Assembly (NCBI GenBank): GCA_002269645.1
Contig: NIVC01001187.1
Location: 248,001-312,000 of the forward strand
Length of the DNA stretch: 64,000 bases
Direction of reading: 5' to 3'
Source: Macrostomum lignano
Taxonomy: Eukaryota
Shown here in pieces: positions 1 to 64,000 of the stretch. Made by a program: the position numbers and the translations under genes. Position 1 is the first letter of the stretch. Every line of letters begins with the position of its first letter. Below the pieces are notes generated by a model. The model was not told where the DNA came from. It worked only from the letters and a program-made list of their open reading frames with translations, and ran no database searches.

Positions 1-534
1 CCAAATCGTTTTGTAAAACCCATGCTAGCATTTCAAGTCGTTTTGGCGCAGCTTTACCACTCAATATAAGAACAGATTTGCAAAGCAGTTTGGGCTAATT
101 CGAACATTCCAGTCGTTCACAGTGAACACAATCCGGAAACTTTTGCAACAAGACTCTTATTTGACCATCTGACCAGCATTCACACGGCATGAAGGTTCAA
201 GCCACAGCATCCATGGTTGAGCAGCTCCATTCCAAATCGAAGCGTGTGGCTCGAAATCAAGGCCAGTAACAGTTGTAGCCAAATTGGCACAGCCCTACAT
301 GTATTGAGCCATGCCTGCTTCAAGTTGCAACTTACGATGCTATACCTGGCCCACCCTTCTGTATGTAAAATTCAATCATCAAAATGATTCAGTTCACTAA
401 TATTCATCACGTATTGCGATACGTGTTGCAAAAAACTGGATGACAACTCGGCATCGGATGCAGGATTGACAGGTCATGTGATGGCATTAAGCTTGCATCT
501 AAGGTTATGAACTTTGAGCATTGGATTAAGAATA

Positions 535-1300
535 CGGTATGGGGAATGGGTTATGGGTATGGGATGGGACATGGGTATGGAGCATGGTTATGGGATTGAG
601 CATGGTTAAGGGATGGGGCATGGGTATGGGATAGGGCATGGGTATGTGTTGGGTATTGGATAGGGCATGGGTATGTGTTGGGTATGGGACTGGGCATGGG
701 TATGTGTTGGGTATGGGATAGGGCATGGTTATGGGATGGGGCATAGTTATGGGATGGGTATGGGATGGGGCATGGTTATGGGATGGGGCATAGTTATGGG
801 ATGGGTATGGGATGGGGCATGGTTATAGGATGGGGCATGGGTATGGGATAGGGCATGGGTATGTGTTGGGTATGGGATAGGGCATGGGTATGTGTTGGGT
901 ATGGGATAGGGCATGGTTATGGGATGGGGCATAGTTATGGGATGGGTATGGGATGGGGCATGGTTATGGGATGGGGCATAGTTATGGGATGGGTATGGGA
1001 TGGGGCATGGTTATAGGATGGGGCATGGGTATGGGATAGGGCATGGGTATGTGTTGGGTATGGGATAGGGCATGGGTATGTGTTGGGTATGGGATAGGGC
1101 ATGGGTATGTGTTGGGTATGGGATAGGGCATGGGTATGTGTTGGGTATGGGATAGGGCATGGTTATGGGATGGGGCATAGTTATGGGATGGGTATGGGAT
1201 GGGGCATGGTTATAGGATGGGTATGGGATGGGGCATAGTTATGGGATGGGTATGGGATGGGGCATGGTTATAGGATGGGTATGGGATGGGGCATGGGTAG
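535..1300. repeat. G-rich mosaic array of 6-nt units (GGTATG/GGGATG/GGCATG/GGTTAT)
   Basis: Direct tandem repetition downstream of the UBA52 3' end. The Pro/His-rich ORFs here are repeat artefacts. Confidence 0.9.
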
Positions 1301-1684
1301 GTATGGCTCTAATATATGATACGGAGCAAGAGTTACAGTAGACCACATAATATTCATATCCATAGGGACCACATCCGATACGGGTTGATGATTATCTTAT
1401 CCTATACGCGCCAGATCTTACTGAATTTCCAATTCAAGCTGCAGGTTGCACAATTAAGACGAGTCTTAAGCCGATCCAGGCGACGCTACGCTACTGTATA
1501 CTTAGTCAAGTAGTACATGTATAAAAATAAACAAACAATAGAAGGCGATTTCTGCAATATCATTTTCTACACATCCAGTGATCTTTATTTTTGATTCAAT
1601 AAGCCCAATCAGCTGCAGGCAGCTGCTAAAATCTTGCACTGTAACTATTCAAGCACAGAGTCTATCAGACAGCTTTTCAATTGA

Positions 1685-2098
<414 letters not shown>

Positions 2099-3575
2099 TT
2101 ATCAGAAATTTTGTAACTGTCTCATTTTACTAAGGTACAAGATAAAAAAGAAAAATGTCAAATTAAACTTAAATTAAATTAGTTTGCATATCTCCTATTG
2201 TAGCCAAGGGTTGAATTGTGCCAGATGATTCTTCAAATCTACCAAATAAATGTAGAAGTTGCACTAGGCAAAACCAATAACCTTTTCTTTCTTTGCTAGT
2301 CAATAGATATTTGCTAATGCTTATAAAAATTGAATTTATACTCATCAAATTTTAATTTGTGCTAGGTTGTTATCTATTAAAATATCCTTTGGTTTCAATA
2401 AATATATATTCTAAAATTTCTTTGTAGGTCTAAAGGTTAGAGAAGATTAGAATAATAGATTTTAATTAAAATTAAATTGAGATTATATTAGATTGAGATC
2501 CCTATCTTAGTACATAGATAGAGATTTAATTTATAATATATAATATCTAGTCATCTTGGCTAATCTAGAATATACAAGGTAAAAACATAGAGAATTTTAT
2601 AAATAGGCCTAAGAGAAAAATAAAAGAAAGAAAAAAACTTTTATAGAATAAATTATAAAAAGAAAAAGAATATTTAAATTATATATAAAATAAATTTTAA
2701 ATATTATAAAAGGCTTTTTAGATATAACTATACTATAGAAAAAGTAGAACAATGTTGCAATAAGGTTTTTTTACATATAGCCACATGGTATAGATACATA
2801 GCATATTAATAGACTATCAAATTGACTAGATAAGATTTAGGTTGCAAATATCTAGGCCCTAGGCTTAGCTTGAGTTATTTCAGTCCATCTAATCTAGTTC
2901 TAATTTTAAATAGACCATTGATATTTGATATTTTGGAAAAAATAAAATCAAAAAAGTAAAAAAGGATAAAATTGTGATAAATTTTTGTAATTTTGTAATA
3001 AAATTATATTACAATTAGGATTTTTTATTAGGAAACTAAGATCTAAAGATTTAAATAGCCTATCAAGATGACAAGATCATAATGTATATCTATGTGTAGG
3101 CCTAATATGGCCTAATACTATAGGTCTAATTTGTAATAATATAATAATGCTTAGCTATGCTAAAAATTGCAAAATATCATTATGTATATTAAATATTAAA
3201 TATAGACTAATTATTTAGGCCTTAAATAATATTAAGAGATTAATCATACTTTTTGAATTATATTATAGACTAGGCCTATATCTAATCTACATCTACATTT
3301 TGATATAGATGTACCGCTATGAATCATCTACATTTGGCCCTCTAGCTCTAGAAAAATAGGCCTAGAAGTTTATATAAATATCATTTGATATATTAAGCAA
3401 ACAAAAACGAAGGCACATAGGCTGCAGGCGTATAGGCTACACAATCAATCCATCCACATCCACCATACTAAAAATGATTCGGCGGTATCTAGGTGGGCTT
3501 GTGATTGATTTCAGAAAAATGCCTCAACAAAACTTTCATAACACTTACAATAAATTGCAGATCTCTCTCTCTTAC

Positions 3576-3789
3576 CGTTAGATCTAACCCAAGGAAAATT
3601 AAAGTCTATATATAATTTAAAATTATAGCTGCTCAAGTTGTTGCTTTTAAAAATTAATTCAACTGCCTACAGTAAAACAACAACTTAGGTAGTCTTTTAA
3701 GCCAGTGTAGGGCAAATAGCCAAATAGCACATAATCAATGTAAAAAGCACTTTTCTACAAAATAATATTTTCGAACATTCACAGCGTCA
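3576..3789. promoter_or_regulatory. Putative bidirectional promoter and short 5'UTR exons of UBA52 (-) and RFC1 (+)
   Basis: Minus-strand donor ACG|GTAAGA at 3576/3575 and plus-strand donor TCA|GTAAGT at 3789/3790 face outward. They would pair with the acceptors at 2082 and 4902. No transcript evidence. Confidence 0.4.
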
Positions 3790-4909
3790 GTAAGTGTGCA
3801 GTGAGTGTGCACTTGTCTACTTATATAATTAGTCCTTGAAAGCAGCTGAAAGCACCACACACCAGGACTTAACTCATAACATATAGTGCAACTGGGCAAG
3901 TGCATCTGGCTGTGCCTGTGGTAATTGATGGTTATTACTTATTGGACCTGGGCCTAGGGGCTGTGGCTAGCCCAGCTGTGGCCTAAACTAGGCCTAAACC
4001 CATTTATCTAAATAATATGACTTAGTCTTCTTACACATGGGCTTAATCTACTTTCTACCTTGTCCTTAGCTGGTCAGCCGAGGCGAGGGGCATATTAGGC
4101 TAATATAATCTTAAATATTAGGCCTAGCTATTATTTGCTGCTGCTGGCATTAAGTTTAGTAGGCCCTATTTATTTAGTCTCGAACAATTATTAAAATGAG
4201 GATCATATTCATACAATCATACATTAGAATAGAAAGTAGGCCTAGGCCTACTACTGGCCTAATACTAATAATAGCCAATAGGGGGTGTCTGGCATATATC
4301 TTATCAGATTAGAATTATGCAAAATAGAACTTTTAATTATAGACTATAGTCATAGACTTAGTAACTTATGCTAGGTCTAAAGCCAAGGTTAGATAGGATT
4401 GAATTTTAGTATTTAGGCCTAGCCTAGCCTTAAGTCTAGACTCTAGGATAGGATTGGGATCTTATCCTGATTCCTGCCTTGGTCTATGTCTAAACTCTAT
4501 TCTAGGTCTAATTAGGCTTAAAATAAATATATTTTATTATTCTTAAAGTTGAATTTGGATTGGTATAGCTATAGGCCTATATATTATATAAATATTGATA
4601 AATAACAAGACTTAAGTCAAGAGCATTTTTATTAGTAAATTCAATAATGTTTAATGTTTAGTTTATTACTTAGCCTTAAACCTACCCTAATGTTAATAAG
4701 TTATAACTTTAGAATTAGAAATTAGGAAGTAAAAGAAATAAAAGAATAAAATTATATATTTAGTTTTAAAATTATGTATGTATTTGAAATTCTATAGTAG
4801 GTAATATAATTTAATAAGGTTAATAATATATTTTATTTTTTTGTTTTTCATATAGCTAGGGTCTAGTTTTAAGTTTATTAAAACAAAAACTATTTATTTC
4901 AGCATCAAA

Positions 4910-7900
4910 ATGAATAAGAAGAAACGCCAGTCAATGGTCCTTTCTGATTCTGGTATGCCTAAACATAACAATTATATTCTATCATATTATGCTTTTAAAT
5001 CATGTAGAGATATTTTTATTTTAAATCTTTGTTAACTTAATTTATGCAGATTCAGAATCGGAGAACTCAAGCCACAGGCAGGCTAAAAACTCAGAAAAAG
5101 CTTCAACCAGAGCCAAGCCATCTAGGAAGAAGCAGAAACAGCACCCTGAAACCATTTTTGTTGAGTCTGGTAAGACAGTTAAATTTGCTAAAATCAATCA
5201 TGAAGCTACAACCATTAATCAACTTGCTAGAATCATTATCACACATCACTAGAATCATCTATCACATCGCTAGAATACAATACAATACAATACAATAAAT
5301 ACAATGGCCACCGGCCACAAGTGGTCAGGAAAGGGGGGGACATTGTCAAAAAGCACGCTTAGCTGCGCAGTCTCTGATGAAGGTAGCGCCATTGATCTGA
5401 TCAGGCGCCCTGGCGTCTTCTGTCAGACAGTCGACGAACCTCCGGGTCCGCGCCTGCCCCCGCCGGAACGGGCCCTGCTGCGTGTACAGCAAGACCTCCT
5501 GCAGCGGCTCCGGGCAGTAGGACTCGGCGCGAATGACGTGGCCCGCCAGCTTCAGGCGGCGCTGTCGCAGGGTCACGCTGGGAGGGCTCAGCTTGGCCCG
5601 CTGGTAGAGAGCCTGGTTGGTGACGTGTTCGGCGTGACGGTGCACGCTGAAGGCAGCGCGCAGCAGGCTGGAGTGCGCCGCGTCCAGCTGGCGCTCCAGC
5701 ACATCCGTCATGGTCCAGGTCTCGGCGTTGTAGAAGAGCACCGTTTCCACCACCGCCTGGAACAGTCTGGTTCTCAGCTGGTCTGGCAGGGCGTCGCTTT
5801 GGAGCACGATGCGCACTGAGCGGAAAGCCGCCCACGCAAGCCCTCTGCGACGCCGCAGGTCCTCCTGGACGCTGGGCACGAGACCACCAAGGTACCGGAA
5901 CTGCTCACATCGGGGGAGCGGTGCTGCCGTTGCGCTGTCCATGCTGGGAAGGCGGATGACCGCTGGCAGATCGGCTGGCACAGTCAGGACCTCCGTCTTC
6001 TTGGCGTTGATCTTAAGGCCAACCTTCGCAGCGGCAGCAGCTAGGCCGTCGAGGAGGCGTTGAGCACCAGCAGCAGTGGATGCCAGCAGGGCGAGGTCAT
6101 CAGCATATCCGAGGACTGCCAGCCGCTTCTCCGGGTGCCGGCTGCTCGTTCGCCTGCATAGGATGTAGCCGTCCGAGTTGTCCGGTAGTCCTGTCCGCAG
6201 CACCCAGTCCAAGATGAGGATGAACAGGAAGGGAGCGAGGGTGTCTCCTTGCAGGACTCCGGATGAGGTGGTGAAGAAGTCGGAAAGGCCGTCAGGTGTG
6301 ATCACAGCAGCGTGCGTGTCGTGGTAGAGCGCCATCACTGCTGCAATCAGTTTCTCTGGCACGTTGTAGGCTCGGAGAACTAGTGGAATCACGCCTCGAG
6401 CCACCGAGTCGAAAGCCTTCAGGAAGTCGATGAACAGACAGAAAAGGTCCGACTGGCGAATGCGCGATTCCTCGATAATTCTCCGGAGCGCCAGAATTTG
6501 CGTGACTGTACCACGTCGTGGCCGGAACCCATTCTGCTCGTACCGCAGGTAAGGGTCCAGCACTGGCTGCAAGCGCGACAGTAGCAGCTTGTTGTGCAGC
6601 TTGGCGGCACAGGACATCAGGGAGATGCCCCGATGTTCTTCAATCTTGTTGGTGCCCGGCTTCTTGGGGATTCCGACGATATGTGCTCGGGTCCACTCCG
6701 GAGGTGCGACGCCAGTATCGAGAACGTTGTTGATCACCCTGGCGATCTCCTGGGCGACCTTGGGCAGTCTGAGCACCTCGTTGGGAACTTCGTCGGGACC
6801 CGTTGCCTTGCCGCCTGGGATCTTCTTGGCGAGCTGACAAACATCGATTGCGGTCACATGGCCGGTACAGAAATGATGCGGAGGCGGCAGTGGCGTGTCA
6901 GGGGGCAGCGCCAGCACATCAGGGAGCGCAGGTGGTGGCGCATTCACTATGCTAGCGAAAAAGTCCCGCAGGCTGTTCTTGCGCTCATCCGGCGTGTCCC
7001 CAACCAGGTTGAGCGCCGTGCGTTGCTTCCTGCCAGTGAGGGTGTTGATGGCAGTCCACACGGTGCCGCTTTTCCTGTCCGGGGCGGCGGAGGTGACGGC
7101 GCGGATGGCCTCGCTCACGGCAGCCAGCTGCTGCTCTTTGTAGACAATGGCGAGGGCCATTGTAGAATCATTAATGATCGCTAGAATCATTATCACACAT
7201 CACTAGAATCATCTATCACATTGCTAAAATCATTATCACACATCGCTAAAATCATCAATCACATCGCTAGAATCATCAATCACATCGCTAGAATCATCTA
7301 TCACATCGCTAAAATCATCAATCACATCGCTAGAATCATCAATCACATCGCTAGAATCATCAATCACATCGCTAGAATCATCAATCACATCGCTAGAATC
7401 ATCAATCACATCGCTAGAATCATCTATCACATCGCTAAAATCATCAATCACATCGCTAAAATCATCAATCACATCGCTAGAATCATCAATCACATCGCTA
7501 GAATCATCAATCACATCGCTAGAATCATCAATCACACCGCTAGAATCATCAATCACATCGCTAGAATCATCAATCACATCGCTAGAATCATCAATCACAT
7601 CGCTAAAATCATCAATCACATCGCTAGAATCATCAATCACATCGCTAAAATCATCAATCACATCGCTAGAATCATCAGTCACATTGCTAGAATCATCAGT
7701 CACATCGCTAGAATCATTATCACTCACATCACTAGAATCATCAATCACATTGCTAAAATCATCAATCACATCGCTAGAATCATCAGTCACATCGCTAGAA
7801 TCATCAGTCACATCGCTAGAATCATCAATCACATCGCTAGAATCATCTATCACATTGCTAAAATCATCAATCACATCGCTAGAATCATCAGTCACATCGC

Positions 7901-10900
7901 TAGAATCATCAATCACATCGCTAGAATCATCAGTCACATTGCTAGAATCATCAGTCACGTCGCTAGAATCATCAATCACATCGCTAGAATCATCAGTCAC
8001 ATCGCTAGAATCATCAATCACACCGCTAGAATCATCAATCACTTCGCTAGAATCATCAGTCACATCGCCAGAATCATCAATCATATCGCTAGAATCATCA
8101 ATCACATCGCTAGAATCATCAATCATATCGCTAGAATCATCAATCACATCGCTAGAATCATCAATCATATCGCTAGAATCATCAATCACATCGCTAGAAT
8201 CATCAATCATATCGCTAGAATCATCAATCACATCGCTAGAATCATCAATCATATCGCTAGAATCATCAATCACATCGCTAGAATCATTATCACTCACATC
8301 ACTAGAATCATCTATCACATCGCTAAAATCATCAGTCACATCGCTAGAATCATCAATCATATCGCTAGAATCATCAATCACATCGCTAGAATCATTATCA
8401 CTCACATCACTAGAATCATCTATCACATCGCTAAAATCATCAGTCACATCGCTAGAATCATCAATCATATCGCTAGAATCATCAATCACATCGCTAGAAT
8501 CATCAATCATATCGCTAGAATCATCAATCACATCGCTAGAATCATCAATCATATCGCTAGAATCATCAATCACATCGCTAGAATCATTATCACTCACATC
8601 ACTAGAATCATCTATCACATCGCTAAAATCATCAGTCACATCGCTAGAATCATCAATCATATCGCTAGAATCATCAATCACATCGCTAGAATCATCAATC
8701 ACATCGCTAGAATCATCAATCACATCGCTAGAATCATCAATCACATCGCTAGAATCATCAATCACATCGCTAGAATCATCAGTCACATTGCTAGAATAAT
8801 CAATAACATCACTAGAATCACCAGTCACTGCTAGAATCATCAATCACATCGCTAGAATCATCAGTCACATCGCTAGAATCACCAATCACATCGCTAGAAT
8901 CATCAATCACATCGATAGAATCATCAATCACATCGCTAGAATCATCAATCACATCGCTAGAATCATCAATCACACCGCTAGAATCATCAATCACATCGCT
9001 AGAATCATCAATCACACCGCTAGAATCATCAGTCACATCGCTAGAATCATCAATAACATCGCTAGAATCATCAATCATATCGCTAGAATCATCAATCACA
9101 TCGCTAGAATCATCAATCACACCGCTAGAATCATCAATCACATCGCTAGAATCATCGTCAAAAGCGCTGTTTCCCCTTTCCGCCGCTTTCAGATGGCGAG
9201 GCTTCGCCGCCGCAGTCGCCCAGCAAGCGGCAAGGCAAGGCGGCCGGCGGTGCCAATAAGCAGGCCGGCTCATCCTCGGGCAAGAAGTCGGCGGCGGCTA
9301 CAAAGAGTCCGAAGGCTGGCGGGCCGCCTGCGCAGAAGAACACTCTGGATAATTACTTCAGCAGGCTTGGAGGCGCTGCCGGTAATTCAGCCAAGCCAAG
9401 TGGCAGCGTTAGCGGCGGCGGCAGCAGCGCGGCTGCAGCCTCATCGGAGCGCGTGACAAAGAAGGTCAATCCGGCTGATTTTTTCACCAGCCCGCCAGCC
9501 AGCAGCTTGGCGCGCCAGAGTCCGACTGTTCAGTCTAAAAAAGCGTCTGTGAGTCCCTTGGAATTTCTGCCAGCAACTTCTGCATAGGGCTTTCTTTTTT
9601 CCCCGTGTGACTAATAAGATGTGTGACTAATTCATCAAGCGATGCAAATGCGCTTCAAACACAACTACAGTGACTCTAGCGCCTTAAATACGACGACTCT
9701 TTATACCGTCACCCCAGAGTCGCAGACAAAAAAACGCTTCAAAGTGACTCTTAGGCAACTTTTTGGTAACGATCTCGTCGTTTTACAGTCACTTCTTATT
9801 TTACATGTTATCTGCAACGACTCATTCATCCATTGTTTGGATCCGGCCCTTGACCCATTAGATTCCTCTTGACTCTAATGAGATCCTCTTGACCCATGAG
9901 ATCGTCCTCGATCCCCCCTTGGCTCATGGGATTGTCCTTGACCTACCTGATCCCCCTTGACTCACGGGATCGTCCTTGACCTCCCTTGACTCATGGGATT
10001 GTCCTTGACCTACCTGATCCCCCTTGACCTCCCTTGACTCATGGGATTGTCCTTGACCTACCTGATCCCCCTTGACTCACGGGATCGTCCTTGACCTCCC
10101 TTGACTCATGGGATTGTCCTTGACCTACCTGATCCCCCTTGACTCACGGGATCGTCCTTGACCTCCCTTGACTCATGGGATTGTCCTTGACCTACCTGAT
10201 CCCGCTTGACTCATGGAATCGTCCTTGACTCATTGACTCAAACTCACTTCTTGACTCAGACAGCGGCTTTGGGATTCAGGCTCTGAAGTGTCAAACTTTT
10301 GTGCATCGCAAATTCCCCTCCCCTGCAGACTGCTTACGCGGAAGACCCCGACATCATCGAGGCGTCGTTTGTTGCTTCGCCGCCGCGGTCAGCGCGGAAA
10401 TCGTCAGCATCCACCGCGGCGTCCTCGTCCGATTCTAGAGCGAAGCCCGGCCCAGCCCAGCATGAGAAGCCGCTCCTGACTCAGCAGCAGCAGCAACGCG
10501 GAAGCGAAGGTGCCTCCGCGCCGCAGCCACCTGCCGGGCCAGAGAAATCTCCGTTGAAACGGTCGGCAACAACGCCCGAGGCAAAGCGGTCCAGCTATCT
10601 GGCTTACCTGCATAGGGACGGGCCGAAACACCTGGGCGAATTGCGCCTGCCAAAGGCAGGTGGATAGTTATTTAAAGTTTTATTGATCATAGCTGCTTTG
10701 TGCGGCTCGTAAGATTTGGTCGCAGCTCTCATAGATCCTTCACCGCAACTCTCTCGGATACCGAAGCCATAGCCCTCCCAAATCCCTAAGATTCCACCCT
10801 TCCAGATCCCAAACATTCCACCCTTCCAGATCCCAAACATTCCACCCTTCCAGATCCTTAAGATTCCACCCTTCCAGATCCCAAACATTCCACCCTTCCA

Positions 10901-13900
10901 GATCCCTAAGATTTTAACCTTCCAGATCCCTAAGAGCCCCTTCCAGATCCCTAAGATTCCACCCTTCCAGATCCCATCCACCCTTCCAGATCCCTAAGAT
11001 TCCACTCTTCCAGATCCCTAAGATTCCACCCTTCCAGATCCCTAAAATTTTAACCTTCCAGATCCCTAAGATTCCACTCTTCCAGATCCCTAAGATTCCA
11101 CCCTTCCAGATCCCTAAAATTTTAACCTTCCAGATCCCTAAGATCCCCTTCCAGATCCTAAACATTCCACCCTTCCAGATCCCAAAGATTCCACCCTTCC
11201 AGATCCCAAACATTCCACTCTTCCAGCTCCTAAACATTCCACCCTTCCAGATCCCAAAGATTCCACCCTTCCAGATCCCAAAATTTAAACCTTCCAGATC
11301 CCAAAATTTTAACCTTCCAGATCCCTAAGATACCCGTCCAGATCCTAAACATTCCACCCTTCCAGCTCCTAAACATTCCACCCTTCCAGATCCCTAAGAT
11401 TCCACCCTTCCAGATCCCTAATATTCCACCCTTCCAGATCCCTAATATTCTACCCTTCCAGATCCCTAATATTCCACCCTTCCAGATCCCTAAAATTTTA
11501 ACCTTCCAGATCTCTAAGATTCCACCCTTCCAGATCCCTAACCATATCAACTCTCTTTACCCTAACGAATTCACCCCACAGGCGAAGCCAAACAGCCTCA
11601 GCGGCATGACAATCGTGGTCACTGGCGTGCTGGACTACGTCGAGAAGGAGGCCTGCGAAGCTCTGCTGCATCAGTGCGGCGCCAAGGTTACCAAAAGCGT
11701 CAGCAAGCGAACCAGCATGCTGGTGGTCGGCCGGGAGCCCGGAGCCAGCAAGCTGGACAAGGCCAAGCAGGCCGGGGTTCGCTGCTGCCCGGAGAAGGAA
11801 TTCTACAGTTTCCTGTGCGAGAAGCTTGGACAGCCGCCAGAAGCTGATCCAGACGATGAGGCGGTGGAAATGATGGGCGTCGAACCCGGAGCTGGAACTG
11901 GAGCCGGCGCTGATCAGCGCAGCAATGGATCCTCGGGTGCTAGAGATGTGGAGCGCAGCGGAGGTGGCAGAAGCCAGGCTGAGGAGCGCAGCGGCGGCGG
12001 CAGAAGCCAGGCTGAGGAGCGCAGCGGCGGCGGCAGAAGCCAGGCTGAGGAGCGCAGCGGCGGTGGCAGAAGCCAGGCTGAGGAGCGCAGCGGCGGCGGC
12101 AGAAGCCAGGCTGAGGAGCGCAGCGGCGGCGGCAGAAGCCAGGCTGAGGAGCGCAGCGGCGGCGGCAGAAGCCAGGCTGAGGAGCGCAGCGGCGGTGGCA
12201 GAAGCCAGGCTGAGGAGCGCAGCGGCGGCGGCAGAAGCCAGGCTGAGGAGCGCAGCGGCGGCGGCAGAAGCCAGGCTGAGGAGCGCAGCGGCGGCGGCAG
12301 AAGCCAGGCTGAGGAGCGCAGCGGAGGCGGCAGAAGCCAGGCTAAAGATCAGAGAGAGGGCGGGAAAGCCGGAGCGGAGGGCCAGCCGCAGCAGCAGCTG
12401 ATGTGGGTGGACAAATACAAGCCGCGCTCGCTGAAGCAGATAATCGGCCAGTCTGGTCCGGCCAGCTGTGCCAGCAAGCTGGTGGCCTGGCTGTCCAGCT
12501 GGCACAGGCACCTGGCCAGCGGGGTGAAGCGCGGCGTGGCGCAGCCGTTTCAGCGCTTCAACAACGACGGCTCCGCCTTGAAGGCGGCGCTGCTGTCCGG
12601 TCCGCCCGGCATCGGCAAGACGACCACCGCCACTCTGGCCTGCAAGGAGCTCGGCTTCGAGTGCCTGGAGTTGAACGCCTCGGACACTCGCAACAAAAGA
12701 TCTCTGCACGAGATTGTCGGCGAAGCGCTGGGCACCTTTTCTGTTGGCGCCATGTTCGGCGGCGGCGGTGGCGGAGGCGGCACCGAGGAAGGTCGCCGAC
12801 GCTGCATCGTTATGGATGAGGTGGACGGCATGGCCGGCAACGAGGACCGGGGCGGAGTGGCCGAGCTCATCCAGCTGATCAAGGCCAGCCAGGTACGGCG
12901 TGTACTTTTGTGAATTTTGCGGCGCACCTGGATCTCAAACCGAAGCTTTTCTATTGGGTCTGTCCTGATGGCACCTGAATCTTGTCTACAAGCACCTGAA
13001 TCTCCCCTATAACACCTGAATCTCCCCTAAAACACCTGAAGTTCTACTCAAACCCCTGAAGTTCTACTCAAGCCCCTGAAGCTCCACTACAACCCCTGAA
13101 GCTCCACTACAACCCCTGAAGCTCCACTACAACCCCTGAAGCTCCACTACAACCCCCTGAAGCTCCACTAAAATCTCCTAAAGCTCAATTACAACCCCTG
13201 AAGCTCCACTAAACCCCCTGAAGCTCTACTACAACCCCCTGAAGCTCCACTACAAACGCCTGCCCTGGATGTTCTCTGTCGGCCTCTGAATTTAATTTGT
13301 CACACCTGCTCCCAAACCTCTTAGACTCAGCCTAAACTGACTACTTACAGGAGCTAAACGGCTAATTTTGCTAAATCATCTCTGCCAGGTGCCAATAATC
13401 TGCATCTGCAACGACCGCAACCACATGAAGATGCGGTCGCTGGCCAACTATTGTTTCGATCTGCGCTTCCAGCGGCCGAGGCCGGAGCAGATCCGAGCGG
13501 CCGCCATGTCCATCGCCAGCCGCGAGGGCCTCAAAGTTGATGCGCAAGCCCTGCTGGACGTTATCAACGCTTCTAACAATGATGTCCGACAGACCATTCA
13601 CAACCTGCAGGTGAAACTGGGACTTCGTGTGCTGTTTTTTTGCGGATACTGTTGCACTGTTTCAAGTTTTTGGATTTCAGACTTCGAAACTAAGATTTCG
13701 GGTTTCAGGATTTGGGCTTGGGATTCCAGGACTGGGACTTGGGATTCCAGGACTGGGCCTTGGGATTCCAGGACTGGGACTTGGGATTCCAGGACTGGCC
13801 TTGGGATTCCAGGACTGGCCTTGGGATTCCACATAGATAATAAAAACAGTGTTTTAGTATCTGTGGGATTCCAGGACTGGCCTTGGGATTCCAGGACTGG

Positions 13901-16900
13901 GCCTTTTTTGATTTCATCGGGACTCGGAATTCCAGGATTGAGATTTGGGATTCCAGGAATGAGATTTGGGATTCCAGGATTGAGATTTGGGATTCCAGGA
14001 TTGAGATTTGGGATTCCAGGGTCGGGACTTGGGATTCCGGGATCAGTACTTGGGATTTTGGATTTGATTGGGACTTGGGATTTTGGATTTGATTGGGACT
14101 TGGGATTTTGGATTTGATTGGGACTTGGGATTTTGGATTTGATTGGGACTTGGGATTTTGGATTTGATTGGGACTTGGGATTTTGGATTTGATTGGGACT
14201 TGGGATTTTGGATTTGATTGGGACTTGGGATTTTGGATTTGATTGGGACTTGGGATTTTGGATTTGATTGGGACTTGGGATTCCAGGATCGGTACTCGGG
14301 ATTCCAGAATGGATTGTTTTAGGATTTTAATAATGGTTTCCTTTATTTCAGGAGTGGGAGTTTAGGACTATCCTAAAACCTTTTAAAATTTCTACTCTCG
14401 TAGGTGGATCGTAGGCACAGATACTATAATAACATACTATTATTACTACTATATTATTATTACTATAATAATAGTTATTATAGTATCTGTGATCGTAGGG
14501 GGGTTTAATTTCTACATTTCGATTTCGGGATTTTAGGATTTGCGGGATTTGAACTTTGTTCTTCACATTAGATGAGGACGAAACCAAATTTGAATTTCGT
14601 TAATGAGGAGCTGGCAGTTGCGGACTTCTAGACCCCGGCTGTTCCTCCCCCTTCAGGCCTGGACCAGCAACAGCGGAGGCTCCTCCGGTGCCGACCAGCT
14701 CCGCAAAGACGCCAGTCGGTCTCGCAAGGACCTCCGCTTCGGACCGTTCGACCTCGTCCGCAAGGCGCTGAGCTCGGACGAGATGGCCGACAAGTCTATT
14801 AACCAGCTGTCCGACTTGTTCTTCCAGGTAATGAATAAAATGGCTTTGAAGGATGCCCTGAATAATGTCCCTACAGGCATAGAGTCGTCTTGCATACAGA
14901 ATTAACTAGTTGGGTAATCGCCGTTCTCTTTACGAACCGTCCCTAGAGAATCACAGTTCTCAATAGATAATCGCTCTAGAGAATCACAGTCTCATTGGGA
15001 ATCCCCCTAGAGAATCACAGTCTCATTGAGAATCCCCCCTAGAGAATCACAGTCTCATTGAGAATCACAGTCTCATTGAGAATCGCCCCCCCCCCCTAGA
15101 GAATCACAGTCTCATTGAGAATCCCCCTAGCCTAGAGAATCACAGTCTCATTGAGAATCCCCCCTAGAGAATCACAGTCTCATTGAGAATCGCCCCCCCC
15201 TAGAGAATCAAAGTCTCATTGAGAATCGCCCCCCCCCTAGAGAATCACAGTCTCATTGAGAATCCCCCCCTAGAGAATCTCAGTTCCCATTGAGAATGCC
15301 CCCCCCTAGAGAATCACAGTCTCATTGAGAATCCCCCCCTAGAGAATCTCAGTTCCCATTGAGAATGCCCCCCCTAGAGAATCTCAGCTCTCATTGAGAA
15401 TCCCCCCCTAGAGAATCTCAGTTCCCATTGAGAATCCCCCCTAGATAATCGCAGTTCTCATTGAGAATCGCCCCCCTTAGAGAATCGCAGTTTCCATTGA
15501 GAATCCCCCCCGTAGAGAATCACAGTCTCATTGAGAATCCCCCCCCCTAGAGAATCACAGTTTCATTGGGAATCCCCCCCTAGAGAATCACAGTCTCATT
15601 GAGAATCCCCCCCTAGAGAATCACAGTCTCATTGGGAATCCCCCCTAGAGAATCACAGTCTCATTGGGAATCCCCCCCTAGAGAATCACAGTCTCATTGG
15701 GAATCCCCCCCCTAGAGAATCACAGTCTCATTGGGAATCCCCCCCTAGAGAATCACAGTCTCATTGGGAATCCCCCCCCTAGAGAATCACAGTCTCATTG
15801 GGAATCCCCCCTAGAGAATCACAGTCTCATTGAGAATCCCCCCCTAGAGAATCTCAGTTCTCATTGAGAATCGCCCCCCCCCTAGAGAATCGCAGTTTCG
15901 ATTGAGAATCCCCCCTAGAGAATCACAGTCTCATTGGGAATCCCCCCCTAGAGAATCACAGTCTCATTGGGAATCCCCCTAAAGAATCAGTCTCATTGAG
16001 AATCCCCCCTAGAGAATCACAGTCTCATTGAGAATCACAGTCTCATTGAGAATCGCCCCCCCCCTAGAGAATCACAGTCTCATTGAGAATCCCCCTAGCC
16101 TAGAGAATCACAGTCTCATTGAGAATCCCCCCTAGAGAATCACAGTCTCATTGAGAATCGCCCCCCCCTAGAGAATCAAAGTCTCATTGAGAATCGCCCC
16201 CCCCCCTAGAGAATCACAGTCTCATTGAGAATCCCCCCCTAGAGAATCTCAGTTCCCATTGAGAATGCCCCCCCTAGAGAATCACAGTCTCATTGAGAAT
16301 CCCCCCCTAGAGAATCTCAGTTCCCATTGAGAATGCCCCCCCTAGAGAATCTCAGCTCTCATTGAGAATCCCCCCCTAGAGAATCTCAGTTCCCATTGAG
16401 AATCCCCCCTAGATAATCGCAGTTCTCATTGAGAATCGCCCCCCTTAGAGAATCGCAGTTTCCATTGAGAATCCCCCCCCGTAGAGAATCACAGTCTCAT
16501 TGAGAATCCCCCCCCTAGAGAATCACAGTTTCATTGGGAATCCCCCCCTAGAGAATCACAGTCTCATTGAGAATCCCCCCCTAGAGAATCACAGTCTCAT
16601 TGGGAATCCCCCCCCTAGAGAATCACAGTCTCATTGGGAATCCCCCCCTAGAGAATCACAGTCTCATTGAGAATCCCCCCCTAGAGAATCACAGTCTCAT
16701 TGGGAATCCCCCCCTAGAGAATCACAGTCTCATTGGGAATCCCCCCCCTAGAGAATCACAGTCTCATTGGGAATCCCCCCTAGAGAATCACAGTCTCATT
16801 GAGAATCCCCCCCTAGAGAATCTCAGTTCTCATTGAGAATCGCCCCCCCCCTAGAGAATCGCAGTTTCGATTGAGAATCCCCCCTAGAGAATCACAGTCT

Positions 16901-19426
16901 CATTGGGAATCCCCCCCTAGAGAATCACAGTCTCATTGGGAATCCCCCTAAAGAATCAGTCTCATTGAGAATCCCCCCTAGAGAATCTCAGTCTCATTGA
17001 GAATCCCCCCTAGAGAATCACAGTCTCATTGAGAATCGCCCACCCCCCCACCCCCCCTAGAGAATCACAGTCTCATTGAGAATCGCCGCCCCGTCCCGCA
17101 GGACTACAACATGGAGCCGCTGTTCATCCAGGAGAATTATCCCCTCACCGAGCCGGACTCGCTCCGCTCGCTGCCCTCCTCCAAGCGCGACCTTCGCCGC
17201 CTCCAGCTGCTCAGCCAAGCTGCCGACTCCATCGCCCTCGGCGACGTCTGCGGCCGCAGCGTCCGCTCGCAGGGCAGCTGGTCGCTGCTGCCCACCCAGG
17301 CCCTGTTCTCCTCCGTGCTGCCCGGCAAGTCCGTCTCCGGCCACTTCACCGGCCAGGTGGCCTTCCCGGCCTGGCTTGGCCGGAATTCCACAGCCGGCAA
17401 GTCGGCCAGGCAGCTGAGCCTGCTGGCCTGCCACCTGCGGCTGGCGTCCGGCGGCCTGGCCAGCCGCGACCTCGGCCTGGACATGGCGCAGCATCTGGCC
17501 GCTGCGCTCACCCGGCCGCTGCGGCAGGACGGAGCCGACGGCGTCCCCGGCGTGATCGGCGTGCTGGAGGCCTACGACCTGCAGCGGGAGGACATGGACT
17601 CCCTGCTGGAGCTGACGGCCTGGCCCGGGCAGCCCGACGCTTTGGCCGGTGTGGATCCCAAGGTGACCGTTGAACCTGTGCTGTCTGGGCTGTGACCAGT
17701 CACTGATCAGCTATGACCAGTCACTGATCAGCTATGACCAGTCACTAATCGGCTATGACCAGTCACTAATCGGCTATGACCAGTCACTGATCAGCTATGA
17801 CCAGTCACTGATAAGCTATGACCAGTCACTGATCAGCTATGACCAGTCACTGATCAGCTATGACCAGTCACTGATCAGCTATGACCAGTTACTGATAAGC
17901 TATGACCAGTCACTGATCAGCTATGACCAGTCACTGATAAGCTATGACCAGTCACTGATCAGCTATGACCAGTCACTGATCAGCTATGACCAGTCACTGA
18001 TCAGCTATGACCAGTTACTGATAAGCTATGACCAGTCACTGATCAGCTATGACCAGTCACTGATCAGCTATGACCAGTCACTGATCAGCTATGACCAGTC
18101 ACTGATCAGCTATGACCAGTCACTGATCAGCTATGACCAGTCACTGATCAGCTATGACCAGTCACTGATCAGCTATGACCAGTCACTGATCAGCTATGAC
18201 CAGTCACTGATCAGCTATGACCAGTCACTGATCAGCTATGACCAGTCACTGATCAGCTATGACCAGTCACTGATCAGCTATGACCAGTCACTGATCAGCT
18301 ATGACCAGTCACTGATCAGCTATGACCAGTCACTGATCAGCTATGACCAGTTCTTTCCGCACTAAATGCAGCTGAATACGGCACAGCCAAACAACCCGCA
18401 TTCAGGTGAAGGCTGCGCTCACCCGGGCCTACAACAAGGCGGCCCACCTGACCCCCTACTCGCTGGCGCAGGCGCCCGCCAAGCGGAAGGCCGCCGCCAG
18501 TTCGGCCGGTGCGGAGGAATTCGACGAAGAGGCCGCCGACTATGGAGAAGGCGGCGGCGTCGCCGAAGAAGAGGCCGGCAGTGAGGAAGGCGAGGACGCC
18601 GACCCGACTGTCGACGCCATGATTAAGGTGCGAGTGCTGAGCCTGCCGCAAATAAACAGCCCTCATGATCGGCGCAAACTGCGGTTGTAGTGCTTGCTCC
18701 AAAAATCGCCCTTAGAAAACCTTAAAAATCGCCCCTTGATCCTTGCTAGAAATTGCCCCAAAATCGCCCCTAAAACCCGCCCAAAATCTAATCTAGGAAT
18801 CGCCAATAAAATCACCCCAAACTCGCCTCTAGGAATCGCCCCTTAAATGGCCCAAAAATCGCCTCTAGGAATCGTCCCTTGATCACTTCTAGGAATCGCC
18901 CCTTGATCACCTCTAGGAATCGCCCCTTGATCACCTCTAGGAATCGCCTTTAGGATTTAGGAATCGCCTCGAAGAATCGCACCTTAAATGGCCCAAAAAT
19001 CACTTCTAGGAATCGCCCCTTGATCACCTCTAGGAATCGCCCCTTGATCACCTCTAGGAATCGCCCCTTGATCACCTCTAGGAATCGCCCCTTGATCACC
19101 TCTAGGAATCGCCTTTAGGATTTAGGAATCGCCTCTAAGAATCGCACCTTAAATGGCCCAAAAATCACCTCTAGGAATCGCCCCTTGATCACCTCTAGGA
19201 ATCGCCCCTTGATCACCTCTAGGAATCGCCCCAAAATCGCCCATAAAGATCTCCTTAACAATCGCACACCGAACCGCCCAGAGCGCCAATCGAATTCCCC
19301 ATATCATCACCGCAGAAGCCGAAGAAGGCGGCGGCCACCAAGGCGAAACCTGCGGCGGCGACTGCCGGCCCCGCCGGTTCGAAGGCGAAGTCGACGGCGC
19401 CAGCCAAGGGCAAGAAAAAGAAGTGA
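4910..19426 (+). CDS. RFC1: Replication factor C subunit 1, about 1147 aa, 10 coding exons
   Basis: Exons 4910-4952, 5050-5169, 9193-9548, 10329-10655, 11582-12892, 13389-13610, 14657-14827, 17102-17662, 18406-18627, 19316-19426, with all phases consistent. BRCT domain (MTIVVTGVLD...GAKVTKSVSKRT), WVDKYKP, Walker A GPPGIGKT, LELNASD, Walker B MDEVDGM, PIICICND, RFC1 C-terminal domain (SIALGD...LLPTQA) and a Lys-rich tail. AATAAA at 19585. The first two exons are less certain. Confidence 0.93.
5277..7162 (-). mobile_element. 5'-truncated non-LTR retrotransposon, RTE/RTEX-like, with an intact RT domain
   Basis: Stop-free ORF ending at 5346 with RT motifs GISLMSCAAKL, QNGFRPRR, FIDFLKAFDSV, GVLQGDTLAP and YADD, and no endonuclease domain. 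3' tail of (ATTGT)n at 5277-5305. Candidate TSD TAGAAT at 5271-5276 and 7163-7168. Antisense in RFC1 intron 2. Confidence 0.92.
7163..9156. repeat. 21-bp minisatellite ATCATCAATCACATCGCTAGA (RFC1 intron 2; a few units also at about 5214-5276, left of the LINE)
   Basis: Direct tandem repeat interrupted by the LINE. Confidence 0.95.
9850..10257. repeat. Composite minisatellite of CCTTGAC-led subunits, about 67-bp higher-order period (RFC1 intron 3)
   Basis: ATGGGATTGT recurs at 10041, 10108 and 10175. Confidence 0.85.
10775..11540. repeat. About 21-bp minisatellite CTTCCAGATCCCTAAGATTCCACC-like (RFC1 intron 4)
   Basis: Direct tandem repeat. Confidence 0.92.
11948..12343 (+). repeat. Coding 33-bp tandem repeat x12 encoding EERSGGGRSQA, inside RFC1 exon 5
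   Basis: 396 nt equals 12 x 33, in frame between the BRCT and AAA+ domains. Confidence 0.93.
12990..13260. repeat. About 20-22-bp minisatellite CCCCTGAAGCTCCACTACAA (RFC1 intron 5)
   Basis: Direct tandem repeat. Confidence 0.88.
13715..14310. repeat. Two adjacent arrays: about 20-21-bp GGGATTCCAGGACTGGGACTT and 25-bp GGGATTTTGGATTTGATTGGGACTT (RFC1 intron 6)
   Basis: Direct tandem repeats. Confidence 0.9.
14940..17090. repeat. About 31-35-bp minisatellite TAGAGAATCACAGTCTCATTGAGAATCCCCCC with an approximately 968-bp higher-order duplication (RFC1 intron 7)
   Basis: Direct tandem repeat in which rare variants recur about 968 nt apart. Confidence 0.93.
17695..18350. repeat. Homogeneous 21-bp minisatellite CTATGACCAGTCACTGATCAG (RFC1 intron 8)
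   Basis: Near-perfect tandem repeat. Confidence 0.95.
18700..19245. repeat. About 22-bp minisatellite TCTAGGAATCGCCCCTTGATCACC-like (RFC1 intron 9)
   Basis: Direct tandem repeat. Confidence 0.88.
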
Positions 19427-19744
19427 AACAGAGAAGCCCACTTGACCGAGGCGACTGCACTCGATTCTCTGCAATTGCATCTCCATCTTGACTGCCTGTT
19501 TGTTATTATTTTTCCCGATGATTGGCTGTTTGTTTATCCGCTTGATTGACTGACTGACTGACCCTAATCTGATCTGACAATACAAATAAACACATCATAG
19601 TAATTTGGCCAATGCATTTTTTATTCCCGTCTCATGGGTGTCTGAAGCTTGTTTTCACATAATTGGCGTTTATTTTTACTAATAAAAAGTTTTGTGAAGC
19701 CTCTAAAAGTGTCTTTTTTACTTTCATTGCTACTGGGATACCGT

Positions 19745-20385
19745 GATTTCACTGTCAGCTGTTTCACTGTCAGCTGTTTCACTGTCAGCTGTTCCACTGT
19801 CAGCTGTTTCACTGTCAGCTGTTTCACTGTCAGCTGTTCCACTGTCAGCTGTTTCACTGTCAGCTGTTCCACTGTCAGCTGTTTCACTGTCAGCTGTTTC
19901 ACTGTCAGCTGTTTCACTGTCAGCTGTTCCACTGTCAGCTGTTTCACTGTCAGCTGTTTCACTGTCAGCTGTTTCACTGTCAGCTGTTTCACTGTCAGCT
20001 GTTTCACTGTCAGCAATTTCACTGTCAGCTGTTTCACTGTCAGCTGTTTCACTGTCAGCTGTTTCACTGTCAGCTGTTTCACTGTCAGCTGTTTCACTGT
20101 CAGCAATTTCACTGTCAGCTGTTTCACTGTCAGCTGTTTCACTGTCAGCAATTTCACTGTCAGCTGTTTCACTGTCAGCTGTTTCACTGTAAGCTGTTTC
20201 ACTGTCAGCTGTTCCACTGTCAGCTATTTCACTGTCAGCTATTCCACTGTCAGCTGTTCCACTGTCAGCTGTTCCACTGTCAGCTGTTTCACTGTCAGCT
20301 GTTTCACTGTCAGCTGTTTCACTGTCAGCTGTTTCACTGTCAGCTGTTTCACTGTCAGCAATTTCACTGTCAGCGATTTCACTGA
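19745..20385. repeat. 15-bp minisatellite CTGTTTCACTGTCAG, intergenic
   Basis: Near-perfect tandem repeat downstream of the RFC1 polyA signals. Confidence 0.95.
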
Positions 20386-21330
20386 GTAAAGTTTTCTGAA
20401 CACTAAACATTCTTAAATCAAAGACCTGCGCATGAAGTTCAGCTAAACATTTATTTGTAGCGAGAACTGCAGTGCTCAAAGAACAGTCGTACATATGCAC
20501 CACCATCAGGAATGAAAATCTGTGGAATTCAATAATCTGTCACCAATCTGCTGAACTGATTTCGTCAGGGGTGACGCCATGGATTATTTTGGTGGAGCCG
20601 ACAACCCAAGAAATCTACATGAGAAAATTCCTACATTATGTTGGGAATCAGTTATAACAAATCAGCACTCATTTTAGCGCCACCAAATGTTTTACTTTTA
20701 TAAAATATAAATGTTTCATAATTTATTGCCTGGAGCAAAATTATTGATTTCCATAACGGCTCACAAAAGCGGGGTGGACAAAACATTGGCATGTTCCCCA
20801 GCGATTTTCAGTCACTGGCCTGAAACTCTCCATCACAGCGACATCATGAGAGCTCTTGTATAAAGGATACTAAGATGATTTGAAGGCCCGTACTGAACAA
20901 AAGCTTAGGCATTAAACTGAAACAGTGATTATTGCATGCTTTCACTTCACTCTTCAGTGTGAGTAAACTTGAGTCCCGAAATTCTTAGCCCAAATCGATC
21001 GCCTTAGCAACTATTCGCATAGTTGAGGAGTTGCACGTGTGGATCCTGCTGTCAAACAAGCGCCACTTCAGTCCTGTGTTAGCTCAGCACAGCGAAAGTC
21101 ACCAAAACGACAAGGTCGTAAATGTCTTGAGAGCAAGGAGGGAGTTTGACTACTTTTGCACCAGTCAGCAGTCGAACCAAACAAACAGAACGGCATTCAA
21201 GCCGCCCGAACTTCAAGTGCAGAGCAGTGGGCAAACAAATGTTAAAAATCCGTCAATCTACCAGCTCAGCAGTTGCCATCCGACAGGTGAAGAAACGGCC
21301 ACCCGCAGGGATGTCAAACTCCAACAACAG

Positions 21331-21375
21331 CATAAAAGTAAGTCCGTTTCGGGGCCTCCGAAATTCAATCCAGTC
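21331..21375 (+). promoter_or_regulatory. Possible TATA-like box (CATAAAAG) with an initiator-like sequence about 30 nt downstream
   Basis: CATAAAAG at 21331-21338, then ATTCAATCCAGTC, then the ATG at 21396. Positional inference only. Confidence 0.3.
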
Positions 21376-21395
21376 AGCACCGAAACAGCTCAAAC

Positions 21396-23848
21396 ATGAG
21401 ACTTATTCTGTTGGCAGCTTGCGCCGCGCTGCTTTGCACGCTAGTGGTAAGTTGAACTCTGTTGCACACAACTATTCAGCACTAACTCCAGCTTCAATTC
21501 GAATAATTACGAAAATCATTTGCACTTTTCAGCTCTCAGCGCCACCAACAAATGCGAAGAATAAGCTGAAGAAGCCAGCAGCCGCTAACGCTGCGGCCAC
21601 CGCTGGATCCGCTAAGAAGCCCGCTATGGCTCAGAAGCCTTGCAAAAGACCGCCAAGGAGGAGCGCAGAGGAAAGACGGGGCAGAAGAAGCGAGAGGCGG
21701 AGTCGCCGCCAATCCAGGCGGCAGAACCGACGCGCTGCAAGACGTGCCCGTAGAAGCCGCGATGTGAGAAGAAGAGGCGGCCGTCGTGTCAGACGCGCCA
21801 GACGTAACGGTAGACGCGCTGCAAGACGTGCCCGCAGAAGCCGCGATGTGAGAAGAAGAGGCGGCCGTCGTGTGAGACGTGCCAGACGTAACGGTAGACG
21901 CGCTGCAAGACGTGCCAGACGTAACGGTAGACGTGCTGCAAGACGTGCCAGACGTAACGGTAGACGCGCTGCAAGACGTACTCGCAGAAGCCGCGATGTG
22001 AGAAGAGGCGGCCGTCGTGTGAGACGCGCCAGACGTAACGGTAGACGCGCTGCAAGACGTGCTCGCAGAAGCCGCGATGTGAGAAGAGGCGGCCGTCGTG
22101 TCAGACGCGCCAGACGTAACGGTAGACGCGCTGCAAGACGTGCCAGACGTAACGGTAGACGCGCTGCAAGACGTGCCCGCAGAAGCCGCGATGTGAGAAG
22201 AGGCGGCCGTCGTGTGAGACGCGCCAGACGTAACGGTAGACGCGCTGCAAGACGTGCCAGACGTAACGGTAGACGTGCTGCAAGACGTACTCGCAGAAGC
22301 CGCGATGTGAGAAGAAGAGGCGGCCGTCGTGTCAGACGCGCCAGACGTAACGGTAGACGCGCTGCAAGACGTGCCAGACGTAACGGTAGACGCGCTGCAA
22401 GACGTGCCCGCAGAAGCCGCGATGTGAGAAGAAGAGGCGGCCGTCGTGTGAGACGCGCCAGACGTAACGGTAGACGCGCTGCAAGACGTGCCCGCAGAAG
22501 CCGCGATGTGAGAAGAAGAGGCGGCCGTCGTGTCAGACGCGCCAGACGTAACGGTAGACGCGCTGCAAGACGTGCCAGACGTAACGGTAGACGCGCTGCA
22601 AGACGTGCCCGCAGAAGCCGCGATGTGAGAAGAAGAGGCGGCCGTCGTGTGAGACGCGCCAGACGTAACGGTAGACGCGCTGCAAGACGTGCCCGCAGAA
22701 GCCGCGATGTGAGAAGAAGAGGCGGCCGTCGTGTCAGACGCGCCAGACGTAACGGTAGACGCGCTGCAAGACGTGCCCGCAGAAGCCGCGATGTGAGAAG
22801 AAGAGGCGGCCGTCGTGTCAGACGCGCCAGACGTAACGGTAGACGCGCTGCAAGACGTGCCAGACGTAACGGTAGACGCGCTGCAAGACGTGCCCGCAGA
22901 AGCCGCGATGTGAGAAGAAGAGGCGGCCGTCGTGTGAGACGCGCCAGACGTAACGGTAGACGCGCTGCAAGACGTGCCCGCAGAAGCCGCGATGTGAGAA
23001 GAAGAGGCGGCCGTCGTGTCAGACGCGCCAGACGTAACGGTAGACGCGCTGCAAGACGTGCCCGCAGAAGCCGCGATGTGAGAAGAAGAGGCGGCCGTCG
23101 TGTCAGACGCGCCAGACGTAACGGTAGACGCGCTGCAAGACGTGCCCGCAGAAGCCGCGATGTGAGAAGAAGAGGCGGCCGTCGTGTCAGACGCGCCAGA
23201 CGTAACGGTAGACGCGCTGCAAGACGTGCCCGCAGAAGCCGCGATGTGAGAAGAAGAGGCGGCCGTCGTGTCAGACGCGCCAGACGTAACGGTAGACGCG
23301 CTGCAAGACGTGCCCGCAGAAGCCGCGATGTGAGAAGAAGAGGCGGCCGTCGTGTCAGACGCGCCAGACGTAACGGTAGACGCGCTGCAAGACGTGCCCG
23401 CAGAAGCCGCGATGTGAGAAGAAGAGGCGGCCGTCGTGTCAGACGCGCCAGACGTAACGGTAGACGCGCTGCAAGACGTGCCCGCAGAAGCCGCGATGTG
23501 AGAAGAAGAGGCGGCCGTCGTGTGAGACGCGCCAGACGTAACGGTAGACGCGCTGCAAGACGTGCCAGACGTAACGGTAGACGTGCTGCAAGACGTGCCC
23601 GCAGAAGCCGCGATGTGAGAAGAAGAGGCGGCCGTCGTGTCAGACGCGCCAGACGTAACGGTAGACGCGCTGCAAGACGTGCCCGCAGAAGCCGCGATGT
23701 GAGAAGAGGCGGCCGTCGTGTCAGACGCGCCAGACGTAACGGTAGACGCGCTGCAAGACGTGCCCGCAGAAGCCGCGATGTGAGAAGAGGCGGCCGTCGT
23801 GTGAGACGCGCCAGACGTAACGGTAGACGCGCTGCAAGACGCGGTTAA
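21396..23848 (+). CDS. Uncharacterised secreted arginine-rich repeat protein, 788 aa, 2 exons
   Basis: Exon 1 (21396-21446) encodes MRLILLAACAALLCTLV. An 86-nt intron runs GTAAGT...TTTTCAG. Exon 2 (21533-23848) joins in phase 0 and reads LSAPPTNAKNKLKK..., then tandem NGRRAARRARR and SRDVRRRGGRRVRRARR units. The frame is preserved across about 2.1 kb. AATAAA at 23913. Confidence 0.8.
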
Positions 23849-25119
23849 ATGGAGTGTGTTTCCACGATAGCCATATGATTCGGTTTTGGACCTTTCTTTT
23901 GTGGGTGTTTTAAATAAATGTTGGTTTATTTAAAATGTTGGTCATAAGATGCTCGTACCTATTCTGTGTTTCTTTGTTTGCTTTTTCAATTTTATTGCTG
24001 GAAATCTGAAATCGGCCACCTTTTTTCAGCATGCGAGTTTCTGCAAACTGCGATATCGAGAAAATCTGATATGCGTTGCCTGAAATTTGATTGTACATGT
24101 AGAAGTACAGAAAATTAAACCACTTTTGATTGGTGTGATCGACCAATGAATATATAATTATGTTTTGTGCCATTGTTATGCAATCATTTATAAATTTATT
24201 CCATAAGTGACAAGTAAAATGCGAACAAAAATTAACAGCAAAACAGCGCAAATTTTGTGTGTCCTCAAATTAGAATTTAGAATGAGCGAGTCAAACTAAC
24301 AGACCAGTTAGTTCTAATTCGGTAAAGTACATGTTGTTCACGTTTTTATTATTGCTTGGAAATATTACGATTTAACGTTATAGATATTAAGTTTCTTTAG
24401 TGTGCTGGTGAACGCATCTCTGTCCTCCCGTCTGAATCAGATTTCCAGCTTTTGAGTTCTGGATCCCAAATTTATCTCTGTTATCTCAAAGCCTAGGTTT
24501 GGAACTCGGAAGGGCGACTAGTGCCCTAGCTTTAAATTTTATTTAGGAAACTCTTACACACACCTGGTCGTAAATCAATGTTATTAAGGTAACAATCATA
24601 CTTTAATAGCATAATTTGATAGTTTTACATCGCCTTATTGGCAATTCCTGTCTGAAAGCCAGATATGCTGGAGTGTTGAGTCGTCGGGGCAGATGAGCGT
24701 GGTCAGGGGCAGGCAGAGAGACTGAAAAGTAGAGCACACATTTATAAATGAACGGCATGCTGCGAGAGAGAGGACGAAAACTTCTCTTTACCATGGTATC
24801 GTTCCCGGGCCGGGGTTTCAGTGTACATGGCTTGGGGGGTGGGGGTAAAATTCTAACCCCAACCCTGCCTGCTACAAACGTACATTAAAAGCCCTCTAGC
24901 CGTCTGCCGTCTGTGGCCTTGCCCAAGTGTCCTATGTACATCTATTTGATTTCATTCTCTTGCCAGTGTGTGGGCCGCCCTCCCCTCCCCCACTAGGCTT
25001 AGAAAAGATTCCACGGCAGTTAAACATGACGTGTCAGTAGAGACCTTTTATTTTCTCAATTTAATAACATTGGCCTAACTGGCATAACTGCCTATTCTAC
25101 TCGTGTATTTGAATTAAAA

Positions 25120-25782
25120 ATGAACTTCAGTCTATTGATACTTTTGTCCCTATTGGGCGCGGCCACTGCGTTCGACAAATATCCGAAAGAATTTGTTTTT
25201 GAGCTACCAGATAATGAGGAATTTTGCTTCTACGAGGAATTCGCGCAGGACGCCACAAAAGAAGCGTTTAACACAGTGTTTCGCGTGATTCGCGGCGGTA
25301 ACAATGACGTGGACTTTGCAATCACTGCTCCGGACAACCAGAAAGTTTACGAGAAGCAGAAGCAACACTTTGATGAGCACGAGCACACTTTCCGTCCTGG
25401 CACTTATTCCTTCTGCTTTGGCAACAAGTTTTCAACCATCACGCACAAGCAGATCTACTTCGCCCTGAACCGCAAACGGCCGGAAAGTCTGGCTGAAGAG
25501 GCCGGAGCAACCAACGTACCGACAGCAATGTCTCTGTTGCAGACCAAGATGGAGGCCATCCACGAATATCTGGTCACTGTGGAGACGGTGCAGTCAATCT
25601 ACAAGGTGCGCGAAGCCGAGGGACGCGAGATTAGCGAGGATCTGAACGAGCGCGTCATGGTATTCAGCGCCATTCTGGCCATGGCTGTGGTGGTTTGCGG
25701 CTTCGGACAGGTTGTGGTGCTCAGGACTTTCTTCTCAGACAAAAAATCCGTCTCTTATCCTCGCTATCCTACCAAGGCTTGA
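25120..25782 (+). CDS. TMED7: p24/emp24-gp25L family cargo receptor, TMED7/TMED3-like (gamma subfamily), intronless CDS
   Basis: Signal peptide, GOLD domain (FELPDNEEFCFY, GGNNDVD, YSFCFGNKFSTITHKQIYF), coiled coil, C-terminal TM and QV...FF tail. TMED7 versus TMED3 is not resolvable by eye. Confidence 0.9.
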   Translation: MNFSLLILLSLLGAATAFDKYPKEFVFELPDNEEFCFYEEFAQDATKEAFNTVFRVIRGGNNDVDFAITAPDNQKVYEKQKQHFDEHEHTFRPGTYSFCFGNKFSTITHKQIYFALNRKRPESLAEEAGATNVPTAMSLLQTKMEAIHEYLVTVETVQSIYKVREAEGREISEDLNERVMVFSAILAMAVVVCGFGQVVVLRTFFSDKKSVSYPRYPTKA

Positions 25783-26012
25783 GTTGAAGGCGGTGGTTTT
25801 TCTAATCCCCTTTGATTCTTTATGACTCTTAGGTGATTCCATAATCCGTTAATATTCCTCCTTCAGCTGACAGTGAAACCTACTTGCCAACAAACCCCTT
25901 AAATATGAAGTTCTATCACCCGAATTCAGTTACTAGTTTCCACTGGTTCCAATCCAATTTCACTCATGATTTATGAACCCCAAGCTCAAACCTTGCAGCC
26001 CTCGTTCATAAT

Positions 26013-26395
26013 TCACCATCTCAGCTCCATCTCACCTTATCTCAGCTTCATCTCACCCTATCCCAGCTCCATCTCACCTTATCCCAGCCTCTATCTCACC
26101 CTATCCCAGCTCCATCTCACCTTATCCCAGCCTCTATCTCACCCTATCCCAGCCTCCATCTCACCCTGTCGCAGCTTCATCTCACCTTATCCCAGCTCCA
26201 TCTCACCTTATCCCAGCCTCCATCTCACCCTATCCCAGCTCTATCTCACCCTATCCCAGCCTCCATCTCACCCTATCCCAGCTCCATCTCACCTTATCCC
26301 AGCTCCATCTCACCTTATCCCAGCCTCTATCTCACCCTATCCCAGCTCTATCTCACCCTATCCCAGCTCTATCTCACCTTATCGCAGCTCCATCT
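26013..26395. repeat. About 21-bp pyrimidine-rich minisatellite CTCACCCTATCCCAGCTCTAT
   Basis: Direct tandem repeat. Confidence 0.88.
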
Positions 26396-27164
26396 GACCC
26401 TTCCCAAGTGTTCCCAAATTCAAAATCACATAAGTCTGTTCCTATTATGTGCATTCCTACAGACAGTCAGTCATGCAAGCAGGTAGTTAGAGCTCTGCTT
26501 AGTGTTTTTTTGTTTCCCAACATGTAGCGTTTCTGTTTTACTACAGAATCTGTTTGACTTTTTGACCTGTGGTATTTCTCATTTTTTGTTCTCTGTAACA
26601 GTAGGCCCAGCCTTTGAAGTTTTGAATGAAAAAATCAATCAAAAGATGTAGACTAAAGCGTCAGTGTGTGAACTTTTCCTAGAGGTCAGAAAATTCCTCT
26701 ATTGCTGATGTTCTCTCATAACTGCTCGGTTTCCTAATTTCTAGGCAATTTTCTCACACAATTTTCCCCAATTGCCCCTAATTTCTTTGACCTTTGGTGT
26801 TTTTTATTCCTTCTGTTTTTAATTATTGACAGCGTTTTGCCATTCACTCACTATTAGTAGTAATTGTAGCTTATTTTAACTGGAGTGAAGCAGGAGCTGA
26901 GCTACAGACTGGCTGATTTTCCTGTCCTAAAAATTCTTTAATGCGTTTAAAAGTTTGTGTTTTCAGACCCCCGATATACTAATAGAAGATTTTGCTTTTG
27001 TTGCTTCAATTTCAATTCCTGGGGTTTCTTCTGCGGTTTCTGGCGTGCAAAGTTTTGTTCGCCTTGCTGAAATAAATATATTGGTTTGAAAACCATTGCC
27101 CTTGTTCACTTGCAGGATGGATTTGAGTGGTCAAAATATGGCTTAGTATCGTATGGACTGACTG

Positions 27165-27900
27165 GTGCCTGGCACCCCTGTCTAACAGGTGGGCAGCGAT
27201 GCCATAACAGGTGACTGGCACCCCTGTCTAACAGTTGGGTAGCGATGCCATAACAGGTGACTGGAACCCCTGTCTAACAGGTGGGCAGCGATGCCATAAC
27301 AGGTGACTGGCACCCCTGTCTAACAGTTGGGTAGCGATGCCATAACAGGTGACTGGAACCCCTGTCTAACAGTTGGGTAGCGATGCCATAACAGGTGACT
27401 GGCACCCCTGTCTAACAGGTGGGCAGCGATGCCATAACAGGTGACTGGCACCTCTGTCTAACAGTTGTGTAGCGATGCCATAACAGGTGACTGGCACCTC
27501 TGTCTAACAGGTGGGCAGCGATGCCATAACAGGTGACTGGCACCCCTGTCTAACAGTTGTGTAGCGATGCCATAACAGGTGACTGGAACCCCTGTCTAAC
27601 AGTTGGGCAGCGATGCCATAACAGGTGACTGGCACCTCTGTCTAACAGTTGTGTAGCGATGCCATAACAGGTGACTGGCACCTCTGTCTAACAGGTGGGC
27701 AGCGATGCCATAACAGGTGACTGGCATTCCTGTCTAACAGATGGGTAGCGATCCCATAATAGGTGACTGGCGCCCCTGTCTAACGGGTGGGCCGCGATCC
27801 CATAACAGGTGACTGGCCCGCCCCTGTCTAACGGGTGGGCCGCGATCCCATAACAGGTGACCCGGCACCCCTGTCAATGACTGCATGGCACCCCTGTCTG
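27165..27900. repeat. 46-bp minisatellite made of 22+24-nt TAACAG-led subunits
   Basis: TCTAACAG recurs with period 46 (27181, 27227...). The array decays at its right end. Confidence 0.93.
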
Positions 27901-28850
27901 CATGACAGGCGGGCAGTGTCAGAAATGAAAATACTTAAATTACAGTTCCCTACCTGCAACCGTTGTTCCCGAAGGTTACATGCATATGTGAGGTGATGGG
28001 GAACTGAGGGAGGAATTGTATATCGCAAAGTAATTCCTTGTCAGACGAATTTCGATGCCAAAATATTGAATTATATACTCGGTGATTGTGCGACCAATAC
28101 TCGAATAAACTGGTCTTTGTTACAGCCATACGAGTACATGGTACTTGTACACAGGACAGTACAGTATATCAAGGCTTCTTTTCAATGCCATAAACCGATT
28201 TGCTTTATCAATGCGTGACAATACTACATGTAACTACATGGCAAATATTGCCTTGTGTATTATGCAATCAATATACCAGCAAAATACTAGCTAATGTATA
28301 TCAAATCACCTGCATGCAAACTAGCTGTGGGGATTTTGGGTATGGAGCTGATTTATTGCTATAATATAATGATTGGTCACCTGGGTGTAATTAGTCTCTT
28401 ACTATACATGTGCATCCCAAAGCACCACATGTGTTTAGCGAGGTGGCGAATATGTATCCAGGTGAATTCATTTTTGAAAATCATAGAAAAATTGGAACGT
28501 TTCAAAATGCATTAGAAATATTGAAACAAATGATTAATGACGCCATGCATGCGTTGGGGGTAAACTTTCGAATACACTATATGTTTTGGCGGATCCGGGG
28601 GTGATAACAGTTGTTATCACCCCCAGGCTGATCCCTGGAATGATAGTGAATCCCAGTGGGATTTTTTCCTGGGGAGGTCAGCCGACCCCTTTGACCTCCC
28701 AACGGATCCTCCAGTGGTGAATTTGACCCATGTACCTTATAGAGAATATCACGCAGCCTTAGATAAAGTTATGAAAGGATGGGCATTAAATGCATAATAA
28801 TAATAATAATCATCATCATCATTGAATACACCGGCCCCAATGAGCAGATG

Positions 28851-29036
28851 CAGTAGCGCAACCAGAAATTTTTCAAGGAGGGCGGATTCTGAGGGTAAAG
28901 TCCCGGGAGGGGGGGCGGCGGAGGGGTAGCTCTGTTTTTGGCGAAAATTCGCTTGGTCCCCCCTTTGATTTTTTTTCGGTCCCCCGCCTAAGGGGGGGGG
29001 CGACCGCCCCCCCGCCCCCCCCTGGTTGCGCCACTG
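28851..29036. mobile_element. 186-bp hAT-type MITE
   Basis: 15-bp TIRs CAGTAGCGCAACCAG / CTGGTTGCGCCACTG (1 mismatch). Perfect 8-bp TSD AGCAGATG at 28843-28850 and 29037-29044. Confidence 0.88.
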
Positions 29037-29139
29037 AGCAGATGTGCAACCGACAGCTCAGCCGCAGCTATTGCGCGGCGCATCTGAAGGCTGCGTACGG
29101 CTGTTCAGTCCAAGGACTGGGGGGGGGGGGGGGGGTCGC

Positions 29140-29950
29140 CACACACTCTCAAGTAGCAAATGCTGCATGGTAACTCTGCACTTTACAGCTGGGTGAAAAC
29201 CTTGAACCATGAAGCAATGTAGAGTTAAGTGTCCACAAATTGTTCCGAGTGCATGGGTCGATCGAATCGAACCCCCGACCTTTCAATCGTGATTCCGACC
29301 ATAAGCGTAGGAACGTTTCAAAAAGTGGGGGGCAGGTTCAGTGACAGATTTAGGGGGGGGGGCACAGGGTGCACGCCCCATCGAGTTATATTTTTTTATA
29401 CGGAAAATGCACATTATCATGTACCGATTATTTTCAGAATCAGTCAGCAGTCAGAAACTCATTTTATAAAGCACCGCAGGCACTCATTTTAGCGCCGTAG
29501 GCCCGCATTTTGGCGCCGCAGGCCCTTATTTTAGCGCCGCAGGCACTCATTTTGGCGCCGCAGGCCCTCATTTTAGCGCGGCAGGCACTCATTTTAGCGC
29601 CGCAGGAACTCATTTTGGCGCCGCAGGCACTCATTTTGGCGCCGCAGGCCCTCATTTTGGCGCCGCAGGCCCTCATTTTAGCGCCGCAGACACTCATTTT
29701 AGCGCCGCAGGCACTCAATTTGGCGCTGCAGGCGCTATGTTTTGTCGCCCTGCAGCAAAATGTATTCATGCAAAGCAGAAAAAAACCAAAAATAAGCAAG
29801 AAGTCTACATTTTACACTTAAAATGTGGAGGGGCCAGATACCATTACTGGCCCCCCCCCATTTTAGAAAGTGGGGGGGGCATGCCCCACTGCCCGCCCCC
29901 GTTCCTACGCCTATGATTCCGACGCTCTAGCCACTAGGCTAGGCTACAAC
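29140..29950 (-). mobile_element. tRNA-derived SINE interrupted by a MITE
   Basis: A-box TAGCCTAGTGG (29941-29931) and B-box GGTTCGATTC (29273-29264) are at tRNA-like spacing once 29300-29923 is removed. The downstream body contains ACTTAAC...TTGCTTC...CACCCAGCTGTAAA, which resembles metazoan SINE core domains. Confidence 0.7.
29300..29915. mobile_element. 616-bp hAT-type MITE carrying an internal 21-bp minisatellite (about 29480-29735)
   Basis: 16-bp TIRs CATAAGCGTAGGAACG / CGTTCCTACGCCTATG (1 mismatch). Perfect 8-bp TSD ATTCCGAC at 29292-29299 and 29916-29923. Confidence 0.9.
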
Positions 29951-32900
29951 CGGAATGCATTCATATTGCTAATAGCTCGGATATTTGAAGTTTAAAAATA
30001 CAACTTCAACTTTAAATATTTGAGAATAAATTTTATCTTCGAACCCTTTGTATACAGAGACCGGCACTTCGGCATGCACATGCAAAACCAACTTATTACA
30101 TAATGCAGTGAAGTGCCACGCGCTCCAACTCAAAGTCAAAAGCATAATAAGCATTAAGCAACAGACTACCGCCCGGTCCATCGATGGATGGGACGGGATG
30201 GTTCAGAAGTCGGGAGGATATTATCACCTATCCTCCTCAATCCCTAATCCTCATCCTCATATTCCACGGAATCCACGTCAATAACAATAACACTTAGGGT
30301 TCAAGCTTCACATGGAACAGATGGAATTTTATTGTTGAATAAAATCAACAAGTTGACACACAACTGAGGCGCGATCCAGATTCTCGTATGGCTTTGCGTT
30401 TTGGACATTGAATGATGGTGTAGTTATTCGTAATCTTATCAATAATCCTATATACTAAAAGTAAAAATCTTGCTTGCTTGCTTGTAAAATATTCTTAATT
30501 TCTAGTCAAATTATAGAATAGAATGTTATTCATGATTCAAGAGAAGGTACAGACAGGTGGGCGGTTGGTAAATGCGATTCTGTGACTGTGAGTGAATCAA
30601 TGAGTGTCCCTAGTCCCTGCTTACACTCACATTCACACATTACCTGTATGTCAGATTTGACAACTTGATGGTTCTTGACTGTAACTGTAACAGACTTCAT
30701 TTATCATTATAGCCTACAACTACAATCCAGTCTGCTGCACCGTTATAAAACACTGCCCTGTTACTCGTAGTCGGGTCGTTCGCAAATTCTAGAAGGAGCA
30801 AAAATTTTAACAATTTTCCGAACATTTACTATTGTTACTGCCATATTCAAAATAATAGGACACTTTTATCTGTGAATAAAGATAATTTTTGGGTTGAACT
30901 TTATCATGCAAAAGTGTTTTTAATCATCTGGCGGTATTAAGCGATAATTAGCGATGAAAAAATTCAAATTCAATCATTTCACCGATGTTAATTTTTGATA
31001 CTACAAGATGTCTGTAGCTAAAACAAGTTGTTGTTGTGTTGAAACCTTGCTATATTACATTTAAAATGAAAGCTTATATAAATTTAATTTAAGAATTTTT
31101 TAAAGCACAATAAACTGCACTATAAATGATTTTATAGACGCTTAACTGGACGCCTAGCATTTCCGGTGGGATAGCCTCTTTGCGTCTCACAAAATGTATT
31201 TTTCAGCTGACGTCTAGAATGTGCGCTTAAAATGATACATTTTGATGCAGATAATTAGAAAAACTTGTCTTATTATCTTTTTGTAAAAAATTGTTATGAA
31301 ATAGAGCACTATTATTGATAAAAATAATTAAAAGCAACCATGCATCGCAATTAACTCCTACTTTGAAGCACAAAATAAATATCCTGTAACCACACTAGCA
31401 TTCTCCATGGAGCACCTTTTGAGCTGAAATTTTACACAGATATCCAGTAAAGTAAACTGAGCAAATGATTTTTTTTGTTTTTGAAAATACTTCAATTTGG
31501 CTATGTATCAGTTAGTTCATTGGACATATTTATTATATTTTTATTAAAATCCTTGTAACCAAGCTACAGAGAAACATGTGCAAAACTGGACCTTGAAATT
31601 TGACCTGAATGATCAGCAAATGTGTATCTCGAAATGATTTTTTTTGTTTTCATCAAGTCATTCTATGCTAATTTTTTCTGAAGGGAAAGATACCATATAT
31701 TTAGAGTCAATAGGGGAAGCATTTAAACTTATTCAATAGTCATTAAAATTGCAACTATATTATTATAATATAGTAATACTATTATACCTGTATTATATAG
31801 TAATATTAACTTCTAAGATGCCCTTATAAATTTAAGTAAAGACAACAGGCCTTAATTAATTAATCAGCATTTTGAAGAAACTGACCTTATACAGATGGGC
31901 CCCAAGCTAAGAAATGAATGTAGAGCTTATTTCGTGTAAGGTATAAAAATCAATTTATTATAATAATAAATACTCCTAATAAATTGGTTAAATTAGTTAT
32001 TTACCTTGAATTAATTTAATTTAATAATTAAATATATAAATTTGTTTCACTTCTTACTGCATTTAAATAGAGTACCTCTCTACTATACTATAGAAGTATA
32101 GTAAAAGTATGGTAAAAAAGTATAGTAAAAAATTTTCTTTAGTTTAATCCCAGCTTGCCTCAGTTTTTTAGTCTTAATACGAGCTAGATAGTAAGTGTTG
32201 ATTAATTTGCTCCATCACCTTTTGCCACGGAAACAGCACATGTCGGACATGCAACACTCTTCCTGATCCCTGGATCCAAGATGACTGCTTCTGCTTCTTC
32301 AATGCTTGAAAACTGAGCTCATGGAGCTTTAGGTTATGCTGTCAGAGTGCTGCTGCCGGTGCTGTGTGTGTATGTGTGTGTCTTCTGTGGGTAGGTTCCC
32401 TGTCCCTCAGTTTAGCCACTGTTGTGGGCTAACTGGAGGAATTGCCGTTGTCGGTGCTGCAGGTGGCACTGCATGGTAGTATTGACGCTGTCAGTGACGC
32501 TGGCAAAGGCTTGGACGAAGCTAGGTGCCGTCATTGTCAGAAGGACATGCGTGTGCTGCTTAGACCAGTGCGCACATTCGACTGGACTCGTATCTGGTGC
32601 AGTCTGGTGTATTCACTGAGATTGTGTGGATCTGCCTCCTCGCATCACCTCAACCAGGCTCAATTTCTTTTGTAGAATTTTCGTGCGCTGCTTAACTGCA
32701 TCTTGTGCCTGCTGAGTGATGCCAAGAATTGTGCCACACAATAATTTGGCCCATAAACTACTCGTATATTATACATATGTATGCACAGCACACACACACG
32801 CTGTTCATTCATATTAAATGTACTAGTTAATGGAATTCTCATCTCATGAGCTCTAGTCTATGGACAAACCTGAAATTACTAGAATATCTAGATAGATCTA

Positions 32901-35559
32901 AACTTCTTTGAGCAGCGCGCTGCGCTGCGATCAAAATACATGTAGATTCTTTAGCGCAACTAATTAATAATGTAGTACAGTCTACAGCCTGAAGTAGCCT
33001 GTGTAAGATGCGGAGGGATGATTTTTGCATAGGAAGCCACTACGGTAAGGTTGATGGAACTATGGGGAGGTGAGAGATTCAAAGCGAGGGACGGAAGCCA
33101 TGCATAGTTCGATCATAAGTTTAATTTTTGCATGAGTCTGGGGATGCATTAACGAGAGGCGGACGAGAGCATAGAAATAAAGCGGGCTAAAAAATATTAA
33201 TACACAAAATTACATGTGCTAGCTAGTAATTTCAGAATGGTCAGCGACTCCTCCGATTTGTATCCGCGACCGCGTGCCCACAAATCCCCCGGCAGACCCT
33301 GTCGCAGTTGGTGGTTGTGCACAGAATACAATGTTAATTTTCGAGCTTCTCTGCAAAAAATGCGTGATGCACTCAATATGCGTGCTATAGTCTACTTCTT
33401 TGATTAGATGGCTGGGTTTTGCCTTTTCACTTGTGATCATCAAAAGCTTGGGCGTCATTGCTACTGGTGTTTCAGTGTGCGCATTATGTCTGGTTATCAT
33501 ATTATGTGCATGTGCAGTGTCTTTTACCTACATTTTTGTTTGTCTCTGTTTCCTGCATGCTCTTTCGCATTTTTACACCTCGCACATCCTCATTTTTCTC
33601 AATTAACAAGTGAAATCTTTTCTTAAAGACTAATTGCTATTTTAGTTAAGCTAGTAGGTTTTTGGTAATTAAATAATTCAATTTTGTCTATTTTCCAAAA
33701 AGTTTCAAAAAATGAATTAATTAAAATAAATTTGAATTATTTTAAGTTAATTGGAGTAAAATGTCTAATAAGTAACTATAATTTTTTATTTTAAGTACAT
33801 GTAGCTTTGGTATAAGTATTAATGTAATAAGTACTTAAAGTAAAATCAAGCAAGTTATAGTTTTCAGAAATTATGCTACAAATAATCAAATATATACTAG
33901 TATCCGAATTCCTTTATTAAGGAACATGCAGTCGATATTAAATTCACAATGTGCTTTTTGGTGTTCAAGGATAGTTCCCTGACTTTTTCTATTATTAGTT
34001 AGATTTTATTATATTTAATGTAAAAATGAAAACAATTCTATTAACCATAAAAATGAACATTCTTTATTTGTCGAATCATCTTAACTTTGAAAAGATACAT
34101 AGTGAAAACTTGATTTTTAATTCAACCTTTCAAGACTTATTTAGACTTCTTAATTCAGTGATTAGTTAAACTGATCGAAGTCCTTTCGAGTGCATGCTAT
34201 AATAATTTCGCACTTTTTCGCACACGATAATTTTAAATGTCTGGGATTTAGAGCAGAGTAACAAAATGCTGTGCTCAAAAACATTTCCTTTGTCAATTTC
34301 TTGTTCTTTTATTTTTGCAAAAGAAATTTAACTGCATATTTAAAATAAAAATAGAAGAAAATTTTATTTTCTCTTCAATATTTTTGTCGTTTATTTTCCG
34401 CAACAAAGAATAACAAATAGCCTTGATTTCTTGTCAATTTCAAGTTTTCTTGTGGTTTTAGTAGCAGCTTCTTACAGAAATTGTCGAAAGAATTTTTTTT
34501 GTACGATTATTGGTCGATGTATAAACTTTTTTTGCAATAACAAAAAGTTGTGACCTAGCTTTGAGAACGACCCAGTCATGAATCTAGTTTAACTTGATTA
34601 TTTATAAACAAAGCTGAGGAACCAATAAGAATTAATTCAAATTAAATTGTTTCAAACAAATAAATTAAATACAAATACACTAACTTACATATAATGCAAT
34701 AACATAGTATAATATTACATGTACAAAGGCGTGAACAAGTTATTTTGGTTGGATTTTATACGTACACTTTCTACTGTCTTATTTGTCTCAGGGCTTATCT
34801 ATGGGCACTGAGAGTCATAAAATCACTTTAAACCTCTTGGGGTAAATGAAATAGATTAGGCCCTCCTTTCCCTTTCGTCTTTGACTAGGTGGAGCTCCCT
34901 TCCTATCCTCGCCTGCCGATTGGTTGAGGGTGTCATTAAATCTCGGGCTTTGACCAGCCAATTAAAGAAGCGCGCCGGCCAAAGGAAAGCTGAAGGGGGA
35001 ACCAGTCAGTCTAATTGAATAAAAGCCTTGCCAGTGCCCAGCACAGATTTCAATACCAAACCAATAAGAACAAAATCAGGCTACTATAATTAACTATACA
35101 CTCGTGCGAGTATATTGTAAACAGCTTGTTAAAAAGCGATCGATTTTGAATTCAAGACTCAACGCGTTCTATCTCACTAATGTAAGTGTTTATTTATCTA
35201 TCTGGTATTTATCTATCTGGTATTCTTTACAACAGTTCATATACATTAATTTTAGGTGCTCTCTTAATTTAGATTTAGAACTTCCTGTAAATTACTACGA
35301 GGAATTATTGAATTAATGCCAATGGGTTTAATGGCTAGGGCCTATAATATTACTTACAAGTTACTATACTCAATGCGGTATAAATATAAAACGATTAGAG
35401 ATTGGAAACTCTGTTTAACCTCTGTTCTCTTCAGCATCAGGCAATCTCCGGGGCGTCGACAGTTAGGACTTCTACTCGTACATTAATGGAATCGGAGTGT
35501 ACCCTCTCCCGGGCATTATACTTATGCATGCATGTAATGAGTGCTTGCTTATCCCCCCG

Positions 35560-35990
35560 CCCATTCTACACAGTGGAGTGCTACCCTCCCCGGCCATTCT
35601 ACACAATGGAGTGCTACTGCTACCCTCCCCGGCCATTCTACACAATGGAGTGCTACTGCTACCCTCCCCGGCCATTCTACACAATGGAGTGCTACTGCTA
35701 CCCTCCCCGGCCATTCTACACAATGGAGTGCTACTGCTACCCTCCCCGGTCATTCTACATAATGGAGTGCTACCCTCCCCGGCCATTCTACATAATGGAG
35801 TGCTACCCTCCCCGGCCATTCTACATAATGGAGTGCTACCCTCCCCGGCCATTCTACATAATGGAGTGCTACCCTCCCCGGCCATTCTACACAATGGAGT
35901 GCTACCCTCCCCGGCCATTCTACATAATGGAGTGCTACCCTCCCCGGCCATTCTACACAATGGAGTGCTACCCTCCCCGGCCATTCTACA
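35560..35990. repeat. 33/39-bp minisatellite CTACCCTCCCCGGCCATTCTACATAATGGAGTG upstream of the zinc-finger CDS
   Basis: Direct tandem repeat that artificially extends the ORF 35402..37129. Confidence 0.9.
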
Positions 35991-36163
35991 TATTAATGCT
36001 ACACTTGCTATTTACAATAAAGGTGCTCCCCTCCGGAACATGCAGTCAGTCTGTATCAAGAATGCGGAACTTTATACATGAGTTGACGCCCCGCCCCAAG
36101 CATCCAACATTGTTACATGTACATCACAATACCGTATTTTCCCAATTCCCAGCAGCGGCCATC

Positions 36164-37129
36164 ATGCAGCAACAACTCCTGCAGCAGATCAACGGCAGTG
36201 CAGGAGTAGCAAAGCGGCTGCACACCGACTCTGAAGACCAATCCGACACCGACTTGTCTGATAGTGAAGGCCGACTCGTCATCGACATGTCCAACTCCGC
36301 CTGCTCGACCAGCATCAATGTCACCGACTGCACTGAAAACGACATCCCAACGCCGCCGCCAGCGCCGCCTCCGTCGATTCAGCCGAAGATAAAGTCTTCT
36401 GTTGACGAAAGTTGCACCTTCAACAGATGGTGGCTGACGACAGAGCAGCATTCATCAGCAGAATCTCAACAAGCATCTCCACTGCCGGTGCAGATGCCGC
36501 CCCGTGTCCCAAAAACAGAAAGCAGCAGCGACTGGTGGTCCCAGTGGAACCTGCAGCAGCAGCAGCAGCAGCAGCACCAGCAGCAATCTTCTCGGCGTTG
36601 GGGCCCGCCCCAGACTGTCAGCGACAGGCTGTGTGCCTGCATCGGTTGCGCCGTCGGCAGCTGGCCCTGTCGGGCCTGGCAGCCACAGCAGCCGCTTCAA
36701 CCGCGGCATCAATCAGCGGGGTTTCAGCCAGTCGGATGGCAGTTCTCGCCGCCTTTAGCGCCACCACCCCAGCCGCCCGCATTGGCGTCTCAGCAGCAGG
36801 CAGCAATGGAGCCGCAGGCTAAAAGAAGTTGCGACCAGCCTCAAAGCATCGGGAACTTCGAATGCCGCTGGTGCAACGCCGATCCGTTCCGTAGCTGTCG
36901 CCAGCTGGCGCAGCACATTCAGCGCGTCCACCAGCTGGCTAGCGGAGCCTGCGGCGTCTGCGGCTCGGCCAGGGTTGGACCCGGCCACTGCCGGCAGCAC
37001 GCGGCCGAGTGTCTGACCGCGACCGGCCGGTCAGCCTTCCTCTGCGCCGCCTGCGAGGGCAGGATTTTCGCGTCCCGCTCCGCCTTGAAGCGGCACACCG
37101 AGCGGCACCACCGCAGCGGCAGGAGGTGA
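36164..37129 (+). CDS. C2H2-type zinc-finger protein, about 321 aa from the ATG at 36164
   Basis: Acceptor TTTTCCCAATTCCCAGCAG lies just upstream of the ATG. Poly-Q and Pro-rich tracts. Fingers CRWC-x13-HIQRVH and CAAC-x13-HTERH flank a degenerate CGVC...HCRQH unit. Additional upstream coding exons cannot be excluded. Confidence 0.75.
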   Translation: MQQQLLQQINGSAGVAKRLHTDSEDQSDTDLSDSEGRLVIDMSNSACSTSINVTDCTENDIPTPPPAPPPSIQPKIKSSVDESCTFNRWWLTTEQHSSAESQQASPLPVQMPPRVPKTESSSDWWSQWNLQQQQQQQHQQQSSRRWGPPQTVSDRLCACIGCAVGSWPCRAWQPQQPLQPRHQSAGFQPVGWQFSPPLAPPPQPPALASQQQAAMEPQAKRSCDQPQSIGNFECRWCNADPFRSCRQLAQHIQRVHQLASGACGVCGSARVGPGHCRQHAAECLTATGRSAFLCAACEGRIFASRSALKRHTERHHRSGRR

Positions 37130-37904
37130 ACGGCGGGGCCTCTTCAATCATCTGAGCTCCTCAAAATGATCCGTTTTAATTTGGTGCGCAAAATGCAAGC
37201 CTTTGTACTGATAGTAGCAACCAATGTTCATGTATCGATTATTTCACCATTCAACTACGCGTAAATATCTGCAATTGTTAAAATGTATTTTTCCGGGCTT
37301 GCCGATCAAGTTAAATCATTAATTTATTTGCATTTGCGATCTTACCATTGTGCTATAAAAGCTTTTGCTTTTTTCTTCAATAAATTTTTCTCTAATAAAA
37401 AATTAAGACTGAGTTGGCATTACAAGATTTCTTTTCTTTAAGAGATCAAGTTGAAGAAGCATCAAAACGAATATTTATTTAGTCGGAGCATCGGCAGCAT
37501 TAATTAGAATATATCGACACAGAGATAAAGTGTATAAATATAATGTTGCACTTTCTAGATTTTGGACACGCGACAATATCAGTTATGATATAACTCAGCT
37601 GCTATGTAAGTAGCATAGGATGCATTTAACTAGTTAAAAACTATTTACAAAGGTAAAAGACAAACAGAAATATAAAATGACGCACAACAATATACGAGTA
37701 TAAAAACTGAGTAAGCCTTTAATTTTTATGACAGTCTAACAGAACAGAACGCAGTTAAGCCAGCAAAGTTCTAGTGGCGGACAGAAAACCTGTACAAATT
37801 TTTTATCAGCGACTCAAAACGTAAGGTACAGAAAAAAACGCACTGCAATTCAGCAACTTCGCAGTTGTGTCATTGTGTGGGTCTGCTGCTCAATGCAGAA
37901 GTAC

Positions 37905-38975
37905 TTACAACACCCCCGTTTCCGCTTGCCCTGATCATTACACCCCCGTTTCCGCTTACCTGATCATTACACCCCGTTTCCGCTTACCTGATCATTACAC
38001 CCCCGTTTCCGCTTACCTGATCATTACACCCCCGTTTCCGCTTACCTGATCATTACACCCCCGTTTCCGCTTGCCCTGATCATTACACCCCCGTTTCCGC
38101 TTACCTGATCATTACACCCCCCGTTTCCGCTTACCCTGATCATTACACCCCCGTTTCCGCTTGCCCTGATCATTACACCCCCGTTTCCGCTTGCCCTGAT
38201 CATTACACCCCCCGTTTCCGCTTGCCCTGATCATTACACCCCCCGTTTCCGCTTGCCCTGATCATTACACACCCCCGTTTCCGCTTGCCCTGATCATTAC
38301 ACCCCCGTTTCCGCTTGCCCTGATCATTACACCCCCGTTTCCGCTTGCCCTGATCATTACACCCCCGTTTCCGCTTGCCCTGATCATTACACCCCCGTTT
38401 CCGCTTGCCCTGATCATTACACCCTCCGTTTCCGCTTGCCCTGATCATTACACCCTCCGTTTCCGCTTGCCCTGATCATTACACACCCCCGTTTCCGCTT
38501 GCCCTGATCATTACACCCCCGTTTCCGCTTGCCCTGATCATTACACCCCCGTTTCCGCTTGCCCTGATCATTACACCCCCGTTTCCGCTTGTCCTGATCA
38601 TTACACACCCCCGTTTCCGCTTGCCCTGATCATTACACCCCCGTTTCCGCTTACCTGATCATTACACCCCCGTTTCCGCTTGTCCTGATCATTACACACC
38701 CCCGTTTCCGCTTGCCCTGATCATTACACCCCCGTTTCCGCTTGCCCTGATCATTACACCCCCGTTTCCGCTTGCCCTGATCATTACACCCCCGTTTCCG
38801 CTTGCCCTGATCATTACACCCCCGTTTCCGCTTGTCCTGATCATTACACACCCCCGTTTCCGCTTGCCCTGATCATTACACCCCCGTTTCCGCTTACCCT
38901 GATCATTACACCCCCCGTTTCCGCTTGTCCTGATCATTACACACCCCCGTTTCCGCTTGCCCTGATCATTGCAAC
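37905..38975. repeat. About 30-bp minisatellite TACACCCCCGTTTCCGCTTGCCCTGATCAT between convergent genes
   Basis: Direct tandem repeat with C-run length variants. Confidence 0.95.
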
Positions 38976-39107
38976 CTGTCTCTACAATTCTGCATCCTGT
39001 ACAGCCCCACGCAGGTCATGGTGACAGTGGAGTCACAGTGATCTGCTCGGTCAGAGCGTATTTTGAAAAAGCAGATCAACAGCCAAAGCATCTCTCGGGT
39101 CTCAGGG

Positions 39108-42100
39108 CTACTGACTGCTGAAGAAGTCAGCGTCAAATCCGCTGCTGACGACCAGCTCCGACTCCTTCTGCATGTCCTCCTTGATCTTCTGGATTGCAGC
39201 GCTGTCCGCGGTCTGCTGTTGCTGCTGCTCTGGCATCTGCGGAGGCGGCGGAGGCAGCGGCGGCGGCGGCGGCATTGACGGGCCCGCCATCATGCGAGGG
39301 TCCTGCTGCTGCTGCTGCTGCGGCCAGGGCGGAGCCATCATCTGACCGCTGAAGCCGCCGCCGGAGCCGGGCCCGGTTGATCTCGGCGGCGGCGGCCGAT
39401 ACAGCCCCGGGCCGCCGGGCTGCTGCGGTGGCGGCGGCAGCCGCTGCTGCCCTCCGTTCGGCCCGACTGCCGGGCCTCTGACGCCGCTCGGCGACGACTG
39501 GGGTGGCATTGGCGGCGGCGGCGGAGGCGGCGGGAAGAAATCACCCGGCGGCGGCGGCGGTGGGTGCATCGATGGTGGCGGCGGAGGACCGCCGCAGGTG
39601 TTGGAAAAGTTCTGCAGAGCGAGTCGATGCGCGCGAATTGAAATACAGGTATGTTTAAACACTGAGAGTCTGGGAAAGCACACCACCGGCACTCACATAG
39701 TCGTGGAACGCTGTGGCCTCCCCCGAGTGCTCGCAGTTGTCTCGCCTCTCTGGCGCGGCGCAGTACAGATCCCAGAATACGCTGCGAGTTGATAAAAAAT
39801 TAATTACTATTGAGAAGTGCCTACTCACTACTTGGAGCCAGAGAGTAGTACGATACGGATTTGTGGTAAAAATTTCTGTGTAATAATGCTAATTAACGAG
39901 ATAAAATAATGAAGCAAAGCAATGCAGAGAAAAGCAGCTCACCACCACCAGGAGCAGAGAAAGCCAGGCGGATCGCCCAGGGTGATGCTCTTGTCCCAGT
40001 GAATCTCTGACAGAAAAGTCTGTGCAGACTTCTGCGCCCCGATGTGCACCAGGTATTCATAGACATAAAGAGCAAGCCTGCAATGTGCAATCATGAGTAG
40101 GATAAAATCCAAGTCAATACAATCCAAGATATAAAATTTTCTAAGAAAGCATTTCATCTGGTTTTATTTGTAAATTTAATCCAATTCAACTTTTTTGGTC
40201 AAAATGGAAAATTTTTTTATGGTATTTAAAAATACTTATTGATGCTGAGCAATACCTTCTGTAAGCCAAGTTGAAATAAATTTCATTTAATAAACAAAAC
40301 AAAAATTAAAGCAAAATATGATTATCATGTTTGAGCTTACATCTATGCTAAAGTCAAATGAGCCTAGTTTTTTAAGTCAATCTCAAGTCAAGAAATAATA
40401 ACAAAATTTTAGTAGTCAAATTATGCTCAAATAGTTGTGCTTGGCTATTATTAGACTATATAATTATAATACATTATATATATACTTCAATAAAAGTTAT
40501 AAACAAAGTATTACTTGATTTATGTGGAAGCAGTACTATGTTTCTAGGAATGACTAGTTTAAAATAAGTGCAAAATATATATTTATTATAATATACAAAA
40601 TATTCTCAATTTGTAAAATTTGTTAAAATACACACAATTTGTCTAGTATAAATAAGAGTAGAATTTAGGAAGAAAGAACTAACCTTGAGCTAAGTTGCTC
40701 AAGCTTGCTAAAGCAAGTTAAATAAATTACTAAGCTTGTTAACTCATGTTTCAGTTCAATAAATTCATTCTCAGACTTAAGTGTTATTCATTTATAGTAA
40801 AAGAGATTCCAAGGAGAAACAAGTTTAAAGAAATCTGCTAAAGAGGATTGGAAAACTTATGCAAAGACATACTAAGAGTATACTGTGACCCTCTCATCTT
40901 AGTAATGCCCAGACTGGAGAATTGTACATATACCATAAGACTGCTTAGGCTTATCAAAATTATACCAAGATGCTATCACAGCGCACTCTCAAATCTATTA
41001 CACAGTACATTGGAAAAGTGACCCCCTTCACTAATATTTTAAGTTTATACTAGAAAAACAAAAGTTACTTGTAGTATATATGCTAGACATTATCAAAGAA
41101 GTTGCAACAATAAAGGACCTTTCTTTCTTGCATTACAACATTTTGGTCTTTTGTATGCCAACAACTATGCCACTATATATAGGCTCTGTGGTGCAATTTT
41201 CTGGTAGATTGTTCCCTATACCAGATATTTTATACTAACCCTTTTTCTATATCTATTTTACATCAGAATTTTCTAGCATATATATAAGACTTAGGAGTGG
41301 GAGTGGGATGCTTTCAGAATTAACCCATAGTTTGGAAGGCAATATGCATGCTAGGAGGGTATTTGCCATTTTTCAACATATTATCAACATATATCCTAGC
41401 ATACATGACACATTAGAAAATTTTTGGCTTATATCTGTGGTATATTTGCATACATATTAGAATCAAATAAATTCACTTTATGTAAAATATGCTACATGCA
41501 ATACTATCAACATGAAACAAGGAATAATATTTCCTTGCTTAAAAACTTTTTCTCAATTTTAAGCAAATTAAAATTATTTAAATTACTTCTTTTATAATTG
41601 TCTTTTCTCAATGCACATTACAAAAGTGCATAATTTTTAAGTTTGTCACTCTTCATGAATAATGAATTTTTCCCCACTAGACCTGGTATACACTAATATA
41701 TGATCCAAACTATAGACTAACACACTACTGAATTATACTAAGATGCTTGTTAAAACTAGGCCTATACCGAGATGCTTCTAGAACTATATGCTATTAGAAA
41801 TATGCTGGGACTTATGCAAAGATCATAATAGCATAAGCCAGAACAAAAATTTAGGAAACAATCTGTATATTGATCAATATCAATATCACTATCAACATTA
41901 TAATATAACCCTATTATTATAATTAGGCCTTTTTCAACTAAATTTTCAAACTTTCAATGCATTTTTTATTTCTAATAATATTTGATGTTTGCATATTCAG
42001 GCTGCAACAGCAAAAATTAGTTTTGTTAATGACAGCATCAAAAAATTCTAATGAACTTATTTAGTTTTATGAAGTTTTATCTAAAACTTGTTTTATGTTA

Positions 42101-42328
42101 AACTTGCAGAAAATGTAACTATGTATAAAGCGACTATAATTTAAACAAATAATAATAAAGTCATGAATTCCTAAGGATAGCCTCCTTAACAAAGACATGC
42201 GGCCTAATGTCGAGTGGATTGTTAAATTAGGCCTACATACTAATAGAACAAGCAAGACACAAGAACACTTACTTTTCTTGAGCCTGGGCATCAGATGGTA
42301 CACTGTTTGCTTTACCTTTGGCATACAT
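39108..42328 (-). CDS. SSBP3: Single-stranded DNA-binding protein SSBP2/3/4-like (Ssdp, LDB1 partner), 259 aa, 4 coding exons
   Basis: Exons 42328-42273, 40077-39943, 39781-39697 and 39611-39108, with GT-AG boundaries and consistent phases. LUFS domain MYAKGK...[29 protein letters not shown]...[17 protein letters not shown]...AFHDY, followed by a Pro/Gly/Gln-rich region. It is probably co-orthologous to SSBP2/3/4. Confidence 0.92.
40690..41240 (+). mobile_element. Highly degenerate RTE-like LINE 3' relic in SSBP intron 1
   Basis: Frameshifted remnants resembling RTE C-terminal motifs (KLAKAS, PRC, VHWKS, IPDILY), judged by eye only. Confidence 0.3.
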
Positions 42329-43063
42329 TTATTATTGTTACTAATAATTGATGTTTATCCTAATGAAATATTCCTGATTAATCACACCAACTATCTCAAC
42401 TTGACTAGCGAGCGCACTTGACTTGAATATTGGAAAAAAGTAGTCCGTCTGCCCTGGATCCATGAAAAATGAATAAAAAACGAAAAGTTAAAAAACAAAA
42501 AACACAAACTTTTTTATGCAATGGCCACGGATACCAAGAAAATTAATTATGAAAGAAAATCTATAAATAAAATGCATATAGTTTGATTTTTGTTGCTATA
42601 GTAGTATAATATATTAAAAAGTTTGTTTTAACATCATCCGTGTCCTTTCCTCTTTTTCTTGATCATGAAATCTCATCATGAGACTATATATATATATATA
42701 ATCTAATAGAAATTTTCACACTATGGGTTGTTTTGTGCATTTCGATAAGAAGAAATAAATGTATATTTCGATCTGGACGGCCAGTCCGATTTGAAACGAC
42801 GCAAACAATGCCTACTCTACCGACATTACCGTTATATAGCTGCTGTTAGGCTTTTATTGATCGTCGTGGTGAAAAGACCAGTCAAGTCCATTAATTTTTT
42901 AATATTATTGTATCAAGTTAAAAATGTTCAACAAGCTTTACCAAAATGAAGCGCTTATATCATAAAATAATCCGAAACTCTATGCATAGCAGAAAGCAGG
43001 AACACCAGCTCAAGTGATGATATATAGGACAGCACTTGGCAATTTACTCTCTCGCATTCCGAT

Positions 43064-43113
43064 CAGGCGCTGGCTTTGTCCCCCCCCCCACAAAATCTAT
43101 GGCGACGCCCTTG
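43064..43113. mobile_element. 50-bp internally deleted MITE remnant
   Basis: Flanked by a perfect 8-bp direct repeat ATTCCGAT (43056-43063, 43114-43121). The body matches the right end of the 50065-50850 element (GGCTTTGTCCCCC...AAAATC.ATGGCGACGCCC). Confidence 0.72.
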
Positions 43114-43962
43114 ATTCCGATTACTTGCAGTACTATATAGCCTGACAAAAACGATACGACGCATTTTTCTGGGCCATCGATTTCTGTTATCTAAAATAGC
43201 TACTGAAATTATCATATTGTACACTTCCCCACAAAAGGTATAACAAAGCTATGCAATAAAAGATTAACAGAATGGCGCGAAACGCGTGCTTAACATTAGC
43301 AGCCTGTCTGACATTATATTTTCAATAATAAATAACGAACCAAAACTTATTTGGCGTGTGCGCGCTATGTTACAGGGTGGCATCAGTTCCAGTGCATCAG
43401 GTTGTTGCGAGCTGGACACAGCAGATTTAATTGGTGTTTAATCTATTGCACTCGAAACAATAGCAGGAATCAGTTGGTAAGTGGCCGGGCATTGCGCGCC
43501 AGTGGGTCAGAGGGTCATAATTAACAAGCAAGCCTATTTTACAAGGAACACAAAGACAATCATCAGAGAACTGCAAAATCTCGCGACTGGACTTGACAAT
43601 AGACTGTGTGACAGCAGAATTTGACAACAAAGGTGCACAGAACACAAATCAGTTCACTGTGACAAAATATGCAGCATCAACTATTTCGGTAAAGCAGTTG
43701 TATAAAATATATGTAGCATGTGCCTGTGCAAACAAGCGACAGGCATTTGCAGGCAAAAGATTCTTTTAAAAATTAGCCAATTTTAGAGCAATGGGAGCCG
43801 CTTGAGTGCCGCAATCTCAACTTCAACTCAGCAAACTGCGTGCGACACAATTAGCGTTACAAAAAAAGAGATTTCTTGTGCAAAAGCTGTCACGGGTCAG
43901 GGGAACTAACATCTCTGATGCCTCCTTTCCACCATCAGTGTCAGGGACAAGCCGTCAGTCGG

Positions 43963-45516
43963 TCACTCGGCAGCGCCAACGGGGCTGCCATTCCGCAGCT
44001 GTTCCGGCTCCGACTTCAGCTCGCCGCGGCTGCCGGCCGCCGTCCAGATTGGCGGCGACGCTGATGGCGAGTCGCTGGCGCCACCGCCGCTGCTGCTCAT
44101 CGACACCGCGGCCGCGGCGGCTGCTGCTGCGGCTGCGGCGGCCGAAGGCTTGAGGCCGGCCGCCCACATCTGCTGTAGACCGGCCATGGGCACCATAGAC
44201 GGGAAGCAGCCCAGGTGGCCGGAGTGCGGCAGCAGCGTTTGCTGATGCTGCGAGCCGGCCAGCAGGGCCTCGGCCGACGGGCTGTGGGCGGGCGCTGGCC
44301 TCAGCGAGAAGTGCATCTTCAGGTGCGACATGATGTTGCTGACCACCGGGTACCGGTTCTTGGCCACGGAGAAGCGCACCGCGGAGGTGCGGTCCCGCTT
44401 CACCTTGCACAGGTGGCAGTGGTACACCCCCGACACCCGGCGGCCGCCGTCCTCGCCGCCAGGCTGCACCTCCAACTGAATGTCAAAGTCGACGCCCTCG
44501 GTGAGCTGGGCGGAGTCGAACTGCTTGGAGCTGAGCCTCAGCACGGAGGCAGCCGACCTGGCCCGCAGTTTCTCCAGGTCCACATCGCCGCCACAGCTGA
44601 TGCCGAAGTCCGCCAGCATCAGCGCCTGGGAGCCGTCGGGCGGGGAGCCCGCAACGCCGTTGCCACCGCCGCCGGTGCCTCCAACAGCTGCGCCAGCGGT
44701 CGAGGTGTCGCCGGAGACCGACGACGGCGTTTCGTCTGGAGTCAGCGGAGCCCGCGGCTGGGATGGCGGCGGCGGCTGCTGGGGTTGATGGTGATGAAGA
44801 CGCAGAGGCTGAGTTACAGGCAGCTGAGCCTGCTGAGTCGGGGAGCTTTGCTGCTGTTGCTGCTGTCTTCTAGCAGATGTAACTTGCAGCTGCTGCTGCT
44901 GTTGCTGCTTGCTAGTGAAGGCAGGCAATCCCAACGGGTGCGATTGAAGATGATGATGCTGTTGCTGCTGCTGTTGTTGCTGCTGCTGCTGTTGGATCTG
45001 GCTGAAGAAATCCGAGATGCCGCCAGCGCCAACGCCGCCACCGCCGCCGCCCGCCATTACCGGCAGGGGCGGCAGGGGGAAGCCGCAGAGGGCGGGGTGG
45101 CCGCCGAGGCCCATGCAGGCCGCCAGGAGCTGCTGCTGCGCCTCCGCTGACAGGGCCTCCAGCCCGGTGCTCAGCTGCGGCTGCGGCGGACTCTCGGACT
45201 CAGACTCGGTCTGCGTGGCCTTGTCCAGCCGCTCCCGTAGTCCCTGTACGCCCACCAGGATGCCCTTCCTCGTCCCGGCCGGGAAGCGGAACTGGTCCGG
45301 ACAGTCGGCGAAAATCTGGCCGACGTAGGCGACCCGCTCTTCCTGCGGCATCAGCTGACAGGCGTCGCGGACGAAGCGCTCAACGTTGTCGATCTCGGCG
45401 TCCGTCAGGCCCTGCAGGACGCGGGCGTTGGCGTAGCCGCAGAGCTCCAGGCAGTTGATGGCGGCGCTGGACTGGCCGGTGTAGCGGCCGAGCAGCTCTC
45501 GGCAGGTGTCGTCCAT
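43963..45516 (-). CDS. Uncharacterised 517-aa protein: N-terminal helical (SAM-like?) domain, poly-Q/poly-A region, C-terminal atypical C2H2/BED-like finger
   Basis: Long GC-rich ORF with GCC/GGC-rich codon use like the neighbouring genes. Acceptor CCCCGTACAG lies 6 nt upstream of the ATG at 45516. Motif CHLC-x26-HLKMH preceded by SNIMS. Confidence 0.78.
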   Translation of the reverse strand: MDDTCRELLGRYTGQSSAAINCLELCGYANARVLQGLTDAEIDNVERFVRDACQLMPQEERVAYVGQIFADCPDQFRFPAGTRKGILVGVQGLRERLDKATQTESESESPPQPQLSTGLEALSAEAQQQLLAACMGLGGHPALCGFPLPPLPVMAGGGGGGVGAGGISDFFSQIQQQQQQQQQQQQHHHLQSHPLGLPAFTSKQQQQQQLQVTSARRQQQQQQSSPTQQAQLPVTQPLRLHHHQPQQPPPPSQPRAPLTPDETPSSVSGDTSTAGAAVGGTGGGGNGVAGSPPDGSQALMLADFGISCGGDVDLEKLRARSAASVLRLSSKQFDSAQLTEGVDFDIQLEVQPGGEDGGRRVSGVYHCHLCKVKRDRTSAVRFSVAKNRYPVVSNIMSHLKMHFSLRPAPAHSPSAEALLAGSQHQQTLLPHSGHLGCFPSMVPMAGLQQMWAAGLKPSAAAAAAAAAAAAVSMSSSGGGASDSPSASPPIWTAAGSRGELKSEPEQLRNGSPVGAAE

Positions 45517-48500
45517 GGCGGGCTGTACGGGGTGAGAGGATTTGAGGGGGCATCTTTGTTTGCGCTCTGCGATGTAATAAAATAAATTTTCATCCCACAA
45601 CCAGCGCTGACTCCTGCAGAGCACATGCAAGTGCGCGGACACTGTACACAGGCATGCACTCATTCACACGCTCACACAAGGTGTACAGTGGTCCGGACTT
45701 ACTAATCATCAGGCATGTACACTCTCAGTGCCTTGGGGCTGGCTCTCTCGTCAAACTACGCTCGTAGAACTCTCAGAACCGGGGGGGGGGATCTGGACAC
45801 CCCCAATTTTTGCTGGGATCTCGGGATTTCCGGGGCCGAAATCCCAGTCCTGTAGGACAGGGAATGGCAAGCTCCGGCACGCGAAGCCTCTATCCGGCCC
45901 TCGGGTTCTATGAAACTTCACAATGGGCATTAGCAATCCGGCCCGATCAAAGTTTGTATCTCTTCTCAGCTCTCTTCTCTCTCTATCATGCGCAAGCGAT
46001 GCGTCTGAGTGCAGATTCGAACCCGAGATCGCCACTGCGCTATACTCTGCTGCGATCGCTGCGTGTAAATAGCACTAATGAGGGAGACAGCGGCTTAATG
46101 ACAAAGCAAAACTTAATACAGGACTTGAGACAACTTTGGCGGCAGAACTAAAAATATACCCGGATGAGCTGTTCCGTGCGTCAGTGAGCAACCGAGCAGC
46201 TGATTTATTGTTACAAAAGCGTCTTCTAGAAGCAAGCGGGCCGGTCAGGTTATAATTAGGCAAGACTGAGATTACAGGCCTCACAGCTGCGGTGTTCTAA
46301 AAAAATCTTGCAAAAGACAATCCAGGCGAAAAAAGATTTTTTTAACATTTTCAGATGTCTCGCTATTAAAATAGCAGAATACATGTTTGCGGACAGGCAG
46401 CGGGAGCTGGCCTGGGAGCTGCGCAATACGAACTGTGGATCTGCGACATCAAGATAGATGATTATCCCCCCCCCCACCTTCGAGCTGCTCCGAATGTTTT
46501 GCGCGCAGCCGCCGTCTACCTGCGGACCCCTCGCCCATAACTACCTGGCTAATAAGCAAACTTTCAATGGGGATCTGTGCACATCAATAATTGGGCATAT
46601 GATGGAGCTGCGTCACGCAGGCTGCTGCAGAGTCTCGAGGCCAGCTCAAACTCGCCCCCCCCCAATTTGATTTGATGGAGCAAAAAAATGGAACACAAAT
46701 TCGCCTCGGCGGCGGCTGCAAAAACATCCCTGAACTGGGTATGGCGCTTATTCTCATCCCATTTCTCTTCAACTCACCCCCCAAAAAACTCGAGCTAGGC
46801 TATAGGGGGTGGCCAGCGCATGTAATAAATTCTGAGCAAAATCGCATGACAACCCGAGCGGGTTTAATTATTAGATTTACTGACTGACTGCCTGAGCTCG
46901 GCGGAGGGTGGGGTGGGGGCGCCGCATAGGGAGGGAGTTATCTGGCATAATCACTCACTAACGGTAATAATAATTACAGCCTCGGTATTATATTAATTAT
47001 AGTTGAGGCAGGACCGATCGGAGAGGGGGGGGTTGCGGCCACTGCGGCGCGCTTAATTACCATGTAGTTGATTGGATTTTTTGCCTGGGCCCACAGAGAG
47101 CGAATGTGTGTGTGTGCGCGCACACAGCAGAGCGACCTTGCGACTAGAAATTGTTATAACTAGCTCTAAGCCAGTGCAGTCACACAGAGCTCAGCCATCA
47201 TCTTCTAGGCCTGCAGTGCTTGTTCAGTGGCTCCGAGCTGGATGGAGTGCTGCTGCTCCAGCTGAGTGAGTCAGCTGCCACTCGGTCCCTGATCCACTAC
47301 AGCAACTTAACCGAGCCACTAACTGCTCTGAGTTGTAAGCTCGGCCGCAGTTTGCTAGTAATTATATGACTCCAGTGACAAACTCGAAGTCATTATATTA
47401 TTATATACTAAGTGGAATTAACTCAATTTGAGCCTAACAAAACCGAAATTCGAGTTTGTTTATCTGTGGCGCATTTCTATTCAGCCACAAATTATCGCTC
47501 GAAATTGAATTCAAATTGGCTCCAATTCGTAGAAAGCCAACAATTACGGGTATGCAAAGCCGGAAGAAATTTGATAATAAGATAATGTGATCGATAGTTG
47601 TACAATAAATGCCTGAGGCTGAGCAAGTGAGCTTAGCGGAGACTGGTGGATCATTCTTCATCACATTACGCATAAAGGTTGCGGCCGCATCAACTTTGCT
47701 TGGCCGAACATTCGAAATCTAATTGGTGCTCTGCACAAGTTTTTGGTCTTCCTTCCTACAAGGAGCTCTTTGCTCATCGCATTGCTCTCACGGCCAATGC
47801 AAAGCAATGACTTGCATAGTAAAAGGCGCAGGCCCCGGGGCGCATGTTTGTGTGCTAGCTGGAGTGACTTAATTTAATTAGCTCTTTGTCTGCCTTCTGT
47901 GCCTGTCTTTCGGGCCCTGCTTGCAAAGCAGTTTTGCACTGCCTCTGACTCGGCTCCTCTCCCTCTCTCTCCCCTCGCTTCTTTGGGTTCGAATTCGGGA
48001 GAGAGAGAATTGACTAAAACCTTTTCAGTTCGGTTCGGCCCGTCTCACTCCGCCGCGAGTTTTATTATTCAATTTATTACTGGTTATTGGAGTTAGTCAT
48101 GGCCGCGGCGGAGGGGGGGGGGAGTTCGGGCGGGGAATTTGATTAATTCCCTCTTTCTCCTCTCCCGAGCGCGATGGGGGTTTTTATTACCTAATTTATA
48201 TTTGCATATGCCAGGCCTCGCATGTTTATCAGGGGGTCGGGCGCGTGGGAATGGGGAGGGCGGCCCTACAGATCCCCCAGTCCCATGTTGGCAATATTCT
48301 GGAGCCCCAAACAATTTTATAGGGCCCCAGGCCAGGCATCTGGGATCTGATCGGCTCTGGCAGGGATAAAACTGAATAAGGATTTCAAATATAGTTGAAC
48401 TGACTGATTTCAGTTTGAGGTCGGGGAATTTTTAATGGCTAAGGTGTACCGCCCGGCCTGCAGTTCAAGTTGAAGGACCTGCAGTGATATGAAGGACGAG

Positions 48501-50064
48501 CGCGGTCCCAGCCTCCTTCACTGGCCCTCCATCAATTTATTGGGGTAGCTGTGTGTGTTTACTAAGAAGTTGTGCAGCAAGGGGATTTTCTAATGGCATT
48601 ACACCGGCTCCCCTTGACTCCCGATTCCTCTGGCACTGAATGAAGGCTTACCACGGCTGGGGGTGGCCGGTTCCAAGCAATAAGTTGCGGCACTAAAGTT
48701 AATATGACCAGCCACTAACCCCCCCCCCCCAACAGACCACTTCCCAAACTGCTAATAACAAAGGCAGATCTGTAGAAGAAGGAATTCCAAAATCTGTTTG
48801 ACTGACACTGTCTAAATCTGCTTTTTTGACTGACTGCTTTTTTATCAATAAAGCCGAATGAGTAATTGGGGCCTCTCCATATGCAATGCAACTCAATAAT
48901 CAGTTCACAGTATGGCGGAGACTTACCGTTTGCAAGTGTGAGAAATTCCTGTTGTCGAGTTTGCAAAATTGCAACTGGCTGTCTTCTACTATCTAAAATT
49001 GAAAGCGCTTGCCCAATTCTTTACTCAGCAAAATTCGCGCTCAAGGGCACCTGTCACTGACTAAGCAATATTGATTGATTGGTTGGTTGGTTGTCTGATT
49101 GATTTTTCAAAGCTGCAGATTTCAAATCGGCAAATTTGTTGGCTTGTGAAAGCAGAAAGGTGCCTTAATATCAAAATATTACGGGCGAGCGATGACCAGC
49201 TTGAAACTTAATGAAAGAGTGAGTGAGTCAGAGAGTCAGAGGGAAGTTTTGGTTAATATCGGGGCGCCCCCCGGGGCCAATGACTCGGCCAAAACCCCCC
49301 TCTCCCTGTTTTTAACAAATAGCAAACCAGTGAACAGTGAGTGGCGGGGGTGGCGGCCCTATTGGAATTGGAAATGATAGCGAGAGGCCGCACGCACTGT
49401 ACAAATTCAATATATCAGTTGGTGCGGATGGGGGAGAGGGGCAGGGAGTTTGGATTGAAGGCGGGGTGGGGCGCGAATGACTAAAAAGAAGACTCGAATT
49501 AATGGCTGTGGGGGCCGGGGGTGTCTGTCTGTGTGCGCCCCGAACTGAGGGCTCCGGAGGGGGTTGGGCAGAGGCTGTCCAAGTAAGTGTCTTTCGAATC
49601 CCGGGATTTCGAAGGCTTGACAGGCCTGACTGGGGAACATACTAAGGCAATAAAGAATTCGAAGAAAATGGAATAAATGATTGAATGAGTGAGTCAGCGC
49701 GATTGGGTTCAGGGGGGGGGCTGGCCAACGTGTTTGTTCAGCTCGAATTGGCCCAATGAAAGCCGCGGGTCTCCCCATCCCCCTCTTCCCCGCTGCATCC
49801 CAGAGCATCAGCCACCATCCGGTCGGCCGACATGGCGCACCAGATGGGGCCGACTGTGATTAAGGGGGGGGGGGAGTTAAGCTGGGCCAAGGAGACCCAG
49901 TTCCACAGCCTGGAGTGGCATTCTAGTAAAAAAATCAGTTAGTCTTGACAGAATTTAAAATAAAACAATAAACTTTCTCTTCAATGTCTAACTATTTTGA
50001 TGTTGAAAATTCCGGAAATGGGTCAAAGGATCTGCAGCGCAGACTCTTCCAGCTCCATGACTTG

Positions 50065-50850
50065 CAGGGACGTCGCCACCAGGGGGGGGGACAGGGGGAC
50101 ATGTCCCCTCAGTAAAGTCTATGGGGGCACATGCCAGTGTTTGTTCGTTATGGAAATCAATAATTTTGCTTCAGGGCGACAAAATATAGCGCCTGCGGGC
50201 TGCGGCACTAAAATGAGTTCCTGCGGCGCCAAAATGAGTATCTGCGGCGCCAAAATGAGTGTCTGCGGCGCTAAAATGAGTTCCTGCGGCGCCAAAATGA
50301 ACGCCTGCGGCGCCAAAATGAGTGCCTGCGGCGCCAAAATGAGTGCCTGCGGCGCCAAAATGAGTGCCTGCGGCGCCAAAATGAGTGCCTAAGGCGCCAA
50401 AATGAGTGCCTGCGGCGCCAAAATGAGTGCCTGCGGCGCCAAAATGAGTGCCTGAGGCGCCAAAATGAGTGCCTGAGGCGCCAAAATGAGTGCCTGAGGC
50501 GCCAAAATGAGTGCCTGCGGCGCCAAAATGAATGCCTGCGGCGCCAAAATGAGTGCCTGCGGCGCCAAAATGAATGCCTGCGGCGCCAAAATGAGTGCCT
50601 GAGGCGCCAAAATGAGTGCCTGTGGCGACAAAATGAGTGCCTGCGGCGCCAAAATGAATGCCTGCGGCGCCAAAATGAGTGCCTGCGGCGCCAAAATGAA
50701 TGCCTGCGGCGCCAAAATGAGCGCCTGCGGCGCCAAAATGAGCGCTGACAACACCGATTCTGAAAATAAGGTACATGTAGGAATTTTGACATGTACATGT
50801 CGAACTCTTGGCTTTGTCCCCCCGCCATAAAATCCATGGCGACGCCCCTC
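50065..50850. mobile_element. MITE-like element carrying a 21-bp minisatellite (about 50205-50745, GCGCCAAAATGAGTGCCTGCG)
   Basis: Imperfect TIRs CAGGGACGTCGCCA / TGGCGACGCCCCTC with G/C-run subterminal motifs. No TSD is visible. Confidence 0.65.
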
Positions 50851-51894
50851 GGCACTCCAGAATGCGGCTCCGGACCTCCTTGACCTGCCGGGGGTGAGGC
50901 AGGCAGGGAACCAACCGGGGGGTCTGCGCTAAGACGCAAATCTGTCCGCTCCCATCCCACAGTTCCAGCAGCGATGGGGAAGAGAGGAGCGACCCCCCGG
51001 CCCTCCCGGCCTTGCCCTCTCTTATTAGTAAAACTTGGAAAATGAATAAATTACTAGGGGCTCGGGAGGACGGGGACAGCGTCAGGGAAGGAGGGCTGAC
51101 AAGCCCTGGGAAGGAATCGGGGGGGATTTCAGTTAGTTAGCTAAGCCTAAGGAAATAAGGGAATTGATTGAAGTGAATAAGTAATAAAATGCAGAGCAGC
51201 GAGGCCGACATGGTGCGGCCTGAGCCCACTCACTCACTCAACTACACTCCTTGCTCACTTCCCAAATGCTGCCCACCCAGCCAGTGAGATCTGGGGATTT
51301 TTATTTTTGGGAAAGAGAGCAAGTAGCTCTGGTGTACCAAGTGGATGGGCTGCTGTGGCTACACTTTCACTTTAACTGGAACTCAACTCTCTAAACTCTC
51401 AAGCCCTCAGATCCCTCTCGATCGCCCTCCCCGCGTCCCTGTCTCTCCCTGCTCAATCGGGCCAGTTGCCACTGCAGGCTTCGGCTCGCTTATGGGTGGT
51501 TATTTGCAAAAATTGCAACTAGCGCTGTCCTCTTGCTGCTTTTGCTGGCCTGCAGGGAGTGGGGGGGGGGGTTGAGACTGCGGTGCTCGATCGCTGCATG
51601 CTGCAGTGGCGAAATCAGGACTAAGGGCAAAGGAAATCTACAAGTTCGCTTCTGCGACAAGTGTGTTGTTGCTTGCAAAGCAGATCTAGAAGATTAGAAA
51701 TGCAACAATGTGAATTTGACTCAGACTGAACTCTCATCTGTTGCTGTTGACAAGACAAGCTCGGGTTAATAAGGGATTAGCCAGCTTATTTAAAAAATGT
51801 TGCATGTAGATAAATAAAATATTGGATTGCTCCAAAACATTCTTTAGCGTGAAAGGAAACTTCAGGAAATCTTGACATTGGAAACAGATCCCAG

Positions 51895-52590
51895 GCGTGA
51901 GATCCCAGTGGTATGATCAGATATCTTTGTGGCATGATCACAGATCCCAGTGGCATGATCACAGATCCCAGTGGCATGATCACAGATCCCAGTGGCATGA
52001 TAACAGATCCCAGTGGCATGATCACAGATCCCAGATCCCAGTGGCATAATCTCAGATCCCAGTGGCATAGTCCCAGATCCCAGTGGCCTCATCCCGGATC
52101 TCAGTGGCATGATCACATATCCCAGTGACATGATCACATATCCCAGTGACATGATCCCAGATCCCAGTGGCATGATCCCAGATCCCAATGGCATGTTCAC
52201 AGATCGCAGTGGCATGATCACAGATCCCAGTGACATGATCCCAGATCCCAGTGGCATGATCACAGATCCCAGTGACATGATCCCAGATCCCAATGGCATG
52301 TTCACAGATCGCAGTGGCATGATCACAGATCCCAGTGGCATGATCACAGATCCCAGTGGCATGATCCCATATCCCAGTGATATGATCCTATATCCCAGTG
52401 ACATGATCCTATATCCCAGTGACATGATCCCAGATCCTAGTGGCATGATCCCAGATCCCAGTGACATGATCCTATATCCCAGTGACATGATCCCAGATCC
52501 TAGTGGCATGATCCCAGATCCCAGTGGCATGATCACAGATCCCAGTGGCATGTTCACAGATCCCAGTGGCATGATCCCAGATCCCAGATG
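51895..52590. repeat. 21-bp minisatellite GATCCCAGTGGCATGATCACA
   Basis: Direct tandem repeat. Confidence 0.92.
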
Positions 52591-53224
52591 CGTGCACACT
52601 TGTGTCGAGAAAAAGCGAACTCATGAATCGCAACTGAAAAAATCTGTTGTCTGAGAAGCTGACCGCACAGCTGTAGCTTCATCCCAGCAGCTCCACACGG
52701 CAGCGGCGGGGCTGGCCGCGCTGGTGCAGACAGAAACTAAAAAATTCAGAATATCTTTGAAGCCCGGGCTTTCAATTTCAGTGAAGTCCCGGCCAATATT
52801 GAATTACCGGACAAGTTCGTTACCAACCTGAGGGTCTAATGTCATTATTGGCCTCGGGCTCTAATTCTGCACTCAAGCTCAACCGTAATTCAATAACAGC
52901 AAGTTGGCATGAATCGCCCCCAGCTGACTACGGAGCGGAGGCCAAACACGGCCGTGGCGTGCAGGAATTAAATCAAATAGGACTTGAGGCCGATGGCGAT
53001 CCCAGTGAGCCCCAGGATTTCAGCTTTCGAGAGCTGCTGCAATCTATTTTAACAAATCGACTATTTTATTACTAGATTAGTTCCACTTTGTAATTGGATG
53101 ACCAGGAGCCGAGGGGAAGCGGATTTATCAACGCCAAGGGATCATGGGACAAAATTTCGTGATGAAAAGTTTTCATCAGACCAAATTAATATTTTTCGTT
53201 TATTGTGTAAACAATGCAGTTCCC

Positions 53225-54120
53225 CGACTTCCTAAATCCCAAAAATTATGGGATCTCACTGATGCCAAAGGATTGTGGGATTTCCCTGGTCTCAAAGATT
53301 ATGGGATTCTCCGATCCCAAAGGATTATGGGATTCACCGATCTCAAAGGATTATGGGGTTTCACCAATCCTAAAGGATTATGGGATTTCACCGATCTCAA
53401 AGGATTATGGGGTTTCACTAATCCCAAAGGATTATGGGATTTCCCCAATCCCAAAATATTATGGGATTTCCCCAATCCCAAAGGATTATGGGATGTCCCT
53501 AATACCAAAGGATTATGGGATTTCACCGATCTCAAAGGATCATGGGATTTCCGCAATCCCAAAGGATTGTGGGATTCTCCGATCCCAAAGGATTATGGGA
53601 TTTCCCCAATCCCAAAGGATTATGGGATTTCCCCAATCCCAAAGGATTATGGGATTTCCCCAATCCCAAAGGATTATGGGATTTCCCCAATCCCAAATGG
53701 GATTTCCCCAATCCCAAATGGGATTTCCCCAATCCCAAAGGATTATGGGACGTCCCTAATGCCAAAGGATTATGGGATGTCCCTAATACCAAAGGATTAT
53801 GGGATTCACCGATCTCAAAGGATTATGGGATTCACCGATCTCAAAGGATTATGGGGTTTCACCAATCCCAAAGGATTACGGGATTTCCCCAATCCCAAAG
53901 GATTATGGTATTTCCCCGATCTCAAAGGATCATGGGATTTCCGCAATCCCAAAGGATTATGGGATTCACCGATCTCAAAGGATCATGGGGTTTCACCAAT
54001 CCCAAAGGAATATGGGATTCACCGATCTCAAAGGATCATGGGGTTTCACCAATCCCAAAGGATTATGGGATTTCCACAATCCCAAAGGATTATGGGATTC
54101 TCCCATCCTAAATTATTGTG
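53225..54120. repeat. About 27-bp minisatellite GATTATGGGATTTCCCCAATCCCAAAG
   Basis: Direct tandem repeat with 26/27-nt variants. Confidence 0.92.
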
Positions 54121-54714
54121 GGATTTCCATTATTTCAAAGGACCAGCGCATGTCAAATAAAAAGGCAGCGTTAATGAAATCAGTCAGTTCCAATCATGGC
54201 GAGGTGCAATATACAATCAGTTTACCGGGGCCACAATAGCATTGTATTTTTATAATACCGGCGTGTACTCTAAAACTTTACTGTTAAACAAAGTGGGCTC
54301 ACGCAGGGAATCTTTCAGATGTATTTTCTAAAATACTTGAATAAAATACTTGAACAAAATACAAAAAATCTCAGATGAGAAGTTAAACCCATCGAATTAA
54401 CTGGATAAAGAGAGAAAGTACGTTTAGTACTTGCACGGAAGGCTGAAAGCTCTGCAACAGAAACACACAAGGATCAGCAGGATCGGACGACAATTTGTTG
54501 TTTCTTAGAAAAGTTTTGAAGGCTCAAGTTGCTTGAGAAATATGCTACAAAAGCCGGACTACGGGCTTGTGCCGTCCATCTAATTCTAGTGGTCCTTGAA
54601 AAATACAAGCAGATGTCACTGGCCATTGCTAGCTAAAGAAGCACGAAGCGCGTATGCGCATGCCGGTTACGTTAAGCTTCTGCTACTGTTAGTAGCGCGC
54701 GCAAGAAGTGGACA

Positions 54715-55530
54715 ATATCCATGGATAGGTTAGACACTTGGACATTACTGGTATCCATGGATAGATTAGACACTTGGACATTACTGGTATCCATGGATAG
54801 ATTAGACACTTGGACATTACTGGTATCCATGGATAGATTAGACACTTGGACATTACTGTTATCCATGGATAGATTAGACACTTGGACATTACTGTTATCC
54901 ATGGATAGATTAGACACTTGGACATTACTGGTATCCATGGATAGATTAGACACTTGGACATTACTGGTATCCATGGATAGGTTAGACACTTGGACATTAC
55001 TGGTATCCATGGATAGGTTAGACACTTGGACATTACTGTTATCCATGGATAGATTAGACACTTGGACATTACTGGTATCCATGGATAGATTAGACACTTG
55101 GACATTACTGGTATCCATGGATAGATTAGACACTTGGACATTACTGGTATCCATGGATAGATTAGACACTTGGACATTACTGGTATCCATGGATAGATTA
55201 GACACTTGGACATTACTGGTATCCATGGATAGATTGGACACTTGGAAATTACTGGTATCCATGGATAGATTAGACACTTGGACATTACTGGTATCCATGG
55301 ATAGATTAGACACATGGACATTACTGGTATCCATGGATGGGTTAGAGTAGACACTTTGAAATTGCGGGTATCCATGGACATTTCAGAGATTTGGACATTA
55401 CTGGTATCCATGGAAATTTTAGAGACTTGGACATTGCGGGCATCCATGGACAGGTTAGACATATAGACATTACCGACTACCGGTATCCAACGAAAGTTTA
55501 GACACCGGACATAATGGACACATGGACATC
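54715..55530. repeat. 36-bp minisatellite ATCCATGGATAGATTAGACACTTGGACATTACTGGT
   Basis: Homogeneous to about 55345, then decays toward the OPA1 3' end. Confidence 0.93.
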
Positions 55531-55642
55531 ACTAAAATCAGTACATCACGAACACAAACGCTGCAAACGCCAGCACATTTCTGTTGCCTGGACAAATCGG
55601 ACAATTCACGGATGTCACGGACATTCTGACGCTGCTGCGTCA

Positions 55643-58600
55643 TCACAGCGATGTTTTACGACGCCGGGACTTGGAGAAAGCGAATCCTTCGTTGCCGCCG
55701 CCGGTGTCAGCGAAAGTGCCGCCGCTCCGGTCGCCCTCGATGGCGTCGTCGGCCGAGTTGAGCGCCTCGATGAAGCGGTCCAGCTTCTCCTCGGCCAGGC
55801 GCAGGCTGTGGATGTCCTCGGCCAGCTGGACACTGCGGCCGCGCAGCGACTCCCGTAGCCGGCCGGGCTCCGCCGCCAGGCCAGTGAGGGCGTCGCCGAC
55901 GGCCCGCTCAAGTCGGCGCGCCTCGATGTTGACGGCCTGCTGGCGCAGCGCCGAGCAGGTGGCGTTGAGCATGCGGCCGACCCGGTGGAAATACGGCACC
56001 GCGGCGCAGGCGGCGGCGGTGGACAGGCGCTGCTGATAGTGGTAGAACATCCTGGCGCACTGGTCGCAGTTGGCCAGCCCGGCCCGCAGAGCCATCTGGC
56101 GACGGACCAGCGGCCAGGCCTCGCGCAGCTCCTCGTCTGTGACCGCGGCGCCGGCTGCCTCGCCGGGGCTTCTATGGCTGGCGAAGGAGCGCCTGGCGGC
56201 AGCGAGGTCAGCAGCCGACAGACTCGCAGACGGAATGCCGGCTGTCAGGGGAGTGGGCGGGGAGATTGGAATACTCAAGGAGGACAGATTGAATGGGAAT
56301 TAGGAACACAGTTGCAACTTAAAGGGGATTAGAAAAGTCACAGTGACAGGGGATCAGGACAGTCACAGTGACAGGGGATCAGGACAGTCACATGGGGATC
56401 AGGACAGTCACAGGGGATCAGGACAGTCACAGGGGGGTCAGGACAGCCACAGGGGGATCAGGACAGTCACATGGGGATCAGGACAGTCACAGGGGATCAG
56501 GACAGTCACAGGGGGGTCAGGACAGCCACAGGGGGATCAGAACAGTCACAGGGGATCAGGACAGTCACAGGGGGGTCAGGACAGTCACATGGGGATCAGG
56601 ACAGTCACAGGGGGATCAAAACAGTCACAGGGGGATCAGGACAGTCACAGGGGGATCAGGACAGTCACAGGGGGATCAGGACAGTCACAGGGGGGTCAGG
56701 ACAGATCACAGGGGGATCAGGACAGTCACATGGGGATCAGGACAGTCACATGGGGATCAGGACAGTCACAGGGGGGTCAGGACAGTCACAGTGGCAGGGG
56801 ATCAGGACAGTCACAGGGGGATCAGGACAGTCACAGGGGATCAGGACAGTCACATGGGGATCAGGACAGTCACAGGGGGATCAGGACAGTCACAGGGAGA
56901 TCAGGACAGTCACATGGGGATCAGGACAGTCACATGGGGATCAGGACAGTCACAGGGGGATCAGGACAGTCACAGTGGCAGGGGATCAGGACAGTCACAG
57001 GGGGATCAGGACAGTCACATGGGGATCAGGACAGTTACATGGGGATCAGGACAGTCACATGGGGATCAGGACAGTTACATGGGGATCAGGACAGTCACAG
57101 GGGATCAGGACAGTCACAGGGGATCAGGACAGTCACAGTGGCAGGGGATCAGGACAGTCACAGGGGATCAGGACAGTCACAGGGGATCAGGACAGTCACA
57201 GGGGATCAGGACAGTCACAGGGGATCAGGACAGTCACAGGGGATCAGGACAGTCACAGGGGATCATGACAGTCACAGGGGATCAGGACAGTCACAGGTAA
57301 TCTCACCTGAGCCAGCCGCAGTCCGCAGCGCCTGCACCAGCCTGCTCAGCCGGTCCTGCTCAGGCGTGGGCGCCTTCAGCCACTTGGCCCAGCGCTGCCA
57401 GCCGGAGGGCCCACAGACCTGCGCCAGCTCGGCCTCCGTCTCGGCCAGCCGGTGCCGCAGCGCCTGCCTGAGCAGCGCCACCGCCGAGTCCCAGTCGGCG
57501 CGGCCGGGCTCGGCGCCCTGGTCGAGCAGAGCCGCCGACTGCAGCACCCGGAGAGCCGCCTCGGCCTTGGGATCCCAGCGGTGCGCCTGCACGGCCTCGG
57601 CTCGCACGGCGGAGCAGAGCGGCTCCAGCACGGGGTCGCCGCCGGCACCTGCGGGCAGGTCGGCGAACTGCTGGTACAGCACGGAGCGGCCCGCGGTCAC
57701 GCACTGGCCGGGCAGGTCCGACTCCACCCAGCGGCGCAGGCCGATGTCAAGCCGAGTCTGCAGCAGCTCCGGCCTGGCCTCTGGCGCTGAATTGGCCGAC
57801 TCAGCCTCCAGTAGAAGGTCCAGGGCCTGCGACAGCAGCGGACCGGAGAGGCTGTCGCGAAATGCCGCCTCCCAGCGCTGAGGGAGGGCCGGGTGGTGGA
57901 GGACTGCTGAAGTACTTCCGCTTTCACCATGGATAGATGCTGCAATCCGCCCCCTCCCGATAGAGGCTGCCATCCGCCCCCGATCGAGGCTGCCATCCGC
58001 CCCCGATCGAGGCTGCCATCCGCCCCCGATCGAGGCTGCCATCCGCCCTCCGATCGAGGCTGCCATCCGCCCCCCGATACACAACACCACTCCCTAAACT
58101 CAGCCACCCGCCCACCCCATACTCAGCCACCGCCTTAGCTCACACAGAGCCACCGCCCACCCCGCATTCAGCAACCGCCCCAGCCCGCACTCAGCAGCCG
58201 CCCCAGCCCGCACTCAGCAACCGCCCCAGCCCACACTGAGCCACCGCCCACCCCGCACTCAGCAACCGCCCCAGCCCACACTCAGCCACCGCCCACCCCG
58301 CACTCAGCAACCACCCAAGCCCGCACTCAGTAACCGCCCCAGCCCACACTCAGCCACCGCCCACCCCGCACTCAGCAACCGCCCAAGCCCGCACTCAGCA
58401 ACCGCCCAAGCCCGCACTCAGTAACCGCCCTAGCCCGCACTCAGCAACCGCCCCAGCCCGCACTCGGCAAGCTCAAGTCCCACCTCAGCCGGCAGAGCGC
58501 TCAGTGCGATGACCTCATCCAGCAGGTCCGACCGCGCCTTCTCAAACAGCTCAGCCCTGGAGCACTGCCGCCTGCCGGGGAAGCTGTGCTTCCACTCCGT

Positions 58601-61600
58601 CTCCAGGTTAAAGCGAAGCGCCTTCAACGAATCCGCCTGAGCCTCGACCGACTCCCGCACCAGGGCCCAGAATCGCCTGCTGACGGCGCGGGCCATGTTG
58701 GCCGCGGTGACCTGATTGGGCGAGAGGCGGCCATCTTTGAACAGGCGCGAGCTGGCGAAGTACTCGGCTTCGTGTCGTTCAATTGCTTCAACAGATTCGT
58801 CCTGACTGCCCGACCCTGTGACCACGGCGAAGTAGCCCAGAGCCTTCAGCGGCAGGAGGCGGCCTGCCAGCAGCTTGGCGACTCGGTCAGGAGACACCTG
58901 CGGCAGGATGGGAGAAGAATGGGACGGATGGGTGAGGTAAGAGGGCGGATGGGAGAAATTAGGGGGTGGACAGGAGATCTCAGGGGCGGACGGGAGATGT
59001 CAGGTGCGGATGGTAGATGTCACGTGTGGACGGGAGATGTCAGGTGCGGACGGGAGATGTCAGGTGCGGACGGGAGATGTCAGGGGCGGATGGGAGATGT
59101 CAGGTGCGGACGGGAGATGTCAGGTGCGGATGGGAGATGTCAGGTGCGGACGGGAGATGTCAGGTGCGGACGGGAGATGTCAGGGGCGGACGGGAGATGT
59201 CAGGTGCGGACGGGAGATATCAGGGGCGGATGGGAGATGTCAGGGGCGGACGGGAGATGTCAGGTGCGGACGGGAGATGTCAGGGGCGGACGGGAGATGT
59301 CAGGTGCGGACGGGAGATATCAGGGGCGGATGGGAGATGTCAGGGGCGGACGGGAGATGTCAGGTGCGGACGGGAGATGTCAGGTGCGGACGGGAGATGT
59401 CAGGGGCGGATGGGAGATGTCAGGTGCGGATGGGAGATGTCAGTGGCGGACGGGAAATGTCACGTGCGGACGGGAGATATCAGGGAAAAATGGGAGATGT
59501 CAGGTGCGGATGGGAGATGTCTGGTGCGGACGGGAGATGTCAGGGACGGATGGGAGATGTCAGGGGCGGACGGGAGATGTCAGGGGCGGATGTGAGATGT
59601 CAGGGGCGGACGGGAGATGTCAGGGGCGAACGGGAGATGTCAGGGGCGGATGGGAGATGTCAGGGGCGGACGGGAGATGTCAGGGGCGGATGGGAGATGT
59701 CAGGGGCGGACGGAGATGTCAGGGGCGGATGAGATTTTAGAAGGTGTGGATCGGATTATGGAAGGGATCAGATGGAAGTAGAGGGCGGCTGTGAGCGAGG
59801 AACAAGCCACACCCAGTGCTAACTGCAGCCTCACCTTGTCCCTCTCGGCCAAGTCCATCTTGGTGAGCACAAATATGGTTCGCCTGCCGGCGGGTCGTGC
59901 TTGGCCACCAGGTCGAAGGCGTTGGACCGTTCTGGGTCGACGCAGGCGTCGGCCACGCACAGGATGATGGCGTTGGGGTTGCGCATGTACTGGCGGGCCA
60001 GCTGGCGGATGGACTCGCCGGTCTGCGCGGCCATGCCGGCCGTCTCGGTGCTGATGATGCCGGGCAGGTCCACCAGCACCATGCGGGGCAGGCCGGGGCC
60101 CTGCACCGACAGCGGGATCGCCTCAGTGGAGACAGCGGCATCCGGGCCGGACGAGCGGACAGCGGCGCGCATTCGGCGCTCGATGGCGTCGCGCAGGGCG
60201 GCCAGCTCGGACTCTTTGGTCAGGTCGAACTCTCTAGGGAGGGTGTTGATGGGTCATAGTGGGTCAGGTCATACCGGAGCCTGCTGGGTCATAGTGGGTC
60301 AGGTCATACCGGAGCCTGCTGGGTCATAGTGGGTCAGGTCATACCGAAACTGCTGGGTCATAGTGGGTCAGGTCATACCGGAGCCTGCTGGGTCATAGTG
60401 GGTCAGGTCATACCGGAGCCTGCTGGGTCATAGTGGGTCAGGTCATACCGGACCGTGCTTGGTCATAGTGGGTCAGGTCATACCGGAGCCTGCTGGGTCA
60501 TAGTGGGTCAGGTCATACCGAAACTGCTGGGTCATAGTGGGTCAGGTCATACCGGAGCCTGCTGGGTCATAGTGGGTCAGGTCATACCGGAGCCTGCTGG
60601 GTCATAGTGGGTCAGGGTTATACCGGACCGTGCTTGGTCATAAAGGGATTGGGTAGGGGTCATAGAGGGTCAGGTCATACGAGACCGGCATGGGGTCATA
60701 GTGGGTCAGGTCATACCAGACCGACACGGGGTCATAGTGAATTAGGTCATACCAGACCGACACGGGGTCATAGTGAATTAGGTCATACCACAAGTTGAAG
60801 TCATAAATAATGGCGTCATAAACCCTAAATTGATGACGTCATGAAGACATTAAGTCCCTTCCACACCTGTCCGGATCGTCCTTAAATCTGGCCACATGGT
60901 AGGGCCCGTCAGCCAGGGTCACCTGCACCGGCGCCCGCGTCATCATCTCGCCGGCGCCGCGAGGAAACAGCCGAGCCCGGGCCACAGCCTCCAGCACGGA
61001 GGTCTTGCCGGAGCTCTGGTCGCCGATGACCACCACTCGCGGCAGATGATCGGCGGCAGAGAATTTGGCGTCCCGCTCGGACAGGGCGTCCAGCACTTCG
61101 CTGTACATGTCGATCAGGGACTTCCGAGCCGACCGGGAGCCGCGGCCGGGGCCGCCCAGCCGCAGCTCGGCCAGCCGGCGGCGAAGCTCGCGAGCTTCGG
61201 CCTCGAGCGAGGCGGCCTCGCGTTGGTAGCGAATCTCCAGCTCCTCCAGCTGCTGGGCGAGCTCCGTCGGCGCGTCTGCGTCGAGCGCCGCCGCCGAGGA
61301 CTCGGCGCCTCCGTCGGCTTTGTTGGAGGCGTCTGCGACGAATGCAAGAAAATATTCTGCGTTGTTTTCACAAAAATTAGCGATAATATCACCAACAGAC
61401 TACTCATTATACTTAAGTAGCAAATTAAGCTTCGTAATATTTAACTTTTTGAACTTACCCGATGGACGCTGGACAAGTGACTTTAAACTGGCAACGGAGT
61501 TCTTCAACCAGCCCTGCAGAAGACAATTATAGATAAGGAGATTGCGAGTAGTTCAGCTGCAATAACTATGATTGTAGTGCGCAGAAACCTGCCAGCAAAG

Positions 61601-64000
61601 AACTTCAGTAGGCCAAACTTGATATTTTGGGTCAAGCTGTGATTATAGTAGGTCAATTAGCTCTGATTATAGTGGGTCATGCTTTGATTATAGTGGGTCA
61701 AGCTCTGGTTATAGTGGGTCAAGCTTTGATTATAGTCAAGCTGTAGTCAAGCTGTGATTATAGTAGGTCAATTAGCTCTGATTATAGTGGGTCATGCTTT
61801 GATTATAGTAGGTCAATTAGCTCTGATTATAGTGGGTCAAGCTTTTATTATAGTCAAGCTGTAGTCAAGCTGTGATTATAGTAGGTCAATTAGCTCTGAT
61901 TATAGTGGGTCAAGCTTTGATTATAGTAGGTCAATTAGCTCTGATTATAGTGGGTCAAGCTTTTATTATAGTCAAGCTGTAGTCAAGCTGTGATTATAGT
62001 AGGTCAATTAGCTCTGATTATAGTGGGTCAAGCTTTGATTATAGTAGGTCAATTAGCTCTGATTATAGTGGGTCAAGCTTTTATTATAGTCAAGCTGTAG
62101 TCAAGCTGTGATTATAGTAGGTCAATTAGCTCTGATTATAGTGGGTCAAGCTTTGATTATAGTAGGTCAATTAGCTCTGATTATAGTGGGTCAAGCTTTG
62201 ATTATAGTAGGTCAATTAGCTCCGATTATAGTGGGTCAAGCTTCTGATTATAGTGGGTCAAGCTGTGATTAAAGTGGGTCAATTAGCTCAGATTAAAGTA
62301 GGTCAAGCTCTGATAATAGTGAGTCAAGCTCTGATTATAGTGGGTCAATCTCTGATTATAGTGGGTCAAGCTTTGATTATAGTGGGTCACGCTTTGATTA
62401 TAGTGGGTCAATCTCTGATTATAGTGGGTCAAGTTCTGATTACAGTGGGTCAATCTCTGATTATAGTGGGTCAAGTTCTGATTACAGTGGGTCAATCTCT
62501 TATTATAGTGGGTCAAGCTTTGATTATAATGGGTCACGTTTTGATTATAGTGGGTCAGTCTCTGATTATAGTGGGTCAAGCTTTGATTATAGTGGGTCAC
62601 GCTTTGATTATAGTGGGTCACGCTTTGATTTTAGTGGGTCAAGCTGTGATTATAGTGGGTCAAGCTCCGATTATAGTGGGTCAATCTCTGATTATAGTGG
62701 GTCAAGCTTTGATTATAGTGGGTCACGCTTTGATTATAGTAGGTCAAGCTTTGGTTATAGTAGGTCAAGCTTTGGTTATAGTGGGTCACGCTTTGATTAT
62801 AGTGGGTCACGATTTGATTATAGTGGGTCAAACTGTGATTATAGTGGGTCAAGCTGTGATTATAGTGGGTCAAGCTGTGATTATAGTGGGTCAAGCTCTG
62901 ATTATAGTGTGTCAAGCGCTTATTATAGTGGGTCAAGCTTTGATTATAGTGGGTCAAGTTTTTATTATAGTGGGTCACGCTTTGATTATAGTGGGTCACG
63001 ATTTGATTATAGTGGGTCAAACTGTGATTATAGTGGGTCAAGCTGTGATTATAGTGGGTCAAGCTGTGATTATAGTGGGTCAAGCTCTGATTATAGTGTG
63101 TCAAGCGCTTATTATAGTGGGTCAAGCTTTGATTATAGTGGGTCAAGTTTTTATTATAGTGGGTCACGCTTTGATTATAGTAGTTCAAGCTTTGATTATA
63201 GTGGGTCACGCTTTGATTATAGTGGGTCAAGCTGTGATTATTGTGGGTCAAGCTTTGATTATAGTGGGTCAATCTCTTATTATAGTGGGTCAAGCTTTGA
63301 TTATAATGGGTCACGTTTTGATTATAGTGGGTCAGTCTCTGATTATAGTGGGTCAAGCTTTGATTATAGTGGGTCACGCTTTGATTATAGTGGGTCACGC
63401 TTTGATTTTAGTGGGTCAAGCTGTGATTATAGTGGGTCAAGCTCCGATTATAGTGGTTCAAGTTCTGATATAGTGCGTCAAGCTCTGATTATGGTGGATC
63501 AAGATTCTGATTATAGTGGGTCAAGCTCTGATTATAGTGGGTCAAGCTGATTACAGCGGGTCAAGATCGAATAACAGTGGGTCAAGTCCTTATCTCAGTG
63601 GGTCAGGCTCTAATCACTGTGGGTCAAGCCCGAATAAGTGGGTCAGGTCCTTATCTCAGTAGGTCAAGTCCTTATCTCAGTGGGTCAAGATCGAATAACA
63701 GTGGGTCAAGTCCTTATCTCAGTGGGTCAGGCTCTAATCACAGGGGCTCAAGCTTAAGAACTCAATAGATTATTTAAAAAACCAATTCATGAGCTCCCTA
63801 ACCGTCTCGGGAAGCTGAGCGAACCGACTAAGGCGTTGCAACGCGTGCGCCACCGCGTCGACGGACTCCTCAGCCGGCAGGAAGCCGCGCAGCCGGCCCA
63901 GATCCGGCATGCCGGCCTTGATCTCCTCGTATTTGTTCGCCGCCGCGATGCCCCGCTGGCGGTGCCGGCGGCCAACAGCCAGCGCAGCTTCAGCAGGCGG
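55643..64000 (-). CDS. OPA1: Dynamin-like mitochondrial fusion GTPase OPA1 (5' end beyond the window; two 1-nt frame breaks)
   Basis: Exons >64000-63803, 61513-61459, 61332-60867, 60233-59835, 58897-58484, 57877-57307 and 56241-55643. Motifs [82 protein letters not shown] and [10 protein letters not shown]. Frame breaks at about 63951-63954 and about 59890. Confidence 0.93.
56335..57297. repeat. 19-21-bp minisatellite ATCAGGACAGTCACAGGGG (last OPA1 intron)
   Basis: Direct tandem repeat filling the intron. Confidence 0.93.
57945..58465. repeat. Two 23-bp arrays, GAGGCTGCCATCCGCCCCCGATC and CACTCAGCAACCGCCCCAGCCCG (OPA1 intron)
   Basis: Direct tandem repeats. Confidence 0.88.
58985..59730. 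repeat. 20-bp minisatellite GGGAGATGTCAGGTGCGGAC (OPA1 intron)
   Basis: Direct tandem repeat. Confidence 0.93.
60245..60790. repeat. 35-bp minisatellite GGGTCATAGTGGGTCAGGTCATACCGGAGCCTGCT (OPA1 intron)
   Basis: Direct tandem repeat. Confidence 0.92.
61630..63745. repeat. 21-bp minisatellite GATTATAGTGGGTCAAGCTTT (OPA1 intron)
   Basis: Direct tandem repeat with internal block duplications. Confidence 0.93.

Follow-up and report, generated by a model that had tools for sequence, protein, structure and literature searches.

We report that a stretch of Macrostomum lignano DNA, 64,000 nucleotides of contig NIVC01001187.1 (hereafter the window), holds a genuine, transcribed, two-exon protein-coding gene, here called gene X. 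Its product is best read, with a probability of about 0.5, as a non-globular polycation that would be routed through the endoplasmic reticulum (ER) and would condense or cohere gland secretions. We document the structure of the gene, its transcript-based annotation, its conservation among paralogues and the composition of its product, which has no recognisable domain. From these we infer ER targeting, secretion, a polyanion-complexing role and a gland origin.

The mechanical list of open reading frames gives only a 900-aa frame that starts at TTG (21146-23848), as the original prediction had noted. The spliced model proposed in its place, with an ATG at 21396, an 86-nt intron and an in-phase join encoding 788 aa, proved right both by translation of the splice and by the length arithmetic of a paralogue (L003, see below): 788 codons plus TAA account for the 2367 nt of the join 21396-21446/21533-23848, and the intron switches from the frame of the ATG to that of the array. 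Direct reading also found the predicted TATA-like box upstream and the AATAAA downstream of the stop (Table 1). The TATA-like box lies 25-47 nt 5' of the annotated transcript 5' ends of the three copies of the gene (mapped to the window at 21363, 21375 and 21378), the ATG has an A at position -3, the intron carries a branch-point-like ACTAAC (21481-21486, as read from the sequence), and the linker encoded by exon 2 includes KKPAMAQKPCKRPP.

Table 1. Features of gene X (positions in the window)
Feature	Position	Strand	Remarks
TATA-like box CATAAAAG	21331..21338	+	core promoter; read from sequence
5' UTR, short (18-33 nt), without upstream ATG	21363..21395	+	annotated 5' ends 18, 21 and 33 nt upstream of the ATG (three copies)
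Exon 1 coding part, 17 codons, MRLILLAACAALLCTLV	21396..21446	+	predicted signal-peptide n- and h-regions; same in 3/3 copies
Intron, 86 nt, GTAAGT...ACTAAC...TTTTCAG, phase 0	21447..21532	+	same in 3/3 copies
Exon 2 start: likely c-region LS/APP, Lys/Ala/Pro-rich linker with one Cys, degenerate Arg/Ser/Glu/Gln stretch RRSAEERRGRRSERRSRRQSRRQ	21533..21724	+	
Coding minisatellite, 53 modules (33-nt N, 51-nt S, 48-nt s)	21725..23845	+	TRF, module parsing, core-motif matches
Stop TAA	23846..23848	+	common to 3/3 copies; annotated gene end
AATAAA polyadenylation signal, 65 nt 3' of stop	23913..23918	+	kept in 3/3 copies

GenBank (Mlig_3_7, NIVC01001187.1) already calls a plus-strand gene at 21378-23848 (contig positions 269378-271848), which starts in the frame of ATG 21396 and ends at the same stop. 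Hence the gene had been overstated as “hidden” and “undescribed”, although the 788-aa reading does improve on the annotated product, which collapsing of the repeats had shortened to just 324 aa. The Mlig_3_7 annotation derives solely from RNA-seq, through transcript assemblies and TransDecoder (PMC5730564); TransDecoder picks the longest open reading frame, and the annotation of gene X is therefore no proof of translation. More generally, GenBank models in the repeat-rich M. lignano genome under-report repeat proteins, with 788 aa encoded here against 324 annotated.

Rebuilt candidates for the 324-aa product (by seamless repeat deletions or GT-AG gaps) and the 465-aa and 454-aa L003 products found no match in the protein collection. 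Homology searches with the N-terminus plus one repeat period, and with the N-terminus alone, likewise returned no match, and a HMMER scan of 1.84 billion representatives yielded just one borderline and unrelated match, to an E/R/K-rich protein (P0004, E = 6e-4). These negatives weigh little because the searches also missed the paralogues from M. lignano itself; low-complexity products of this kind appear to be absent from the searched libraries. The peptide and DNA motifs of gene X have no match in the supplements of PMC6410801 and PMC5977470, and the literature searched on Macrostomum arginine-rich proteins or protamines, basic rhabdite proteins and cell atlases contains no account of it.

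Two near-identical paralogous loci (L002 and L003) retain the order RFC1 - gene X - TMED, and exon 1, the 86-nt intron, the frame and the stop are common to all three copies. The arrays comprise 30, 53 (window copy) and 77 modules, and the open reading frames encode 788 aa (window copy), 1097 aa and 454 aa (L003). The annotated L003 gene spans 1484 nt for a product of 465 aa, and since 1484 = 3x466 + 86 its only gap is one 86-nt intron; the L002 length resolves as 3401 = 3x881 + 86 + 8x84, and the annotated length of the window copy as 2471 = 3x325 + 86 + 16x84 + 2x33. From 60 nt 5' of the TATA-like box up to the ATG, 125 columns show zero variation among the three copies, and the start of exon 2 (21533-21724) differs by one non-synonymous change (T23P) and one 3-nt indel. 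For the whole promoter-to-linker block, 1 of 451 columns is variable, as against 30 of 602 flanking columns (Fisher p = 8e-7; three copies), an invariance that includes the intron and could reflect gene conversion or very recent duplication instead of purifying selection. Synteny across species, sought through TMED orthologues, was not recovered, the nearest match outside M. lignano being 52% identical and on a 1.2-kb contig.

The array itself consists of 29 copies of NGRRAARRARR (33 nt), 17 of SRDVRRRGGRRVRRARR (51 nt), 5 of a 48-nt variant and 2 ten-residue edge units, in the order ?SNSNNNsNsNNsNNSNNSNSNNSNSNSNNSNSNSNSNSNSNSNSNNSNsNs?. Tandem Repeats Finder (TRF) reports periods of 33, 84, 81 and 117, the match level being 97-99% where the array is regular, and the 27-nt core occurs 30 times in the 64-kb window, every time inside 21806-23845 (0 expected by chance). 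Module parsing bore out the predicted module lengths, the 28-aa period with its 16 Arg and single acidic residue (Asp), and length variants that are all multiples of 3. The claim that most substitutions are synonymous holds in the window copy (4 of 5 types, from a reading of the units) and fails over the three copies, where 10 types are synonymous and 10 non-synonymous. Against the 28-31% expected, 10 of 20 types is a weak synonymous excess (P = 0.03-0.05) in favour of coding, and several of the synonymous changes fall at CpG sites. R to K accounts for 5 of the 10 non-synonymous types, and non-synonymous variants are tolerated and amplified inside the arrays. Unequal exchange would add or remove entire modules of 33, 48 and 51 nt and so alter array length, and private variants would be amplified separately within each genomic copy, from which it would follow that selection acts on composition and frame and not on exact sequence. 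Conservation of the frame was rejected as a sign of selection: every module length is divisible by 3, and the 3-nt indel sits in an (AGA)n run.

The protein thus encoded is overwhelmingly basic. In all three copies the mature protein contains 50-54% Arg, in runs of at most 3; the window copy (Arg 53.6%, Gly 10.0%, Lys 1.0%) has a net charge of +395 and no aromatic residues. As predicted, no folded domain is recognisable: a Pfam scan of the first 212 aa, beyond which the same modules are repeated, found 0 families at E<=0.01, and a PDB sequence search found 0 matches at E<=1. AlphaFold2 models one long helix with high pLDDT and a pTM of 0.36, with pLDDT <50 at residues 26-51 and a helix at 3-18, a model that we take as an argument against a globular fold and not for a stable helix.

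At the N-terminus, residues 3-18 have a mean Kyte-Doolittle value of 2.9 (0.65 for the best other 11-residue window). No other segment of the protein is hydrophobic, so that the sequence is most economically read as that of a protein with a signal peptide and a secretory route. Cleavage would probably follow Ser19 (VLS/AP), as V-L-S/A conforms to the -3/-1 rule. Four Lys lie within 15 residues after the h-region, and such a positive flank could lower or invert translocation and so count against secretion.

If the product does enter the secretory pathway, how might it work? We envisage an mRNA with a very short leader, driven by a TATA-type promoter, in which a cleavable signal peptide would begin at the first ATG. 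The nascent chain would be threaded into the ER, which would also spare cytosolic RNA and ribosomes contact with a protein of about +395. Once mature, the product would have no globular fold: a K/A/P linker of ~40 residues, containing a single Cys, would lead into 30-77 Arg-rich modules (the number varies among copies), and charge, not a folded domain, would be its working principle. As a polyvalent polycation it might complex sulfated or acidic glycans, glycoproteins and other polyanions; such complexing could condense the dense phase of secretory granules and, after release into sea water, possibly provide cohesion or surface binding. A narrower version, offered tentatively, is that of an “extracellular protamine”: a poly-arginine protein that passes through the ER and not the nucleus, and that is stored as the condensing (coacervate/dense-core) phase of a granule. 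Rhabdite, cement, prostate and adhesive glands would be the candidates, discharge into sea water would let the material swell, glue or neutralise polyanions, and array length, from 30 to 77 modules among copies, might tune it.

The strongest competitor of the secreted polycation, although an unlikely one, is a polyprotein precursor in which furin/PC-type cuts at RARR/ and RVRR/ would free short cationic peptides, approximately NGRRAARRA(RR) and SRDVRRRGGRRV(RR), with antimicrobial, membrane-active or signalling activity. The mature protein contains RX[KR]R furin-type motifs in abundance (76 in the window copy, 106 in L002, 36 in L003), and an intact polycation would therefore need to evade the proprotein convertases; the motifs fall at module boundaries, so that the cuts would free the modules themselves, and the predicted signal peptide also suits a precursor. 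Against processing, there is scant cargo between the basic clusters (AA, V, A, NG, SRDV, GG), the longest non-basic stretches between sites being 2 residues (AA, GG, NG, DV), and little specific sequence would be left after carboxypeptidase trimming. Nor are there the acidic spacers or pro-regions that usually neutralise cationic peptide precursors, with one Asp per 28 aa, and the amplified non-synonymous variants argue against a precise bioactive peptide. In addition, Mlig-ap1 demonstrates that very basic repeat proteins are secreted in the same species and persist in footprints (PMC6410801). A neuropeptide precursor was rejected for its lack of cargo between basic sites.

Is the open frame more than chance? 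We consider it quite unlikely that gene X is a transcribed minisatellite whose long open reading frame yields no functional protein, an annotation artefact amid pervasive tandem repeats, but the background is one in which such artefacts could arise. Minisatellite makes up 33% of the window, 16 of the 27 large arrays can be read through without a stop in one frame or more, and for the gene X array this is true of 3 of the 6 frames, so that an open frame over a minisatellite means little by itself. Moreover, modules that are multiples of 3 preserve the frame automatically under unequal exchange, the absence of stops is uninformative (the probability of no stop given 20 events is 0.5-0.7), the coding calls come from TransDecoder, and the searches found no homologue. 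What weighs against an untranslated repeat is the full set of gene signals, namely a TATA box, a short leader, a hydrophobic exon at the first ATG, a short, canonical, in-phase intron, a stop at the end of the array and AATAAA, together with an RNA-based gene call and a 5' block that barely varies among the three copies although their flanks have diverged. Codon content points the same way: among 20,000 shuffles that preserved dinucleotides, none gave as many as the 16 Arg codons found among the 28 of the 84-nt unit (mean 7.7, maximum 14), and Arg is encoded heterogeneously, by AGA, CGC and CGT in a fixed mix and not by a repeat of one triplet. The array is also the longest fully open one in the window, where three other arrays of ~2 kb have no open frame. 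The plus-strand frame of gene X is the sole open frame of the array that is tied to an ATG; a gene on the minus strand was rejected, as neither of its two open frames has a Met anywhere (translation of 21300-23950).

A nuclear role is also to be weighed. Protamines are small, nuclear and without signal peptides, and they become ordered only upon DNA binding. Gene X could encode a protamine-like sperm nuclear basic protein with a leader that is non-functional in secretion or lost as a pro-piece, a reading to which we give little credence. In Arg content (over 50%, with roughly 45% or more taken as protamine-like) and in its short, neutral A/S/V/G spacers the product is like a protamine, and fish protamines have a similar Arg-rich composition with RRRGGRR-type motifs, which the product locally resembles. 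Also on the side of a protamine, AlphaFold2 modelled the repeats as helix, and a protamine has yet to be described in M. lignano, the sole Macrostomum paper found to name protamines referring to mouse Prm1. In contrast to protamines, however, the products have 454-1097 aa, far beyond protamine sizes, and a hydrophobic N-terminal segment of 16 residues that occupies its own exon, is kept in three copies and would be expected to be captured by SRP; the first 212 aa belong to no Pfam family at E<=0.01, and hence to no protamine family, and the Arg runs are short (<=3 residues).

Least probable, and very much so, is an uncleaved signal-anchor, by which the polycation would stay fixed to a membrane (vesicle lumen, cell surface or cytosolic face) through its N-terminal helix: positive charge is greater on the flank past the h-region than on the N-terminal one, which under the charge-difference rule can favour the opposite orientation, and Pro 21-22 come soon after the best cleavage site, but the h-region is merely ~16 residues long, V-L-S/A meets the -3/-1 rule and seven uncharged residues directly follow the h-region.

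Should the product be secreted intact, gene X would offer a compact, natural, arginine-only polycation from a secretory cell, and a tractable one, M. lignano having both RNAi and transgenesis. To our knowledge, it would surpass in Arg content every secreted structural protein so far described in an animal. If our reading is true, it would be a natural model of arginine-driven complex coacervation, with possible use in bio-inspired coacervate adhesives, and it raises the question of how a chain of some +400 charges is translated and trafficked without ribosome stalling or shredding by convertases. It would bear on packing and release in flatworm glands and would widen the charge-based attachment-release model of Mlig-ap1 and Mile-ap3. 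If processed or nuclear instead, the product would still be a first candidate cationic peptide precursor or protamine in M. lignano.

Precursors of the silaffin (sil1p) and sandcastle-worm cement type have a signal peptide and tandem basic modules with dibasic bounds, and undergo charge-driven assembly or coacervation. Gene X resembles them by analogy in its predicted signal peptide and dibasic-bounded tandem basic modules, with no homology found or implied; they differ in being Lys/Ser- or Lys/His/Gly-rich, heavily modified and from unrelated organisms. Closer to hand are the basic adhesive proteins of flatworms, with which gene X shares a predicted signal peptide and a long, extremely basic, low-complexity repeat; by their K/R/G measure (Arg 53.6%, Gly 10.0%, Lys 1.0%) it is basic and not of the published K/R mix (PMC6410801, PMC6745481), and the low Lys content counts against our reading. 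In Mlig-ap1, secreted regions rich in K/R and with a pI above 14 account for over 3,600 aa, and heparin blocks attachment in that system (PMC6410801). The KR regions have been proposed to act electrostatically and to be countered by polyanions, for instance heparin or a releasing factor (PMC6410801, PMC8621496). KR-regions A-C of the secreted Mlig-ap1 are like gene X in coming from the same species and in their extremely basic repeats, whereas they lie on either side of a folded core (C-type lectin, vWD, C8, TIL and EGF) and gene X has no Pfam domain (first 212 aa); their motif is Lys-rich, e.g. SRKPRRKNRKSRKP, and the gene X repeat is different.

Mile-ap3a/b of Minona ileanae is an independent, GRK-rich adhesive-gland protein whose knock-down causes adhesive vesicles to lose their electron-dense core (PMC6745481). 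It is Gly-Arg-Lys rich and proseriate, whereas gene X is Arg-only (~1% Lys), has Ala/Gly/Val spacers and is macrostomorphan. Compared by description, both are stand-alone flatworm proteins made up chiefly of long, low-complexity, strongly basic repeats, and in both the repeats defeated short-read transcript assembly. By analogy, the effect of Mile-ap3a/b on the vesicle core would be the kind of granule-condensing role that we propose for gene X.

Gene X, which joins a signal-peptide-like first exon to an Arg-rich array, is already a GenBank gene model from RNA evidence: record NIVC01001187.1 (GCA_002269645.1, Mlig_3_7) carries a plus-strand gene at 21378-23848, between RFC1 upstream and TMED downstream, with a product of 324 residues. 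For Macrostomum lignano, the genome paper (PMC5730564) gives RNA-seq and transcript assemblies as the sole source of the GenBank annotation: StringTie/TACO, a BLAT-mapped de novo transcriptome and TBONE boundaries went into it, and TransDecoder called the coding sequences. The gene call therefore implies transcript evidence and implies no translation evidence. A literature search found no paper characterising the gene. The original prediction, an ATG at 21396 joined in phase across an 86-nt intron to give 788 aa, is correct to the base on spliced translation, and the TATA-like box and AATAAA that it placed around the gene are both present (see table). As it also stated, the mechanical ORF list offers only a 900-aa frame here (TTG-started, 21146-23848); the intron length is 2 mod 3, so its removal brings the ATG into the reading frame of the array.

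Coordinates of gene X, its neighbours and its paralogues (window positions unless a contig is named)
Feature	Position	Strand	Remarks
TATA-like box of gene X	21331-21338	+	CATAAAAG, read in sequence
Gene X CDS	21396-21446 + 21533-23848	+	2367 nt = 788 codons + TAA (23846-23848), spliced translation
Exon 1	21396-21446	+	encodes MRLILLAACAALLCTLV
Intron	21447-21532	+	86 nt, GTAAGT at 5' end, TTTTCAG at 3' end
ACTAAC within intron	21481-21486	+	read in sequence
Exon 2, 5' end	from 21533	+	LSAPPTNAKNKLKKPAAANAAATAGSAKKPAMAQKPCKRPP, then degenerate RRSAEERRGRRSERRSRRQSRRQ stretch
Array	from 21725	+	53 modules (module parsing)
AATAAA downstream	23913-23918	+	read in sequence
p24/TMED ORF	25120-25782		neighbour of gene X; matches NIVC01001187.1 and no other contig
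20-nt x 47 array	56340-57297		among minisatellites between OPA1_C and Dynamin_M ORFs
Paralogue L002	NIVC01001409.1, gene 5334-8734
Paralogue L003	NIVC01002996.1, gene 7263-8746

Two near-identical M. lignano proteins cluster with the TMED protein, and at their loci, L002 and L003, the gene order RFC1 - X - TMED of the window recurs. No copy differs from the others in exon 1 or in the 86-nt intron, and the frame stays open to a common ...RRG-TAA end, giving spliced ORFs of 788 aa (53 modules, or array units) in the window, 1097 aa (77) in L002 and 454 aa (30) in L003; the GenBank products are 324, 880 and 465 aa, respectively. In L003 the annotated length (1484 nt = 3 x 466 + 86) leaves a single gap of exactly the predicted intron length, and the product is an 11-residue 5'-partial leader plus the 454 aa. 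The annotated lengths of L002 (3401 = 3 x 881 + 86 + 8 x 84) and of the window copy (2471 = 3 x 325 + 86 + 16 x 84 + 2 x 33) leave further gaps of whole module numbers. We infer that these reflect repeat collapse in short-read transcript models, so that the 788-aa product describes the coding of the window copy better than the 324-aa model. Repeat proteins in the M. lignano annotation may be systematically truncated.

Module parsing and TRF (periods 33/81/84/117) recovered the predicted 33-nt and 51/48-nt modules: 29 NGRRAARRARR units (33 nt), 17 of SRDVRRRGGRRVRRARR (51 nt), 5 of a 48-nt variant lacking one AGA, and 2 edge units, with 30 matches to the core motif in the window where 0 are expected. 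Could this be a transcribed minisatellite without translation? An open frame across a repeat is no evidence by itself in this window, where 16 of the 27 large minisatellite arrays (33% of the window, periods 15-84 nt) are fully open in one frame or more, which is why the mechanical ORF list is mostly repeat-derived. In the gene X array three of the six frames are open; module lengths are all multiples of 3, so unequal exchange keeps the frame automatically; the sole small indel, one AGA inside an (AGA)3 run, would slip by 3 nt regardless; and the absence of stops in the gene X arrays is uninformative (P(no stop) = 0.5-0.7). On the other side, Arg takes 16 of the 28 codons of each 84-nt period, a count matched in any frame by none of 20,000 dinucleotide-preserving shuffles (maximum 14, mean 7.7), and does so through a fixed mix of AGA, CGC and CGT and no single triplet. 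The array is the longest fully open one in the window (none of the three other ~2 kb arrays has an open frame), and only the gene X frame is linked to an ATG, via a canonical in-phase intron; neither of the two open frames on the minus strand has a Met within the translated region, 21300-23950.

Variation among the copies bears on the same question. From 60 nt upstream of the TATA-like box through the 5' UTR, exon 1, the intron and the linker (the Lys/Ala/Pro-rich start of exon 2), the three copies differ at 1 of 451 aligned columns, against 30 of 602 in nearby flanks (Fisher p = 8e-7). Since the intron is equally invariant, this 5' unit shows constraint or homogenisation, not coding selection specifically. 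Parsing of the three arrays gave 154 modules, which carry 20 distinct substitution types, 10 synonymous and 10 non-synonymous (R to K in five); third codon positions account for 11 of the 20. Under random mutation 28-31% would be synonymous (P = 0.03-0.05), and the observed excess hints at coding selection on the array. Some variants are privately amplified (TGRR, AKL, VKR and RKR in L002; RLARR and RRRSG in L003), and the window copy and L003 share RRTRR; such copy-specific amplification argues that the arrays evolve through intra-array duplication, selection tolerating conservative change. Constraint would act on composition and frame. The window copy, which is without the terminal degenerate unit (ARRNRRRAA[R/T]RG) present in L002 and L003, ends in a hybrid NGRRAARRG (23819-23848), consistent with recombination that deleted the final unit.

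The window has other repeats as well. A second in-frame coding minisatellite, 33 nt x 11.9 (98% matches, 11950-12343), sits inside the RFC1 coding ORF (11606-12913, +), its (ERSGGGRSQAE)n product falling between the BRCT domain and the AAA+ domain. A 616-aa ORF (5346-7196, -) has a reverse-transcriptase domain (RVT_1, E = 3.6e-29) and comes most likely from a retrotransposon; it directly adjoins a 21-nt x 94-copy array (7163-9156). One 21-nt unit forms two arrays in opposite orientation ~20 kb apart (29470-29733 and 50200-50742; consensus units 20/21 identical after rotation and reverse complement). At 55643-58897 (-), ORFs matching OPA1_C and, weakly, Dynamin_M, with minisatellite-filled sequence between, appear to be exons of a dynamin gene of the OPA1 type.

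What might the product do? Poly-Arg binds RNA and ribosomes, and such a protein would be hazardous in the cytosol. Its sole non-polar element is residues 3-18 (mean Kyte-Doolittle 2.9; maximum past residue 25, 0.65), encoded by its own exon and invariant in the three copies. The ATG that opens this exon is the first one, and the leader before it is very short: the genes are annotated as starting 18, 21 and 33 nt ahead of it, 25-47 nt past the TATA-like box, and no ATG lies upstream. The economical, and most likely, reading is therefore that exon 1 would route the chain co-translationally into the ER, the product being secreted or kept in a granule as a polycation acting by charge. The same segment might instead be an uncleaved membrane anchor; cleavage is predicted after Ser19, where V-L-S followed by A-P fits the -3/-1 rule. 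Without these 19 residues the window-copy protein is 53.6% Arg, 16.3% Ala, 10.0% Gly, 5.7% Val and 1.0% Lys, with net charge +395, one Cys and zero aromatic residues. As predicted, no folded domain is recognisable (Pfam and PDB sequence searches gave zero matches), and modelling suggests a protein without a globular fold: for the first 212 aa, AlphaFold2 gave helix at 3-18, pLDDT <50 at 26-51 in the linker and continuous helix at 62-211 (pTM 0.36). The long helix is not taken at face value, the chain being like-charged. Library searches found no homologues outside M. lignano; they likewise missed its own paralogues, and the reconstructed annotated products, looked up as exact sequences in the protein collection, gave zero matches, so these low-complexity products are evidently absent from the libraries. 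Nor did the searches give a TMED orthologue from another Macrostomum species in which to compare the gene order. Each 28-aa period (21725-23845) holds one NGR and one RDV tripeptide. In vertebrates isoDGR, the deamidation product of NGR, is a ligand of integrins; in an Arg-rich repeat the presence of NGR is probably coincidental.

Convertase cleavage to short cationic peptides would suit the 76 RX[KR]R motifs of the window copy (Arg runs of at most 3), and formally the protein is laid out as a peptide precursor, yet it has no cargo. A protamine-like nuclear protein is matched in composition but not in size, N-terminal signal or family. As for the secreted or granule-stored polycation, we propose, by analogy with two flatworm precedents, that it may supply the condensing, cohesive phase of some gland secretion. 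One is M. lignano's own Mlig-ap1, whose secreted K/R-rich regions (pI >14) add up to >3,600 aa; attachment in the Mlig-ap1 system is blocked by polyanions, heparin among them (PMC6410801). The other is Mile-ap3a/b of Minona ileanae, where the KR-rich part stands as a protein of its own, whose knock-down yields adhesive vesicles without an electron-dense core (PMC6745481). Gene X would resemble these KR-rich adhesive components in its charge-based working, although it is Arg-only and so differs in composition, and it falls outside the Mlig-ap1 type, whose folded core it does not have. We rate it as a probable variant among the basic, low-complexity repeat proteins that flatworm glands secrete, of value mainly as a tractable candidate for studies of granule condensation and bioadhesion.
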